From an uncultured Oscillospiraceae bacterium (GTDB lineage: Bacteria > Bacillota > Clostridia > Christensenellales > CAG-314): 64,000 nt of DNA. Under the pieces are notes generated by a model. The model had not been told where the DNA came from. It did no database searches and was given only the letters and a program-made list of their open reading frames with translations. Shown in pieces: positions 1-64,000 of this stretch. The first letter of the stretch is position 1, and the number at the start of each line of letters is the position of its first letter. Made by a program: the position numbers and the translations under genes. The stretch covers positions 31,599 through 95,598 of the forward strand of contig CAZHMU010000005.1 of the NCBI GenBank assembly GCA_964533825.1, read 5' to 3'.

Positions 1-297
1 ATCACCAAAAACAAGCAAGAGTACTATGCATTTAGTGACGAAGAGCGCGATGCAAAGCTTGCTGAACTGGGCAGTAAGGGCGTGGAAGTATCACGCTACA
101 AAGGTCTTGGCGAAATGAACGCCGACCAACTTTGGGAAACAACAATGAACCCAGCAACACGCGTTATGTTGCGTGTAACAATGGAAGACGCAATGGAAGC
201 AGACCAAATTGTTTCCTTGCTTATGGGTGACGACCCAGAACTCAGACGCGAGTTTATCGTAGAAAATGCAAAACTCGTAGAAGATTTGGACGTATAG
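1..297 (+). CDS. gyrB: DNA gyrase subunit B, C-terminal end (gene starts upstream of window)
   Basis: The frame is open from base 1. The tail ...[20 protein letters not shown]...[13 protein letters not shown] is the conserved GyrB C-terminus, and gyrA follows directly. Confidence 0.9.
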
Positions 298-310
298 GAG
301 GCTACCTACA

Positions 311-2809
311 ATGGCAAAAAAAGCAGATAACATCAATATTGACTATATCGAGGCTTTAGCCAACACCAAGGTTAAGCCCATCAAGATGGAAGACGAAATG
401 AAAAAGTCTTTCATATCCTACGCAATGGCAGTAAACGTATCACGTGCCATCCCTGACGTACGTGACGGCCTAAAGCCTGTTCACCGTCGTATTTTGTACG
501 CAATGGGCGAACTCAACTTGTACAACGACAAGCCTTACCGCAAGTGCGCGCGTATTGTCGGTGACGTTTTGGGTAAGTATCACCCCCACGGTGACAGTGC
601 CGTTTACGAAGCGCTTGTTCGTCTTGCACAAGACTTTTCCATCCGTTGCCCCCTAGTTGACGGTCAAGGTAACTTTGGTAGTGTGGATGGCGACCCAGCC
701 GCTGCTCAACGTTACACTGAAGCTCGTTTGTCCAAGATTGCCAGCGAAATGCTCCGCGAAATTGACAAAAACACAGTAGACTACTACCCCAACTTTGATA
801 ATACTTTGATGCAACCGGTGGTATTGCCAAGCCGTTTCCCCAACTTGCTTGTAAACGGTGCCGATGGTATTGCCGTTGGTATGGCAACAAACATCCCACC
901 CCACAACCTTTCGGAAGTAATTGATGGCGCAATCGCCGTAATGGACAACCCCGACATCACTGTGGAAGAATTGATGAAGTATGTGCCTGCTCCTGACTAC
1001 CCAACTGGTGGTATCATGATGGGTCGTGTGGGCGTTCGCAACGCTTACAAAACTGGTAAAGGTAGCATTTTGGTGCGCGCAAAGACGGACATCGAAGAAC
1101 ACAACGGCCGTGAGCGCATCATCGTTACTGAACTGCCTTACCAAGTAAACAAGGCAAAACTCATTTCCAGCATTGCCGACATGGTCAAGGACAAGCGTGT
1201 GGAAGGCATTTCCGACATCCGTGACGAATCCGACCGCCATGGTATGCGCATTGTGTTTGAACTCAAACGTGATGCAAACGCACAAGTTGTTTTGAACACA
1301 CTCTTCAAGCACAGTCAACTGCAAGTTAGCGATGGTATAATTTTGCTTGCCTTGGCTGATGGCGAGCCAAAGATTTTGTCCTTGAAGGAAATTCTCGTTC
1401 ACTACAACGCTCACCAAAAGGAAGTTGTAACTCGTCGTACAAAGTACGATCTTGAAAAAGCCGAAGACCGCTACCACATCATCGAAGGTTTGGTAATTGC
1501 TCTTGATAACATCGACAGAGTCATTGCCATCATCAAGGGTAGCGAAGACAGACAAACAGCTCTTCAAGCGTTGATGCAAGAGTTTGGTCTGAGCGAACGC
1601 CAATCCAATGCTATTTTGGAGATGAAGTTGTCACGTCTTACCCACTTGGAAGTGGAAACACTGCGCAACGAGCTGGCTCAACTTGCAGCTTTGATTGCTG
1701 ACCTCAAGGATATTTTGGCAACACCTGCTCGTATCGAACAAATTGTCAAAAACGAACTTGTGGAAGTAAAAACCAAGTACGGCACACCACGTCGTACGGA
1801 AATTTGCACCGACTACTCGGAAATCGACATCGGCGACCTTATCGAAAAGGAAGACGTTGTAATTTCTATGACACACCTTGGCTACATCAAGCGTTTGCCA
1901 GTTGCCGAGTACCGCACACAAAAACGTGGTGGCAAGGGTGTAACAGCACACAAACCTCGTGAAGAAGACTTTGTTACCAATATGTTTATCACAAATACCC
2001 ACGATGATTTGTTGTTCTTTACCAACCGCGGTAAGGTGTACTGCATCAAAGGTTACGAAGTCCCCGAGGCAGAGCGTACCGCTCGTGGACGTGCTATTGT
2101 CAACCTCCTTCAACTTGACAACGGCGAAAAGGTCACAACTGTCATCCCACGTAAGGAAGACAGTCGTGGTAATCTTGTAATGGCAACTCGCAATGGTCTC
2201 ATCAAAAAGACAGCTCTTACCGAGTTTGAGTCCATCCGTAAAACTGGTAAAATTGCCATCTCCTTGTTGGAAGGTGACGAACTCATCGGTGTGGATATGA
2301 CCACTGGCTACGATGAGCTTATCGTTGCCAGCCACGAAGGTAAATGCATCCGCTTTGCCGAAGAAGACGTCCGCAACATGGGCCGTGAAGCACAAGGTGT
2401 CAAATCTATGGATTTGGCCGAAGGCGACTACGTTGTAGATATGGCAGTTGTTCGCAATGGCTTGGAAGCTGTAACCATTTCCGAAAAGGGCTACGGCAAG
2501 CGTAGCGATATGATTGACTACCGCTTGCAATCTCGCGCTGGTAAAGGTATCAAAGCCGGCGTATTCACAGAAAAAACGGGTAAACTTGTCAGCTTGAAAC
2601 TGATCGATCCAAACAACGACTTGATGCTCATTGCCGACAACGGCATCGTTATCCGTATCAAAGCCAAGGAAATCTCCAAGATTGGTCGTGATACAATGGG
2701 CGTAAAGGTTATGAACATCAAACGTGGCGAAGAAACAAAAGTTGTTTGCGTTTCCGAAAGCCCCGCTGCGGAAGAAATCGACGACGAGTCTGGCAACGGA
2801 GAAGAATAA
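311..2809 (+). CDS. gyrA: DNA gyrase subunit A
   Basis: 832-aa ORF with AGGAGG about 10 nt upstream. The conserved N-terminus is present ([48 protein letters not shown] with the catalytic Tyr), followed by C-terminal beta-pinwheel repeats. Confidence 0.97.
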
Positions 2810-4506
2810 TGATTGACTACAAAAAACACATAGCTAACTTAATCAATGTGTCACTTGACAAGGACGAGCTTGCCAACCTTATCACACCAACTGCCGACGA
2901 CAACTTTGGCGACTACGCTTTCCCTTGCTTCAAATTGGCACGTGAAATGCGTATGTCCCCAGTGATGATCGCACAAAAACTCGCTGGCGAAATTGCTTGC
3001 GATGACGTTGTGCCCAAGGTAGAGGCGGTCAACGGCTACTTGAATTTTTTTGTCAACCGCAATGCGCTTTGCACCGAAGTTCTTGACCAAGTAAACAGCC
3101 AAAACCAAAAATATGGCGACAGTGACGAAGGCGCAGGTAAAACAATCTGCATTGACTACAGTTCTGTAAATATTTGCAAGTCCTTCCACATTGGACACCT
3201 TTCCACAACAGCCATTGGTAGCGCATTGTACAAAATCTACAAAGCCCTTGGCTACAATGTGGTAGGTATCAACCACCTTGGCGACTACGGTACACAATTT
3301 GGTAAAATGATTGTTGCTTTCAAGCTTTGGGGCGACCGCAAAACAGCCGAGCGCGAAGGCGTTGCCGAACTGCAAAGATTGTACGTCAAGTTCCACCAAG
3401 AGGAGGAAACCCACCCCGAACTCACAGATATGGCTCGTGAGTGGTTTGTAAAGATTGAAAAGGGCGACGAAGAAGCTCAAGAACTGTTCCAATTTTTCAA
3501 AAAGGTAACTTTGGCTGACGTTATGGAAATCTACAATCGCCTTAACGTCAACTTTGACAGTTGGAACGGCGAAAGTTTCTTCAATGACAAAATGGACGGT
3601 CCACTGCAAATGCTCCGCGACAAAGGTCTTGTAACGGTAAACCAAGGCGCACAAATCGTTGACCTTGCAGATTACGATATGCCTCCTTGCTTGCTCGTAA
3701 AAAGTGACGGCAGTAGCTTGTACGCAACTCGTGACATTGCCGCTGCAATTTGGAGAAAACAAGAGTACGACTTTGATAAATGTTTGTACGTTGTTGCGTA
3801 CCAACAAAATCTTCATTTCAAGCAATTTTTCAAGGTGCTTGAACTTGCTGACCTTCCTTGGGCAAAGGACCTTGTTCACGTTGCCTATGGTATGGTAAGT
3901 TTGGAGGATGGCGCAATGTCCACACGTAAGGGCAACGTTGTGCTTCTTCGTGACGTAATCAACAAGGCGGTAGCAAAGTCGTTGGAAATCATCACAAACA
4001 AAAACCCCAACTTGGACAATCGCGACAAGGTTGCCGAGCAAGTTGGTGTTGGCGCAGTGTTGTTCTCTGCTCTGGAAAACTCCAAAATCAAGGATATCAC
4101 CTTCACTTTCGACCGCGTGTTGAACTTTGATGGCGAAACCGCACCATATCTCCAATACACTTGCGCTCGTTGTAACTCCATCGTGGCAAAGGCAGGCTTG
4201 TCCGCCAATGCAAAAATCGCAGTGGATACAAGCGCATTTGACAATATGGAAACATTGCGTTTGTGCAAGCTTTTGAGAGCTTTCCCACAAGTTGTCAAAG
4301 ATGCAGCTCACAAGTACGAACCAAGCTTGTTGTCTGGCTTGCTCATTGATATTGCCCAAGCCTTCAACCGTTTCTACATCGAGCACCGCGTAATTTGCGA
4401 CGACTTGGCAGTGCAAAACGCCCGTTTGCAAGTGGTACAAGCAACAGCAACCGTTCTCAAAAAAGGCCTTGCATTGCTTGGCATCGAAACACCAGAGAAG
4501 ATGTAA
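2809..4506 (+). CDS. argS: arginine--tRNA ligase
   Basis: The track ORF is 2746..4506, but its first 21 aa are Arg-rich read-through of the gyrA 3' end. The conserved protein starts at Met22 (ATG 2809, forming TAATG with the gyrA stop). Motifs SFHIGHL (HIGH) and MSTRKG are present, with a DALR-type C-terminus. Confidence 0.93.
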   Translation: MIDYKKHIANLINVSLDKDELANLITPTADDNFGDYAFPCFKLAREMRMSPVMIAQKLAGEIACDDVVPKVEAVNGYLNFFVNRNALCTEVLDQVNSQNQKYGDSDEGAGKTICIDYSSVNICKSFHIGHLSTTAIGSALYKIYKALGYNVVGINHLGDYGTQFGKMIVAFKLWGDRKTAEREGVAELQRLYVKFHQEEETHPELTDMAREWFVKIEKGDEEAQELFQFFKKVTLADVMEIYNRLNVNFDSWNGESFFNDKMDGPLQMLRDKGLVTVNQGAQIVDLADYDMPPCLLVKSDGSSLYATRDIAAAIWRKQEYDFDKCLYVVAYQQNLHFKQFFKVLELADLPWAKDLVHVAYGMVSLEDGAMSTRKGNVVLLRDVINKAVAKSLEIITNKNPNLDNRDKVAEQVGVGAVLFSALENSKIKDITFTFDRVLNFDGETAPYLQYTCARCNSIVAKAGLSANAKIAVDTSAFDNMETLRLCKLLRAFPQVVKDAAHKYEPSLLSGLLIDIAQAFNRFYIEHRVICDDLAVQNARLQVVQATATVLKKGLALLGIETPEKM

Positions 4507-4651
4507 TTCTGTCAACCAAAACGCACTTTCCCCACTTCGGCACAAAAAACTAACTTTTGCAATTTTCTTACAATGCAATCTCTTTGACGCGATTTGCCGT
4601 CAACGTAGTTTTGTTCAAAAGGAATTTGTCCTAACTAAAAAAATACCATAA

Positions 4652-4684
4652 AAGCAGTCGAAAGAAACATCGACTGCTTTTTTG
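4652..4684 (+). terminator. intrinsic terminator after argS
   Basis: Stem AAGCAGTCG / CGACTGCTT followed by a T-run. Confidence 0.7.
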
Positions 4685-4770
4685 CATGATTTTTTTGCAC
4701 AAAGGAAAGCCAATCTCAATTTTTGGCAATAATATGTTATATTTGCGCATTTATTTATTGACAACTATTA

Positions 4771-4799
4771 TTGACAAACGCATCCACTTGGAGTAAAAT
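4771..4799 (+). promoter_or_regulatory. sigma-A-type promoter for the DUF4097 gene
   Basis: TTGACA, 17-nt spacer, TAAAAT. The track TTG start (4771) is this -35 box, which argues for the downstream GTG start. Confidence 0.55.
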
Positions 4800-4836
4800 A
4801 GACCAAAGAACCAAACTCAAAAAAGGAGTATCACTT

Positions 4837-5727
4837 GTGAAAAAACTTCTTGTAATACTTTTGCTTGTAGCTCTTTGCTTACTGCCTATGGCATTTTCGG
4901 CATGTAGTATTGATGTAACAGTAATATCTGCCGAAGAAATGTTGCCTCATTGCAACGATAGCCTTACTACAAACCCATTGGAAGGGGCAACAAACATTCA
5001 TATCGAAGCTGACTTGTATTCGGTGGCAGTGCACAACGTCCTTGGCGACAAGGTTACAATCGACTTTACTCAACACGAAAAGTCAAAGGTAACAACAAGC
5101 CTCAAGGATGGCACTTTGTACATTGTACAGGAGTGGGAATCCCTTATCGCAAGTGCCGCGAGAAAGTTGTATTTGGTTGTGGGAATTCCTGAAAGTTGGC
5201 AGAGCTACAAGCTTAGTGCCGATTTGGATGTTGGCGCGCTAAGTATTGAACAAATCAATGCAGATACCATTGATGTAGAAATGGATACAGGTGCTTGCAT
5301 GGTTACCACCCAAATTGCATCTGCCGTGAATTTGGAGTCAGACACAGGTGCCATTATTTTCCAAGGCAAAACAGGCGTTTTGACTGTCGATGTAGACACT
5401 GGCGCTGTCAAGCTGGAAGGCCAAGCGGATGTTGTCGCGGTAACTAGTGATACAGGTAGTATCAAGGTGGATATGCTCGCAACGGAGGTTGATCTCCAAA
5501 CAGACACAGGTAGCATTGTTTTTGAAATTGGCAACAACAACACAATCAAGGTGGAAAGTAGCACTGGCTCTGTTATTGGCACAATCGATGGAGTAAAGAG
5601 TAAGTATTCCATTTCGGTAGACGTTGATACAGGCAGCTGCAATGTTTACGACCAAATTGGCGACAGTGTCCATTTGTTGCAAATCAAAATCAACACAGGC
5701 GCTGCAAAAATAACTTTTACAAACTAA
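4837..5727 (+). CDS. DUF4097-family lipoprotein (beta-helical repeat protein)
   Basis: GTG start 7 nt after AAAGGAG. Signal peptide VKKLLVILLLVALCLLPMAFSAC with a lipobox. About 8 tandem ~20-aa repeats of the form xxDTG(A/S)xxV. Confidence 0.7.
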   Translation: MKKLLVILLLVALCLLPMAFSACSIDVTVISAEEMLPHCNDSLTTNPLEGATNIHIEADLYSVAVHNVLGDKVTIDFTQHEKSKVTTSLKDGTLYIVQEWESLIASAARKLYLVVGIPESWQSYKLSADLDVGALSIEQINADTIDVEMDTGACMVTTQIASAVNLESDTGAIIFQGKTGVLTVDVDTGAVKLEGQADVVAVTSDTGSIKVDMLATEVDLQTDTGSIVFEIGNNNTIKVESSTGSVIGTIDGVKSKYSISVDVDTGSCNVYDQIGDSVHLLQIKINTGAAKITFTN

Positions 5728-5740
5728 CAGGAGAAAAACT

Positions 5741-6280
5741 ATGCAAATACTTGACTATATCATCATCGCTTGCGCAGTAGTATCATTGGTACTTGGCATT
5801 GTCAAAGGCTTTTTGACACCCGTTGTAAACATTGCCGGCTTTTTTGTAGTGCTGTACGCTGGTGGCGCATTTTCTTCCACACTGTTCCCACTTTTGGCAA
5901 ATATCATCCCAGACGAAGCAACCTGCTCCCTTGCAAGCGCAATCGCATCCATGTTGCTTGTGTGGTTTATTTACTTTTTGATTTCTCGCTTGATTGTAAA
6001 AATCATCCAAAAGAGCAAAGCTTTGGGTGTAGCAAACCGCCTTATCGGTGGTGCGCTTGGCGTTGTGATGGTGTACCTTGTTGTGTCCATCGTGACGGCG
6101 TTCATGCAAAACGAAAACACCTTGTTTGCCTCTGTGCGTGAGCAATATGGCGAAGCTTTCAACCAAAGCTGGGTGGTTCAAAACATCTACAAGACCAACC
6201 CCATTGGCGAAGGCTTGGTAAACAGTGCCTTCCAAAATCTCATTGACCTGTTGCAACAAGCTTTGATCCCACAAGCGTAA
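5741..6280 (+). CDS. CvpA-family membrane protein
   Basis: About 4 TM helices. The N-terminus MQILDYIIIACAVVSLVLGIVKGFL is typical of the colicin V production (CvpA) family. RBS AGGAGA is present. Confidence 0.75.
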   Translation: MQILDYIIIACAVVSLVLGIVKGFLTPVVNIAGFFVVLYAGGAFSSTLFPLLANIIPDEATCSLASAIASMLLVWFIYFLISRLIVKIIQKSKALGVANRLIGGALGVVMVYLVVSIVTAFMQNENTLFASVREQYGEAFNQSWVVQNIYKTNPIGEGLVNSAFQNLIDLLQQALIPQA

Positions 6281-6301
6281 AACCAATTTTTGAACAAAAA
6301 A

Positions 6302-6330
6302 GGGAGTATCCATATCGATACTTCCTTTTA
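6302..6330. terminator. bidirectional hairpin between convergent genes
   Basis: GGGAGTATC / GATACTTCC stem flanked by A-run and T-run. Confidence 0.6.
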
Positions 6331-6633
6331 TTTGTTTGCAGATCGCTTATCATTGATTTTTTTAACAACAATGGGAATTACCCATCCCAACGCGCACATT
6401 ACCATCATTGCAATTGTGTAGAAGATAAAAAACAACGCGCCTATTTTGTCCCATCCCAAAGTTGTAAAGAACAAAATTACCATTACAATCATTGTAACTA
6501 CCGACAAAGCAATGGGAATTAATTTAAGGGGCTTTCTTTTAGCTTTCAAACAGAGAAACATCTGCAATATCAACAGTATTGCGAGAAAGGCGGAGTATAC
6601 AATTGCTGGTTTTATGAGCATTGTGCTAAGCAT
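6328..6633 (-). CDS. small membrane protein (3 TM), function unknown
   Basis: 101-aa hydrophobic ORF with a basic C-terminal tail (KKINDKRSANK). RBS GGAGG is upstream. Confidence 0.5.
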   Translation of the reverse strand: MLSTMLIKPAIVYSAFLAILLILQMFLCLKAKRKPLKLIPIALSVVTMIVMVILFFTTLGWDKIGALFFIFYTIAMMVMCALGWVIPIVVKKINDKRSANK

Positions 6634-6659
6634 GTGATACCTCCATTCTTTGTTTGAAA

Positions 6660-7268
6660 TTATTTACTAAAAACACAACCACAGTAGTGCTGGGTGTACA
6701 AATTGTACTTTTCTGCAAGGCGCAAACTTTCGTCAAAACCGCCAAGCTTTTTGAAGTCGGCACACAGCCAAGCTACGTCGCTTTGCAGCTCAAGACCAAT
6801 TTGGTTGATGACGGTGCTGTTTTTTCTGCGAGATACAGTCAAAGTTGTGCCAAAGTAGGCAAATCCGTTTGCTTGGGCGTAGGCAAGGGTATCTGCAAGG
6901 CGCAACTTGAAACACTCGCTGCAACGCGCTCCACCCTCTTTGGCTTGTTCTAAACCAGTTGCCACGTCAAAAAATCTGTTTGCATTGTGCTGATGCACAA
7001 CAAGTTTAACTGGATACTTTGGTTGCACTTCAAACTGTCCGTTGTTGACAATTTTGACAAGTTTTTGCACTTCGCAAAGTCGCTTTTGCCACTCGACAAA
7101 ATCTGTGACGTTGTCATTTGCGTAGTACAACGTTACGTCAAATTTGTCCAAAAGCCTTGTCAAGCAGTAGGTGGCGCAGGGTGCGCAACACACGTGCAGG
7201 AGTAGCTTTTCTCCATCTTTGATGCGTTTTTTGCCTTGTCTAAACGCCAAATCGTAGTTGTTTATCAT
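6660..7268 (-). CDS. queH: epoxyqueuosine reductase QueH (DUF208)
   Basis: LLHVCCAPCATYC and the C-terminal HYCGC Cys motifs are characteristic of QueH. There is a 4-nt overlap with the upstream radical SAM gene. Confidence 0.8.
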   Translation of the reverse strand: MINNYDLAFRQGKKRIKDGEKLLLHVCCAPCATYCLTRLLDKFDVTLYYANDNVTDFVEWQKRLCEVQKLVKIVNNGQFEVQPKYPVKLVVHQHNANRFFDVATGLEQAKEGGARCSECFKLRLADTLAYAQANGFAYFGTTLTVSRRKNSTVINQIGLELQSDVAWLCADFKKLGGFDESLRLAEKYNLYTQHYCGCVFSK

Positions 7269-7858
7269 TCTTTTGCGCGTACGCGAAGGGGTACGCCCAC
7301 CTTTTCAGCAAGCTTTTTGCAGGCCTCAACATCAGCATAACCAATGCTATCCACTACGGAAAACACAACGTTGCCCCCCTTTTGCAGGCACAGTGTTGCA
7401 AACTCCAGCAAAGCATCAAAGGCCTTTTCACCGTAGATACTCTTGCAGTGCGCTTGGTATTTTTTTGCGTTGCACTCGTTCAAGGAAATGTTGATAACGT
7501 CGCAACTTGTAACGATAACGTCGCTCACATCTTGCTTGTGGATGAGATTTGCCTGTCCGTTGGTGTTGATGCGAGTTTTTTTGTCAATGCAGTGCAGGTA
7601 GCTTGCCACTTCGTCGAGAGTGTCCAAGTTGTAAGTAGGCTCGCCAAAACCGCAAAAGACAATTTCGTCATCGTAGTTGTCAAGGTCAGTTGGTAGTTGG
7701 TCCAAGATGTCTTGCACCTCTGGCTCTGCGTCTATCCAAAGACGTTGATTTTCCATACCATCACGGCTCTTGCGGATGCAAAAATCGCAGTTGTTGGAGC
7801 AACGATTGGTAAGATTTATGTAAATTTTGTTTCCAATGGTGTAAACGTAGTTGTTCAT
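7265..7858 (-). CDS. TatD-associated radical SAM protein (function unknown)
   Basis: CSNNCDFC is a CxxxCxxC motif near the N-terminus. At 197 aa and next to tatD, it fits the TatD-linked rSAM family (TIGR04038, from memory). Confidence 0.8.
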   Translation of the reverse strand: MNNYVYTIGNKIYINLTNRCSNNCDFCIRKSRDGMENQRLWIDAEPEVQDILDQLPTDLDNYDDEIVFCGFGEPTYNLDTLDEVASYLHCIDKKTRINTNGQANLIHKQDVSDVIVTSCDVINISLNECNAKKYQAHCKSIYGEKAFDALLEFATLCLQKGGNVVFSVVDSIGYADVEACKKLAEKVGVPLRVRAKE

Positions 7859-7954
7859 CTTTTTTTATTTTAACCTATATTTTTTCAAATTATAGCCGTA
7901 ATTGTGGACGAATTTGATATCTATCCGCATTACGGCTACTTGTGTTTTTATTGA

Positions 7955-8737
7955 TTATTTATCGAGATACTGCCCAATTTTGGGGAACATTTGCAAGGTG
8001 TTCTTGCGCACTTGTTCTTCCACTTGTTGTGGCGTTTTACCAAGTATAAGTGCAATTTTGTCCACAATCAAGGGGATGTTGAAGGGTGTGTTGGTTGTTC
8101 CGCGCAAAGGTACAGGCGCCATGTAGGGCGCATCCGTTTCCGTCAAAATGCGGTCAAATGGGATGGATTGGATGACATCTTCCTTTTTGGCATTTTTGAA
8201 GGTAATCGCCCCACCAAAAGCAAAGTAATGCCCAAGTTTTACGCATTGCTTTGCAAACTCCGCCGAGCCACTGTAACAGTGCCACAACACGTTGTTGTTG
8301 AGATACTTCTTTTGCGCAGTAAGCACATCCATCGCATCGCCGTAGGCATCGCGGATATGCAAGGTCAATGGCAAACCAAGTTTGTCGGCAATCTCAATTT
8401 GCTCGGCAAAAACATCGCGTTGGATGTTGCGTTCACTCAGATCGTAGTAGTAGTCCAACCCAATTTCTCCAACGGCAACAACCTTTGGATGAGTGGCGCA
8501 CTCGCACATCAGTTTGACAAAGTTTTTGTCAAATTCCTTTGCTGTGTGCGGATGCATACCCACCGTTGCAAACACCTTTTGGTACTTGTTTGCCAACTCA
8601 AAGCTTGCAATCATGCCAGCGAGATCTGAGCTGTTGTTGATGACAAAGTCGATGTTGTGATTGTCCAATTGGGCAACAATTTGCTCCACTTGTCCCACAA
8701 AACGCTCATCATCAAGGTGCAAATGACTGTCAATCAT
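7955..8737 (-). CDS. tatD: TatD-family metal-dependent hydrolase/DNase
   Basis: MIDSHLHLDD N-terminus with conserved His/Asp/Glu positions (GEIGLDY, HIRDA, ETDAPY). The position downstream of metG is the usual Firmicute arrangement. Confidence 0.9.
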   Translation of the reverse strand: MIDSHLHLDDERFVGQVEQIVAQLDNHNIDFVINNSSDLAGMIASFELANKYQKVFATVGMHPHTAKEFDKNFVKLMCECATHPKVVAVGEIGLDYYYDLSERNIQRDVFAEQIEIADKLGLPLTLHIRDAYGDAMDVLTAQKKYLNNNVLWHCYSGSAEFAKQCVKLGHYFAFGGAITFKNAKKEDVIQSIPFDRILTETDAPYMAPVPLRGTTNTPFNIPLIVDKIALILGKTPQQVEEQVRKNTLQMFPKIGQYLDK

Positions 8738-10686
8738 TATCTTACTTCCTTACCGCTGTCAATGTCCTTTTCAGGTGTTACAAAAATAACCGATTTGTCG
8801 TCAGCAGCGCACAAAATCATACCGTTGCTTTCCACTCCGCGGATTTTTGCAGGTTTCAAGTTCTTGACAAGCACAACAGTCTTGCCCACCATGTACTCAG
8901 GAGTGTAGTGTTGCGCAATTCCGCTAACAACTTGACGCACTTCGTCGCCAACTTGCAGTTGGAAGCAAAGTAGTTTGTCGCTCTTTGCAACCTTTTCGCA
9001 ACTAAGCACCTTTGCGGTGCAAAGTTTTACCTTTGCAAACTCGGTAATGTCAATCAATTCTTCTTGTGGTTTTTCGCTTTGTGGTTCTTGCTTTTTGTTT
9101 TGAGCTTGCGCTTCAGCAACTTGTTTTGCGTGCAATTCTTCCAAAACTTTCAGTTCCTTTGCGATGTCAATGCGGTCAAACAAGTTTGCGCCCTTGGTTA
9201 CAGGTGTACCTTCGGCAATGCCACCAAATGTTTGGATTCCGTCAAAGTTTGTTGGAACTTCCACACCAATTTTACCAAAGATTGTCTTTGCAGTCTTGGG
9301 GATGAAAGGCAGCAACATGGTCGCAGCAAAACGGATGCATTCGCACAAAACGTACATTACTGTTGCCAAACGCTCTTTGTCACCGTTTTTGTTGAGAGCC
9401 CAAGGCATTGTTTCGTCAATGTACTTGTTGGCACGTTGAACAATCTTGAAGATGTTTGCCAAAGCATCTGGTGCGGAAAGGTTTTCGATGTCGGCACGAA
9501 CTTTTGCAAGAGTGCCTTCGCAAAGAGCAATAATTTCCTTGTCCAGCTCGGTGTAAGCGTTTGGTGCTGGGATTGTGCCACCAAAGTATTGTGTTACCAT
9601 TGCGGTGGTACGACTTACCAAGTTACCAAGGTCGTTTACAAGGTCGGTGTTGGTGCGAGTGAGTAACGCCTCGTTTGTGTAGTTGCCATCACTTCCAAAT
9701 GGGATTTCGCGAAGAAGGAAGTATCTGATAGCATCCACTCCGTAACGCTCCGCAAGGAAAAATGGATCAACAATGTTGCCTTTGGATTTACTCATCTTGT
9801 CGTTGTCAAAGAGCAACCAGCCGTGTCCGTAAACCTTCTTTGGCAGTGGCAAATCAAGCGCCATCAAAAGTGCCGGCCAAATGATGGTGTGGAAACGTAC
9901 AATTTCCTTGCCCACCATGTGAAGGTCAGCTGGCCAAAACTTGTCAAAGTTGGCGTGGTCTTCTTGAAGGTAGCCCAAAGCTGTGATGTAGTTTGTAAGC
10001 GCATCCACCCAAACGTATGCAACGTGTTTTGGATCAAATGGCAACTTTACACCCCAGTCAAATGTGGTACGAGATACGCACAAGTCTTTGAGACCGGGCT
10101 TGATAAAGTTGTTTATCATCTCGTTCATACGCGCCTTTGGACTGATAAAGTCGGGGTTTTCTTCGTAGAACTTGATGAGTTTGTCTTGATACTTGGAAAG
10201 ACGGAAAAAGTAGCTTTCTTCCTTGGCAAGCTTAACTTCTCTACCGCAGTCAGGGCATTTGCCGTCTACAAGTTGGCTTTCGGTAAAGAAAGATTCGCAA
10301 GGTGTGCAGTACCAACCTTCGTAGCTGGATTTGTAAATGTCGCCATTTGCAAGCAATTTTTCGTACACTTTTTGTACGGTTGCTTCGTGGTAGTCGTCAG
10401 TAGTGCGGATGAATTTGTCGTAGCTGATATCCAACAACTTCCAAAGCTCAATGATTTGGTCGTACAAGTCGTCAACAAACTTTTTGGGTGTTACGCCCTT
10501 TGCCTCTGCCTTTTGTTGTACCTTTTGGCCGTGTTCGTCGGTGCCGGTAAGGTAAAACACGTCAAAGCCATCCATACGCTTGAAACGCGCAATAGCATCG
10601 CAAATGATGGTTGTGTAGCAGTGACCAATGTGGAACTTGCCGCTTGAGTAGTAGATTGGAGTTGTGATGTAGTATGGTTTTTTCAT
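8737..10686 (-). CDS. metG: methionine--tRNA ligase with C-terminal tRNA-binding domain
   Basis: FHIGHCYT (HIGH), KMSKSKGN (KMSKS), a CPxC...CPDC zinc knuckle, and a Trbp111/EMAP-like C-terminus. Confidence 0.95.
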   Translation of the reverse strand: MKKPYYITTPIYYSSGKFHIGHCYTTIICDAIARFKRMDGFDVFYLTGTDEHGQKVQQKAEAKGVTPKKFVDDLYDQIIELWKLLDISYDKFIRTTDDYHEATVQKVYEKLLANGDIYKSSYEGWYCTPCESFFTESQLVDGKCPDCGREVKLAKEESYFFRLSKYQDKLIKFYEENPDFISPKARMNEMINNFIKPGLKDLCVSRTTFDWGVKLPFDPKHVAYVWVDALTNYITALGYLQEDHANFDKFWPADLHMVGKEIVRFHTIIWPALLMALDLPLPKKVYGHGWLLFDNDKMSKSKGNIVDPFFLAERYGVDAIRYFLLREIPFGSDGNYTNEALLTRTNTDLVNDLGNLVSRTTAMVTQYFGGTIPAPNAYTELDKEIIALCEGTLAKVRADIENLSAPDALANIFKIVQRANKYIDETMPWALNKNGDKERLATVMYVLCECIRFAATMLLPFIPKTAKTIFGKIGVEVPTNFDGIQTFGGIAEGTPVTKGANLFDRIDIAKELKVLEELHAKQVAEAQAQNKKQEPQSEKPQEELIDITEFAKVKLCTAKVLSCEKVAKSDKLLCFQLQVGDEVRQVVSGIAQHYTPEYMVGKTVVLVKNLKPAKIRGVESNGMILCAADDKSVIFVTPEKDIDSGKEVR

Positions 10687-10777
10687 ATTTTTCCTCTATT
10701 TTTCCAAAAGAACGAATGAGCTCTTTTGTTAATTTGACTTTTTGCAAACTTTAGTTGATTGTAATACTGTTAGATTC

Positions 10778-10803
10778 CGTAGGGGAGGGTTGCCCCTCCC
10801 GCA
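10778..10803 (+). repeat. GTAGGGG-hairpin repeat (H family) copy
   Basis: cGTAGGGGAGGGttgcCCCTCCCGCA; it shares its ends with 8 other copies in the window. Confidence 0.75.
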
Positions 10804-10929
10804 ATCAAGCGGTCAAACATATTTTGCCTGTATATTATATCAAGATAAATACAATTTGTAAACTATAAAAAACACCCATTTTAGCAATGTGGACGTAATA
10901 GTTGGCAAACTTTGTGCGTAAGATACCCT

Positions 10930-11532
10930 ATGAACGCAATTTGGACAACCTTGATAGTGGTGTGCTTTGTGACAATCACTTTGACAAATCCTAACGAGTT
11001 ACTCGCTTTGTGTGTGCAAAGTGGCACGCAAGCGTTGGAGTACGCACTTGAGCTTGTTGCAATCTACGCCCTTTGGCAGGGGGTATTTTGTGTTGCCGAA
11101 AGGTGCAATCTTGTGGAAAAACTTGCAAGGCTTCTCAAAAAACTGAACAATTTTTTATACGGCAACATCACACGAGAGGCACGCCACTACATCTCGCTAA
11201 ATATGGCAAGTAATCTTGTTGGTGTGGGCAACGCCGCAACACCATCGGCAATGGAGGCAATCAAGGAGATGGAAAGGGGCAACACACTTTCTCGCGGTGG
11301 TGCAATGCTGTTTGTGCTTAACGCTTGTGGCATACAACTTGTGCCCACAACAGTTATTGGACTACGTGCAAGCCACAACTCGCAAGACCCATCAGCGGTG
11401 CTTTTGCCCACCATCATTTGCACTGTGGTGTCGGCACTTTTGGGGGTACTTTTGGTGCATTGGGCCTACCCCAAAAACGCAACAGAGCCAAATGCAAACG
11501 GAAACTCTACAAAAGGAGCAATCACGCTGTGA
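10930..11532 (+). CDS. spmA: spore maturation protein A (nucleoside-recognition-domain membrane protein)
   Basis: Polytopic membrane protein starting MNAIWTTLIVV, with NMASNLVGVGNAATP (Gate-domain type motif). It is paired with spmB. Confidence 0.75.
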   Translation: MNAIWTTLIVVCFVTITLTNPNELLALCVQSGTQALEYALELVAIYALWQGVFCVAERCNLVEKLARLLKKLNNFLYGNITREARHYISLNMASNLVGVGNAATPSAMEAIKEMERGNTLSRGGAMLFVLNACGIQLVPTTVIGLRASHNSQDPSAVLLPTIICTVVSALLGVLLVHWAYPKNATEPNANGNSTKGAITL

Positions 11533-12032
11533 CCTACGCAATACCCATTTCGCTAATTGCATTGTTTGTGTATGCAAGTATCAAAAAAGTCAACGTCTAC
11601 AACGGTTTTGTCGATGGCGCAAAGCAATCGTTGCCAACTGCTGTTGCGGTGTTCCCCTACCTGTTTGCCACATTTTTGATGGTAAACGCACTGCACGCAA
11701 GCGGTGTAGGCAAGGTGGTTGTCAACTTCGTTGCGCCACCATTTGAGATGCTCGGCATCCCAAAGGAAGTGTTGGAACTGATGCTTATCAGGCCATTCTC
11801 CGGCAGTGGAAGTTTGGCAATTTTGGATGACGTGTACAAAACTTACGGAGTGGATAGCTATGTTGGCAGGTGCGCATCCGTCATCATGGGCAGTAGCGAA
11901 ACGGTGTTTTACATTTCCGCTTTGTACTTTTCCCAGACCCCAGTCAAGCGCCTTGGATGGGCCATCCCCATTGCTCTGTTTTGCAATTTTGTGGGTGGCA
12001 TTTTGGGTTGTATGCTTTGTCGCTGGATGTAG
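11529..12032 (+). CDS. spmB: spore maturation protein B
   Basis: In-frame GTG overlaps the spmA stop (GTGA). The conserved core is FVDGAKQSLPTAVAVFPYL...IRPFSGSGSLAIL. The upstream part of the track ORF (11325) overlaps spmA out of frame. Confidence 0.7.
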   Translation: MTYAIPISLIALFVYASIKKVNVYNGFVDGAKQSLPTAVAVFPYLFATFLMVNALHASGVGKVVVNFVAPPFEMLGIPKEVLELMLIRPFSGSGSLAILDDVYKTYGVDSYVGRCASVIMGSSETVFYISALYFSQTPVKRLGWAIPIALFCNFVGGILGCMLCRWM

Positions 12033-12275
12033 CTTTTTATAAGATTTTTCGCACATTTTTCAATTTTTCCAGCTTTTTATAATTTTTCACAGCGCATTTT
12101 ATAACTTTTTTTGCCGCCAAATGGTGCAAATTGCCTTTGTAAGGATATGGTAAAATGCGACAAAGTTTTTGTAATTATTTCAAAATTATTTGGCATTTCC
12201 GCTTTATCATAAGGTGACCAACAGTTTTTGTTGGATTTTTGTCACGCGCAAAATGTTGCGCCAAGCGGAGTTTTT

Positions 12276-14537
12276 ATGAAAAACGGAAAGTTATCTGCAA
12301 ATCTAATTTTGTTTTACGTTGTCTACACGGCAATGGTGGTACTGTCTGGCGGGGTGTTCGATGGACAATTTGCCTTTGGTACTTTTGTAGGTGCGTTGTA
12401 TGCTGGCAACCCACTGCTTGTGGCATTGTTGTACCTTGCGAGTAGTGTTGTGTATGGTATGGCAAACCTGTTGCAATGCGCAGTCAAGGTGGGCGTGATG
12501 CTACTTTGCTGGGGCATACATTTTTGGGCAAAGCGAAAAATCGGCAAGTTCCATTTGCTGTTGTATCTGCTACTTGCCAACGTTTTTTACCTTGCTTACC
12601 AAACTACCGACTACACGCTGTTGTTTGACAAAATTATGTACGCAACCTGTGGGGTGGCATTTAGCTTTGTTGCCTTGTATGTGTTTCGCGCTGTGTTTGT
12701 GCGGGGACTTGCCTATCCACCACAAGTGGGCGAGCGCATTTGTATTGCATTGTTTTCCATCGTGGCAACATTTTGTCTTTCCAAACTGACAGTGGTCACG
12801 CTCGAAGTCGTCTACTTTGTGTTGCCCTTTGTGCTGTTGTTTTGCAACAGTTGTTTTGACGAGAGAACAACACTTTTGGCAAGCGTCATTTGTGGCATTG
12901 GCAATTTGCTTGCTACTGGCACTTTGGAAGGTCTGGCTTTTTGTGCTCTTTCCGCATTGGCTATTGTTGCATTTGGCACAATTTCTCGTTATCTTTCGGC
13001 AGTGGGGGTTGTGGTTGTGGACGTTGCAATGAGCTATTTTTTGGGATTGCACGGCAACTTTTACGCATTGTTTTTTGCACCCACGCTCACGTCAGTGTTT
13101 GTGTTTGTGGTAATTCCGTCATCAGTGTACAAAAAACTCAACGATAGCTTTTGTGGCAACACCACACGTTACACCACAAAAAGCCTTTCTGGCAAACTAA
13201 CCCAAGACCTGACTCGCAGGCTGTTTCGTTTGTCGGATATCTTTATGTCTATCAAAAATGCCTTTTACACACTGTCCATTGGCAAAGTTTCCCAAGAACA
13301 AGTTGTTGGTTCCATTGTCAAACAGTGCAGTCAAACTGTGTGCCAAGCTTGCCCCAATCGTGCTTACTGTTGGCGACAACAGTTGCACATCACCGAAAGA
13401 GCACTGTTACAGCTTTCAGAGCGAGCGCTATCTGCTGGCAAATGCACCATTTTGGATATCCCCCAAACACTGTCCGCAAGGTGCGACCGATTGTCAATGA
13501 TACTTTCCCAAGTCAATTCGCTGGCGGAAACGCACAAGCAGTTTGTGGACAAAGCAGAAGACCGCTACCAAACAAAACTGCTTGTTGCCGACCAAATGGC
13601 GGGTGTTTCGTCACTACTGTTGCAACTTGCCACCGACTACAAAAGTAACGTAACCTTTGACACTTCTCGCGAAAGGGAAATCAAGGAAAGTCTCATTTTC
13701 CACAACGTGCTTTGTTCGGATGTTACAATGGTAACCCACGGCGGATGTTTGCTGGTGGTGGTAACCGTTGCCAAAAGCGACCTTGACGAGCCCACAATCG
13801 AGCAGTGCGTGGGGCTTGTTGTCAAACAAACTATGGCAACGCAAAAAGTAGAGCTTACCGACAACTCCAGGTGGGTCAACGTCTACCTAAACGTCAAACC
13901 GCGGTTCGAAATGTCCTTTGGCATTGCATCCGTTGCCAAGTCTGGCAGTGACGTTTCAGCAGATACCCACAGCCAAATTGCCACCGACAACGGCAAAAGC
14001 ATCGTCACTCTTTGCGATGGTATGGGCAGTGGGCAAGAGGCGGAGCAAATGTCCGCAACAGTCATCAATTTGGTGGAAAGTTTCTACCGCGCGGGGTTCG
14101 ACTCCGACACAATCTTGTCCGCTATCAACGGCTTGCTCACTCAAAGTGGCAACGAAATTTTTTGCGCTGTGGATATGGTTGTTGTTGACCTTTACAATGG
14201 CTTTGCAGATTTTGTAAAACTGGGAGCGCCAGTGGGGCTTGTCAAGTGTGGAAACGTCGTTGAGATGATCCGTGGTAGTAGTTTGCCCCTTGGTGTTTTG
14301 GAAGAAATGAAACCATCCATCACCAAAAAGGCGTTGAAGCCTGGCGACATTTTGCTGCTTGTTAGTGACGGCATTGCCGATTGCTACAAGGATGTAACCC
14401 TGCTTGCTGAAGTGCTACACAACGTCACCTACACCGCGCCTCAAAGCATTGCGGAAACAATTTTGGCCAAAACGCTCAAGCAATGCAACAACACCCCACC
14501 AGACGACATGACAGTAGTGGTTGCAAAAATTGTTTAA
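12276..14537 (+). CDS. spoIIE: stage II sporulation protein E (PP2C phosphatase with ~10 TM)
   Basis: ATG 5 nt after GGAG. The N-terminal polytopic region is followed by a C-terminal PP2C domain (LCDGMGSGQEAEQMS, LLLVSDGI, DDMTVVVAKI). Confidence 0.88.
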   Translation: MKNGKLSANLILFYVVYTAMVVLSGGVFDGQFAFGTFVGALYAGNPLLVALLYLASSVVYGMANLLQCAVKVGVMLLCWGIHFWAKRKIGKFHLLLYLLLANVFYLAYQTTDYTLLFDKIMYATCGVAFSFVALYVFRAVFVRGLAYPPQVGERICIALFSIVATFCLSKLTVVTLEVVYFVLPFVLLFCNSCFDERTTLLASVICGIGNLLATGTLEGLAFCALSALAIVAFGTISRYLSAVGVVVVDVAMSYFLGLHGNFYALFFAPTLTSVFVFVVIPSSVYKKLNDSFCGNTTRYTTKSLSGKLTQDLTRRLFRLSDIFMSIKNAFYTLSIGKVSQEQVVGSIVKQCSQTVCQACPNRAYCWRQQLHITERALLQLSERALSAGKCTILDIPQTLSARCDRLSMILSQVNSLAETHKQFVDKAEDRYQTKLLVADQMAGVSSLLLQLATDYKSNVTFDTSREREIKESLIFHNVLCSDVTMVTHGGCLLVVVTVAKSDLDEPTIEQCVGLVVKQTMATQKVELTDNSRWVNVYLNVKPRFEMSFGIASVAKSGSDVSADTHSQIATDNGKSIVTLCDGMGSGQEAEQMSATVINLVESFYRAGFDSDTILSAINGLLTQSGNEIFCAVDMVVVDLYNGFADFVKLGAPVGLVKCGNVVEMIRGSSLPLGVLEEMKPSITKKALKPGDILLLVSDGIADCYKDVTLLAEVLHNVTYTAPQSIAETILAKTLKQCNNTPPDDMTVVVAKIV

Positions 14538-14621
14538 TTATATACAAGAAAGCTCGATATATCAACAATCTTATTATTGATGTTGTTTGTATAAGCGATA
14601 GTGCGTATTTGGTAGATAAGA

Positions 14622-14667
14622 GACTCTCACTTTGGGAGAGCTGGCACGATAGTGCCTGAGAGGAGTG
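14622..14667 (+). repeat. nested-hairpin repeat (S family) copy
   Basis: CTCTCACTTTGGGAGAGCT-[GGCAC gata GTGCC]-TGAGAGG; same frame as the copy at 24630 but with a different inner stem. Confidence 0.7.
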
Positions 14668-14756
14668 CTTGGTAAAGATGCATTGGCCTAATACCCCAAA
14701 ACATTGTATCAAAAAATATTCCTTTGACATAAACTATCTTGTCAAAGGGAGACACA

Positions 14757-15362
14757 ATGGACTACATTTTGGATAGCACCGTCAAGGTGGGACGTAACGT
14801 CACAATCGAGCCGTTTGCCGTTGTAAAGGGCAATACGGTTTTGGGAGATGGATGTGTTGTGGGCAGTTTCAGTTATCTTGTGGATGCCACAGTTGGGCAA
14901 AACACAGTAATCAAGAGTTCGCGTATTGTAGCAAGCACAGTTGGCGCAAATTGTACAGTTGGCCCCAATGCGCATTTGCGCGACAACTCAGTAGTGGGAG
15001 ATGGTTGCAGGGTAGGCAACTTTGTGGAAATCAAAAACAGCACTTTGGAAAGTGGCGTCAAAGCCAGCCACCTTGCCTATGTTGGCGATGCGTTCGTTGG
15101 CGCGGACACAAACATTGGCTGTGGTGTAATTTTTGTCAACTACGATGGCAAACACAAGCACCGTACCACCGTTGGCAAAAACTGTTTTATTGGGTGCAAC
15201 ACCAACCTTGTTGCTCCTGTGACGGTTGGCGACAACTGCTTTGTTGCCTGTGGCACAACTGTGGATAAGGATATCCCCAACGGCACCTTTGGCATTGGCA
15301 GAAGCTACCTTGTTTTGAAGGAAGGTCGCGCCATCCACTACCTAAAAAAGCCCCCAGAGTGA
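14757..15362 (+). CDS. left-handed beta-helix acetyltransferase equal to the C-terminal half of GlmU only
   Basis: Hexapeptide repeats and the GlmU C-terminal signature (VNYDGKHKHRTTVGKNCFIGCNTNLVAPVTVG) are present. No uridyltransferase domain exists; only ~200 nt of non-coding DNA lies upstream. Confidence 0.75.
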   Translation: MDYILDSTVKVGRNVTIEPFAVVKGNTVLGDGCVVGSFSYLVDATVGQNTVIKSSRIVASTVGANCTVGPNAHLRDNSVVGDGCRVGNFVEIKNSTLESGVKASHLAYVGDAFVGADTNIGCGVIFVNYDGKHKHRTTVGKNCFIGCNTNLVAPVTVGDNCFVACGTTVDKDIPNGTFGIGRSYLVLKEGRAIHYLKKPPE

Positions 15363-15375
15363 GCAAACATTAAAA

Positions 15376-15400
15376 AAGGAGAGCCGCGGCTCTCCTTTTG
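15376..15400. terminator. bidirectional terminator at left edge of AT-rich islet
   Basis: AAGGAGAGCCG / CGGCTCTCCTT perfect palindrome flanked by A-run and T-run. Confidence 0.75.
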
Positions 15401-15403
15401 GTA

Positions 15404-16414
15404 TTAGTTGGATTTTGAAAATGCTTTTTCGCAAAGCTGTTCAATATATTCACGCTTAATAAGAGCATCTCTCCATTCTTGTGGGATAGATTTGTAGCCA
15501 TAAGCTGCACCAGCTAATGTTCCTGCTATTGCTGCAACTGTATCGGTATCGTCACCCAAATTTACCGCTTTCAAGACGCAATCTTTGTAGTTGTTGGTTG
15601 AGAGTAAACACCAAATGGCAGCTTCCAATGTATGCACAACGTAGCCATCACTAACAATGTCGTCTTCCGTTGCTTTGGGTAAAGTTTCCAAACATTGTGG
15701 AACTGTTTCGGGAATGTTATCCACATCCGCCACTTGATGTACCAATTTACCAAAGTGAACTAATTCCATATTGCCAGCATAGTATTTGCGTGCGTTATCT
15801 AATCCTTTGCATACAGTAAATTTAACATCGGCGTTAACATCATTTGATAATAACTCCCACAGCACGAACGCAAAGAATCCACAAGCCATCTTTGAGCGCG
15901 GATGAGCATGTGTCAAAGCTGACGCAAGCTCTATTATTTCGATTTTTGTTCTTGTATTGGTATCCAAAGCGAATGTGTACAACACAAATGGATGAATTCT
16001 CATTAGCGAGCCATTACCATTATCCATTTCACGAGATAGCCCACATTCCTGCCAAGACATCCGATTTTTGACATATCTCTCAATCGCCATACTGCAAGTG
16101 TTGCCAACGTCAAACATTTCGCCAGTTGGGGTGTATTCGTCTTGGTAGTACCACTTTGTAAAGTTGACCATTACTTTGTCAAAATTAAGTTTGTTGCCAT
16201 CAAAGGCATCCAATGCGCAAAGTGCCATACTGGTGTCGTCCGACCAAGAACCTCTGGGCATAGGATATGTTCCATAACCTATCATTGTTGTAACAGGTGT
16301 TTCTCGTAGCTCGCCCCTACTCATAAATTCAACTGGTACACCCAACGCATCTGCAACAGCGTGACCAATTACTACGGCTTTAACTTTGTTGATAAAGTCT
16401 TTTTTGTTAATCAT
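15404..16414 (-). CDS. ADP-ribosylglycohydrolase (DraG/ARH family)
   Basis: GHAVADALGVPVEF, WSDDTSMALC, GNGSLMRIHP and LGDDTDTVAAIAGTLAGAAYG are the family metal-site motifs. I prefer ATG 16414 (AAGGAG upstream); the track TTG at 16444 is an alternative start. Confidence 0.85.
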   Translation of the reverse strand: MINKKDFINKVKAVVIGHAVADALGVPVEFMSRGELRETPVTTMIGYGTYPMPRGSWSDDTSMALCALDAFDGNKLNFDKVMVNFTKWYYQDEYTPTGEMFDVGNTCSMAIERYVKNRMSWQECGLSREMDNGNGSLMRIHPFVLYTFALDTNTRTKIEIIELASALTHAHPRSKMACGFFAFVLWELLSNDVNADVKFTVCKGLDNARKYYAGNMELVHFGKLVHQVADVDNIPETVPQCLETLPKATEDDIVSDGYVVHTLEAAIWCLLSTNNYKDCVLKAVNLGDDTDTVAAIAGTLAGAAYGYKSIPQEWRDALIKREYIEQLCEKAFSKSN

Positions 16415-16436
16415 TTGATTGAATTTCTCCTTGTAT

Positions 16437-16625
16437 TTAGTCAAAACAGATTGCTACTTCCAATATTAGACAAACAATTAAAAGTAATATTAACAAGGGG
16501 TTCACCCCAGGTTTGTTTTCGCTGTTAGAGTTATTAGAGTCATCGTCACACTGTGACGAACTAATTACATTGTTGTAAAAGGCATCATCTTGCCAATCGT
16601 GTTTACCATCACCGTTCCAATCCAT
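16437..16625 (-). CDS. 62-aa tail-anchored peptide with N-terminal DxNxDGxxDxxD calcium-loop motif
   Basis: RBS AAAGGGGA is 6 nt upstream. MDWNGDGKHDWQDD is followed by an acidic Ser/Asn linker and a C-terminal TM (PLLILLLIVCLILEVAICF). It sits between two co-oriented genes with 17-nt and ~22-nt gaps. Confidence 0.55.
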   Translation of the reverse strand: MDWNGDGKHDWQDDAFYNNVISSSQCDDDSNNSNSENKPGVNPLLILLLIVCLILEVAICFD

Positions 16626-16642
16626 AGTTTTTCCCCTTTGTT

Positions 16643-17026
16643 TTAAGATAACTTGTGTTTGTTCAATGCTATCAAGCTTTCAATAAATTGATTGCGACAT
16701 TTTTCACTCAACTGTTCGTAACCAAATTCGTAAATTCTCACACGTATTTCAGTGCGGCTCTTGTTGCCAAGGTTGCGGATTCTCAACAATGTATCTTCTT
16801 GTATAGCATCAATGAGCTGCTCGACAGTTTGTATGCCTGCTCGCATCAAACAGTTTGTGCTTCGTACCGAAAGGTCGAGTTCTGTTATGCTGGTTTTGCA
16901 AGCGGATTCCGAAAAAGGCAATTGTATTTTTGTGCCAATGCCAAAATACTTTTTGATTGTAGCTATCAAGCCATAATTTTCAATAGTGGTGTAAAGTTCT
17001 TCAACAGTAATTTGATTAATAGACAT
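16643..17026 (-). CDS. stand-alone RNA polymerase alpha C-terminal-domain (alpha-CTD) protein
   Basis: ATG 17026 is 5 nt after GGAGG. ELDLSVRSTNCLMRAGIQTVEQLIDAIQEDTLLRIRNLGNKSRTEI aligns to the RpoA CTD helix-hairpin-helix (E. coli LELTVRSANCLKAEAI...NLGKKSLTEI). There is no alpha NTD. Confidence 0.75.
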   Translation of the reverse strand: MSINQITVEELYTTIENYGLIATIKKYFGIGTKIQLPFSESACKTSITELDLSVRSTNCLMRAGIQTVEQLIDAIQEDTLLRIRNLGNKSRTEIRVRIYEFGYEQLSEKCRNQFIESLIALNKHKLS

Positions 17027-17061
17027 TTCAACCTCCAATAAGTGTTTTTAGATAGGTCTAT

Positions 17062-17072
17062 ATTATACCACA
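17062..17072 (-). promoter_or_regulatory. extended -10 promoter (TGTGGTATAAT) for the alpha-CTD operon
   Basis: TGnTATAAT lies about 35 nt upstream of ATG 17026 on the minus strand; the -35 is weak. Confidence 0.5.
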
Positions 17073-17274
17073 AACATAAAACTCGTTTTTTTTGGTATTT
17101 TGGGCAAGCATAGACCCAAAATTCCAATTTTTTAGCAAAAATAAACCCAAAAAAGTAGTTTTCAGGATGTGGTATAATATTTGATTGGATATCAAACTTC
17201 CAAAAGATAAAAATATTGTACATAAAAATTATACTATAATTAACATAGTCATATCTACTTGGACAAAGGCTGTA

Positions 17275-17303
17275 TTGACTTTTATGTCATCATTTGATAT
17301 AAT
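17275..17303 (+). promoter_or_regulatory. sigma-A promoter for the LRR gene
   Basis: TTGACT, 17 nt, TATAAT, about 40 nt upstream of ATG 17343. Confidence 0.6.
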
Positions 17304-17342
17304 GTACACGATTTTGTCGACAGAATAATTGGAGGCACTACT

Positions 17343-19094
17343 ATGAAACAAAGTATTGGGCTTAAATATAATATTTTAAAAGACGGCACTTCCTGCGAAG
17401 TTTCAGGAATAGGTACTTGTACGGATATTGATATTATTATTCCATCAACATATAATGGGAAACAGGTTACTGGTATAGCCGGCGGTGCTTTTTATGATTG
17501 TAGCGATATTACCAATATAAAAATTCAAAGTGGTGTGATTAAAATAGGCGCCAGTGCATTTCGCGGATGCTCAAAGTTAAAAGGTATTACAATACCATAT
17601 GGAGTAAATAGTATAAGTAATCTTACGTTTGCCGATTGTTCAAGTCTAAGAATAATTTTGATTCCATCGAGTGTAGAACAGGTATGCTCTTACGCCTTTG
17701 ATAATTGTAAAGGCATCAAGTTTGTTTACTATCAAGGCTCAGAGGAGCAATGGAAAAGAATATCCATAGGAGAAGGCAATGATGCTTTAATAAATGCACC
17801 CATAAAGTATATCATCGAAGATAGTATTGAAAAAGGCAATTATTCCGTAGGATTAAAGTACACTCTTTCTAAGGATAGAACTTATTATGAAGTGTCTGGA
17901 ATAGGGGAATGCTCTGACACTTATGTTGTCATACCATCAAGATATAACAAAATACCTATAGTCAAAATAGGGAGATCTGCGTTCTATGGTTGTAAAAATA
18001 TTAAATATGTCGAGATTTCAGAAGGTATCATTGATATTGAGGATTCCGCATTTCGCGATTGTACAAATTTAATAAGTGTTGCACTTCCAAATAGTGTAAC
18101 AAGTATTGGTAATGAGACTTTTCGTGGCTGCAAAGAGTTAAATAGCATCACAATACCATATAGCGTTAAAAAAATCGGGCATTCGGTATTTTCTGGATGC
18201 AGTAGTCTGTATAGCATCAAAATTCCATCTGGCGTGACAAATATTGGCGGTTATATGTTTTTTAATTGCAATAGCCTCAATAATATCAGTATTCCATCGA
18301 CTGTTTTAAGTATAGGATCAAATGCGTTTATGTATTGTTCAAGCTTAAAAAATGTATACTATGATGGAACTAAAAAACAATGGAATAAAATTACAATGTA
18401 CTGGGGTAATTATGCGCTCGTAAAAGTAGGCATCAAATTTAAGTGTGAGAATGCTGTCGATCTTGATGGTTTGGGAACCGATATTGCCGATGCAGATGTT
18501 TGTGATGAATGTAACATTGAAGATGATAATATTCGTGCATTGAAAAAAGAAATCGAAAAATTAAAACAGCCAATTCCAGTAGAAGAGTATATTGACCCTA
18601 TTATAGAAAAACCCATAACTATTACTAATATGAAACTGCAAGATTATTATCTTGAAATTGCATTTTCTCAAAGGATTAATTCTGATTGGAGCCAGCTTTT
18701 CCTCAGTCTGTACGGAAATATTTTGGCTGAATATGAAAAACAGACCCAGACTTTAGATGACAAATCTCCCGAAAAGAAGGTGCTTTCATACGTAATCCTC
18801 ATATTCCAAGAGCCAGTGATAAATGAGCAGGGTATAAGAGTTCAAATTAAGCATAACGATATAAATATTCCTGAAATCAAGCAAATTATTAGCCAATTTA
18901 TAAAAGTGATACAAAGTGTATTAAGAAAAATCCCTGATGAATATATTGCATTAAAAAAAGCTCCATTTTTGACAGAGCGTGAAGAAAAAATAAAAGCAAT
19001 TGAGGCACAAATCCAACAGATACAAACAATCAAGAGTATCAATGATATGTTGGGAGAGATGCTATCCACTTCGCTAGATAATACAGATAACTAA
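17343..19094 (+). CDS. signal-less BspA-type leucine-rich-repeat protein with unknown acidic/coiled-coil C-terminal domain
   Basis: RBS GGAGG. Two tandem LRR_5-type modules (IPS.YN....I...AF..C..L..I.IP..V..I) are followed by a ~200-aa C-terminus with heptad-like EEKIKAIEAQIQQIQTIKSINDML. No signal peptide, lipobox or TM was seen. Confidence 0.8.
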   Translation: MKQSIGLKYNILKDGTSCEVSGIGTCTDIDIIIPSTYNGKQVTGIAGGAFYDCSDITNIKIQSGVIKIGASAFRGCSKLKGITIPYGVNSISNLTFADCSSLRIILIPSSVEQVCSYAFDNCKGIKFVYYQGSEEQWKRISIGEGNDALINAPIKYIIEDSIEKGNYSVGLKYTLSKDRTYYEVSGIGECSDTYVVIPSRYNKIPIVKIGRSAFYGCKNIKYVEISEGIIDIEDSAFRDCTNLISVALPNSVTSIGNETFRGCKELNSITIPYSVKKIGHSVFSGCSSLYSIKIPSGVTNIGGYMFFNCNSLNNISIPSTVLSIGSNAFMYCSSLKNVYYDGTKKQWNKITMYWGNYALVKVGIKFKCENAVDLDGLGTDIADADVCDECNIEDDNIRALKKEIEKLKQPIPVEEYIDPIIEKPITITNMKLQDYYLEIAFSQRINSDWSQLFLSLYGNILAEYEKQTQTLDDKSPEKKVLSYVILIFQEPVINEQGIRVQIKHNDINIPEIKQIISQFIKVIQSVLRKIPDEYIALKKAPFLTEREEKIKAIEAQIQQIQTIKSINDMLGEMLSTSLDNTDN

Positions 19095-19140
19095 TCCGAT
19101 TATCTCTCAAATTACAGACCCCTATCCCACCCCATTTCCC

Positions 19141-19169
19141 TTGCCTATTCACGCAAAAAATGGTAAAAT
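19141..19169 (+). promoter_or_regulatory. promoter for yfcE-like gene
   Basis: TTGCCT, 17 nt, TGgTAAAAT (extended -10). Confidence 0.5.
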
Positions 19170-19200
19170 GGGGGCATCTTAAAAAAGGAATTATCTCACT

Positions 19201-19743
19201 ATGAAATTGATGATAGCAAGCGATATCCACGGCTCGGCACATTTTTGCAAGCAACTTGTTGAGCGTTTTCACGCCGAAAACCCTACAAAACTGCTAATTT
19301 TGGGGGACGTCTTGTATCACGGCCCACGCAATCCGTTGCCAACTGACTACAACCCACCAAAGGTTGCGGAAATGTTGAACGAAATTTGCGACCGCATCAT
19401 TTGGGTCAAGGGCAACTGTGATGCTGATGTTGACCAAGTGATGCTCAATTTCCCAGTGGTGGAAAACGCCCTGCTGTTTGTTGACGGACGCACAATTTTG
19501 GCATCCCACGGACACGTTCACTGCAAGGATACCCCACCAGCACTTTCCAAGGGCGACATCCTTGTCAACGGACACTTCCACGTGCCCACTGCGGAAAGCT
19601 TTGGCAACGATAACTTGTACGTCAACTGCGGATCCGTTTCCATCCCCAAACAAAACAGCCCACACAGTTACCTTGTTCTGGAAGATGGCACCTTTACTTG
19701 GAAAGACTTGCAAGGCAACACTTTCAAAACACACAAAATGTAG
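19201..19743 (+). CDS. yfcE: YfcE/MJ0936-family metallophosphoesterase
   Basis: MKLMIASDIHGS, LILGDVLYHGPRN, GNCD, SHGH and NGHFH are the calcineurin-like motifs in YfcE order. Confidence 0.85.
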   Translation: MKLMIASDIHGSAHFCKQLVERFHAENPTKLLILGDVLYHGPRNPLPTDYNPPKVAEMLNEICDRIIWVKGNCDADVDQVMLNFPVVENALLFVDGRTILASHGHVHCKDTPPALSKGDILVNGHFHVPTAESFGNDNLYVNCGSVSIPKQNSPHSYLVLEDGTFTWKDLQGNTFKTHKM

Positions 19744-19947
19744 TTGACGCAATAAGTGGTGTAGATACTACTTGTAACATCAAGCGGTTGTCAAGTTCAG
19801 TTGACAGTCAATCAATTCCAGCGATTTTTTGGATGGCCCCTACAAGTCATATCTTATAAGGGATGGCGCTCTTTACGCCCCGAAAAATATGCAAAAATCG
19901 CACTGTAAAATGCAACGGCATACTAAAAAACTCAATGCATACATCAA

Positions 19948-19984
19948 AAAGACGCTTTGGTTTACCCAAAGCGTCTTTTTGTTT
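19948..19984. terminator. bidirectional terminator (yfcE / protease)
   Basis: AAAGACGCTTTGG / CCAAAGCGTCTTT stem with flanking A-run and T-run. Confidence 0.75.
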
Positions 19985-20066
19985 TAGTTAGGTATTTAGT
20001 TGTTTAGGTACATCAATGCAAATTGTTTGATGTATCAACAATGTTGCAAAATTATCTTTGCATCAA

Positions 20067-22937
20067 CTATTCTCCATCTGCAAATGTGATGGTAATTGTC
20101 AAGCTATCCGCTGTTACGCTGTCAAAGCTGATGTCAAAGTTGACAAGCTTGCCATCGTTGCGAGTGTAGTTTGGTTGAGCTTGGCTAAACACATCCCCTG
20201 TTTGCCACAGGTCATCAGCAGCCGCACAACTAAAGTAGTCACCATAGATGTCTTGCACTTGGTCGCTTTCAAAGTTGGAGTCGCCGTCCGCTTCTACAAG
20301 CTTCAATAGTGGTGTGGCAGATGTTGAGTTGTTGTTGTCCGTAAAGGAGTAGTACTCGTCCCCGTAAGGGTTGGCAATGGTTGCGTCAACGTGATAGATA
20401 CGTGCGCCAAAGCTTGCGCCATCGTAGAGATAACTGTCATCAAGGCCTGCGTGCAATGCGTTGAGCCCTGTTGCCGAGTACAAATCTATGATTAGATACT
20501 CGCTAAAGTAAGTTCCGTCGTAGTCCAACAAAACAATGACAAACTGTCCACTGCTTTCCAAACTGCTGATGGTTATTGTTTGTGTGCCAGTCACGACAGC
20601 CGTAGGCTTAACCCAGCCAAGCAACAACTTGGAGTAAGCATTGTGGTCACCCACGGTGTAGTCCATCATATCCGCGCCGCCCAAACCTTTGTCACTGCCT
20701 TGGTTTGGATTGTAGTCGTAGTAGTCGTCCAGCCCCAACATATGGCCTGTTTCGTGTATGTATGTTGTCGCGTTGAGTTTCAATCCAGCAATGGGACTAA
20801 ATTCGTTGGGGTCGCTTGTTTCAATGTCCTCGTACATAAAGTCCACGCTTGCAAACAAGTAGGTGTAGGCATCCAAGTCGCCGTAGGACAGGTCGTCAGT
20901 GTATCCAGTAACGTATGCCCAGTAGTAGTCGCCATCGTAGTCGATAGGCGCACTGTAAATGATGTACACGCCATCAATAACGCCGTTTTGGTCAACGTCG
21001 TACTTGGTAAAGTCAAAGCCGCGTGCATACAGTTGGTCAAGTGCCAGCTTCACAATGTCTCCGCCGTAGTCACTTATGCCGTTTTTGTCAGTTTCAAAAC
21101 TGCCGTATGTAGAGCTCAACGTAACCTTGTCTGCAACGTCAAATGTCATGTTGAGTTTGCCGTAGGATGATGTTTGGTAGTAGCTTGCAACACTTTCCCA
21201 ACCGGTGTTTGCCTTGTTGTTGAACACGTTGGCAATGTCGGTAAGTTCTTGCGTGGTAAACTTGTCGTTGGAAAACTCCACAGGTACAACCAAAACGTTG
21301 TAGTTGCCTTGAGATGGCAATCCAGTGGACGCAAGGTATCCTTGTTGAGTGTCGTAGTTAGTGATTGCATCGTACAAGATGTCATCGTAGTCTTGGTGGT
21401 TGGCACTGTCATACGCTTGCTCTGGCATCACTTCTTTGGATGGTGTGGACGAGTCACCTGCACCAGTTGCCGAAATGGTGATGGTCTTGAAGTAGATTGA
21501 ACCAAGACCGGATGCGTTTGTTTTTGCAGGTACAACTTCAATCACAACTTTGCCACTAACGGCAGTGGTGGATGTAAATGTCAAAATATTGTTGTTGATA
21601 TTTTGGAATACAACCTCGCTTTGTCCGTCACAAGTAAATACAGTTGAGCCTACCTTTACAGTAACAGTGATGTCCGTTGTTTTGTTTGCGGAAATATCAA
21701 TAGTGATGGATGAAACATTGTCCACGTTTGTTGTGGATGTCAACGTAATGCCACCCAGTTGCTTTTGGAATTGAACACCGCGGTTGGCATCCCAACCGTC
21801 AACTTTTCTGCTTGCAACAAAGCTAACTTCGCCTGTGCTGTTCAAAGTTGTTGCTCCAGTGGATGTCTCAAATGTTGTTGTCAGTTCTTGGTTATCTCCA
21901 CTTGGTGGTGTAACATCTTCACCAGTGTTGTCGCCACCAGTATTATCATCAGTTGTATCGCCAACAACGTTCAGGTTGCTTACGTCCACTGTAACTGTGT
22001 CGTAGTTGGATAGTTGCACTGTGTAAGTAAACACCGCATCGTAGTAGTCGTCTTGTTGTGTGGCAACAATCTTGGTAACTTTGCCATTTGCGATGTACAA
22101 ATCAACTGCGGTGTAAGTGCAACTTTCGTATTCGCCAAACAAATCATTGCCTGCGTCACTTGGGCTGGTAGCACTGTAGTGGTCGTCACTTTGTACCCAA
22201 TCGTAGTTGCCAAGCAAAGCCAAATCTACCCAATCAAGGTAGCCGTAGTATATTTCGTAAAACTCGTCATAATTGTCGTTGTAGGATAGCTTTGTGTAGG
22301 TGCCGTCCTCGTTGTCGTAGTAGTAGAGTATGTCAGTATCGGTGTACACAACGTAGTCCACAAAGTTATTTTGCTCATCTGTGTAGTAAAAGTTGTAGCC
22401 GTCATACAAGTAGATGAGCGTGTAAGCATATACGTTGGCAATGGATGCTTTGTCTGCGTCAACACTAAACTTGAGTTCAAAGTTCCATTGTTCGTAGTCG
22501 ATGTAGTTGGCAAACACGTCACTCAAATCGGCATGTGTTGTATCTCCACTTGGTGGTGTAACAGTTCCACCTTGGTCATTGTTGTCGCTTCCGCCTTGAT
22601 TTGTATTGTCGTCACCGCCTTGATTGTTGTCCTCCGCTTGAACAATAACGATGATGGACTTACTTGCTCCTTCGTAACTGCAAGTAACAATAAACGCACC
22701 CGCCTTTGTAAAATCGGCATTGGGAGCATCAATCATCTCGTCAGTGACAAGCACACCTTCACCTTTATCATTGGTAATGGTAAAGTAATCTTTCAGGTCC
22801 ACAACTTGGCCAACAGTAACGGTGTAACTGTTTTCTTCACTGGATACAGTGTATGTTGATGGAGTAATGATGTCGCACGCACAAAAAACACAACTTAGGC
22901 ACACAATCATCAACAAAACTATGGCTAATTTCCTCAT
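20067..22937 (-). CDS. large secreted lipoprotein with C-terminal HExxH zinc metallopeptidase domain (M6/InhA-like motif context)
   Basis: The true start is Met36 of the track ORF (AAAGGAGAAG RBS). Signal/lipobox MRKLAIVLLMIVCLSCVFCAC. An Ig-like N-domain is followed by two Asn/Gly/Asp linkers each ending VTPPSGD, then HETGHMLGLDDYYDY. Confidence 0.8.
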   Translation of the reverse strand: MRKLAIVLLMIVCLSCVFCACDIITPSTYTVSSEENSYTVTVGQVVDLKDYFTITNDKGEGVLVTDEMIDAPNADFTKAGAFIVTCSYEGASKSIIVIVQAEDNNQGGDDNTNQGGSDNNDQGGTVTPPSGDTTHADLSDVFANYIDYEQWNFELKFSVDADKASIANVYAYTLIYLYDGYNFYYTDEQNNFVDYVVYTDTDILYYYDNEDGTYTKLSYNDNYDEFYEIYYGYLDWVDLALLGNYDWVQSDDHYSATSPSDAGNDLFGEYESCTYTAVDLYIANGKVTKIVATQQDDYYDAVFTYTVQLSNYDTVTVDVSNLNVVGDTTDDNTGGDNTGEDVTPPSGDNQELTTTFETSTGATTLNSTGEVSFVASRKVDGWDANRGVQFQKQLGGITLTSTTNVDNVSSITIDISANKTTDITVTVKVGSTVFTCDGQSEVVFQNINNNILTFTSTTAVSGKVVIEVVPAKTNASGLGSIYFKTITISATGAGDSSTPSKEVMPEQAYDSANHQDYDDILYDAITNYDTQQGYLASTGLPSQGNYNVLVVPVEFSNDKFTTQELTDIANVFNNKANTGWESVASYYQTSSYGKLNMTFDVADKVTLSSTYGSFETDKNGISDYGGDIVKLALDQLYARGFDFTKYDVDQNGVIDGVYIIYSAPIDYDGDYYWAYVTGYTDDLSYGDLDAYTYLFASVDFMYEDIETSDPNEFSPIAGLKLNATTYIHETGHMLGLDDYYDYNPNQGSDKGLGGADMMDYTVGDHNAYSKLLLGWVKPTAVVTGTQTITISSLESSGQFVIVLLDYDGTYFSEYLIIDLYSATGLNALHAGLDDSYLYDGASFGARIYHVDATIANPYGDEYYSFTDNNNSTSATPLLKLVEADGDSNFESDQVQDIYGDYFSCAAADDLWQTGDVFSQAQPNYTRNDGKLVNFDISFDSVTADSLTITITFADGE

Positions 22938-22971
22938 AAGTAACTTCTCCTTTTGAGATTTTTCTGTGTAA

Positions 22972-23256
22972 GGCTCTATCACAAACTCTGGTTGCCCTTT
23001 GACGGCAAAACGACTGTGCAATCTCCCACATTGCTCGGTCACAGACTTTGCAAGTATGCTCCGCGTCGCAACTAACGCTACATTGTTCGCAATGATGCAA
23101 AAAAAGCATCATTGCTCACTTTTAGCGTTGTTGCTCCTTTCCCCACAAACCAAGATTTGATTTTGTGGGGACCCCATTAGTTGCAATGTAGTTCTTGCTT
23201 GCGATTTATCCACCAAACCGCCTAACGGCCAATCAACCATTTTCTGCGACATATCC
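22972..23256 (+). mobile_element. ISL3-like MITE, long form (L1)
   Basis: The 5' end GGCTCTATCACAAACTCTGGTTGC and the 3' end ...CAATCAACCATTTTCTGCGACATATCC form imperfect terminal inverted repeats. It aligns end to end with the copy at 59293. Internal hairpins include GCAATGATGC/GCATCATTGC and CCCCACAAA/TTTGTGGGG. Confidence 0.75.
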
Positions 23257-23269
23257 TTTTGTTAAACAC

Positions 23270-23298
23270 ATTATACTTGCAATTTATTGCGCTGTCAA
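23270..23298 (-). promoter_or_regulatory. sigma-A promoter driving the protease gene through the MITE
   Basis: Minus strand TTGACA, 17 nt, TATAAT. It lies just outside the MITE, about 330 nt upstream of ATG 22937. Confidence 0.6.
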
Positions 23299-23320
23299 CG
23301 ATACGCAAATATCTTTATTG

Positions 23321-23338
23321 TTGATACTTTAGTATCAA
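23321..23338. promoter_or_regulatory. perfect palindrome, candidate operator
   Basis: TTGATACT tt AGTATCAA, 23 nt upstream of the -35 of the protease promoter. Confidence 0.3.
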
Positions 23339-23545
23339 AGCACAAAAAATCTACCAAACGTAGCTTAAAACCATCTGTATTTTGGCGGACCATTGACAAA
23401 ATTTTTAGTAAATGATTTGCAGAGTTTTGTTTTGATGCTTAAACGCAAACGTCACCCAATCGCCACTTGTAATATTCGAACTTTTTGTCCACACAAAACA
23501 ATGCAAAAACACACACCAATAATTGCAACAAAGGGCAAAATACGC

Positions 23546-23574
23546 TTGAACAGTTTGGCAACTTGGTGTATAAT
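23546..23574 (+). promoter_or_regulatory. sigma-A promoter of the riboswitch leader
   Basis: TTGAAC, 17 nt, TATAAT. Confidence 0.6.
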
Positions 23575-23591
23575 ACTTTCACAACACAATA

Positions 23592-23780
23592 GTTTGCAGG
23601 TTGCGTGAAACAATCGCATTTGTGGGGGAACAATGTGCAAATCATTGACAGTCCCGCTACGGTAAGGCCTTGCCAAGTCCGAATGCCCAACTGCAACAAT
23701 TTTTAAGGATGGTCTTCGATGCAAAGATACAACTCACTTTTGCCACGCAAAAATGGTTGTATTTGCGGTGGCATTTTTTC
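23592..23780 (+). promoter_or_regulatory. cobalamin (B12) riboswitch with terminator expression platform
   Basis: The core GGGGAAcaaTGTGcAAATCattgACAGTCCCGCTACGGTAAgg matches the conserved GGGAA..GGTG.AAATCC...CAG.CCCGC.AC.GTAA segment. A B12-box-like AGTCCGAATGCCC and a closing GTTGC/GCAAC helix follow, then the terminator GCCACGCAAA/TTTGCGGTGGC plus T6. Confidence 0.65.
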
Positions 23781-23785
23781 GTTTA

Positions 23786-23947
23786 GGCTCACTCACAAGA
23801 GCTGGTTTGCTTTTTGACGGCAAAAGTTCTGCGTAGATAGCGACGTTTTGTTCAGTCGCAGATGTTCCACGTATGCTCCTTCACATCAACGACGCTCCTA
23901 CTTGCCTTTTCTTTGTCACATCGCCTAACGGCTAACCAACTATCCCA
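23786..23947 (+). mobile_element. ISL3-like MITE, diverged/truncated copy (L2a)
   Basis: GGCTCACTCACAAGAGCTGGTTTGCTTTTTGACGGCAAAAG ... CGCCTAACGGCTAACCAACTATCCC carries the same 5' and 3' modules as the other copies. Confidence 0.6.
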
Positions 23948-23948
23948 T

Positions 23949-24020
23949 GCTCTTCGCAAGGTCTTGGTTGCTTTTTGATAGCAAAATGACTCACGCAACC
24001 AAACCATCCCACAATGATTG
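23949..24020 (+). mobile_element. ISL3-like MITE fragment, 5' module only (L2b)
   Basis: GCTCTTCGCAAGGTCTTGGTTGCTTTTTGATAGCAAAATGACTC abuts L2a. Confidence 0.5.
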
Positions 24021-24069
24021 TGCCACCATTGTTGTTGTAAAAAATACATCACGAAAAGGAGAAAAAACA

Positions 24070-24573
24070 ATGAAACACACAAAAAGATTGCTAACGTGGA
24101 TTTTGGCAGTAGTGCTTGTTGTTGGCGCATTGTGTTTGGTTGCTTGTGTGGAAAAACCCACACCACAGCAACTCACGGAACTAACTGTGCCCAATCTCAA
24201 GGATGGTCAAGTGGCTGTCATCATCAAAAATGGCGACAAAGACTTTACCAGCTACGTCGTATCACTCACTGACGAAATGACAAAGGTTGCAGACGTACTG
24301 CAATATCTCAAGGATAACGGTATGTCCCTCGACTGGACAGACTCCGACTACGGCAAAATGATCAACGCCATTGGTCAAATCACTCCAGACCCATCCAAAA
24401 ACGAGTTTGTAGCATTTTTCACAAGCGTACAAGCAGACAAAGGCAACTGGGCTGGCGTGCCTACCTACACACTAGGGGACACAGAACTGCAAATTGTATC
24501 CGCACAAGTGGGTGTAAGTGATGCCACAGTGGAAAGCGGTGCAGTTTTCTACTTTGAAATTTCCACCTATTAA
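24070..24573 (+). CDS. DUF4430 (transcobalamin-like fold) lipoprotein
   Basis: The true start is Met42 of the track ORF (GGAGAAAAAACA ATG). Lipobox LCLVAC. The DUF4430-like body reads ...SDYGKMINAIGQI...W.....G.....GVSDATVESGAVFYFE. It lies downstream of the B12 riboswitch. Confidence 0.7.
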   Translation: MKHTKRLLTWILAVVLVVGALCLVACVEKPTPQQLTELTVPNLKDGQVAVIIKNGDKDFTSYVVSLTDEMTKVADVLQYLKDNGMSLDWTDSDYGKMINAIGQITPDPSKNEFVAFFTSVQADKGNWAGVPTYTLGDTELQIVSAQVGVSDATVESGAVFYFEISTY

Positions 24574-24590
24574 TATTGCAAAGTCTTCTC

Positions 24591-24618
24591 GTAGGGGGGC
24601 GAGCCGTGCTCGTCCGCA
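24591..24618 (+). repeat. H-family hairpin copy
   Basis: GTAGGGGGGCGAGCcgtGCTCGTCCGCA. Confidence 0.7.
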
Positions 24619-24629
24619 CCTTGTAAAAA

Positions 24630-24672
24630 GGCTCTCACTTTGGGAGAGCTCCCACGTAGTGGGTGAGAGGGG
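24630..24672 (+). repeat. S-family nested hairpin copy
   Basis: GGCTCTCACTTTGGGAGAGCT-[CCCAC gta GTGGG]-TGAGAGGGG. Confidence 0.7.
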
Positions 24673-24715
24673 TTAGAGACAGTCACATTGGACGCCAACA
24701 AATTTTCAAAACTTT

Positions 24716-24739
24716 AGGGGAGGCGTTTCGCCTCCCGCA
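24716..24739 (+). repeat. H-family hairpin copy
   Basis: TAGGGGAGGCGtttCGCCTCCCGCA. Confidence 0.7.
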
Positions 24740-24756
24740 CATACTCTACAATCTCT

Positions 24757-24782
24757 CGCGGGAGAGGTAAACCCTCCCCCAC
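24757..24782 (-). repeat. H-family hairpin copy, inverted orientation
   Basis: The reverse complement reads GTGGGGGAGGGtttaCCTCTCCCGCG. Confidence 0.65.
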
Positions 24783-24945
24783 AAACACTATCATACTACT
24801 GTAAGGGTAGACGCAACTATACTTCCAATCACAAACAAATTTTACAAAATAACCAACCAGCTATGAAACGCACAAAGTGCTCTATACCAACCGTGCACTG
24901 CACTTGGCGGTAATAAAATTTTTGAAGTATTCAAATTAATCAATT

Positions 24946-25512
24946 ATGCATCGCAGGAATCACGCACTTTACCTTGCCATCACTGCAATGTTTGCAGCAT
25001 TGCTCTTTGGCGGTAAACAGGCATTGGCAGTATTGCCCAATATCGAAATAGTCACTATTGTCACAGCCCTTTGCGCTTATGTTTGGGGGCTGGGTGTTTG
25101 TCTGCCGGCAGTTTTGGTGTTTGTGATGTGTCAAGTGGCTTACTACGGCATCAACACTTGGGTCATATCCTATCTTGTGTATTGGAGCTTGGTTGCCGTA
25201 GCATTTTGGTCGCTTGGAAAACTCAAACTCAACAAAGTTCTAACAGTTGTGGTCGCAACGGCTATGGCAGTTGTATTCACTGCATTTTTTGGCATGCTTA
25301 CAAGCGCAGTGGACACTTGCATCGGCTACATCCAAGGTCAAGGTTTCTACTTTGATTTTGACAATTTTGTACAGCGCTTTGTAGCAATGTACCTTGCAGG
25401 TGTATCCTTCTACGTCACACACATCTTGTGCAACCTTGCGCTGTTTGCCACCGCATTTTTGCCCCTTGTCAAACTCAACCAAAAGGCAAAACTTCGATTG
25501 TTTGGCGAGTAG
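24946..25512 (+). CDS. small 6-TM membrane protein, probable ECF-type S component (CbrT-like cobalamin candidate)
   Basis: 188 aa, all hydrophobic helices. It is the second gene behind the B12 riboswitch and the DUF4430 gene. No convincing RBS precedes ATG 24946, so the start is uncertain. Confidence 0.5.
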   Translation: MHRRNHALYLAITAMFAALLFGGKQALAVLPNIEIVTIVTALCAYVWGLGVCLPAVLVFVMCQVAYYGINTWVISYLVYWSLVAVAFWSLGKLKLNKVLTVVVATAMAVVFTAFFGMLTSAVDTCIGYIQGQGFYFDFDNFVQRFVAMYLAGVSFYVTHILCNLALFATAFLPLVKLNQKAKLRLFGE

Positions 25513-25660
25513 CATAAGTGCCATCAATGTGCAATAAAATAGTAAAACGGTACACGCTAAAAAAAATGAACATTTATCGCCAATGGGCAACGCAAACTTG
25601 CCTACAGTCAAAAATCGCGCCAAATTCTTTACGTAAAAACAAGTTTTTGGTGGTAAAAAC

Positions 25661-25689
25661 TTGACCGATAATCAATTTGGCTGTATAAT
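25661..25689 (+). promoter_or_regulatory. promoter of FMN_bind gene 1
   Basis: TTGACC, 17 nt, TATAAT. Confidence 0.6.
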
Positions 25690-25755
25690 TGTGGTACATG
25701 AAGGCTCTTTGAAACAAAGATCCTTTATAATCTAAAAATCAAGGAGAAAACAAAA

Positions 25756-26220
25756 ATGAAAAAAGTTCTTGTACTTGCACTCGTAGCTGTTATGGTATTT
25801 GCAGTATGCTCTTTGACAGCTTGCGGTGTAAACACTTACACAGGCGAATGCTCTTACGAATCTTGGGGCACAACATATGGTTGCAAAGTTGACGTTACAG
25901 TTAACGGCAAAGGCGTTATCACATCCGTAAAACTTTGGTCTGACGAAGATACTGGTTGGGTTAGAACAACTTCCGCTGACCGTTGGGATGGTACATCTCT
26001 CGGTATCGGTTACGAAGCTGCAGAAGCTGCTTACGCAGATTACCTCAAGCTCTTCAAAGGTAAGACTGTAGAAGAAGTTATGGCTATCGACGTTGAAGTT
26101 AACGCTCTCATCCAAGTGGTTGAAGACGATTGGTCCATTGCTGGTGCAACAGTATCCGCTGCACGTATCGTTGCTGCTGTTCAAGATGCTCTTAGCCAAA
26201 TCCCAGCTGACGCTGAATAA
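25756..26220 (+). CDS. FMN-binding-domain lipoprotein (flavinylation substrate), paralog 1
   Basis: Lipobox SLTAC. The C-terminal IAGATVSAARIVAAV is the S/TGAT flavinylation-site context of FMN_bind domains. Confidence 0.75.
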   Translation: MKKVLVLALVAVMVFAVCSLTACGVNTYTGECSYESWGTTYGCKVDVTVNGKGVITSVKLWSDEDTGWVRTTSADRWDGTSLGIGYEAAEAAYADYLKLFKGKTVEEVMAIDVEVNALIQVVEDDWSIAGATVSAARIVAAVQDALSQIPADAE

Positions 26221-26250
26221 TTGAATTAGCAAAACACAAACAAAAACAAA

Positions 26251-26282
26251 GGCATTTGCACAACGCAAGTGTCTTTTTGTTT
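26251..26282 (+). terminator. terminator after paralog 1
   Basis: GGCATTTGC/GCAAGTGTC stem (with G-U pairs) plus T-run. Confidence 0.5.
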
Positions 26283-26469
26283 GTGGAGCAAATCTCACTT
26301 TTACTCAAACATTTATCAATAAGCAGGGGCTATCAAATCTATGGTGCTGTTTGTCAAGACTAAAAATAGGCTCGCACTAACAATTGCCATAAACAAACCT
26401 GTCGCAATAGCATAGACAAAAATTTATACGCCCCAACAAAAAATCTATGAAAATTATGTTTTCAACCGC

Positions 26470-26498
26470 TTGACCTATGGCAAGAATAAATATACAAT
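26470..26498 (+). promoter_or_regulatory. promoter of FMN_bind gene 2
   Basis: TTGACC, 17 nt, TACAAT. Confidence 0.55.
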
Positions 26499-26551
26499 GC
26501 TAATTGTATGAAAGTCTTTTCATAACAATATTATTCAAGGAGAACACTAAA

Positions 26552-27001
26552 ATGAAAAAGATTCTTGTTATTGCTCTTACAGTAATCATGGTTGTTTCCG
26601 CTTTCGCTCTTACAGCTTGCGCACAACCACAAACAGTTACAGGCGAATGCTCTTACGAATCCTATGGCACAAAATATGGTTGCAAAGTTGACGTTACAGT
26701 TCAAAACGGCATCATCACAGCAGTTAAACTCTACACAGACGAAGAAACTGGTTGGGTTAGAACAACCGCTCCATACGGTAACTGGTCTCAAGAACAATTT
26801 GACGCTGCTGAAGGCGCTTACGCTGAATACCTTGATAAATTTGTTGGTATGACAGTTGAACAAGCAAACGCTATCGTTGCTACAGCTACAGCTGAGGGTC
26901 AATCAGTCGAAACTGAAGGTTGGGCTATTGCTGGCGCAACAGTATCTTCCGCTCGTATCATCGTTGCTATTCAAAACGCTCTTAGCAAACTTGCTGCTTA
27001 A
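26552..27001 (+). CDS. FMN-binding-domain lipoprotein, paralog 2
   Basis: The true start is Met17 of the track ORF (AAGGAG RBS). Lipobox ALTAC. IAGATVSSARIIVAI is present, and there are long nucleotide-identical runs with paralog 1. Confidence 0.75.
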   Translation: MKKILVIALTVIMVVSAFALTACAQPQTVTGECSYESYGTKYGCKVDVTVQNGIITAVKLYTDEETGWVRTTAPYGNWSQEQFDAAEGAYAEYLDKFVGMTVEQANAIVATATAEGQSVETEGWAIAGATVSSARIIVAIQNALSKLAA

Positions 27002-27028
27002 TTAGCAAACAAAACACAAACAAAACAA

Positions 27029-27060
27029 AGGCATTGCACATTGCAGTGCCTTTTTTGTTT
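27029..27060 (+). terminator. terminator after paralog 2
   Basis: AAGGCATTGCA/TGCAGTGCCTT plus T6. Confidence 0.6.
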
Positions 27061-27211
27061 TGCATATTTATTTATGTATTACCATACACAATCATTATTC
27101 TTGTTGCCAAAACACAAGTATTTGTGGTAAAATGCTATTACTGAAATTTTGGCGCTGTCTTGGTGATGTAATCAAATTGACATTGCACTTGACAATGCCC
27201 CAAAGGAAACT

Positions 27212-29224
27212 ATGAAAAAACTCTTTTTGACAATGTTGATACTTTCAATTTTGTTTGTCACGCTTGTGCCCAGTTGCGCAAGCGCACTTTCCGTTACAGA
27301 AAGCGAAAAGAGCTACCAACCCCACGAAAACGACTACACTTTGTACTCCATTGCCGACAAAGATGGCAACCCTGTGGGGGTTAGTTTTTCCAAAAGCTAT
27401 TTTGGTTCAAGCGGAATTTCCCTGTCCATCCAAATGTACTCCGACCCAAACGGCCTTGACTTGAACTTTTGGATTGGTTCACAAACGCTCACATCCACTC
27501 AACTTGCAACCCGCAACCGGGTAGTGGAGTTGTTCGATACCATCGATGCCACAACCAACCTGGTGGACTCCGTTGCCAACACCCAGTACGATGGACAAAA
27601 TGGCAAACCCACGTCCGACGTGTACCGCTACAACCAAGCAAAACAAGGCGACACATTGCAAATTGACTACCACACCTACATGATGCTTTCGCTTGGTCGC
27701 GAGATGTACGATTTGACCAACCACGCCTTCAATCCGGCAATCTACCGACTGGTGGACTTGTGGGGATTTTCCAGCCGAATCTACTCCAACGTCAACTTTG
27801 GTTTGCCTTACGACCGCCAAGTGACCCGTGCCGAGTGGTCAGCCAACGGCTATCCATTGCCTGACCAAAAGTATGTCACAGCATTTAGTAACCCCAACTT
27901 TACCGATTTTTCTCAAAACGCAGTAGTATTGACGGAGCAAAACGGCAACTACTACGTTACAAAAAACGTTGCGCCCGCCGTTGTTGATGGCGTGGAGTAC
28001 GACCAATGGATTGACCTTGGTGGTATTGCCAAAGGGTATGTCGTAGACCTTGTCAAGCAACAGATAACCGCTCTTGGACAAACTCGCTATTTGGTGGATG
28101 CTGGCACAAGTAGTCAAAGCTACGGCTATAACTATGGCGGCAACAATGTGGAAATGCGCATTGTCAACCCATTTGACGAGTACGCAAGCTTTTTCCCAAC
28201 ACCTTTGGTTGGATTTGAGCTTGCCAACAGAGCAATTTCCACAAGCGGTCAGTACGTGCGCAAATACACAACCAATGGTATCGAGTACGCCCACATCATT
28301 GACGGCACAAAGGGAGCGCCAGCACAAACAGGCATCAAGTCCATCACACTGACCATTCCTGATGACGATGGCAGTGGCTACTGGGCTTGCAAAGCTGATT
28401 GTCTCTCCACCGCAATGACAGTTTTGGGTCGTGACGGCATCGTCAACTTCTGCAACAGCGCATTTTTTGCCGAAAACAATGTGGACATTTTGGTTTTGCA
28501 CGAAACAATCGATGGGCGCAAACAAGTGCTGTCCAACATGGACCAAAGCCAGATGACCTACCAAGCGGAAGCTTTGCAAGAGTTTTCGTGGAACTTGAAA
28601 AAGGTAAATGATGTTTGGACGTATGATGGCAACGCCGAGCTAATTGAACTACCCAAAACAGACTACACTTGGCTGCTTGTTGTTTTGGCGGTGGTAGTGG
28701 TGGCATTGTTTGCAGTGGTTGTAGTTGCAAGATACACAGTCCACAAGCAAAAGAGTCAACAAAACATCCACAACGCAAAAAAGGACAAGTTTTTCAAGCC
28801 GGCGGACGTGATGGTGTACCTTGCGGTTGTGTTGGTGATTGTGGTGCTGTTTTCCGTATTTTTTGGCGAAAGTAGCAACGCTTACCAAAACATCCAAACG
28901 GTGTCCGTCGTGGATATGCATACAAACCAAGTGTTGTTTGTGTACGACACACTCCGCAATGAGTACCAAATTGCCGAAAACTCCCCTTGGGCAATCACTG
29001 TGACACCAAAAGCCGATGGCATTGTTGTCCGCCTGGAAGGGGAAATTGACGGCGAACAACACTTCAACGAAGTTACCATCACAGTTGGCTCACAGCCCAC
29101 AGCAAAAATGACAGACTCCATCTGCGGTTTCCACCAAGATTGTGTGCGCAACTTTGGCACAATGACCACCGCAGGACAATCCATCGTGTGCAGTCCAAAC
29201 TACTTAAAGGTGGTTACCGAGTAA
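27212..29224 (+). CDS. apbE: FAD:protein FMN transferase (ApbE) fused through two TM helices to a NusG_II (DUF1312) domain
   Basis: A signal peptide is followed by an ApbE body with DLGGIAKGYVVD. TM helices are LLVVLAVVVVALFAVVVVA and VMVYLAVVLVIVVLFSVFF. The C-terminal NusG_II-like part reads ...CGFHQDCV...GQSIVCSPNYLKVV. Confidence 0.8.
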   Translation: MKKLFLTMLILSILFVTLVPSCASALSVTESEKSYQPHENDYTLYSIADKDGNPVGVSFSKSYFGSSGISLSIQMYSDPNGLDLNFWIGSQTLTSTQLATRNRVVELFDTIDATTNLVDSVANTQYDGQNGKPTSDVYRYNQAKQGDTLQIDYHTYMMLSLGREMYDLTNHAFNPAIYRLVDLWGFSSRIYSNVNFGLPYDRQVTRAEWSANGYPLPDQKYVTAFSNPNFTDFSQNAVVLTEQNGNYYVTKNVAPAVVDGVEYDQWIDLGGIAKGYVVDLVKQQITALGQTRYLVDAGTSSQSYGYNYGGNNVEMRIVNPFDEYASFFPTPLVGFELANRAISTSGQYVRKYTTNGIEYAHIIDGTKGAPAQTGIKSITLTIPDDDGSGYWACKADCLSTAMTVLGRDGIVNFCNSAFFAENNVDILVLHETIDGRKQVLSNMDQSQMTYQAEALQEFSWNLKKVNDVWTYDGNAELIELPKTDYTWLLVVLAVVVVALFAVVVVARYTVHKQKSQQNIHNAKKDKFFKPADVMVYLAVVLVIVVLFSVFFGESSNAYQNIQTVSVVDMHTNQVLFVYDTLRNEYQIAENSPWAITVTPKADGIVVRLEGEIDGEQHFNEVTITVGSQPTAKMTDSICGFHQDCVRNFGTMTTAGQSIVCSPNYLKVVTE

Positions 29225-29240
29225 CGAATATATGCAATTT

Positions 29241-29266
29241 CGTAGGGGAGGGGTTTCCTCTCCTGA
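29241..29266 (+). repeat. H-family hairpin copy
   Basis: cGTAGGGGAGGGGtttCCTCTCCTGA. Confidence 0.65.
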
Positions 29267-29294
29267 TGTAGTCAAATTGTAAATATTGGTTAAT

Positions 29295-29320
29295 TACAGG
29301 GGCGAATTGTGGTCACCCAT
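29295..29320 (+). repeat. H-family hairpin copy (degenerate)
   Basis: TACAGGGGCGAattgtGGTCACCCAT. Confidence 0.5.
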
Positions 29321-29446
29321 ACAATCACCAACTCAACTACATCAAAGTTGTTACTGGCTAATATCTGCCCATTTTAGCATAATATTTTTGTTGGTTACAA
29401 TCCCGTAGGGACCACCTGCATACCTTTGCAATTTGGAGCCAATGAA

Positions 29447-29490
29447 GGCCCCCCGCTGGGGGAGCTCCTGCGTGAGCAGGTGAGAGGGCC
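29447..29490 (+). repeat. S-family nested hairpin copy (variant first arm)
   Basis: GGCCCCCCGCTGGGGGAGCT-[CCTGC gtga GCAGG]-TGAGAGGGCC. Confidence 0.65.
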
Positions 29491-29502
29491 TTTTGAAAAT
29501 TT

Positions 29503-29550
29503 ACCCTCTCCGTCAGTCTAACAACTGCCACCTCTCCCAGAGTGAGAGGC
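29503..29550 (-). repeat. T-variant nested hairpin copy
   Basis: The reverse complement GCCTCTCACTCTGGGAGAGGTGGCAGTTGTTAGACTGACGGAGAGGGT is about 90 percent identical by eye to 59539..59586. Confidence 0.75.
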
Positions 29551-29720
29551 ATAAAGCAAATACGGCCATTTGTTGTAATGCATTATGGTATGTAAAAAAA
29601 ATTGTATGCGACCAACAAATATTGATGGATACAAAATCACAATCCGTTACACGTAACAACAAACTATCACTCACAAAATTCATGCACATCAAACACTCTC
29701 ACTCCAAAGGAACAAATCCT

Positions 29721-30428
29721 ATGCCAACACTCAACACAAAAACTAAATATTTCAATGCCAAACGCATTGCAACGTTGTCGGTGTTGTGCGCAATGGGACT
29801 AATTATGTTCATGGTGGAAAGCCTGTTTCCCCCATTGTTTTTGCCCGGTGCAAAAATGGGTCTTTCCAACATCTTTTCTATGCTGACGCTGTTTTTGCTT
29901 GGCCCAGTGGATGCTCTTGTAGTTGTGGTTGTACGCACAGTGCTTGGTAGTTTGTTTGGTGGTGGCGTTTCCACACTTATGTACAGCTTGACGGCAGGCA
30001 TTGTTTCGGTGGTAGTTTCCGCATTTTTGGTAGAGTTTGTCTATCCAAATGCCAGTATCATTGCCATTTCCATTGTGTCGGCAATTTGCCACAACATCAC
30101 GCAAAACGTGGTATTTTGTTTGGTATCTAACACTCCAGAAATGTTTAGCTATATGCCTTGGCTGGCACTTGTTGGCATCTTGGCAGGACTGATTGTTGGC
30201 TTTGCCGTGAACTTGATTTTGCGCGCGTTGCCAAATGGATTGATGCTTTCCCTCTTGCCACGTATTGAGCAAACAGACCCATCAACAGTGCAAACCGCAT
30301 CAAAAAACAAGCCCAAAGTTGTAGTTATTGTTGCGCAAGACGACCCACAGACAAATGCCTCAATGCAAACCATCGACCAATCACAACCAACGGAACAAGC
30401 GACGACAGTTAACAAAATAGAACAGTAA
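29721..30428 (+). CDS. Gx transporter family membrane protein (Hpre_diP_synt_I domain)
   Basis: The true start is Met77 of the track ORF (AAAGGA RBS); the upstream part is repeat-derived. Conserved FMVESLFPP...PGAKMGLSNIF is present with ~5 TM helices and a hydrophilic C-tail. Confidence 0.7.
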   Translation: MPTLNTKTKYFNAKRIATLSVLCAMGLIMFMVESLFPPLFLPGAKMGLSNIFSMLTLFLLGPVDALVVVVVRTVLGSLFGGGVSTLMYSLTAGIVSVVVSAFLVEFVYPNASIIAISIVSAICHNITQNVVFCLVSNTPEMFSYMPWLALVGILAGLIVGFAVNLILRALPNGLMLSLLPRIEQTDPSTVQTASKNKPKVVVIVAQDDPQTNASMQTIDQSQPTEQATTVNKIEQ

Positions 30429-30471
30429 AACTGCTGGCACAAATTTCCTTGATGGCATATTTTTACCAAAA

Positions 30472-30498
30472 TGTAGGGGCGACCTGTGGTCGTCCGCA
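30472..30498 (+). repeat. H-family hairpin copy
   Basis: tGTAGGGGCGACCtgtGGTCGTCCGCA; 25 of 26 nt identical to the copy at 58632. Confidence 0.75.
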
Positions 30499-30604
30499 AA
30501 AATATGTACGAGCATAAACTTAATACAATAACAAATTATTGTTTATTTTCCAAGATTAATTATCATTTGTAAAATCAATTACTAATTGCAACAACGGGTA
30601 ATAT

Positions 30605-31420
30605 ATGAAAAAAATTCTCACCTTCAACGATATGTCTGCTCTTGGCAACTGCTCTTTGGCAGTCAATTTGCCAATTTTTTCTCACTTGGGACACACCTGT
30701 GTGCCAGTGGTGACGGCTCACTACTCGGCGCAAACCGGCTTTGGCAAGTATCACGTTTTGCCCAACCAAAGTGTGCAAATTTTTGCCGAGGACGTGTTGC
30801 AAAAAATCCAAGCGGATGCAGTGTATGTTGGCTTTTGTCAATGCACCAACACCCTTGCACAAGTCACAACAGTAGTGCGAAACATCCAAAACGCATTTGT
30901 TTTGGTAGACCCAATCATGGGCGACAACGGCAAACTGTACCCAGTTTTTGATGCCGACTATGTCGATGCGATGAAACAACTTGTCAAGTACGCCGATGTC
31001 ATTACTCCCAACCTTACGGAAGCTTGTTTGCTTGCCGACGTGAGCTACGCGGATGTGATTGCCTGCCAAAATGAACCCACATTTTTGGCAATTGTTGGCA
31101 AGGTTTTTACTGACTTCCTTGCAAAAACTGGCGCAAAAAGCGCTGTTATCACAGGAGTGCCTTGCGGAGATTTGATTGGCAACGTTGTACTCACAAAGGA
31201 TGGCGTACGTTTTGTCACAAATGCTCGCACCCACATCAACTACTCCGGCACAGGCGACTTGTTTAGCTCCGTTGTGATGGGCGAAATGCTTTGCTCTTGC
31301 AATTTGTTGCAAGCAACGCAACTTGCCGCCATTTTTGTTGGTAACTGTGCAAGTCAAACACAGCGCACCGATACCAAATTTGGTGTTGACTTTGCTCCCC
31401 TTTTGCCCACGTTGAAGTAA
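30605..31420 (+). CDS. pdxK: pyridoxal/pyridoxamine kinase (ribokinase superfamily)
   Basis: 271 aa. The PdxK-type N-terminus reads ILTFNDMSALGNCSLAVNLPIFSHLGH.CVPVVTA, with the C-terminal GTGDLFSS motif. Confidence 0.75.
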   Translation: MKKILTFNDMSALGNCSLAVNLPIFSHLGHTCVPVVTAHYSAQTGFGKYHVLPNQSVQIFAEDVLQKIQADAVYVGFCQCTNTLAQVTTVVRNIQNAFVLVDPIMGDNGKLYPVFDADYVDAMKQLVKYADVITPNLTEACLLADVSYADVIACQNEPTFLAIVGKVFTDFLAKTGAKSAVITGVPCGDLIGNVVLTKDGVRFVTNARTHINYSGTGDLFSSVVMGEMLCSCNLLQATQLAAIFVGNCASQTQRTDTKFGVDFAPLLPTLK

Positions 31421-31435
31421 CAAAAAACACAACAA

Positions 31436-31466
31436 AAGGACAGCGCAATTTTGTCGTTGTCCTTGT
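31436..31466 (+). terminator. terminator after pdxK
   Basis: AAGGACAGCG / CGTTGTCCTT stem. Confidence 0.5.
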
Positions 31467-31515
31467 TATTTCAAATTATTGTCCTTTTTTTATTTCAAAT
31501 TATTGTCAAAAGAGA

Positions 31516-31550
31516 AAAGACTTTGGTTTTTCCCAAAGTCTTTTTGTTTT
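31516..31550. terminator. second hairpin between convergent pdxK and ligase genes
   Basis: AGACTTTGG / CCAAAGTCT plus T-run. Confidence 0.55.
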
Positions 31551-31645
31551 ACCTAAATTCGATTTTTTGCTAATTGTGTGAGCTGTTGTAAACTTGCATC
31601 AGCACAAGACTACAAGTTAGATCTGACAGTAATCAAACAAACTCA

Positions 31646-32818
31646 TTACATTGCGTAGTTTTTGAAGTAGTTTTGGATGAGTACAATGGGTGTACCTTTG
31701 TCGCCACTGCCACTTGTAAGGTCGGCAAGACTTGCCAACAAGTCGGTGATTCTACGTGGTGTTGTGCCTTGGCTGAGCATATTGCCTACAAGGTTGGATT
31801 GCTTTTCAGCAATCATCTTTTTCAATGCGATTTCCGCCTCTTCTTCGCTCAGTCCCGCAAGTTTGTTGTCAGCAACGTACTTCAACTTAATTTCGTTTGG
31901 TGTGCCAACAAGTCCACTTGTGAATGCTGGCGAGCAAACAGGGTCAGCAAGCTCCCAAATGCCACCAACAGGGTCCTTGAAAGCGCCATCGCCGTATACC
32001 ATACACTCCAACATTTTGCCAGTTTTTTCAAAGATGAGTTTTTGCACGCGCAAAACAAAGCTTTCGCAGTCGCGTGGGAACAGTTTAACACTGTCTTCTG
32101 TTGCAAGGTTGCTACCCAAAATGCCGTAGTCCTTGTTGTAACCAGAGCCGTCAACAGAGTGTGTCATAAACTCGTCCAAAGAGCAAACCTTCTCTGCGCC
32201 TGCCTTCAATAGCAGTGCCTTTGTTTGCTTGCGAGTGTGGATGTCGGCATTGATCACAAACTTTGTGTGTTTCAAAATCTCGCAAGGGTTGTTTGCCAAG
32301 ATAACTTGACAGTTACCAATTTCTTGGTAGTAGTCGATGTAGTCCACTCCTGTAAACACGTGTTTTACGTCACCAAATGTGTTGTGGAACTCTTCGGCAG
32401 TAAACACGTCTGTGTAGGGGTTTACGCCCTTTTCCATCAGTTGCTCGGTGGTAACAAAGCTGTTGCCCACTTCGTCACTTGGGTAGGAAAGTTGTACAAT
32501 CAGTTTTTTTGTGCCCATACTGATAGCCTTCAACAGCATGGAAAATCTGTTGCGCGAAAGAATTGGCAACACAAGACCAACGGTTTCGTCGCCAAACTTT
32601 TCGTGTACGTCCTTGGCAATTTGTTCCAGTGTTGCGTAGTTGCCTTGCGCGCGACCAAGTACCGCTTCGGTAACGGCAACAACGTCTTTGTCGTTCAGTT
32701 CAAATCCGCCATTTACTGATGCGTTCACAATGCAATCAGCAACAATTTGTGCAAGGTCGTCGCCTTTTTTGATGATAGGTGCTCGTATTCCACGAGATAT
32801 TGTACCTTGGTAGTCCAT
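31646..32818 (-). CDS. CofE-like gamma-glutamyl ligase family protein (F420_ligase domain), substrate unknown
   Basis: The N-terminus GIRAPIIKKGDDLAQIV...VVAVTEAVLGRAQGN and the C-terminal GDGAFKDP region are typical of the family. At 390 aa it is longer than archaeal CofE. Confidence 0.65.
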   Translation of the reverse strand: MDYQGTISRGIRAPIIKKGDDLAQIVADCIVNASVNGGFELNDKDVVAVTEAVLGRAQGNYATLEQIAKDVHEKFGDETVGLVLPILSRNRFSMLLKAISMGTKKLIVQLSYPSDEVGNSFVTTEQLMEKGVNPYTDVFTAEEFHNTFGDVKHVFTGVDYIDYYQEIGNCQVILANNPCEILKHTKFVINADIHTRKQTKALLLKAGAEKVCSLDEFMTHSVDGSGYNKDYGILGSNLATEDSVKLFPRDCESFVLRVQKLIFEKTGKMLECMVYGDGAFKDPVGGIWELADPVCSPAFTSGLVGTPNEIKLKYVADNKLAGLSEEEAEIALKKMIAEKQSNLVGNMLSQGTTPRRITDLLASLADLTSGSGDKGTPIVLIQNYFKNYAM

Positions 32819-32967
32819 TGTGTACCCCCAATTGTTTTATATTACTTTAAGATTTTACAACTTTTGCACAGTTTAGTCAATAAATCTAAAATAAAAGATG
32901 TTGCAAACTTACAAAAAAAATGGACGCAACCTTTGTTGCGCCCATTTGCTGTTTTTTACAAGTTGGA

Positions 32968-34671
32968 TTAGTCGTCTGCACCGCCAAGCATTGTCATTTT
33001 GTCTTTGGGTTGTTCGGGCTTGGAGTCGCCGTGTTTTACAAAGCACATTGTCACAAATGCAATTCCTACAAAGATTGTTGCATAAGGGAACAAAATTGAC
33101 ATTGTACCAAATGTATCCATCAACCAACCGGAAAGAATTGGTGTGATAACTTGCGCTGCCATACTTGCAGTGTAGTAGTAGCCAGTGTACTTGCCGATGG
33201 TGGAGCCTTGTGCAAGCTCAACAACCATTGGGAAGCTGTTTACGTTGATTGTTGCCCAAGCAATACCAGCCAAAGCAAACAAAATTGTAATCAAAAAGTC
33301 TGGTGATGATGCAGTGATAAATGTTGCCCCAAAGAAAGCGGTAAACAACAAGCCAACGCCAATCATGATGGTCTTTTTGCGACCAAGCTTGCTTGCAATC
33401 ATACCAACAGGGATGTATGCAACAACTGCCGCTGCTTGAGCTATCAAAAGTGTTGTGTTGTAGTCTTTGTTCAAAACGTTTACCGCATAAACACTGTACT
33501 TGCTTGTTACTGCGTTGTATCCAGTAAACCACATTGCAACGGACGCAAGGATAAATATCAAAGATATCAATTTGTCCTTTGGCAATTTTTCCGACACAAC
33601 AGGAGCGTCCGCCTCTGGTTCAGATTGAGTATTTTGTTGTTCTTCGGCGTCAAGTTTTGCTTGTTCATCAAGCATTTGTTGGTTCCATTTTTTCTCTTTT
33701 ACAGTCAAAATGAACACTGTCAAAGCAATCAGCATGATTCCGCAAACGGTTGCAACAAACCAGCGGTAGTCCATCAGTTGATTTTGCACCTTGCCTGTGC
33801 CAAATACCATACCAAGTAGTAACACCAAAATACCACCAGCTGTGCCCATCAAGTTGATGATGGCGTTAGCCTTGCTACGTAGTGGTTTTACTGTAACGTC
33901 TGGCATCAATGCAACGGCAGGAGAGCGGAACGTCGCCATGCTAATCAATGTCATCAAAAGCACGATGATAAAGATTACCAACACAAACACGTTGCCTTGT
34001 GTGATGCTCTTTGCAAACAAGCTTTCCGCACCGGATACCAGTGTCGAGTAGGTATTGGTGGTGCGAACACCATCAGGTACAGCATCTTTGTTTTCGTACA
34101 CTGTGTAGGTATCGGTGTGTGTATCAAAGGAGTAAACGCTGTCGTAGTTGATACTTTCGTACCAAGCTTGGAGATCTGCCTTTTCTTGATCGGTCAAGTT
34201 GGCGTAGTCCTTGTTGTAGTACACGCGTGCGGTGTAGTCAGCCAAGGAGTACTCTTGTGCTACGTCAGCATTTGTGATGGAGTGGTACTCGCGGTTGGAC
34301 AAAACGTATTCGTCCTTTTGTTGCCAGTAGGTGGCGTTTGATCCATTTTCGTCCTTGATTTTTTTGAGCTGGGCAGCATCAACAAAGGACAAACTTACAA
34401 AGCAAACCACTGCCAAAATTGTACCCATCACAATGAAAGGTGTGCGTTTGCCGTACTTTGTGTTGGCCTTGTCGGACAATGCACCAAAAATTGGCAACAT
34501 AAACAACGCCAAGATGTTGTCCAAGGACATAACGAGACCCGACCAAGTTTGGTCAAGACCAAATTTGTTTGTGAGCATAAGTGGGATGATGGCATCATAC
34601 GCTTGCCAAAATACGCAAATCAGGAAAAATGCAAATCCCACGAGTAACGTGCGTTTACTGTTGAGTTTCAT
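32968..34671 (-). CDS. MFS transporter with a ~130-aa hydrophilic insertion
   Basis: Start is Met14 of the track ORF (AAAGGGAAG RBS). GALSDKANTKYGKRTPFI is an MFS loop 2-3 motif, and there are ~12 TM helices. The insert DAAQLKKIKDENG...ITQGN follows TM3. Confidence 0.75.
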   Translation of the reverse strand: MKLNSKRTLLVGFAFFLICVFWQAYDAIIPLMLTNKFGLDQTWSGLVMSLDNILALFMLPIFGALSDKANTKYGKRTPFIVMGTILAVVCFVSLSFVDAAQLKKIKDENGSNATYWQQKDEYVLSNREYHSITNADVAQEYSLADYTARVYYNKDYANLTDQEKADLQAWYESINYDSVYSFDTHTDTYTVYENKDAVPDGVRTTNTYSTLVSGAESLFAKSITQGNVFVLVIFIIVLLMTLISMATFRSPAVALMPDVTVKPLRSKANAIINLMGTAGGILVLLLGMVFGTGKVQNQLMDYRWFVATVCGIMLIALTVFILTVKEKKWNQQMLDEQAKLDAEEQQNTQSEPEADAPVVSEKLPKDKLISLIFILASVAMWFTGYNAVTSKYSVYAVNVLNKDYNTTLLIAQAAAVVAYIPVGMIASKLGRKKTIMIGVGLLFTAFFGATFITASSPDFLITILFALAGIAWATINVNSFPMVVELAQGSTIGKYTGYYYTASMAAQVITPILSGWLMDTFGTMSILFPYATIFVGIAFVTMCFVKHGDSKPEQPKDKMTMLGGADD

Positions 34672-34925
34672 AAAAAACTTCCCTTTCAAAATATTTGCCA
34701 CAATGGGCATAGTGGTTGCGATGATGTCAAAAACAATACAACCCCCAAATCACTTTGCAGGTGTTTTGTTTTTGCACATCAACTTGTTGCCACAACACTT
34801 TAATTATATAGGAAAACAATGCAAAAGTAAAGACCCCAACTGAAAATTGCCAGCAACTTTTTCAGTTTTTACCACTTTTTACCACATTTTGCGCATATAC
34901 TAACACGATATATCAGGAGCAACAC

Positions 34926-36128
34926 ATGGCAAAGATCAAGATAGTAAAGCCTTCCAAACCAAAACCACCAAAGAGCAACGTCAAGTTGCGAAAAATAACT
35001 CCGCAAATTGTCGCCCAAGCATTGGTGATTTTGGCAGTGTTTGGTGTGATAATTTTTTCCTTGCCCAATTTGCCACAAACTCCCACAACGGATGCAAACG
35101 TAGGCTACCAAGGTGTCATCAATTTGTGGCTTGTGGACAGCTTTGAAGGTGGCAGTGGTAGCCGTCAAAGCTGGCTTACCAAACGCTCTGCCAAATTTGA
35201 AACTCAAAACAAAGGCCTGTTTGTATGTGTGACGACGCTGACAGAAAGCCAACTGATGGACAAACTTGCTGATGGTCAAAACTTTGATATGATTTGTTTT
35301 TCACGCGGGGTGGGAGCATCCCTTTTTGACAAGCTCGCCCCTTTGAACGTAGATTTTGGCGCAGTTATGGACAACTTTCTTGAAAGTGGCAGAGTGGGCA
35401 ATACAACCTACGCAGTGCCAGTGTATGCAGGGGTGTATTGCCTTTTTGCAAGGCAAAGTCAGCAAAGTGGCGATTTGCTTTCCAACTGTCTCACAACAAC
35501 TTTCACACGAAAGGTTGGCAAAAACAAGGTGGAACTTGCGCCATTGGTGTGCGGATTTACTCCATACAACAGTCCATTGACGGCGCTTGCAATGAGCGGT
35601 GGCAAAGGTGTTTTTCAGCCAGACTACACCAAGTCACAGTATGCCGCCTACGAGCAGTTTGTGGATAACAAAACAGCCGTCACCTTGCTTGGCACTCAAC
35701 GAGATATGTACCGATTGGACAAACGTCTGCAACTGGGCAAGATGGAAAATCTTTTGTTTGCTCCCCTGACAGCCTACACCGATTTGGTTACCTACGTTGG
35801 CGTAAGTAACACCACGCAAAACACCAATGTTTGCACAAAGTTTGCGCAGTACCTACTTTCCGACACAGTGCAGCAGAGCGTTGTGGATATGTCAATGTTT
35901 AGCGTGACAAAGCAAGATTTGTACACCAAAGATTGGTACACCCTTTGCGAAAAGGGACTTGCCAATGCCTACGTGCCAAATGTTTTTGCTCATTTAGATA
36001 CCATTTCAAACTCTCGCCAAACGGCATTGGACACGCTAAAAGGACCAAGCGGAAAGGAAACACTCGGTGAGCTGAACAAACAAGGATGGTTTATTGAATC
36101 ATCCTGTTTGTCTTACGAAAAACGCTAA
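34926..36128 (+). CDS. membrane-anchored periplasmic-binding-protein-like protein, function unknown
   Basis: A Lys/Pro-rich N-terminus and one TM helix (IVAQALVILAVFGVIIF) are followed by a ~340-aa exported body with SBP-like spacing (INLWLVDSFEGG...YAVPVY). Confidence 0.5.
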   Translation: MAKIKIVKPSKPKPPKSNVKLRKITPQIVAQALVILAVFGVIIFSLPNLPQTPTTDANVGYQGVINLWLVDSFEGGSGSRQSWLTKRSAKFETQNKGLFVCVTTLTESQLMDKLADGQNFDMICFSRGVGASLFDKLAPLNVDFGAVMDNFLESGRVGNTTYAVPVYAGVYCLFARQSQQSGDLLSNCLTTTFTRKVGKNKVELAPLVCGFTPYNSPLTALAMSGGKGVFQPDYTKSQYAAYEQFVDNKTAVTLLGTQRDMYRLDKRLQLGKMENLLFAPLTAYTDLVTYVGVSNTTQNTNVCTKFAQYLLSDTVQQSVVDMSMFSVTKQDLYTKDWYTLCEKGLANAYVPNVFAHLDTISNSRQTALDTLKGPSGKETLGELNKQGWFIESSCLSYEKR

Positions 36129-36239
36129 CACGTATTGCAAAAAAACCGATATGTATTGCAAAAACTCAAACAAATATGGTAAACAAAACGCAACGCGTCT
36201 TATAAAAACACATCAAAAAATGCCACAAATACAACGCCT

Positions 36240-37202
36240 ATGAACACTCAAAAAGTAACCTCAAAAATGAAAAAATTTTCCATCCCAACAAGCGCAAATT
36301 GCACCTTTTCGCAGTTGACAACTCTTGCTGTTGGCGGTAAAATTGAGTTGACCATTTTTCCACAACAAACATCCCAGCTAATTTCTGCAATAAGGTATCT
36401 CAAGCGCAACAAGATACCTTTTTGTATCATTGGCAAGGGCAGTAACATCCTTGCAAGCGACAATCACTTTGATGGCGTTGTTGTGTCCACAAAAAACCTA
36501 AACAGCGTTGTTGCCGAAGGTCACTATGTAACTGCCCAGTGTGGTGCGCCCACTGCAAAGGTAGCACAGTTGTGCGTAGCAAAGGGGCTGACTGGTTGCG
36601 AGTTTCTTGCCTGCTTGCCCGCAAGCGTTGGCGGTGTTACCGCCTGCAATGCCGGATGTTTTGGTCAGTGCGCTAGCGATATCGTACACTCTGTCAAAGT
36701 GCTGGACAATGGTGTTGTCAAAAGATTTACTCGCGAGCAGTGTTGTTTTGCTTACCGCAACAGCATTTTCAAAAATGGCAATTTTGTTATTTTGGAAGTA
36801 ACCTTTTGCTTTCAACCATCCACACCTACCCAGGTTACACACAAAATCCAGTGGATGAAAACGCAAAAAAGCAAAACGCAACCGCTTGGCGCAAAAACGG
36901 CAGGGTGTGTTTTGTACAATGAGCAATTTGCCGTATCTCGACTTGTTGACCAAGCTGGGCTCAAGGGCTACCAAGTAGGCCAAGCAAAAGTTTCAAAAAA
37001 GCACGCAGGATTTGTCATAAATATTGACAAAGCCACGTCAAAGGATATATACTTACTAATAAGGCATATTCAGCAGGTTTTATACAAAACCTACAATGTC
37101 AATTCTCGCATTGAGCTGAATTTAGTCAACTTTACCGAGGACAAAAATGACATTTTCACAAACGACCAAACTGGAAATCCTCAAAACCCTTCGTCACATT
37201 AG
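36240..37202 (+). CDS. murB: UDP-N-acetylenolpyruvoylglucosamine reductase
   Basis: FAD-binding TTLAVGGK...IIGKGSNIL and the C-terminal AGCVLYN/GFVIN motifs. The start is possibly Met10 (36267). Confidence 0.88.
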   Translation: MNTQKVTSKMKKFSIPTSANCTFSQLTTLAVGGKIELTIFPQQTSQLISAIRYLKRNKIPFCIIGKGSNILASDNHFDGVVVSTKNLNSVVAEGHYVTAQCGAPTAKVAQLCVAKGLTGCEFLACLPASVGGVTACNAGCFGQCASDIVHSVKVLDNGVVKRFTREQCCFAYRNSIFKNGNFVILEVTFCFQPSTPTQVTHKIQWMKTQKSKTQPLGAKTAGCVLYNEQFAVSRLVDQAGLKGYQVGQAKVSKKHAGFVINIDKATSKDIYLLIRHIQQVLYKTYNVNSRIELNLVNFTEDKNDIFTNDQTGNPQNPSSH

Positions 37203-38091
37203 GAGTTGCTGTGCGACTTCCTTTTTGACTGCCGTTTTGAAAAGTATCGGCAGTTTGACGCTGGGCTACAAGAGTTTTGGTTTTGTGTTGGAAAGCGACA
37301 ACCACGAAATGCTTACCTACTGCAAACACCTTTCCGAAGTGACTTTGGGTATTTCTGCGGAGATTGAAAGCTCCAATTTGAACGTCAAAGGGGAAGCGGT
37401 GTACAGCTGTGAGTTTTTGGGCAACATTGGCGAAAAGCTTGGCCTTGTGTATCGTGATGACGATGGCACAATGCAAATCAACAACAACATTAGCGAAATC
37501 TTGCCCCAAGATGATTGTTGTAAACGCGCCTTTATGCAAGGGTTGTTTGTTGCAAGTGGCTCGGTAGTAATCCCTTTGGGTTCTGACGACCTTGCAGAAA
37601 GCGAAACAAGGGGCAAGTATCACCTTGAACTTCGTCTTGCCAACAACAACTTTGCAAAAGCGGTGCAACAACTGTTTGCCGAATGGGATTTCCACACCTT
37701 GGAGCGCAAAAACCGCACCATATTGTACCTAAAGGAAAGCGAAAAAATTGCCGACTTTTTGGTATACTTGGGTGCGATGAGCGCAAGTTTGAAGTTGGAA
37801 AACGTCATCATCGGTCGCAGTCTTCGCAACACAGCCAACCGCCAAAGCAACTGCATTTCCGCCAACATCGACAAAGCTATCCAAGCGTCGGAAAAGCAAC
37901 TCAATGCCATTGCAACCTTGCGACAAAAAGGACTGTTTGACAGCTTGCCCGACAACCTGAAGGAGATAGCTCTTCTCCGTGAAGAACTGCCCGAGGCGGG
38001 GTTGGAAGAACTTGCCAACCGCCTTGGCATATCCAAGAGTGGTGCAAACCACCGACTTACCAAATTGATACAGCTTTCTCAAAAAGATTAG
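37147..38091 (+). CDS. whiA: DNA-binding sporulation/cell-division regulator WhiA
   Basis: MTFSQTTKLEIL N-terminus, a degenerate LAGLIDADG body and a C-terminal HTH (LANRLGISKSGANHRLTKL). RBS GAGGA. It overlaps the murB 3' end by 56 nt. Confidence 0.9.
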   Translation: MTFSQTTKLEILKTLRHIRSCCATSFLTAVLKSIGSLTLGYKSFGFVLESDNHEMLTYCKHLSEVTLGISAEIESSNLNVKGEAVYSCEFLGNIGEKLGLVYRDDDGTMQINNNISEILPQDDCCKRAFMQGLFVASGSVVIPLGSDDLAESETRGKYHLELRLANNNFAKAVQQLFAEWDFHTLERKNRTILYLKESEKIADFLVYLGAMSASLKLENVIIGRSLRNTANRQSNCISANIDKAIQASEKQLNAIATLRQKGLFDSLPDNLKEIALLREELPEAGLEELANRLGISKSGANHRLTKLIQLSQKD

Positions 38092-38106
38092 CACACAGGA
38101 GACAAA

Positions 38107-41100
38107 ATGAAACCATTTGTTCACTTACACGTTCACACCGAGTACAGCCTTTTGGACGGCGAAACACGCATTGACGAAATGCTGGACAGGTGTTTAGAAT
38201 ACGAAATGCCTGCTATTGCCGTAACCGATCACGGCAATATGTACTGCGCGTGGAAATTTTTGAAAGCAGCCAAAGCCAAGGGTGTCAAGCCCATCATTGG
38301 TTGCGAAGTATATATGTGCGAGGACTTGCACGCCGAAGGTGTCACCAACCGCGAGTATTTCCACTTGATTTTGCTGGCAAAAAACAACACCGGCTACTAC
38401 AACTTGTGCAGACTCAATTCCATTGCCTTTGTGGAAGGATTCTACTCCAAGCCACGTTTGGACTTTGAAACCCTTGCAAAGTACTCCGAAGGCCTTGTGT
38501 GCTTATCCGCTTGTATCGCAGGTCAACTGCCAAGACTTTTGCTTGCCGACCGCTATCAAGAAGCTAAGGAACTTGCACGGCAGTACAAAGATTTGTTTGG
38601 CGACGACTACTACATCGAAATTCAACGCCACGGTATTGCCGACGAAGAGGCGGTAATGCACCAACTTGTGCAAATTGCACGTGAATTGGACATCAAAATT
38701 GTTGTCACCAACGACGTTCACTATCTCAAGCAAGAGGATGCCGAGCTGCAAGACATCATGATGTGTGTTGCAATGGGACGCTACGTGGACGACACCGATC
38801 GTATGAAGTTTGAGGGGGACCAATTCTATCTCAAAGACTACGACGAAATGGCAAGCTTGTTTCCCAATTTGCCCGATGCAATGCAAAACACATTGGAAAT
38901 TGCCGACAAGTGCAACGTGGACTTTGGCAGAGAAAAACTTTTGCCACTGTACACCCCACCAGGGGGGATGTCTTCCCCAGAGTATTTGAGATTTTTGTTG
39001 GAAGAAGGTCTCAAAAAGAAGTACCCAGTTGTTACTGACGAAATTCGCGAACGTGTCGAGTACGAGTACGGCGTTATTTGCGATATGGGTTTTGTGGACT
39101 ACTACCTTATCGTTTGGGACTTTATCAACTACGCCAAAACAAACGGAATCCCCGTTGGCCCTGGTCGCGGTAGTGGCGCAGGTAGCGTAATCGCCTATCT
39201 CATTGGTATCACTGACGTTGAGCCTTTCCGCTTCAATTTGATGTTTGAGCGCTTTTTGAACCCTCAACGCAAGTCCATGCCCGACTTCGATATCGACTTT
39301 TGTATGGATCGCCGTGGCGAAGTTATCGACTACGTTCACAACAAGTATGGCCACGACAACGTTTGCCAAATTGTAACATTTGGTACAATGGCCACCAAAA
39401 ACGCCATCCGCGACGTTGCCAGAGTAATGCGTTTTTCCGTTGCCGACTCCAACCGCCTTGCAAAGATGGTTCCCGACAACTTCAAGTACACACTCCGCCA
39501 TTTGCTTGGTAAAAAACCCTACAAAAAGCCGGAAGATACCTACATTTCTCAAGAGCTTATAGATGCCTACAACGACCCAGCCACCCACAAATTGTTGGAT
39601 TGCGCAATGCGTCTTGAAGGCTCTCCACGTAACACAGGTATGCACGCAGCAGGCGTTGTTATCTGTCGCGAAAAGGTAAGCGACCACGTACCCTTGCAAA
39701 CAAACGGTGGTCGTGCATCCAAGGGCGGTGTGGTAACCACCCAATACAACATGATCGAGGTGGAAGAACTCGGTCTTTTGAAGATGGACTTTTTGGGTTT
39801 GAGAACACTTACCGACATTAAAAAGGCCTGCGACTACGTTTACGAAGATCACGGTGTAAAGGTTGATTTCTCAACGGACAGTTACGCCGACCAAAACGTA
39901 TTTGCCAACATTGCCAGTGGCGACACAATGTGCATCTTCCAGCTTGAAAGTGGCGGTATGGCTGACCTTATGCACCGCATGAAGCCCACCGACTTGGAAG
40001 AAATCATCGCGGGTATCAGCTTGTATCGTCCCGGTCCAATGCAGTACATTGATGACTTTATCGCTTGCAAGTTTGACAAATCCAAAATTCACTACTTGCA
40101 CCCATCAATGGAATCCATCTTGGCGGTAACAAACGGCTGTATCGTTTACCAAGAGCAAGTTATGCAACTGGTAAAAAAACTTGCAGGCTTCAGTACAGCT
40201 CTTGCGGACAACGTGCGTTATGCCATGTCCAAAAAGAAAACGCAAATGATGCAAGACCTTGGTAAATTGTTCATCCATGGTGGTACTTGGCCGGCCAATG
40301 GCGAAACAGTTCCCGGATGTGTCAACAATGGTATTCCGGAAGAAGTTGCTCAAAAGATTTACGAGCAACTGGATGCCTTCTCTCAATATGCATTCAACAA
40401 ATCACACGCAACTTGCTACGCGTATGTAACCTACCAAACAGCTTGGCTCAAAACCTACTACCCAACGGAATTGATCTGTGCATTGCTCAATAACCGCATA
40501 AACGATATTTCCTTGATCAAAAAGTATATGGAGTATGCCAAGTCCCAAGGTATTGCCGTTTTGCAACCTTGCGTCAACAAATCTCGCGAGTTGTTCAGCG
40601 TGGAAAACGGTGCATTGCGTTTCGGCTTGGGTGGTATCCGCAACGTTGGTGTGGACGCTATCAAAAAACTTGTTGACGAACGCAACCAAAATGGCGAGTT
40701 TGCCGATACAAGCGATTTGTACGAGCGTTGTGCAACCTTCTTGAACAAGCGCATGATTGAAAACTTGATCAAGGGTGGTGCATTTGACTGCTTTGGTCGC
40801 ACTCGTGCGGATATGTTGCAATTTTATATGCAAGAGTACGACGAAGTGTTGGAGCGTGCCGAACGTCGCAAGACAGGTCAAATGTCCTTCTTCGATTTGA
40901 TGCCCGAGCTAAAATCTAACATCCGTCCTCAACACGAGCAAATCCCAGAGCTGCCCAAACAACTGCTGTACACCTTCGAAAACGAAGTTCTTGGTTTGTA
41001 CATGACGGGTTCTCCTTTGGACGACTACGACAAAATTGCCAACCAGTATCGCTTTGACTTTTCCACAAAGATCACCGCGCCCTACGTGCCCGATGGTGCG

Positions 41101-41652
41101 GAAGATGGCGAAAAGGTCTACCCCAAGGTGGAAAAACGCTCCGTTATCACTGGTGGTATTTTGCGCGATATCCGCATTGTTATCGGCAAGGACAACAACA
41201 AAATGGGCTTTGCCGTATTGGAAGACAAGTACGACTCCATCGAAGTTAGTATCTACGGTGCTAACTACGAAAGATACAAGCACCTGTTTGTAACTGACGC
41301 ATTCGTAGTAGTCAAAGGTGGCCTTTCCGAAGCGCGCGAAGGCTACAAAATTGTCATCCGCGAAATCATCAACCCCAACTCGGAAGAAAACCAAAAGAAA
41401 GCTGCAGCGGAGCTTGCTCAAACGCAATCCAAACCAAACGTTACATTGTGGCTCAAGATGGACGAGCGCAGTGACGAAAAGTTTGCACAAGTGCAAAGCA
41501 TTTTGGACCAATACCCAGGCGATATCCCTGTAAAAATCAAAATTGAAGGCAAAGCTTACACTTTGGACCAAAAGGTGCGCCGTTGCTCGGCCATCGAGTA
41601 CGAACTGGGTGGTTTGCTCGGCGACAAATGCGTTGTATTTTTTGAAAAATAG
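38107..41652 (+). CDS. dnaE: DNA polymerase III alpha subunit
   Basis: PHP domain HLHVHTEYSLLDG, the palm/fingers region (PDFDIDF) and a C-terminal OB fold; 1181 aa. Confidence 0.95.
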   Translation: MKPFVHLHVHTEYSLLDGETRIDEMLDRCLEYEMPAIAVTDHGNMYCAWKFLKAAKAKGVKPIIGCEVYMCEDLHAEGVTNREYFHLILLAKNNTGYYNLCRLNSIAFVEGFYSKPRLDFETLAKYSEGLVCLSACIAGQLPRLLLADRYQEAKELARQYKDLFGDDYYIEIQRHGIADEEAVMHQLVQIARELDIKIVVTNDVHYLKQEDAELQDIMMCVAMGRYVDDTDRMKFEGDQFYLKDYDEMASLFPNLPDAMQNTLEIADKCNVDFGREKLLPLYTPPGGMSSPEYLRFLLEEGLKKKYPVVTDEIRERVEYEYGVICDMGFVDYYLIVWDFINYAKTNGIPVGPGRGSGAGSVIAYLIGITDVEPFRFNLMFERFLNPQRKSMPDFDIDFCMDRRGEVIDYVHNKYGHDNVCQIVTFGTMATKNAIRDVARVMRFSVADSNRLAKMVPDNFKYTLRHLLGKKPYKKPEDTYISQELIDAYNDPATHKLLDCAMRLEGSPRNTGMHAAGVVICREKVSDHVPLQTNGGRASKGGVVTTQYNMIEVEELGLLKMDFLGLRTLTDIKKACDYVYEDHGVKVDFSTDSYADQNVFANIASGDTMCIFQLESGGMADLMHRMKPTDLEEIIAGISLYRPGPMQYIDDFIACKFDKSKIHYLHPSMESILAVTNGCIVYQEQVMQLVKKLAGFSTALADNVRYAMSKKKTQMMQDLGKLFIHGGTWPANGETVPGCVNNGIPEEVAQKIYEQLDAFSQYAFNKSHATCYAYVTYQTAWLKTYYPTELICALLNNRINDISLIKKYMEYAKSQGIAVLQPCVNKSRELFSVENGALRFGLGGIRNVGVDAIKKLVDERNQNGEFADTSDLYERCATFLNKRMIENLIKGGAFDCFGRTRADMLQFYMQEYDEVLERAERRKTGQMSFFDLMPELKSNIRPQHEQIPELPKQLLYTFENEVLGLYMTGSPLDDYDKIANQYRFDFSTKITAPYVPDGAEDGEKVYPKVEKRSVITGGILRDIRIVIGKDNNKMGFAVLEDKYDSIEVSIYGANYERYKHLFVTDAFVVVKGGLSEAREGYKIVIREIINPNSEENQKKAAAELAQTQSKPNVTLWLKMDERSDEKFAQVQSILDQYPGDIPVKIKIEGKAYTLDQKVRRCSAIEYELGGLLGDKCVVFFEK

Positions 41653-41690
41653 TCATTGCAAGTTCGCACAAAACGCAAACATAAACAAAA

Positions 41691-41730
41691 CACAACAGAC
41701 ATCTCAACAGCGAGATGTCTGTTGTTTTAT
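41691..41730 (+). terminator. terminator after dnaE
   Basis: ACAACAGACATCTC / GAGATGTCTGTTGT 14-bp stem plus T-run. Confidence 0.8.
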
Positions 41731-41923
41731 TGAGTAAAAAGTTCGCAAAAATACCGCAGTGCTTTGCGCCCAATTCAGTTTATTTTCATAGAAAAGTACT
41801 ATATATTACATATTGTTGCCAAGTTTTGTAACGTCTTGTTGCGTCGGTAAAATTACAACCATTAGTTGACAAATTTTGTCACTAAAGGTCAAACAAAAAT
41901 ATCAAATTGCAATAAATAGTTTG

Positions 41924-41953
41924 TTGACATCACGCAAAACTTGGGTGTATAAT
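41924..41953 (+). promoter_or_regulatory. promoter of the ABC exporter operon
   Basis: TTGACA, 18 nt, TATAAT. This places the track GTG start (41990) in the leader and supports ATG 42083. Confidence 0.55.
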
Positions 41954-42082
41954 ACTTAAGATATGGTTTTTTAGCTCCAGCGCAAAAAAGTGCGCAAACT
42001 TTGCTACAAAACCAACCTAAAAAACGTAACAAAAATTTCTCAACTGCGGTATCTCCGCAAACTGAACAAGGAAGTAAACAAA

Positions 42083-43912
42083 ATGATCAAAAAACTACTA
42101 AAATGGGCAAAGGGGTACGAAAAGTACGCAATACTTACCATTGTGCTGGTGCTTTTGGAAACAGCCTTGGAAGTTGTCCTTCCCATGTTTATGTCCAATA
42201 TTTTGAACTCGTTGCAGTCCTTTAGTACCAACAAGGGCCTCATTGCCGATGTCACTTTTTTGGAGTGGTCGTCATTTGAGATTCAAACATTGCCCAAGTT
42301 GACTGTGGTCAGTGCCGAGGCTTTGTTGGATATAGTCATCACCTACGGCATCTTGATGGTAATCTCATCCGCCATTTCTCTTACGTTTGGTGGTCTTGCA
42401 GGCTACTACTGTGCAATGGCAGGTGCAGGTTTCTCCAAAAATGTCCGCGCAAATTTGTTCAACAAAGTGCAAGAGTTCTCCTTTGCCAATGTTGATAAAC
42501 TTTCCACAGCAAGCTTGGTAACTCGTTGTACAACCGACGTAAACCACGCGCAACAATCCTTTATGATGTTGATTCGTACAGTATTCAGAGCGCCATCAAT
42601 GCTTATTTTCTCCACCATTATGGCATTTATCAACCAACCACAAATGGCTTGGGTATTTTTGATCGCTGTACCACTTTTGGGCGTTGTAATGGCTGTTTTG
42701 GCTACCAAAGTACATCCTTACTTCAAAAATATGTTCAAAAAGTACGACAAAATGAACGCTTGCGTGCAAGAAAACTTGACAGCAATCCGCGTTGTCAAAG
42801 CATTTGTTCGCCAAGATCACGAAATGGACAAGTACCAAGTTGCTACCGAAGACGTACGTCAACACCAATTCAAAGCGGAAAGCATCATGATTTTGATGAA
42901 CCCCTTGACAAGCACAGTTATGTACGGCACAATCATCGCATTGTTGCTCATTGGTGGTACAGACATTGCCAAAGGCACAATGGCATCTGGTACACTCTCC
43001 GCAATGATGAGCTACTCCACACAAATTTTGAGTAGCGTTATGATGATTTGCTTTATCGCTGTTCAACTTGTAATGAGTAGAGCGTCCATCGACCGTATCA
43101 GCGAAGTATTGGAAACACAACCAACCATTACCGATGGTCCAAGCGATGCAACGGTGGAAAGCGGTAGTATCGTGTTCAACAACGTGAGTTTCTCCTACTC
43201 CAACGACAAAGACAACCCCACCTTGGAAAACATCAACCTCACCATCAACGCTGGCGAAACCGTTGGTATCATTGGTGGCACAGGTGACGGCAAGTCCAGT
43301 TTGGTACATCTCATCCCACGTTTCTACGACGTTATGGAAGGCGAAGTGCTTGTTGACGGACGCAACGTAAAAGACTACTCACTCTACAACCTTCGCGAAG
43401 GCGTATCAATGGTTTTGCAAAAGAACGTTTTGTTTAGCGGTACAATTCGTGACAACCTGCTTTGGGGTAACGAAAACGCAACGGACGAAGAAATTTCCCT
43501 TGCTTGCAAGTACGCTTGCGCAGACGAATTCATCAACAGCTTCCCAGATGGATACCAAACCGACCTTGGACAAGGTGGTGTAAACGTATCCGGTGGACAA
43601 AAGCAACGTCTTTGCATTGCTCGTGCCATTTTGAAAAAGCCCAAAATCATGATTTTGGACGACTCCACAAGTGCTGTTGACACAGCAACCGATGCAAAAA
43701 TCCGCGCAGGTCTCAAACAACTTACAGGTATGACAACAATAATCATCGCGCAACGTATTTCTTCCGTTGCCGATTGTGACAAGATTGTAGTGTTAGATGA
43801 CGGCAAAATCAACGCCGTTGGTACGCACGAACAACTTCTCGAAAGCTGCGAAATCTATCAAGAAGTCTATCACTCTCAACAAAAAGGTACTGTAGAAGGA
43901 GGTGATAACTGA
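42083..43912 (+). CDS. ABC transporter permease/ATP-binding protein (type I exporter half-transporter)
   Basis: AAGGAAG RBS. A 6-TM domain is followed by an NBD with Walker A GGTGDGKSS, signature VSGGQKQR and Walker B IMILDD. Confidence 0.88.
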   Translation: MIKKLLKWAKGYEKYAILTIVLVLLETALEVVLPMFMSNILNSLQSFSTNKGLIADVTFLEWSSFEIQTLPKLTVVSAEALLDIVITYGILMVISSAISLTFGGLAGYYCAMAGAGFSKNVRANLFNKVQEFSFANVDKLSTASLVTRCTTDVNHAQQSFMMLIRTVFRAPSMLIFSTIMAFINQPQMAWVFLIAVPLLGVVMAVLATKVHPYFKNMFKKYDKMNACVQENLTAIRVVKAFVRQDHEMDKYQVATEDVRQHQFKAESIMILMNPLTSTVMYGTIIALLLIGGTDIAKGTMASGTLSAMMSYSTQILSSVMMICFIAVQLVMSRASIDRISEVLETQPTITDGPSDATVESGSIVFNNVSFSYSNDKDNPTLENINLTINAGETVGIIGGTGDGKSSLVHLIPRFYDVMEGEVLVDGRNVKDYSLYNLREGVSMVLQKNVLFSGTIRDNLLWGNENATDEEISLACKYACADEFINSFPDGYQTDLGQGGVNVSGGQKQRLCIARAILKKPKIMILDDSTSAVDTATDAKIRAGLKQLTGMTTIIIAQRISSVADCDKIVVLDDGKINAVGTHEQLLESCEIYQEVYHSQQKGTVEGGDN

Positions 43913-45855
43913 TGCCCCCAATGAAACGTTTTGCTACACATAAACCTAAAAATTTGAAGGGTACAGTTAGCAGAATTTTGTCCTATCTCAAGCCTCACAC
44001 AGGCAAGATGATTGCCGTGTTTGTTTGCATTTTGTTGCAGGTCAGCTGCAACATCTTGGCAACAGCAATTTTGACACCTCTGTTGAATGGTCTTTCCGCA
44101 ACAGCTGGTGCAACAATCCCTTTGACAGGTATCCCCGCATTGGACAGTTTGGCACTTTCCGGTGTGGTGGAAGACAAACTCAAGTATCTTGTAACATTGG
44201 TAATCGTTGTTGCGTGCGTTTACGCAACAAGCCTTGTTGTAAACTACATCCTCAACAGAATTTTGATTACCATCTCTACCGAAACAATCAAGCGTATGCG
44301 TAACGAATTGTTTGCGCATATGCAAAAGTTGCCTATCAAGGTGTTTGACACAAACACCCACGGCGAACTGATGTCACGTTACACAAACGACTTGGACTTG
44401 TTGAACGAGTTTTTGGCTCGTTGCATCCCACAAATGTTCAGTAGTGCATTGACAATCATCGGTGTATTTACAGCAATGATTGTTCTTTCTTGGAAGTTGA
44501 CTCTCGTAATGGTAGTAATGCTTGTTTTGATGGCACTCATTGTCAAGTTTATCGGTGGCAAGTCCAAAACAAACTTTGTCAAACAACAAGCAGCAGTGGG
44601 CAAACTCAACGGCTACATCGAAGAGCTTGTCGAAGGTCAAAAGGTTGTAAAAGTGTTCAACCACGAGCAAAAAGCTATGCAAGAGTTTGATGAAATCAAC
44701 TCCGAGTGGCAAAAAGTTAGTGGCAAGGCAAATGCTTATGCAAATATCATGGGCCCCATCATGAACAACCTGTCACACTTCTTCTATGCAGGCATTGCTG
44801 TTTTGGGCGCAATCATTGCAATTAACTCCAACGAGCCCCTTGCTTACGTTGGTATCGTTGCCTCTTTCTTGATGTACATTCGCAACATCACAACGCCCAT
44901 CCAACAAATTTCCCAACAGATCAACACGGTCTTTATGGCAGTTGCGGGCGGAGAGCGAGTGTTTGCTCTTTTGGATACTCCAGAGGAAGTGGACGATGGC
45001 TACGTAACACTTGTAAATGCCAACATTGATCCTGACGGCACAATTACCGAAAGCGAAACACGCACAGGTCACTGGGCGTGGAAACATCCACATGGCGATG
45101 GTACAATCACCTACACCGAACTCAAGGGCGACGTTCGTTTTGAGGATGTAACCTTTGGCTACGACGAAGACAAGACTGTACTTCACAACATATCGTTGTA
45201 TGCCGAACCTGGTCAAAAAATTGCCTTTGTTGGCTCAACCGGCGCAGGCAAAACAACCATCACCAACCTTATCAACCGTTTTTACGATGTTCCCGATGGC
45301 AAAATCCGCTACGATGGCATAAACATCAACAAAATCAAAAAGGCTGACCTTCGCCGTTCGCTCGGTATGGTTTTGCAAGACACCCACCTGTTTACAGGCA
45401 CAGTAATGGACAACATCCGTTACGGACGTTTGGATGCAACTGACGAAGAGTGCATTGCAGCTGCAAAGTCGGCAAATGCTCACAACTTTATCAAGCACCT
45501 GCCCGAAGGCTACAACACAATGATTTCTCGTGACGGCGAAAACCTTTCTCAAGGTCAAAGACAACTCATTGCCATCGCGCGTGCGGCGGTAGCCGATCCA
45601 CCAGTTCTCATCTTGGACGAGGCAACCAGTTCCATTGATACAAGAACCGAGTGGCTTATCGAAAAGGGCATGGATGCCTTAATGGAAGGACGCACTGTAT
45701 TTGTAATTGCTCACCGACTTTCTACAGTTCGCAACAGCAATGCGATAATGGTGCTGGAAAAGGGCGTAATCATCGAGCGTGGCGACCACGACGATTTGAT
45801 CGCACAAAAGGGCAAGTACTATCAACTCTACACAGGTATGTTTGAGTTGAGCTAA
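43912..45855 (+). CDS. ABC transporter permease/ATP-binding protein (partner half-transporter)
   Basis: The start overlaps the upstream stop. Walker A GSTGAGKTT, signature LSQGQRQL, Walker B VLILDE. Confidence 0.88.
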   Translation: MPPMKRFATHKPKNLKGTVSRILSYLKPHTGKMIAVFVCILLQVSCNILATAILTPLLNGLSATAGATIPLTGIPALDSLALSGVVEDKLKYLVTLVIVVACVYATSLVVNYILNRILITISTETIKRMRNELFAHMQKLPIKVFDTNTHGELMSRYTNDLDLLNEFLARCIPQMFSSALTIIGVFTAMIVLSWKLTLVMVVMLVLMALIVKFIGGKSKTNFVKQQAAVGKLNGYIEELVEGQKVVKVFNHEQKAMQEFDEINSEWQKVSGKANAYANIMGPIMNNLSHFFYAGIAVLGAIIAINSNEPLAYVGIVASFLMYIRNITTPIQQISQQINTVFMAVAGGERVFALLDTPEEVDDGYVTLVNANIDPDGTITESETRTGHWAWKHPHGDGTITYTELKGDVRFEDVTFGYDEDKTVLHNISLYAEPGQKIAFVGSTGAGKTTITNLINRFYDVPDGKIRYDGININKIKKADLRRSLGMVLQDTHLFTGTVMDNIRYGRLDATDEECIAAAKSANAHNFIKHLPEGYNTMISRDGENLSQGQRQLIAIARAAVADPPVLILDEATSSIDTRTEWLIEKGMDALMEGRTVFVIAHRLSTVRNSNAIMVLEKGVIIERGDHDDLIAQKGKYYQLYTGMFELS

Positions 45856-45926
45856 CCCCAAAGGTGGATAGTAAACTCTTCGTTTCAAGTCTTTTTCTAA
45901 AATATAACTACATTATCAATATTCAA

Positions 45927-45965
45927 AAAGAGCAGATACGTTTTGCATCTGCTCTTTTATTTTTA
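45927..45965. terminator. bidirectional terminator
   Basis: AAAGAGCAGAT / ATCTGCTCTTT with flanking A-run and T-run. Confidence 0.75.
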
Positions 45966-45970
45966 GTTTT

Positions 45971-46702
45971 TTATTTGCACAACATCACGTAACGAAAAAT
46001 TGTTTTGTCGTCGCAAAGTCCTTCTATGTAGTAGCCGTAGTCTGTTTGCTTTTTGTACAGCGTTACTTGGTCGCCGTAGTACGATTGCGATATGTAAGAA
46101 ATCTGCATTTCGTCAATATGCAAATTGCCAAATTCTTCCAACGAAAAGCAATCCAACGCCATTCTGATGTAGGCAATGTTGTTTGTGTGTTGGTTTACAT
46201 CAATATCGGTCAACACGACTTTGTGCGTATGATTGTAGTCGGCATCGCAAACACTTTCCTTTGCTTGCAAAAAATCTCCAGCATTACTTCTATCTTGACG
46301 ATGGAGCATATCGTGTGGGTAGTGCACCGATTCTACTCTGCGTGGGCGTTTTGTATCGCAGTCAAGGGTGCACCATTCGCTACTGCAAGAAACCAGCAAC
46401 TGGTTTTCGTTGCAAATTGTGTAATCACGGCCAAAGCGCACTCCTTTTGCGAAAGTAGGCCAAGTCTCGATTGTTACTGTTTCTTCAAACTGCGGCATAC
46501 TATGAATTTTTACCTTCATTTTGGATATTACCCAAAATGCGTTAGACTTTTCCTGCATTGTTTTGCCGTCAATTTCCATTTCAAACGAGTGCAAACCTGT
46601 TATGTTTTGGAAGTGAGTCATTACGTGATCCAACCGCATATGATAGTTTTCGTCCACTTCAGAGAGTTTGATTTTGTGTTCGATTTTGTAGTCGTTGTTC
46701 AT
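45971..46702 (-). CDS. acyl-ACP thioesterase (double hot-dog)
   Basis: Start at Met34 of the track ORF. Family-like HKIKLSEVDENYHMRLDHVMTHFQ and a second hot-dog half with VVLTDIDVNQHTNN. Confidence 0.7.
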   Translation of the reverse strand: MNNDYKIEHKIKLSEVDENYHMRLDHVMTHFQNITGLHSFEMEIDGKTMQEKSNAFWVISKMKVKIHSMPQFEETVTIETWPTFAKGVRFGRDYTICNENQLLVSCSSEWCTLDCDTKRPRRVESVHYPHDMLHRQDRSNAGDFLQAKESVCDADYNHTHKVVLTDIDVNQHTNNIAYIRMALDCFSLEEFGNLHIDEMQISYISQSYYGDQVTLYKKQTDYGYYIEGLCDDKTIFRYVMLCK

Positions 46703-47054
46703 TTCAAGGTGTCCTTTTTTATGTTTTGCTTGCAAATGTACATATTTTTTGCAAGCCTTGTTTGTGTCACAAGTGGCAAAGTTGGTTACCATTGTACGCA
46801 CCCAATGATACCAATGTTTTGTGAACTCAAAGTCAATTTTGTATCAACTTCTCGTCAAGTTTACACCAATAATTTGAAAACTAACTTAAAACACAACGTT
46901 TGCTTTTTTTACCCAAACTATTTACCTTTTTGTAAAATTGGTATATAATGTAGACATGATAATGGGGAAGTTTACAACACAGCGCGTCTTTGGCGCAACA
47001 TTTGTTACAAACTTTGCCAAACTACACACAAAATTACTTTGGAAGGTACAAAAG

Positions 47055-47741
47055 ATGTTCAACATTTTAGTAGTAGAAGATGACAAACACACGCGCATTT
47101 TGCTCAGCAAAATTTTGCAAACCAACGGCTACAACGTCATCCTTGCAACTGATGGCGAAGACGCTTTGGGCAAGCTTGAACACAACTACATCGACTTGAT
47201 GGTAATTGACGTGATGATGCCCAAAATGGATGGCTACACGTTGACGCAAACACTGCGCGAAAATGGTAGTCAAATGCCAATGCTGATGATTTCTGCCAAG
47301 GACAAAGTGCAGGATATCAAGCAAGGCTTTTTGGTGGGCATTGACGACTATCTCACAAAGCCTTTTGATTTTGAAGAACTCATTTTGCGTATCAAGGCGC
47401 TACTTCGCAGGTCAAAAATTGTTTCCGACCACAAGCTTGTTGTCGGTCAAACCACATTGGACTACAAGTCCTTTATGGTTATCACCCCAGCTGGCGAGGA
47501 AACTCTGCCCAAAAAGGAGTTTTTGCTACTGTACAAACTACTTTCCTACCCAGAAATTGTATTCACTCGTTTGCAACTGATGGACGAAATTTGGGGTATG
47601 GATGCGGAAAGTGACGAACACACAGTAAACGTGCATATCAACCGACTTCGCACACACTTTGCTGATAACAAGGATTTCGAAATTGTCACAGTGCGCGGAC
47701 TGGGATACAAGGCGGTGCGTTATGACGAACAAAACGACTAA
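47055..47741 (+). CDS. OmpR-family response regulator
   Basis: MFNILVVEDD, phospho-acceptor context MVIDVMMPKMDG, and a winged-helix C-terminus (TVRGLGYKAV). Confidence 0.9.
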   Translation: MFNILVVEDDKHTRILLSKILQTNGYNVILATDGEDALGKLEHNYIDLMVIDVMMPKMDGYTLTQTLRENGSQMPMLMISAKDKVQDIKQGFLVGIDDYLTKPFDFEELILRIKALLRRSKIVSDHKLVVGQTTLDYKSFMVITPAGEETLPKKEFLLLYKLLSYPEIVFTRLQLMDEIWGMDAESDEHTVNVHINRLRTHFADNKDFEIVTVRGLGYKAVRYDEQND

Positions 47742-48834
47742 AAAACCAACGCTTACAGAGTCTATCCAAGAGTTTTCCAGTGAGCTCAAAGAAACAATAG
47801 TTTCCACCAGAAAACTTACCAGTCGTATCATTTTTGGACTTATCATTGTGGTATTATCGGTGGTGTTGCTCATTTTGGGAGTTATGTTCTTGATTGAAGA
47901 ATTTGCCCACATCACCGAAAACTCCAAAGCGTACCTGTGGATGTTTGCCGGCGTTTCCCTTACCGTTGGTGCTATCGTTGGCACAATTTTGTCCATTTGG
48001 TTTTCCAAAATCGTAAAAAAGGTAGTCAAACCCTACATCGACGGCTTGCAACGTGTTAGCGAAGGGGATTTTACTACTGGCATCACAGACGAAAGTGTCG
48101 TACTTCAAGGTACTCACATCGCGGAAAACTTCAACAAAATGATCAAGCGATTGAACAGTGTGGAAACACTGAGCGAAAGCTTTATTTCCGACTTCTCTCA
48201 CGAGTTCAAAACACCCATTGTGTCCATTTCTGGCTTTGCAAAGCTTTTGAAGTCTGCCGATCTTACAGAAGAAGAACGCAACGAGTATTTGGATGTTATC
48301 ATCAACGAGTCCGACCGCCTTGTCAACCTTTCGCAGAGCGTCCTGCTACTCACTCGTCTGGACGACCAAGACGTAGATATGGATGTATTTTTGTTGGATG
48401 AGCAACTGCGCCAAAGCGTGTTGATTTTTGACAAAGCTTTGAAGGACAAAAACATCCAGCTGGACTTGTCAGTAGACACTTTGCCCATCGAAAGTAGTCA
48501 ACAACTGCTTTCCCACGTGTGGGTAAACCTTATTAGCAATGCCATCAAGTTCAGTTCACAAAACAGCCAAATTGATGTTTACGCGGAAAACCATGGCGAA
48601 TTTGTCACTGTTAGTGTCAAAGACCAAGGTTGCGGCATGGATGACGAAACGCAACAAAACATCTTCAACAAATTTTACCAAGGGGACAAGTCTCGCTCTG
48701 TCGAAGGCAATGGGTTGGGACTTCCCATCGTGCAAAAAATTTTGAAAGCTGTTGGCGGAGATATAAAGGTGCAAAGTGAATTGGGCAAAGGCAGCACCTT
48801 TATAGTCATTTTGCCAGTAAGACAATCCAAGTAA
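47722..48834 (+). CDS. sensor histidine kinase (two TM helices with a short loop)
   Basis: H-box SHEFKTPI, N-box LISNAIKFS, G-box GNGLGLPIV. The start is internal Met22, overlapping the RR gene by 20 nt. Confidence 0.85.
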   Translation: MTNKTTKKPTLTESIQEFSSELKETIVSTRKLTSRIIFGLIIVVLSVVLLILGVMFLIEEFAHITENSKAYLWMFAGVSLTVGAIVGTILSIWFSKIVKKVVKPYIDGLQRVSEGDFTTGITDESVVLQGTHIAENFNKMIKRLNSVETLSESFISDFSHEFKTPIVSISGFAKLLKSADLTEEERNEYLDVIINESDRLVNLSQSVLLLTRLDDQDVDMDVFLLDEQLRQSVLIFDKALKDKNIQLDLSVDTLPIESSQQLLSHVWVNLISNAIKFSSQNSQIDVYAENHGEFVTVSVKDQGCGMDDETQQNIFNKFYQGDKSRSVEGNGLGLPIVQKILKAVGGDIKVQSELGKGSTFIVILPVRQSK

Positions 48835-49134
48835 AGGCTTGCGCAGTCTCTCAACAAACAGTAATTTTACAACGGCGCAACTACACGGAGATACAACTAT
48901 GTCAAGTTTTGAAGGCGCAAGAGAACAATGGGAAAACTACCACTTGGGCAAAATAGCAAAATGCAAGGTATTCGCTCTGATGGCAGCTACTACATGCGCC
49001 CCACCCATTGCTATGGATTCAACCTATTCTAAGGCGTAGGCGAGCAAGCCACAAGGCAAAAATTTTACAAACAGGACAACTAACTAAGCGGGAGCAAATC
49101 GCGTTAATCCCCAAAAAATACATCAGGTAACACT

Positions 49135-50475
49135 ATGCTAAAACAAAACGACAAAATTACATACACAGCCCAAGGCTACTCCAATGCGGAAACGGTTGGC
49201 GTTGTGGACGGCTATACAGTTTTTGTTGGCGGTATGATGATTGGCGAAACGGCCACTGTCAAAATTACCTACGTCAAAAAGAGCGTTGCCTATGGCGAAG
49301 TGGTGGAAATTTTGACGCCATCGCCAAGTCGTGTTACACCACCTTGCCTACACTTTGGCAAATGCGGTGGATGCTCGCTTATGCACATGACGTATGAAGA
49401 GCAACTAAAGTTTAAGACAAACAAAGTGGCAAACAACATCAAAAAACTTGCCAAACTGGATGTTAACGTGTTGCCTTGTGTGCCTTCAATGCTAACTTTG
49501 GGCTATCGCAACAAGCTTTCGTTGCCAGTAGCAGGAAAGCTCGGCAACGTCAAAATTGGTATGTACCAAAAGGGTAGCCATTTTGTAGTGGATATGGACG
49601 ACTGTCTACTTGGTGGCAAGTGGTCGCAAAAGCTCACGCAAATTTTCCGTAACTATCTCAACCAACACAACATCCCACCCTACAACGAAAAAACTTTCAC
49701 AGGCGTGGTGCGCCACTTGGTTGCAAGGTATGTGGACGAGCAATTGCTTGTAACTGTTGTTAGCAATGGCGAGTTCAAGTTTGACCTACATCCACTCATT
49801 GCCGAGCTTCAAAAGGCCTTCCCCAAGTTTGGACTTTTTGTCAACATCAACACCTACAAAAACAACGTCATTTTGGGCAAAACTACTCAACACGTTTACG
49901 GAATAGGGCAAATTGTTGGCGAACACTTTGGTGTAAAATTTTGCCTGCAACCAGATAGTTTTTTCCAAGTGAACAATGGCGTTAAAGATGCTATCTACCA
50001 AAAGGCCAAGGATCTACTTAACGTTGCAAATACCGATGTTCTCATCGATTGCTTTAGTGGAATTGGCATTTTGACAAACGCCCTTGCATCTTCCAACTAC
50101 CAAACTTACGCACTGGAAATTGTCCCAAGCGCAGTAGAGGGGGCCAACCAAATGAAGGCGCTCAACAACTCGCCAAACGTAACAAACATTTGTGGCGATG
50201 TCAACGTGGAACTGCCCAAACTTACCGCCGAGCACGCAGGCAAAACCATCACAATGGTGGTGGACCCTCCACGCAAAGGCCTTGGCGAAAATATCTGCAA
50301 CACCATTTTGCAAGCGGACGTGGACAACATTGTGTACATCTCTTGCGACTCCGCAACCCTCGCGCGCGACCTTGCCATGCTCTCGGCAAAGTACAATGTG
50401 TCCTACGTTGAACCGTACGATATGTTCCCCAATACAGATCAGGTAGAAACCATGGTTTGTCTCATAAGGAGGTAA
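49135..50475 (+). CDS. rlmD: 23S rRNA (uracil-5-)-methyltransferase, RumA/RlmD family
   Basis: N-terminal TRAM domain, Fe-S Cys cluster CLHFGKCGGC, a SAM fold (DCFSGIG, DPPRKG) and a catalytic Cys near the C-terminus (ISCD). Confidence 0.85.
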   Translation: MLKQNDKITYTAQGYSNAETVGVVDGYTVFVGGMMIGETATVKITYVKKSVAYGEVVEILTPSPSRVTPPCLHFGKCGGCSLMHMTYEEQLKFKTNKVANNIKKLAKLDVNVLPCVPSMLTLGYRNKLSLPVAGKLGNVKIGMYQKGSHFVVDMDDCLLGGKWSQKLTQIFRNYLNQHNIPPYNEKTFTGVVRHLVARYVDEQLLVTVVSNGEFKFDLHPLIAELQKAFPKFGLFVNINTYKNNVILGKTTQHVYGIGQIVGEHFGVKFCLQPDSFFQVNNGVKDAIYQKAKDLLNVANTDVLIDCFSGIGILTNALASSNYQTYALEIVPSAVEGANQMKALNNSPNVTNICGDVNVELPKLTAEHAGKTITMVVDPPRKGLGENICNTILQADVDNIVYISCDSATLARDLAMLSAKYNVSYVEPYDMFPNTDQVETMVCLIRR

Positions 50476-50481
50476 TTGTGA

Positions 50482-50797
50482 ATGGATAATTTTTTTACAA
50501 CGATTCAAAAATTTACCGAATTAAATGACTTCTACTTGGGCTTATACTTTTTTTTGTGAAAAGGAAAAAGCGGGTGAAATCGTTTTATATGCAGGAACAT
50601 ATTGTTTTGAAATTACTTTAGAGCGTTTCGGCACTTACGAAAGTGCATCATTTTGTATTTACACCACGCAATATAAGAGCGGATATTGTGTTTATGTAAA
50701 TAGAATGGGCTGCGGAATCTGTGGGGATAACAAAATCCTTAAATTTTCTCACCGTTATCCATACAACAAAAACCATTTAAGCAACTGTTTCTTTTGA
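50482..50797 (+). pseudogene. Cys-rich small ORF split by a +1 shift inside a T8 tract
   Basis: ATG 50482 lies 9 nt after AGGAGG and reads MDNFFTTIQKFTELNDFYLGLYFFL-stop. Removing one T from T8 (50548-50555) joins it to the track ORF 50525..50797 (...FFCEKEKAGEIV...). Confidence 0.4.
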
Positions 50798-50949
50798 GAA
50801 AAGGATCGTCGTTGTGGCGAATATTTTGGAAAAAGGAGTAAATAAATATACCTTTTGGAGTTTTGACCTAAGTAGAGACTGTCGTTTATCTCAAAAAACA
50901 ATGGCTTTAAAGAAAGATACTGAAGATACAAACATAGGTAGGCAAAAGT

Positions 50950-52077
50950 ATGTTAGAAGTAAGACAAGTTAAGAAAAAAAATGAACAACGTGATTTTTTG
51001 AATTTTCCACTTAATTTATATAAAGATAATCCTTATTTTGTGCCACCGCTTTATATGGATGAAAAGAAAATATTCAAAAAAGATTATCTATATTTAGATC
51101 AAGCAGAAGCTATCTATTATAATGCATATTTAGATGGGAAAATTGTTGGTAGAATATCCGGGATTATCCAAAAAGCATCAAATCTTAAAAACAATGAAAA
51201 AAGAGTTAGATTCACTAGATTTGATTGTATAAATAATCAAGAGGTGGCCAATTTGTTGTTTTCTACAGTTGAAAAATGGGCTAAAGATAAAGGCATGGAT
51301 ACGATTGTAGGCCCACTTGGGTTTTCAGATTTAGAACGTGAAGGGTTACTTATAGAAGGATTTGATCAGTTATCTACATTTGAAGAACAATATAATTTTC
51401 CGTATTATCAAGAGCTTATCGAAAACTATGGATTTACTAAAGAAGTAGATTGGGTGGAAAGAAAATTATATGCACCAAAGGTAAAAGATGAACGGTTGGA
51501 AAAATTAAGCGGATTAGTGTTAAAAAGATATAAATTGAAGTTCGGATTAGCTAAAAATACGAATGAATTTATTAAAAAATATGCTGATAAATTTTTTGAT
51601 ATTATCGATAAGACATATGTTGATATATATGGTTCCGTTCCTTTTACCCCTGCCACTCGAAAACTTATGATATCAAACTTTAAATTGATTGTTGATGTAA
51701 AGCATGTGGTAGTGATTGTAGATGAAAATGACAATGTAGTGTGTTTTGGAATATGTTTTCCTTCGTTAGCTAATGCTATTCAAAAAAGTCGTGGACATTT
51801 AACACCGGCAGCAATAGTTAGGTTGATTAAAGCAATTAAAAAACCTAAAGTATTAGATTTAGGCTTAATAGGAGTGATTCCTGAATATCAAATGAAAGGT
51901 GTTAGTTCAGCCATCATTTCTGAAGTAATGAAAATGCTAACTGAAGGTGGCATTGAATATTGTGAAACAAATTTGAATTTAGAAACAAATGATGGAATAC
52001 AAAACCAGTGGAAATCATTTGATAGTGTATTACACAAAAGAAGAAGGTGTTTTGTTAAACAAATAGGAGAAAAATAA
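50950..52077 (+). CDS. two-lobed GNAT-fold acyltransferase-like protein, function unknown
   Basis: 375-aa AT-rich gene. The N-terminus MLEVRQVKKKNEQRDFLNFPLNLYKDNPYFVPPL and the later IPEYQMKGV acetyl-CoA-loop-like motif resemble an uncharacterised GNAT family. Confidence 0.5.
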   Translation: MLEVRQVKKKNEQRDFLNFPLNLYKDNPYFVPPLYMDEKKIFKKDYLYLDQAEAIYYNAYLDGKIVGRISGIIQKASNLKNNEKRVRFTRFDCINNQEVANLLFSTVEKWAKDKGMDTIVGPLGFSDLEREGLLIEGFDQLSTFEEQYNFPYYQELIENYGFTKEVDWVERKLYAPKVKDERLEKLSGLVLKRYKLKFGLAKNTNEFIKKYADKFFDIIDKTYVDIYGSVPFTPATRKLMISNFKLIVDVKHVVVIVDENDNVVCFGICFPSLANAIQKSRGHLTPAAIVRLIKAIKKPKVLDLGLIGVIPEYQMKGVSSAIISEVMKMLTEGGIEYCETNLNLETNDGIQNQWKSFDSVLHKRRRCFVKQIGEK

Positions 52078-52118
52078 AATGAAAAAAGAAATAATAGAAG
52101 AAAAGGAGTTTGAACCTG

Positions 52119-52448
52119 ATGCTAAATCAATTTGCTGATTGCTTGACAAAGTGTCCAGCGGAAGTTGTGACATTGTTTGAGCGACTACACCAACTCATTT
52201 GCGACAGCGCGCAAACCACCCCAACCCAAACCCTGTGGGCAAAACTGCCAACCTACTCCGTTGGCGACGCCTTTGTGCGCTTGATACCTTTCAAAGACCA
52301 CATCAACATTGAGGCAAAGGCCGTGCTAAACAATAGACATTTGCTTGATGGCTACAAAGTAACTCCAAAAGGTATGTTGCAAATCCTTGTGGGACAAGAC
52401 ATTCCCACCGACACCCTTTGCAAAATCTTTGCTGAAACTTTCGAGTAA
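52119..52448 (+). CDS. small cytoplasmic protein (possibly DUF1801/YdhG-like)
   Basis: ATG 10 nt after AAAAGGAG; 109 aa. Family assignment is weak. Confidence 0.4.
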   Translation: MLNQFADCLTKCPAEVVTLFERLHQLICDSAQTTPTQTLWAKLPTYSVGDAFVRLIPFKDHINIEAKAVLNNRHLLDGYKVTPKGMLQILVGQDIPTDTLCKIFAETFE

Positions 52449-52464
52449 CCTAAAGGAAGCCCAA

Positions 52465-52752
52465 ATGAAAAACTCAAAACCTAAAATTGGTGAGACATTG
52501 CTCGAAGCCTTGATAGAAATCGTGCTTGCCGTCATTTGCTTTGGGATTGGTACACTTGTATTGAATTTGTTCGGTGTAGGCTTTTCCTTGTGGGAAGTAG
52601 ACCCAGATAGGATAATTTTGATAGGCGTGTTCGCGTTTTTGTTTGTTTTGGCACTTGTTTGCATCATTGTGCAATGGGCAAAGTCCATCGCAAAAGGCAA
52701 GCAGAGCAACAACAAGAGTGACGACTGTCAATCAACAAAAACACAAAAGTAG
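52465..52752 (+). CDS. small 2-TM membrane protein
   Basis: Internal Met27 of the track ORF. It has two hydrophobic helices and a basic tail. Confidence 0.45.
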   Translation: MKNSKPKIGETLLEALIEIVLAVICFGIGTLVLNLFGVGFSLWEVDPDRIILIGVFAFLFVLALVCIIVQWAKSIAKGKQSNNKSDDCQSTKTQK

Positions 52753-52769
52753 TGCACATTGAAACAACT

Positions 52770-53258
52770 ATGATTTATCGCAAAACAAAGGCGGAAGATT
52801 TTCCCGCCGTCATACAACTCAAAAACCAAGTCAAGCAACGCGTCATTGCGCAAAACCTTGCAATTTGGCAGGATGGCTATCCACAAGACCAACTCATTGC
52901 CGACGACATTGCCCACGGCTTTGGCCGAGTTGTGCAAATTGATGATCAAATTGTCGCCTATGCAACATTTCATTCCGCCGACTACGAGTATCCCAAGGAT
53001 ACCTTTCGCAAAAACAACGTGATGTCCTTTGGCAGAGTTATGGTTGCAGATGGCTTTGTTGGCAAAGGTATTGCAAGTTTTTTGGTACAAAGTATGATTG
53101 ACGAAGCGCGCAACCTTGGCTACGATGGCGTTGGCATTTTGGTGGACGATTTCAACGAGCGTGCCACTCGCCTTTACTACCGCAAAGGTTTTGTCAAGGA
53201 AGGTCACGCCACTTTTCCTTGGGCCGATTTGGATATATTGGCATTGTATTTTAACTAA
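52770..53258 (+). CDS. GNAT-family N-acetyltransferase
   Basis: MIYRKTKAEDFPAV... with the acetyl-CoA loop RVMVADGFVGKGIASFL and ...YRKGF. Confidence 0.8.
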   Translation: MIYRKTKAEDFPAVIQLKNQVKQRVIAQNLAIWQDGYPQDQLIADDIAHGFGRVVQIDDQIVAYATFHSADYEYPKDTFRKNNVMSFGRVMVADGFVGKGIASFLVQSMIDEARNLGYDGVGILVDDFNERATRLYYRKGFVKEGHATFPWADLDILALYFN

Positions 53259-53430
53259 GGCTCTGTCAAAAACTCTGGTTGCTTTTTTACGGCAAAACGG
53301 CTACGTAATTTCCCAGATTTTACTCGGTCACTGCCCCTACGTAACCTCACTTGCAACAATGTGGTTATTGCCCGCTTTTTATCCGTCAAACCGCCTAATG
53401 GTTAATCAACCATTTCTTTGTGGAATATCC
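53259..53430 (+). mobile_element. ISL3-like MITE with perfect 8-bp target-site duplication (L3)
   Basis: TTAACTAA (53251-53258) and TTAACTAA (53431-53438) flank the element exactly. Its ends are GGCTCTGTCAAAAACTCTGGTTGC and ...TTAATCAACCATTTCTTTGTGGAATATCC. Confidence 0.85.
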
Positions 53431-53542
53431 TTAACTAATTGCAATATTTTGGTATTTACAAATATTAGTTTGCAAAGTATAATAGTAAAAAGTAGCATAC
53501 CCTAAAAGTAAAACTGCACCTTGTGGTGCAAAAGGAGTCATT

Positions 53543-53869
53543 ATGAAACAAAACAAAGTGCTTTTTGTGCTGAATATCATCATTTTCGTAATCTTGATTG
53601 CCTGCATGGTTTTCAATGCATTTATTCTGGTGGGTGCATTTGACGCCAAAAGCGACATGAACGATTCCAACAACGAAAACATGGGCGCAGGACTTGGCTT
53701 GGCAGTTATGCTTGTTTTACAAATTTATTTGCTCATCCCCTATGCTGTCTGCTTGATTATTGCAATCATTTCCCTGTGCAAAAAGTATTTCAACTGGCTT
53801 TCCATTGCCAATGCCGTTATGTGCGGTGTGGGCGTGATTGCTACAATTGTTATGTTTTTGCTGCCTTGA
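53543..53869 (+). CDS. small 3-TM membrane protein
   Basis: RBS AAAGGAG; 108-aa hydrophobic ORF. Confidence 0.5.
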   Translation: MKQNKVLFVLNIIIFVILIACMVFNAFILVGAFDAKSDMNDSNNENMGAGLGLAVMLVLQIYLLIPYAVCLIIAIISLCKKYFNWLSIANAVMCGVGVIATIVMFLLP

Positions 53870-53977
53870 TTCCGACACAAAATGCACAATCCAACTTAGT
53901 TAAAATTTGACAACTAACAAACGTTCTTCAACTAAACAAAAGTAGTTCGTACTAACTCATTTGCTCAGAGGTAACCT

Positions 53978-54496
53978 ATGAATCAAACAATACAAACACT
54001 AAAAACTCGTCGTAGTTGCAAAAAGTACAAACCCCAACACGTCGAAAGACATCTCATCGACCAAATTGTTCAATGCGGGCTCAACGCTCCAACAGGCAGA
54101 AATTTGCAAGCGCCAATTTTTGTTATCGTAACCAAGGCGGAAACTGTCGCACGTTTGTCTGAACTTAACGCTGCAGTTATGGGCGCAAAAGGCGACCCAT
54201 TTTACGGTGCAAGAGACGTTATCGTTGTGCTCTGCACAAAGCAAGCACACACCTATGTGTACGATGGCAGTGTTGCCATGGCAAATTTGATGAACGCAGC
54301 CTTTAGCCTTGGCGTTGGTAGTTGCTGGATTCACCGCGCAAAGGAAGTCTTTTCCACGGCTGCCGGCAAACAACTGCTTACCGATTGGGGCATCACCGAT
54401 GATGTCGAAGGCATCGGTTTTTGCGTGTTGGGCTATCCAGATGGCGAGCCAGTGGCAAAGCAAATCCGGGATGACCGCGTGTACATTGTGGATTGA
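53978..54496 (+). CDS. nitroreductase-family flavoprotein
   Basis: LKTRRSCKKYK N-terminal motif and the C-terminal GIGFCVLGYP. Confidence 0.85.
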   Translation: MNQTIQTLKTRRSCKKYKPQHVERHLIDQIVQCGLNAPTGRNLQAPIFVIVTKAETVARLSELNAAVMGAKGDPFYGARDVIVVLCTKQAHTYVYDGSVAMANLMNAAFSLGVGSCWIHRAKEVFSTAAGKQLLTDWGITDDVEGIGFCVLGYPDGEPVAKQIRDDRVYIVD

Positions 54497-54530
54497 TTTG
54501 ATAAAGTTAACATCTAACTGAAAACATACA

Positions 54531-54574
54531 AAATGCACCCAAAAGTTAAATGCTTTTGAAGGTGCATTTTTTTG
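54531..54574 (+). terminator. terminator after nitroreductase
   Basis: AAAATGCACC / GGTGCATTTT plus T-run. Confidence 0.7.
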
Positions 54575-54792
54575 CGAAAAACTTGCGTTTTTGACATTTT
54601 TGTGCGCAAATTATATGTTAGCTCTCTTTCGGTTTACTTTCAGTTTATACTTCCTTGCTATATTGATATTAGTAGAGTGGATAGCAGTGGTATTCAACGC
54701 TTGACGTTTGTTAAATGTTGTTCATTTTGTTGACAAATATCCGCAGTACACCTAAATATAGTATTACGCAAAGAAAAATGAGGAGATTTTCT

Positions 54793-55638
54793 ATGAAGTA
54801 CGTAGTTTTTTACAACCCAACGGCAAACAACAAAAAGGGCTTGGAAGAAGCTCAAAAAGTTAGCGCATTTTACCCCAACGACACTTTTGAGTTTGTTGAC
54901 GTATTGCAAAACGACTACCAAACCGTCATCAACACAACTGATGCCGATGCTTGTATTTTGGTTGGTGGCGATGGCACAGTCAACTACTTTGTAAACCACG
55001 TTGATTGCGACAATCTCACGAAAGATATCTACTACTTTGGCGGTGGTAGCGGCAACGACTTTTTGACAGACGTTGGTGGCACAATCGGTGGCGAGCCAGT
55101 GCTTGTCAACAAGTATCTCAAAAACTTGCCCACAGTTTGTGTCAAAGGTCAAACTTACAAATTTGTAAACGGTATTGGCTACGGCATTGATGGTTACTGT
55201 TGTCAAGTTGCGGAAGAAATCCGCGCCAAGAACTCCACCAAAAACATCAACTACACAGCAATCGCTATCAAGGGTCTTTTGTTCCACTACAAACCCACCA
55301 ATGCGGAAGTTATCGTAGATGGCGAAAGTAAATTCTACAAAAAGGCTTGGCTTTCTCCCTGCATGATTGGTCGTCACTACGGTGGTGGCATGATCCCCAC
55401 TCCCGACCAAGATAGATTTGATGGTAATTTGTCCGTAATGACAATGTTTGGCAAAGGTCGCCTGCCAACATTGATGGTATTCCCATCTATTTTCAAGGGC
55501 GAACATGTCAAAAAAAGTTGTGTTGAAATCCGCAAAGGCAAGCAAATTACCGTCAAGTTCGACCATCCCGTTGCATTGCAAGTTGATGGCGAAGTAATCC
55601 TGGATGTTTCCGAATTTACCGCATACGCAGTAAAATAA
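54793..55638 (+). CDS. diacylglycerol-kinase-catalytic-domain lipid kinase (YegS/BmrU-like) 1
   Basis: AGGAG RBS; MKYVVFYNPTANNKKG; ILVGGDGTVN; GGGSGNDF. Confidence 0.8.
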   Translation: MKYVVFYNPTANNKKGLEEAQKVSAFYPNDTFEFVDVLQNDYQTVINTTDADACILVGGDGTVNYFVNHVDCDNLTKDIYYFGGGSGNDFLTDVGGTIGGEPVLVNKYLKNLPTVCVKGQTYKFVNGIGYGIDGYCCQVAEEIRAKNSTKNINYTAIAIKGLLFHYKPTNAEVIVDGESKFYKKAWLSPCMIGRHYGGGMIPTPDQDRFDGNLSVMTMFGKGRLPTLMVFPSIFKGEHVKKSCVEIRKGKQITVKFDHPVALQVDGEVILDVSEFTAYAVK

Positions 55639-55829
55639 TAAAATTAGTTGTTGACATTTGCCTCGCGAAATGGGATAATATTTTGCGAGGCAATTGTTTT
55701 GGTTATCCAACAAATGTAATTTGGCTTTTTTTACAAAGCAACAATTTTGCCAGTGTGTTTGTAGTAATAGTGCTACAACTATGGCAACTCTAAAGATAAC
55801 ACTTGTATTTTAGCGAGGGGGAGAAGCTT

Positions 55830-56654
55830 ATGGCGCTTTTTTCATTGATAATGTCTGCAATCACCGCAATACTTTTGCCAGTACTTTGTGGATGGGTTAG
55901 CACTTGGAACGACTGTTGGATATCACTTTTGACTTTTGTTGTTGGCTACTTTGCATGGAGCGCAATCTGTGTCATCTTTGCATTTTTAGTAACGTTGCCT
56001 GTCAATCTCAAAAAACCTGTCAAAAAACCCAGCAAGTTCTACTATTGGCTGTTCAACTTTGTAAACGGCTGGATTATCGATATGGCTGGCGTTGACGTGG
56101 TTGTTAGCGGTTGGGAAAAAATCACCCCCAACACAAGCTACTTGCTTGTATCCAACCACCGCTCCAACTTTGACCCACAAATTGTGGGCAGATTGTTCAA
56201 AAAGTTCAAGTATTTGGCTATCACCAAGCCGGAAAATCTCAAAATCCCCATTGCTGGCAAGTGCGTGCATGCAGCAGGATTTTTGTCCATCAATCGCGAA
56301 AACGACCGCAAAGCTATCGAAACAATCTTGAAGGCTGCCAACTGTATCAAAAAGGGACACAGCGTCCATCTCTGCCCCGAAGGCAAACGCAACAAGACAG
56401 GTTTGGACTTGCTACCTTTCAAAAATGGTGGTTTCAAAGCTGCTCAACGCGCCAAAGCGCCCATCGCACTGATATCCCTCGTCAACACGGAAAAAATCCA
56501 CAAAAACTTTCCATTTAGGCGCACTCGCGTGCATTTGGACATTGTTGACGTGCTTTCCGCTGAACAAGTTGTATCCATGACCACACAAGAGATTGGCGAC
56601 CACGCAATGCAAGTCATCCAAGCAAAAATTGACGAGTACAAAGCGCAAAACTGA
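55830..56654 (+). CDS. plsC: 1-acyl-sn-glycerol-3-phosphate acyltransferase
   Basis: N-terminal TM helices, the HX4D motif VSNHRSNFD, and CPEGKRN. Confidence 0.85.
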   Translation: MALFSLIMSAITAILLPVLCGWVSTWNDCWISLLTFVVGYFAWSAICVIFAFLVTLPVNLKKPVKKPSKFYYWLFNFVNGWIIDMAGVDVVVSGWEKITPNTSYLLVSNHRSNFDPQIVGRLFKKFKYLAITKPENLKIPIAGKCVHAAGFLSINRENDRKAIETILKAANCIKKGHSVHLCPEGKRNKTGLDLLPFKNGGFKAAQRAKAPIALISLVNTEKIHKNFPFRRTRVHLDIVDVLSAEQVVSMTTQEIGDHAMQVIQAKIDEYKAQN

Positions 56655-56713
56655 CAATACAATTTTGACAATACACCAACTGGACAACTTCAATAATAAT
56701 CAACAAACAGCAA

Positions 56714-56745
56714 AGAGCAAACACAGCCGTGTCTGCTCTTTTCTT
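56714..56745. terminator. bidirectional hairpin
   Basis: AGAGCAAACAC / GTGTCTGCTCT stem plus T-run. Confidence 0.6.
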
Positions 56746-57580
56746 ATTTCTTTTTTCCTTTCAAAAATGGAGTTTTTACAATTTTGATAGGGGGATTGAC
56801 GCTTTGTTTGCAAAAGTGCAACTCGCCTACGAGCGTCCGCTTTTCCCCATCCATACAAAAGTCACGCGCATTTTGCAAAGTGACCGTTGCGTTCTCAAAT
56901 GGCAAAATAAAAAACCATTTGTTTTCCGTCGGCTTGTCAATACCCAAGAAAAATATGCGAAAAAACTGCCAAAACAACCGCACTTTGTTCCACAAGTTAT
57001 CTTGTCCAAAACTGCGTACAGCAAGTAGGTACAGCCCTTTGTGTTTGTCATAGGCGCGATTGAAGTAAAACCCAAAGCATCGTTTGCTCTTCAAAGCCAT
57101 TATCAACGTGTATTGACCGTCAAATTGATTGCCATCAATGTCGATTTGCGCATCAATTTGATGGCATTTGTATGTTTTGAGTATCAACGGCAGATAGGCA
57201 AGCGCCTTGAAACGCTGTTTGTGTTTGTTGTTGGCAAGGTAGCCAATTTCCGTAAAGGTACCTGTTGCGCAAACATATCCAAATAACTCGTCGTTGACAG
57301 CGCCAATGTCGTCAATTTGTTTGCCGAAAAACTTGCTTTCGTTGAGCGTCCCGCAGGGCGCAAACACAAGCTGACGCCCTTTGCACTTGGCAAGGGCATT
57401 TTTCAACGTACCGTCGCCACCACACACCACCAAAGTGTCTTTGTCGTCACATTGCCAAGACGTGTCGCTGTTGATGTATTGCACTTCCGCAGTGGGGCAT
57501 TGCAACTGGTCAAGTAGTGCGCAAAGGTCCAATCTTTTGCAATTTCCGCTGTCGCCATTTACAATCACTTTGCAGTTCAA
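56744..57580 (-). CDS. diacylglycerol-kinase-catalytic-domain lipid kinase 2
   Basis: TTG start 7 nt after AAAGGGGA. VVCGGDGTLKN and APCGTLNE are present. Confidence 0.75.
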   Translation of the reverse strand: MNCKVIVNGDSGNCKRLDLCALLDQLQCPTAEVQYINSDTSWQCDDKDTLVVCGGDGTLKNALAKCKGRQLVFAPCGTLNESKFFGKQIDDIGAVNDELFGYVCATGTFTEIGYLANNKHKQRFKALAYLPLILKTYKCHQIDAQIDIDGNQFDGQYTLIMALKSKRCFGFYFNRAYDKHKGLYLLAVRSFGQDNLWNKVRLFWQFFRIFFLGIDKPTENKWFFILPFENATVTLQNARDFCMDGEKRTLVGELHFCKQSVNPPIKIVKTPFLKGKKK

Positions 57581-57635
57581 ACTTTAGTCCCCTTTCAATT
57601 TATGTAAAAATGGCAGTATTCGTCACTATTTTTTT

Positions 57636-57712
57636 GGCTTTGTCACAAACTCTGGTTACTTTTTGACGGCAAAACGCCTAATGGCTAATCAACTATTTCT
57701 TGTAACAGAACC
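57636..57712 (+). mobile_element. ISL3-like MITE, minimal 77-bp form (L5)
   Basis: GGCTTTGTCACAAACTCTGGTTACTTTTTGACGGCAAAACG is joined directly to CCTAATGGCTAATCAACTATTTCTTGTAACAGAACC. Flanks are ATTTTTTT / AATTTTTT (7 of 8 match). Confidence 0.75.
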
Positions 57713-57808
57713 AATTTTTTGGGGAACTCCATCGAAGAATTCTTAGGCTATATTGTAGATTTTGCTGTCGCGGCATCTTGTGCGCTCAAAGCTATTTGTT
57801 GCCTATTG

Positions 57809-57837
57809 TTGACAAACATCAACCAAAATGTTACAAT
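57809..57837 (+). promoter_or_regulatory. promoter of tcdA
   Basis: TTGACA, 17 nt, TACAAT. Confidence 0.6.
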
Positions 57838-57861
57838 TTGAGCAAATCAAAGGAGATATCT

Positions 57862-58557
57862 ATGCAAGAATTTTGTCGTATGCAAATGCTTGTAGGTGAG
57901 CAAGCTGTACAAAAATTGCAATCAAGTCACGTTGCTGTGTTTGGCATCGGTGGTGTTGGATGCTACACTGTCGAAGCTCTCGCTCGCGCAGGCGTAGGAC
58001 ATTTGACACTTGTCGATGATGACCTTTTTGCCACAAGCAACATCAATCGCCAACTGTATGCACTGCAATCGACTTTGGGACAAAGCAAGGTGGATGTTGC
58101 CAAAGCACGCATTGCCGATATCAACCCTAATTGCCAAGTTACAGCATTGCATTTGCGTTTTGATGCGCAAACTGCCCACCAATTTGATTTTGCCCAATTT
58201 GACTACGTTGTAGACGCAATCGACACAGTAACAAGCAAATTGTTGCTTGCAAAGCTCTGCAATGACAGCAACACTCCCATCATCAGCTGTATGGGCACAG
58301 GTAACAAGCTTGACCCAACTGCGTTTGAGGTCGCCGATATCTACAAAACATCCGTTTGCCCCCTTGCCAAAGTGATGCGCAAGGAGCTCAAGGCATTGGG
58401 TATCGACCATCTCAAAGTAGTGTACTCCAAGGAAATCCCCCAAACTCCCACTCAGCTGGAACGTTCCAACAAGCGTCAAACACCATCCAGCATATCCTTT
58501 GTGCCATCGGTAGCAGGGCTAATTTTGGCGGGCGAAGTTATCAAAGGTTTAATTTAA
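57862..58557 (+). CDS. tcdA: tRNA threonylcarbamoyladenosine dehydratase (ThiF/E1-like)
   Basis: AAGGAG RBS; VAVFGIGGVGCYTVEALARAGVGHLTLVDDD...NINRQ. Confidence 0.85.
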   Translation: MQEFCRMQMLVGEQAVQKLQSSHVAVFGIGGVGCYTVEALARAGVGHLTLVDDDLFATSNINRQLYALQSTLGQSKVDVAKARIADINPNCQVTALHLRFDAQTAHQFDFAQFDYVVDAIDTVTSKLLLAKLCNDSNTPIISCMGTGNKLDPTAFEVADIYKTSVCPLAKVMRKELKALGIDHLKVVYSKEIPQTPTQLERSNKRQTPSSISFVPSVAGLILAGEVIKGLI

Positions 58558-58631
58558 GGCTCGCTCACAACATCTTGTTTTCTTGAAGGAGCTTCGACTT
58601 CCTTTTTGGGGAGGCAAAATACTATACAATC

Positions 58632-58658
58632 CGTAGGTGCGACCTGTGGTCGTCCGCA
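58632..58658 (+). repeat. H-family hairpin copy
   Basis: cGTAGGTGCGACCtgtGGTCGTCCGCA. Confidence 0.75.
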
Positions 58659-58679
58659 TATAGCCCACTAATTAAATTT

Positions 58680-58703
58680 TGGGAGGGTGGTATTCTCCCC
58701 TAC
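58680..58703 (-). repeat. H-family hairpin copy, inverted
   Basis: The reverse complement reads GTAGGGGAGAataCCACCCTCCCA. Confidence 0.6.
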
Positions 58704-58737
58704 AGTTGGATAACAATTACCACAACTAATTTGCAAC

Positions 58738-58770
58738 AAAAAAGCACTTCAAATCGAAGTGCTTTTCCTT
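58738..58770. terminator. terminator after marR (minus strand)
   Basis: AAAGCACTTC / GAAGTGCTTT with T6 on the minus strand. Confidence 0.7.
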
Positions 58771-58792
58771 TTGTAAAGATGTTTGTATCAAA

Positions 58793-59233
58793 CTATTCGT
58801 CAACATTTGCAAAGTATTTTGCAAGGTAGGCAAGGCAGTTGTAAAGGTTGTCAATTTCTCCTTCTTCTTGGCGGCGCAACACGTAGGTAAGTTTGCGGTC
58901 AATTTCCGCTTTTAGTGATTGGATCACGTCATTGCCCTTTTCTGTACGCTCCACAAAAATTTGTCGATGATTATCCTTGTCGATGGAACGAGCAACCAGC
59001 CCAAAGCCTTCCAGTGTGTCCACAACCTTTGTCAGTTGTTGGTTGCTCATGGACAAACGCTTTGCCAGCGCCGACATTGTCAACTTGTCGCCCTTTTTGA
59101 TGATGGACAAACAGGTTAGCTGTGTCATAGAAATGGGCGTGTCTTTCAAAGACACAAGATGCCTAAAAACTCTGCGTATGTTTGGGTAAACGGCAACAAT
59201 CAACTCTGCCAAATCATTAGTACTTTTGCTCAT
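58793..59233 (-). CDS. MarR-family transcriptional regulator
   Basis: Start at Met45 of the track ORF; the upstream 44 aa are promoter and MITE read-through. The winged HTH reads MTQLTCLSIIKKGDKLTMSALAKRLSMSNQQLTKVVDTLEGFGLV. Confidence 0.85.
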   Translation of the reverse strand: MSKSTNDLAELIVAVYPNIRRVFRHLVSLKDTPISMTQLTCLSIIKKGDKLTMSALAKRLSMSNQQLTKVVDTLEGFGLVARSIDKDNHRQIFVERTEKGNDVIQSLKAEIDRKLTYVLRRQEEGEIDNLYNCLAYLAKYFANVDE

Positions 59234-59254
59234 AACTCTGCTCCTATTGTGGCT

Positions 59255-59283
59255 ATTATACAACTTTGCACTCGCAATGTCAA
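59255..59283 (-). promoter_or_regulatory. marR promoter
   Basis: Minus strand TTGACA, 17 nt, TATAAT. Confidence 0.65.
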
Positions 59284-59292
59284 TAGGCAAAA

Positions 59293-59616
59293 TGCTCTGT
59301 CGCAAACTCTGGTTGCTTTTTGACAGCAAAACGACTGCGCAATCATCTGTGTTTTGTTCTGTCACAGACCCTACAGGTATGATCCGCGTCGCAACTAACG
59401 CAATATTGTTCGCAATGATATAGTAACATCATTGCTTGCTTTTAGCGTTGTTGCTCGTCCTACAAATCAGGGGTTTGATTTGCGGGGGTCCATCAGTTAC
59501 AATGTGGTTCTTGCTTGCGTTTTACTCGTCAAACCACAGCCTCTCACGCTGGGAGAGGTGGCAGTCGCAAGACTGACGGAGAGGGCGGCCAATCAACCAT
59601 TTCTTGTGACAAAGTC
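59293..59616 (+). mobile_element. ISL3-like MITE, long form carrying a nested T-variant hairpin (L4)
   Basis: Collinear with L1 (22972..23256), including the GCAACTAACGC...GCGTTGTTGC long hairpin. The ~48-nt insert at 59539-59586 replaces GCCTAAC of the 3' module. Confidence 0.75.
59539..59586 (+). repeat. T-variant nested hairpin inside MITE L4
   Basis: GCCTCTCACGCTGGGAGAGGTGGCAGTCGCAAGACTGACGGAGAGGGC; inverse orientation relative to the copy at 29503. Confidence 0.75.
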
Positions 59617-59683
59617 TAACAAAAACTGAATATTCACTTTTGCGAACAAACTTAAAAGCAGTTTCCTTGCTATAAAATAGTCA

Positions 59684-59712
59684 AACGCCCCAAAGCCAAA
59701 GGGGCGTTTTTG
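59684..59712 (+). terminator. orphan intrinsic terminator with no upstream ORF
   Basis: AAACGCCCC / GGGGCGTTT plus T-run, about 70 nt after the MITE end. Confidence 0.5.
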
Positions 59713-59876
59713 TCTGCTTGGCAACCTTTATCAAAAATAAGCGCCAACTATTGTAATTTATCACTTGATAACTTTTTCATTTTGTTGTAAACTATATGTA
59801 CACAGGCATTGATGCGTAACAAGCTACTTTGGATAGTTTTCCGGTGGCAAAACGCCCAAACAAGGAGAAATTACAA

Positions 59877-60422
59877 ATGAACAAGGCGGTAGCCGTAGTA
59901 GGGATGTGTGGTTCCGGTAAAAGTGTACTTTGCAACTATTTTTGCGATCTTGGCTGGCAAAAGGTGTATTTTGGTGGCGTGACAGTAAGCCAACTCGTCA
60001 AACAAGGCATTGAGGTCAACGAGCCCAACGAACGTGCCATGCGCGAAAGCTTGCGCCAAAAGTACGGTATGGGCGCATTTGCCATCCTTTTGAAGGAAGA
60101 AATTGCAGAAAAATTGCAAAACGGCAACGTCGTTTTGGATGGTCTTTACAGCTGGGCAGAGTACAAAATTTTGAAGGAACTACTCGGTGACCAACTGGTT
60201 GTAGTTGCAGTGGTTACCAACTGCGGTATCCGCAAACAACGCCTTGCAACACGCGAATTCCGCCCATTGACTGCTGAACAAGTGGACAGTCGTGATATCT
60301 CCGAGTTGGAAAACTTGGACAAAGGTGGACCTATTGCCAAAGCCGACTACTACATCTTGAACAACGGCACCGAGTTGGAGTTCAAGCAACAGTTTGACGT
60401 ACTTATGTCACAACTTGGTTAG
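59877..60422 (+). CDS. P-loop nucleotide/dephospho-CoA-kinase-like protein
   Basis: AAGGAG RBS; Walker A VVGMCGSGKS; 181 aa with an adenylate-kinase-like layout. Specificity is unknown. Confidence 0.6.
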   Translation: MNKAVAVVGMCGSGKSVLCNYFCDLGWQKVYFGGVTVSQLVKQGIEVNEPNERAMRESLRQKYGMGAFAILLKEEIAEKLQNGNVVLDGLYSWAEYKILKELLGDQLVVVAVVTNCGIRKQRLATREFRPLTAEQVDSRDISELENLDKGGPIAKADYYILNNGTELEFKQQFDVLMSQLG

Positions 60423-60613
60423 TATGCATTTTTACGCCTGTCAGTTTTTGGCTGATGGGCGATTTTTACCAACAAATTTTGGGCTTATGCGTGCGCCTAA
60501 TCGCTTCTCAAAACGTTTTTTCCTAATTGCAATCAGCGCAATGACGGTGCTCAATAAATAGGTTAATTTACGAACAAAAAAGGACAAAGAATTGCTTTGT
60601 CCAAAGGATAACT

Positions 60614-61051
60614 ATGAAAGCAGTAATTCAACGCGTAACAGACGCCACACTGAAGGTGGACGGCCAACTTATCTCCCAAATAGGCCACGGTCTTGTTGTG
60701 TACTTTTGCGTAGAAAAGGGCGACGACCAAAGTCTGTGCAAAGTGTTTGCCAACAAACTTGCCAAACTGCGCATCTTTGCTGACGCCAATGGCAAAATGA
60801 ATCTTTCCGTTACCGATATTGGTGGCGAAATCTTGATGGTTTCGCAATTTACGTTGGCCGGCGACCTGTCAGGTGGCAACCGCCCAAGCTTTTTCGGTGC
60901 GGAAGAACCCACTCGCGCCAATCAAATGTATCTTGACACAGTGGAAATCTTGCGCCAACTGGGGCTCACTGTCAAAACTGGTGTTTTTGGCGCAGATATG
61001 AAAATTGCCCAAACAAACGATGGTCCTGTGACCATCAACTGGCAAGGGTAG
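60614..61051 (+). CDS. dtd: D-aminoacyl-tRNA deacylase
   Basis: MKAVIQRV..., SQFTL and NDGPVT motifs. Confidence 0.92.
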   Translation: MKAVIQRVTDATLKVDGQLISQIGHGLVVYFCVEKGDDQSLCKVFANKLAKLRIFADANGKMNLSVTDIGGEILMVSQFTLAGDLSGGNRPSFFGAEEPTRANQMYLDTVEILRQLGLTVKTGVFGADMKIAQTNDGPVTINWQG

Positions 61052-61640
61052 GCTTTTCGCTCATCTTGATGGCGTACAGTGTTAGCGACAGTAGTGTGGC
61101 CAAGGCAACCAGCACAACAAGCATCAACAAAATTGTTCCCAACGGAAAGCGATGCACTTCAAAAAAGAAGTAAGGCCCGCTAACCACGCCAAAGGCGTTG
61201 AGCAGATACATTGTCGTGCCGTAGCAAAGCACAGTGGCAATGGCAAGCGTTGCGCCATCCAACGTTACCCTTTTGGGTAGGCAAGTTAAGTACAAGGTTA
61301 CCATAGCAACAGGACAAGCCAGATGGTTTAGGAAATTTTCCCCCTCCAAAAACATTGCGTAGTAGCCGCCTACTTGAGTGCTTGCCCCAACAAGCGGAAC
61401 AATCAAAGCAAAAGCTAACAGGTATGTCACCCAACTGTACAATGTAACAAGATATCTCCCACGCAAGGCACACACACCGCAAATGGCACACACAACCATT
61501 GCCAAAAGATTACTCTGCACGGTAAAGTATAACAGCATACCTTGCTCTTTGTGCACAAGGCGTAGCACTATCGAAACTACTTCCCAAACAACGATGGCAA
61601 AGTTAACAGCAACAAACAAAACTCTCTTTGTATCTCTCAT
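61035..61640 (-). CDS. Pr6Pr-family (FAR-17a/AIG1-like) membrane protein
   Basis: Start at Met30. LLYFTVQSNLL motif and ~6 TM helices. The 3' end overlaps dtd by 17 nt (convergent). Confidence 0.6.
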   Translation of the reverse strand: MRDTKRVLFVAVNFAIVVWEVVSIVLRLVHKEQGMLLYFTVQSNLLAMVVCAICGVCALRGRYLVTLYSWVTYLLAFALIVPLVGASTQVGGYYAMFLEGENFLNHLACPVAMVTLYLTCLPKRVTLDGATLAIATVLCYGTTMYLLNAFGVVSGPYFFFEVHRFPLGTILLMLVVLVALATLLSLTLYAIKMSEKPTLAS

Positions 61641-61982
61641 AAAAAACCTCACACTCAACTGTTGCCAAATTGGCGCAAGGCTATACAATGCTGATTGTTT
61701 TTGAAAACAAAAAAACGCACCACACAAGTGCGGTGCGCAGTTTGAGCGTATTTAGAGGAGATTAACATGAATACAAACGAGGGGTAATTGTTGTATTTCG
61801 CTCAAACTACTCGTAGTTTAGCACGTAACATTGAAACGTGGCTGAAATAGCACTTGTTTTGATGCTTTTTAGCTACAGATTTATCACTTTTTAGCATATT
61901 TTGCCAAAAATTGTTTTCAGTTGGATTTAAGAGAAACATCGTATACTGACTGCACCTATCCCCATCACACAGGAGACTGACT

Positions 61983-62657
61983 ATGAAAATTTTGGTTGTC
62001 GATGACGAAGTAAAACTTGCCGACGCTATTGGCGAGTTGCTTGTTCGTAACAAATATATGGCCGACGTAGTTTATGAAGCTCAAGACGGCTTGTATTACG
62101 CCAAAAACGGCGATTACGATTGCATCATCTTGGACGTAATGATGCCAGAAATGGACGGCTTTGAAGTTGCCGAAAAGCTGCGCAAACAAAAGTGTAACGT
62201 GCCCATCTTGATGCTTACTGCCAAGGACGACGTTGCCAGCCGCGTTAAAGGTCTTGACTGTGGTGCAGACGATTACCTTGCAAAGCCTTTTGCTGTGGAA
62301 GAGCTACTTGCTCGTGTGCGCGCGCTAACTCGTAGAAAGACAGAAATCGTCAGCGATATTTTGACCTTTGGCGATATTTCTCTCAATACAAACAACTACA
62401 CTTTGTCCTGCGGTGCAAAAAACGTGCCACTTGGTGCAAAGGAGTACGAAATCTTGCGTATGATGCTCACCAATCCTACGCAGGTTTTTTCCAAGGATGT
62501 CATCATCTCTCGTGTGTGGGGACTTGACTCCGACATCACCGAAAACAACGTCGAGGCATATATGTCCTTTTTGCGCAAAAAGTTGTTTTTTGTGGGTAGC
62601 AAAGTAAACATTTCTTCCAAAAGACTTTTGGGATACCACTTGGAGTACAATCAGTGA
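61983..62657 (+). CDS. OmpR-family response regulator
   Basis: MKILVVDDE, ILDVMMPEMDG and a winged-helix C-terminus. Confidence 0.9.
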   Translation: MKILVVDDEVKLADAIGELLVRNKYMADVVYEAQDGLYYAKNGDYDCIILDVMMPEMDGFEVAEKLRKQKCNVPILMLTAKDDVASRVKGLDCGADDYLAKPFAVEELLARVRALTRRKTEIVSDILTFGDISLNTNNYTLSCGAKNVPLGAKEYEILRMMLTNPTQVFSKDVIISRVWGLDSDITENNVEAYMSFLRKKLFFVGSKVNISSKRLLGYHLEYNQ

Positions 62658-63883
62658 TAAACTATCTTCGCAGAAAACTTACCATCACAAACATGGTTGC
62701 AACAAGCATAGTGCTTATCATTGCCACCATCATCATCTTTTCTACGGCTATCACTCGTATGAATACCATCAGGTGGGACAATATGCAACACGCCTTGGAG
62801 TATCCATTGGAAAATGCCAATAAGGAGGAGTTTTCTCAGTTGTTTTCTGACGTGGTACTGGTTGTTTACGATGTCAACAACAAAAACCCAGTTATTGAGC
62901 TGCTGCCCGGGTCAAATGTCTCGCCAGAGTTTGTTGAAAAGATATTCCCCCAATTGCCGCAAATTGCCGAGTCCAACCAACTCCTTAACGACACATCGTT
63001 TCGTTTGCAGTACATAAAGGAATCAGTAAGCCCTGGTGTGTGCAAAATTGTATTTTACGACCCATCCAACGTACAAAGTGGATTTTTGCCCATTGTGTTT
63101 TACGCCATGGTAACCCTTGTTATTGGTATACTTGGCTACTCTGTCATCAGTATGACGTTGGCGCAGTCAGCCATTACTCCCATCGAAGAAAGCTGGAAAA
63201 AGCAACGTCAATTTGTTGCTGACGCATCCCACGAGCTAAAAACTCCCCTTTCCGTCATCATGGCCAATACGGAAATTATCGCATCCCATCCAGATGACAC
63301 CGTTGCCAGCCAAATGAAATGGATTGACAATACCCTTGCAGAAACAAAGCGCATGGCTTCCCTTGTGCAAGACTTGTTGTTCTTGGCAAAAAGTGACGAT
63401 GGCTTGAAGGTGGAAATGAGCCAAATTGACCTTTCCGAGTGCGTGCAATCTTGCGTTTTGACAAGCGAATCGCTTTTCTACGAAAGCAACAAGGTGTTCA
63501 ACAGCGACATTGAACAAGGCATTTTCGTGAGCGGTAACGAAGGTCAACTCAAACAGCTTGTGACCATCCTTTTGGACAATGCCAACAAGTACGCAGTGGG
63601 CGATGGTAACATCAAGCTGACCCTTTCGTCCACCAATCGCAACGCCATTTTGACCGTCGCAAACGACAGCAACCCTGTTAGCACCGAGCAAATAGTGCAC
63701 ATCTTTGATAGATTTTACACTTTGGATACATCTCGCAACAAAAATAAAGGTGGCAACGGTTTGGGCCTTTCCATTGCGGAAAGAATAGTGCAAACACACA
63801 AAGGAAAAATCATTGCCGAGTACAAAGATGGTCAAATGACTTTCAAGGCTATTTTGCCAATAATTCGCAAACGCAACAAATAG
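62654..63883 (+). CDS. sensor histidine kinase
   Basis: 4-nt overlap with the RR gene. Two TM helices flank a ~125-aa extracytoplasmic loop. H-box SHELKTPL, N-box LLDNANKYA, G-box GNGLGLSIA. Confidence 0.88.
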   Translation: MINYLRRKLTITNMVATSIVLIIATIIIFSTAITRMNTIRWDNMQHALEYPLENANKEEFSQLFSDVVLVVYDVNNKNPVIELLPGSNVSPEFVEKIFPQLPQIAESNQLLNDTSFRLQYIKESVSPGVCKIVFYDPSNVQSGFLPIVFYAMVTLVIGILGYSVISMTLAQSAITPIEESWKKQRQFVADASHELKTPLSVIMANTEIIASHPDDTVASQMKWIDNTLAETKRMASLVQDLLFLAKSDDGLKVEMSQIDLSECVQSCVLTSESLFYESNKVFNSDIEQGIFVSGNEGQLKQLVTILLDNANKYAVGDGNIKLTLSSTNRNAILTVANDSNPVSTEQIVHIFDRFYTLDTSRNKNKGGNGLGLSIAERIVQTHKGKIIAEYKDGQMTFKAILPIIRKRNK

Positions 63884-63886
63884 AAA

Positions 63887-63920
63887 AAGAGTAAACACAA
63901 ACCGTGTTTGCTCTTTTTTG
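63887..63920 (+). terminator. terminator after HK
   Basis: AAGAGTAAACAC / GTGTTTGCTCTT plus T6. Confidence 0.8.
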
Positions 63921-64000
63921 TTAGCTTAATTAAATTGTTGCAAGCAATGATAAAATCTTTGCTTTGTTCAAGTTTACTATTTTAGTATTCGTCGCGGAAA

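Follow-up and report, generated by a model that had tools for sequence, protein, structure and literature searches.

The short repeats scattered through the window, by which we mean the whole 64-kb stretch of DNA analysed here, are a genuine family of mobile, non-coding MITEs, restricted to a lineage of uncultured ruminant-gut Clostridia. Their mobility is supported by an excess of matching bases in the 8 nt on either side of the copies, by a site that is filled in the window and empty in a related genome, and by two copies in another relative that lie at sites where the window is empty. The original prediction had placed the family with the ISL3 insertion sequences. Judged by their sequence, the ends probably come instead from the IS1595 family, within its ISSag10-like clade. 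Elements of this type are commonplace, and what is new here is the lineage; the appropriate label is 'IS1595 family, ISSag10-like'.

Copies in the window and filled or empty sites in relatives

Searching the 64-kb window with nhmmer at full sensitivity, using a profile built from five copies of ~173 nt, we recovered six copies or fragments of the MITE. Each of the six lies on the + strand, and no other significant match was obtained. The original prediction had described six copies or fragments that share a 5' and a 3' module and range from 77 to ~325 bp. Reading of the sequence and the profile search both found all of them in place, with the modules as described, and the measured copies span 77–324 bp. 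The features of these sites are as follows.

22972–23256, + strand: long-form copy of 285 bp, with canonical ends and a ~115-nt hairpin-rich insert at the apex of the foldback
23786–23948, + strand: short-form copy lacking the 3' terminal repeat (nhmmer E = 9e-45, profile positions 1–163)
23949–24020, + strand: degenerate fragment in which the 5' module alone is clearly recognisable and the 3' part is heavily decayed (nhmmer 23954–23998, E = 5e-5)
53251–53258, no strand: left target duplication TTAACTAA, in which the GNAT gene 52752–53258 ends with its TAA stop codon
53259–53430, + strand: MITE copy of 172 bp, canonical short form (nhmmer E = 6e-45, full profile)
53431–53438, no strand: right target duplication TTAACTAA, followed by a promoter-like site (53455–53483) of the next gene
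57636–57712, + strand: ends-only copy of 77 bp that amounts to the foldback's basal stem and lies between divergent genes
59293–59616, + strand: long-form copy of 324 bp whose first base is mutated (TGCTCT...); its identity to the 22972 copy is 83%
59537–59585, + strand: nested copy from a second family of short repeats, unrelated to the first, which replaces the small GCCTAACGGC hairpin of the 59293 copy

The profile matched these copies in segments, namely 22972–23089 plus 23182–23256, 23786–23949, 23954–23998, 53259–53430, 57636–57711 and, for the 59293 copy, 59294–59413 plus 59499–59537 plus 59586–59614. The 5' module matches four window sites with at most three mismatches and the 3' module matches two; shuffled sequences are expected to give none in either case. 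The copies are small and have no coding capacity; where open reading frames are listed across them, these extend or overlap neighbouring genes. The 23786 copy directly adjoins the 23949 fragment.

The canonical element is ~173 bp long and is bounded by ~25-bp terminal inverted repeats of the form GGCTnTGTCACAA-N4-TGGTTG, its left end reading GGCTCTGTCACAAACTCTGGTTGCTTTTTGACG and its right end ...AATCAACCATTTCTTGTGACATAGCC. Such repeats had been predicted and are present in the best-kept copies as GGCTCTGTCACAA ... TTGTGACAyAGCC; the 53259 copy, for example, starts with GGCTCTGTCAAAAACTCTGGTTGC and ends with CAACCATTTCTTTGTGGAATATCC. The same copy was said to be flanked exactly on both sides, and it does sit between perfect TTAACTAA octamers, at 53251–53258 and 53431–53438. 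The flanks of the 57636 copy form the claimed near-duplicate (ATTTTTTT / AATTTTTT, 7/8 identical), and those of the two long forms agree at 5/8 positions each (CTGTGTAA / TTTTGTTA for the 22972 copy and AGGCAAAA / TAACAAAA for the 59293 copy). We scored the 8-nt flanks of four window copies and of three copies in the related genome RGIG2098, seven in all, with boundaries set from the terminal repeats. Identities were 8, 7, 6, 5, 5, 4 and 4 of 8, the perfect duplication being confined to one copy, and their sum of 39/56 compares with a local background of ~17.6 that reached this value in 0 of 100,000 resamples.

RGIG2098, a Clostridia MAG from goat colon, is the only genome in the species collection with the 5' module: scanning the genome collection with that module returned two RGIG2098 copies and one chance match. 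The RGIG2098 loci hold three copies in 16 kb, compared with six in the 64-kb window, and the family was detected in only these two related genomes. Contig L010 of RGIG2098 is syntenic with window positions 7955–14974 at 76–87% identity, in reverse orientation. Two of the copies lie on this contig and both are missing from the window, where homology picks up again at the terminal repeats, leaving two empty target sites.

7954–7961, no strand: empty target site of a 173-bp RGIG2098 copy (L010:7736–7908) located at the stop codon of a TatD-like gene
10700–10707, no strand: empty target site of a 171-bp RGIG2098 copy (L010:4819–4989)

At 7954–7961 the window reads TAAATAAT on the - strand, and synteny holds at 87% up to the junction. 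The site at 10700–10707, which reads TTGGAAAA on the - strand, precedes the start codon of the - strand gene 8737–10686 by 14 nt. A third difference concerns the 53259 copy, whose site is empty in the related MAG GCA_045636585.1 (locus L070, no element detected by nhmmer). The GNAT protein encoded there is 81% identical to that of the window, and 16 nt separate its stop codon from a conserved TGGTATTTACAAA...TATAAT promoter. The flanks can be aligned on both sides at all three filled/empty sites. Another locus, L071, has filler of similar length at this site that is not detectably this MITE, and was counted as neither filled nor empty. Related MAGs, to which the original prediction had pointed for further copies, target-site duplications and empty sites, have provided the RGIG2098 copies, the flank excess and three filled/empty differences. 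Its description of a non-autonomous, non-coding family with terminal inverted repeats and 8-bp duplications is supported, with the presence/absence differences as an addition.

Within the species of the window we saw no insertion polymorphism: every Logan contig has the same occupancy, including the 77-bp form of the 57636 copy, which is found in all of these contigs. Because occupancy is uniform in the species and the copies are only 69–83% identical to one another, most window copies are old and decayed. Several tips are mutated, with one to four tip mutations in the window copies, and duplications are eroded. All of the same-species Logan contigs break inside the 59293 copy.

These breaks indicate that assemblers struggle with the repeat, which is the one observation in favour of regarding the family as chance similarity, an assembly artefact or segmental duplication, with no mobility involved. 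This explanation has next to no chance of being right and is refuted by three findings. The number of matches expected by chance is zero, the copies turn up in several samples that were assembled independently as well as in a separate MAG, and they end abruptly at the terminal repeats, with unrelated sequence on either side.

Terminal sequences and candidate insertion-sequence families

A blastn search of plasmids with the best-preserved copy gave a weak match (E = 6) that recurred in several plasmid records (Campylobacter, Glaesserella, Enterococcus and Ligilactobacillus). We opened two of these records, and in both the match fell on the left end of an annotated 'IS1595-like element ISSag10'. 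This end, GGCTCTGTCACAACAAATGGTTGATTTTTGACG, is identical to the left end of the MITE at 28/33 positions; the right end of ISSag10 reads ...ATCAACTGTTTGTTGTGACATAGCC, and the right end of the MITE matches the ISSag10 ends at 21–22/24 positions. Ungapped identities of the MITE ends to three insertion-sequence families, over the first 13, 24 and 33 nt, are listed below.

ISSag10 (IS1595 family): 12–13/13, with 13/13 for the best-matching end; 19–22/24; 26–28/33
IS1216 (IS6 family): 9–10/13; 10–14/24; 11–16/33
ISArsp7 and ISPst2 (ISL3 family): 4–7/13; 6–9/24; 33 nt not applicable, the repeats being 24 nt long

The ISSag10 transposase contains the Pfam domains DDE_Tnp_IS1595 (PF12762) and Zn_ribbon_IS1595 (PF12760) and has 1,947 homologues at E <= 1e-10. 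We sampled five lineages of ISSag10-like transposases (P0077, P0028, P0095, P0079 and P0093), which are 65–77% identical to that of ISSag10. In four of the five, the elements have the same tips, starting with GGCTATGTCACA... or GGCTATATCACA...; three of them then have an inner [TA]GGTTGAT, and the P0079 element has TAGTTGAT in its place; at the P0079 and P0077 loci, it was the left-end tip alone that was identified. The P0093 lineage differs, starting with GGCTATGTCCCAA and containing GGGTTGAC. For the P0095 and P0028 types, complete elements were read, and these are flanked by AT-rich 8-bp duplications (TAATTCGA, AAACATTT, TAAAAGAA, ATTCTTTT and TATTTTTT). Overall, six of the seven complete ISSag10-clade insertions examined have a perfect 8-bp duplication, the exception being a P0028 copy (L056) with 6/8 identical positions.

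Given the identities over 13, 24 and 33 nt, the occurrence of the same tips within the clade and the AT-rich 8-bp duplications, we consider it probable that the ends of the MITE are those of an ISSag10-like IS1595 element. The two share the tip GGCTnTGTCACAA (13/13) followed by TGGTTG, a left end with TTTTTGACG, and an AT-rich duplication of 8 bp, which is perfect both for the ISSag10 copy in plasmid pL8 (TTATAAAA) and for the 53259 copy (TTAACTAA). By contrast, ISSag10 is 1.7–2.4 kb long and carries the lincosamide resistance gene lnu(C), whereas the MITE, at 77–324 bp, has neither transposase nor passenger gene, and its interior is a foldback unrelated to the ISSag10 interior. Their distributions differ as well, with ISSag10 widespread in plasmids and prophage-like contigs and the MITE found solely in an uncultured ruminant-gut Clostridia lineage. 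The assignment would link a MITE specific to this lineage to a clade of clinical relevance through lnu(C).

The alternative put forward originally, a MITE derived from and moved by an ISL3-family insertion sequence, now appears very improbable. The ends do start with GG, as do the ~24-bp ISL3 repeats of ISArsp7 and ISPst2, both of which are listed with 8-bp duplications (PMC6305408, Table 3). Moreover, the ISPst2 repeat GGGTATCCGGAATTTCTGGTTGAT ends in TGGTTGAT at positions 17–24, a distance from the tip similar to that of TGGTTG in the MITE (18–23) and one position nearer. However, these published repeats, which represent two elements, neither of them from Firmicutes, match the MITE at only 4–7/13 and 6–9/24 positions, far below the values for ISSag10-clade ends. 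It is with ISSag10, and not with ISL3, that the MITE shares the diagnostic GTCACAA block and subterminal TTTTTGACG; the ISL3 transposase is also of a different type. We found no ISL3 element with GGCTCTGTCACAAACTCTGGTTGC... ends, and no ISL3 transposase by Pfam among 18 of the larger open reading frames of the window. The first half of pL8 contains no ISL3 element that could have served as a further comparator. The 8-bp duplication had been taken as the hallmark of ISL3, a use for which it is unsuited, as ISSag10-like IS1595 elements make perfect ones too. Thus, with ends that match the ISSag10 clade and not the two published ISL3 repeats compared, and a duplication that does not discriminate, the ISL3 label is rejected.

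The repeat quoted in support of that label, GGTTCTGTTGCAAAG, had been attributed to 'IS1251' as an ISL3 element and turned out to be the repeat of an IS6-family element, IS1216. It bounds annotated IS1216 copies in pL8 (L061). It also borders a putative transposon that carries an IS431mec-like copy of the IS6 family (PMC10581047), and ggttctgttgcaaagttttaaatctac... is given as the IS6 inverted repeat (PMC2920175). Its resemblance to the MITE tip could instead mean that the MITE is related to the IS6 family (IS1216, IS257 and IS26), and over the first 13 nt the IS1216 ends from pL8 are indeed identical to it at 9–10 positions (GGTTCTGTTGCAAAG in the family of IS1216, IS431 and IS26 versus GGCTCTGTCACAAAC in the MITE). 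IS6 elements have also been described as making 8-bp duplications. Yet the likeness collapses past the tip, to 10–14/24 and 11–16/33 where ISSag10 retains 19–22/24 and 26–28/33, and IS1216 lacks the inner TGGTTG and TTTTTGACG motifs, making an IS6 relationship highly improbable. More generally, GG-starting ends and an 8-bp duplication do not identify ISL3, because IS1595 and IS6 share both. Assigning a family from repeats alone carries some risk, as the tips of IS6, ISL3 and IS1595 elements are partly alike; examples are GGnTCTGT in IS6 and the inner TGGTTGAT in the ISL3 element ISPst2.

The original statement that the window contains no transposase holds for what was searched. Queried by tblastn, the ISSag10 transposase had no match in either the window or the RGIG2098 loci (16 kb), and 18 of the larger open reading frames of the window, mostly those of at least ~300 amino acids, contained housekeeping Pfam domains or none. 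Scans of viral contigs with the 5' and 3' modules gave zero matches, and a looser repeat pattern mostly retrieved ISSag10 itself. Metagenome contigs were scanned with a terminal-repeat pattern designed to exclude ISSag10, yielding ten matches and no MITE copy (nine were one conserved sequence and one was unrelated). Neither the viral nor the metagenome scans returned an autonomous element with identical ends. Among the five sampled lineages, none came closer to the MITE than ISSag10 at positions 14–17 or in the subterminal sequence. ISSag10 itself is probably not the parent, because positions 14–17 and the sequence past approximately position 33 differ.

As no transposase or autonomous element with identical ends was found in these searches, we infer the mobilising partner from the similarity of the ends, which amounts to 28/33 and 22/24 positions and falls short of identity. 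An IS1595-family transposase would thus mobilise the MITE in trans, and this partner would be either encoded elsewhere in the genome or extinct. In such a scheme, a DDE transposase of this family, encoded elsewhere in the genome or formerly present there, would bind both ~25-bp ends and insert the element into AT-rich intergenic 8-mers by a staggered cut, the repair of which would leave the 8-bp duplication. The inserted copies would then sit passively in leaders and intergenic regions, adding long hairpins to transcripts.

Foldback structure, strand and genomic setting

The consensus fold of five copies (RNAalifold) contains 53 pairs that join the left half of the element to the right half. 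The terminal repeats pair with each other, followed by TGGTTG with CAACCA, TTTGACGG with CCGTCAAA and CAAAAC with GTTTTA, and a small hairpin, GCC-TAAC-GGC, bulges from the right arm. Within each copy, the left half is 69–79% identical to the reverse complement of the right half, which is as high as the identity between these copies (69–79%). Because the two halves align in this way, the element resembles a single insertion-sequence end that has been duplicated in inverted orientation. Differences in size are arranged symmetrically around the hairpin apex, with nothing beyond the basal stem left in the 77-bp copy and a shared ~115-nt apex insert, rich in hairpins (fold energy z = -5.4), in the copies of 285 and 324 bp.

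In this comparison of five sequences from two genomes, 89.9% of cells were paired and 17 pairs had changed on both sides, a number reached by 0 of 500 shuffles and compared with 0–6 in slid controls. RNA folds of single sequences, computed for 77-nt and 172-nt copies, were not exceptional (z = -1.1, -2.2 and -0.2), and the structural signal appears solely in the comparative analysis. G-U cells (10) showed no clear excess over A-C cells (7), so that neither RNA strand is favoured.

The copies also share a strand. Eight copies in one syntenic frame, the six of the window and the two on L010, have the same orientation whatever the direction of the neighbouring genes; for seven independent insertions on the same strand, the two-sided probability is ~0.016. 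GC skew was too weak to assign the leading and lagging strands. Neither the 17 compensatory changes nor the shared strand is predicted by a plain MITE model, and both stem upkeep and strand bias rest on few sequences.

Several copies lie in leaders or just past stop codons. The 22972 copy is located between a perfect consensus promoter (- strand, 23298–23270) and a - strand gene with its start near 22937. Two others, at 23786 and 23949, are found after the terminator of a cobalamin riboswitch (23581–23708) and before the regulated gene that starts at 24071, the 23786 copy being just past the terminator and inside the leader of that gene. The 53259 copy occupies the space between the GNAT stop codon and the promoter of the next gene. 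Transcripts across filled sites should carry the predicted long hairpins.

These observations raise the question of whether the element serves mainly as a structured nucleic acid with a function, kept by the host for its long hairpin, for instance as an RNA stabiliser, a processing site or a strand-specific chromosomal signal, with the MITE-like ends as a remnant of its origin. We think this unlikely. The two-sided pair changes, the extent of pairing, arms that are as complementary within a copy as copies are identical, the uniform strand in the syntenic frame and the positions in leaders or past stop codons would all fit such a role. However, G-U cells do not clearly exceed A-C cells, the copies are found sense, antisense and outside obvious transcripts, and their tips and duplications decay as in neutral relics. 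Rfam, too, matched only the cobalamin riboswitch at 23581–23708, and a permissive search of 22900–24100 added nothing. Furthermore, paired changes can arise with no selection at all when replication corrects quasi-palindromes by template switching, an established mutational mechanism and a sufficient DNA-level explanation for the upkeep of the stem. It is similarly doubtful that the stem is actively maintained and that copies enter the chromosome, or persist in it, in a single orientation with respect to its replication. Were this the case, the element would be a domesticated strand-specific hairpin or the first sign of fork-coupled transposition by ISSag10-type IS1595 elements. Stem upkeep and uniform strand are small oddities of a MITE with ISSag10-like ends, and given a complete genome they could show how such elements insert or persist.

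In its general form the MITE resembles the classical foldback MITEs, which include the Correia/CREE elements of Neisseria, ERIC of enterobacteria and RUP of pneumococcus. Those are small, non-coding intergenic elements with terminal inverted repeats, target duplications and size variants, and they fold into long hairpins when transcribed, often in untranslated regions. Judged by their descriptions, they are set apart from the MITE by end sequences, duplication length and putative partner family.

For annotation, the 173-nt profile makes it possible to mask repeats that break short-read assemblies of this organism and lengthen gene leaders, including the one downstream of the cobalamin riboswitch. 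The ~50-bp repeat nested in the 59293 copy has relatives of its own in the window: 47 nt of it are 91% complementary to 29504–29550, and related copies are located at 14618–14648 and 24626–24656.

Foldback stem and strand of the MITE copies

The stem of the whole-element foldback is maintained by compensatory changes, with 17 pairs altered on both sides, a count reached by none of 500 shuffles. Alignment A4 comprises five copies (window 53259-53430 and 23786-23948, together with L009:1821-1993, L010:7736-7908 and L010:4819-4989 from the related goat-colon Clostridia MAG RGIG2098), and in it G-U and A-C mismatches in the stem are roughly equal in number. Neither strand is therefore favoured for the stem.

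One syntenic frame accommodates eight copies (the six at window 22972-59616, and L010:4819-4989 and 7736-7908), and every one of them lies on the same chromosomal strand. Taking seven independent insertions, the two-sided probability of such placement is about 0.016. The direction of neighbouring genes varies, and the common strand of these eight copies does not follow it. For the copy in L009, the orientation matches the majority gene direction at that locus.

Leaders and assembly breaks at MITE copies

Two predicted regulatory features lie close to MITE copies in the window.

Regulatory features near MITE copies
23581-23708: cobalamin riboswitch (Rfam RF00174, 40.2 bits)
23270-23298, - strand: perfect TTGACA-17-TATAAT promoter match, directed into the 22972 copy

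The riboswitch has a hairpin and T-run that, judged by eye, are terminator-like. Because about 235 nt of MITE sequence separates it from the lipoprotein-like gene starting at 24071 (region 23735-24070), the insertions have lengthened the leader of this gene. On the - strand, transcription from the predicted promoter would give the 991-aa gene a leader containing the entire 285-nt 22972 element in antisense.

Four of five independent short-read Logan contigs from the same organism (L062-L066) stop at about window 59413, where the long-form 59293 copy has its palindromic apex, and the fifth, L062, extends about 35 nt beyond it. This break suggests either additional near-identical long-form copies in the genome or disruption of the assembly graph by the palindrome itself.

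Family likeness of the ISSag10-like ends

The original prediction had placed the MITE in the ISL3 family. The repeat of the ISL3 element ISPst2 (GGGTATCCGGAATTTCTGGTTGAT; PMC6305408 Table 3) and that of the IS1595 element ISSag10 (GGCTCTGTCACAACAAATGGTTGAT; L038:3001-3025) share a GG tip as well as TGGTTGAT (positions 17-24 or 18-25), a cross-family resemblance that may explain the misassignment. A second repeat-like motif, CTGTCACAATCTATGGTTGAC, lies internally in some ISSag10-like elements (L067:2367-2480; L050:1094 and ~1437), some 70 nt in from the left end. The L050 transposase gene is 407 nt downstream of the recognisable tip, a spacing that suggests a nested insertion or a subterminal binding site.

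Other short repeats and small insertions

Besides the MITE, we observed a second short repeat family (motif GCCTCTCACGCTGGGAGAGGTGGCAG...GACGGAGAGGG), relatives of which are also present in RGIG2098, and a third of GC-rich, ~26-nt hairpin repeats (motif GTAGGGGCGACCTGTGGTCGTCCGCA), which are intergenic and mostly immediately 3' of genes.

Repeat family members and tandem paralogues (window coordinates unless stated)
59537-59585: second family, nested within the 59293 MITE element
29504-29550, 14618-14648, 24626-24656; also L009:3206-3250: second family
24593-24618, 29296-29321, 30473-30498, 58633-58658: third family, intergenic
25733-26298 and 26529-27001: two tandem paralogous small lipoprotein-like protein genes

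In a more distant relative (L071:2568-2814; ERZ28593711 scaffold_38; GNAT 75% identical), about 170 nt of unrelated filler lies between the GNAT gene and the 108-aa gene, at the same site as the flagged 53259 copy. The filler includes a motif similar to the second repeat family and bears a faint likeness to the MITE 5' module (CTTGTCAACTTTGGTTGTTTTG). The site could be a small-insertion hotspot, or the filler could be a very decayed MITE copy. Immediately 3' of the stop codon of a ThiF-like gene, window 58553-58633 (GGCTCGCTCACAACATCTTG...) looks like a solitary decayed MITE end, with an nhmmer E-value of only 0.22; the same weak match is seen in Logan contigs L062 and L063. The lipoprotein-like paralogues are 72-94% identical in blocks, with a spacing of 796 nt (repeat families D4, D6, D7, D14 and D15).
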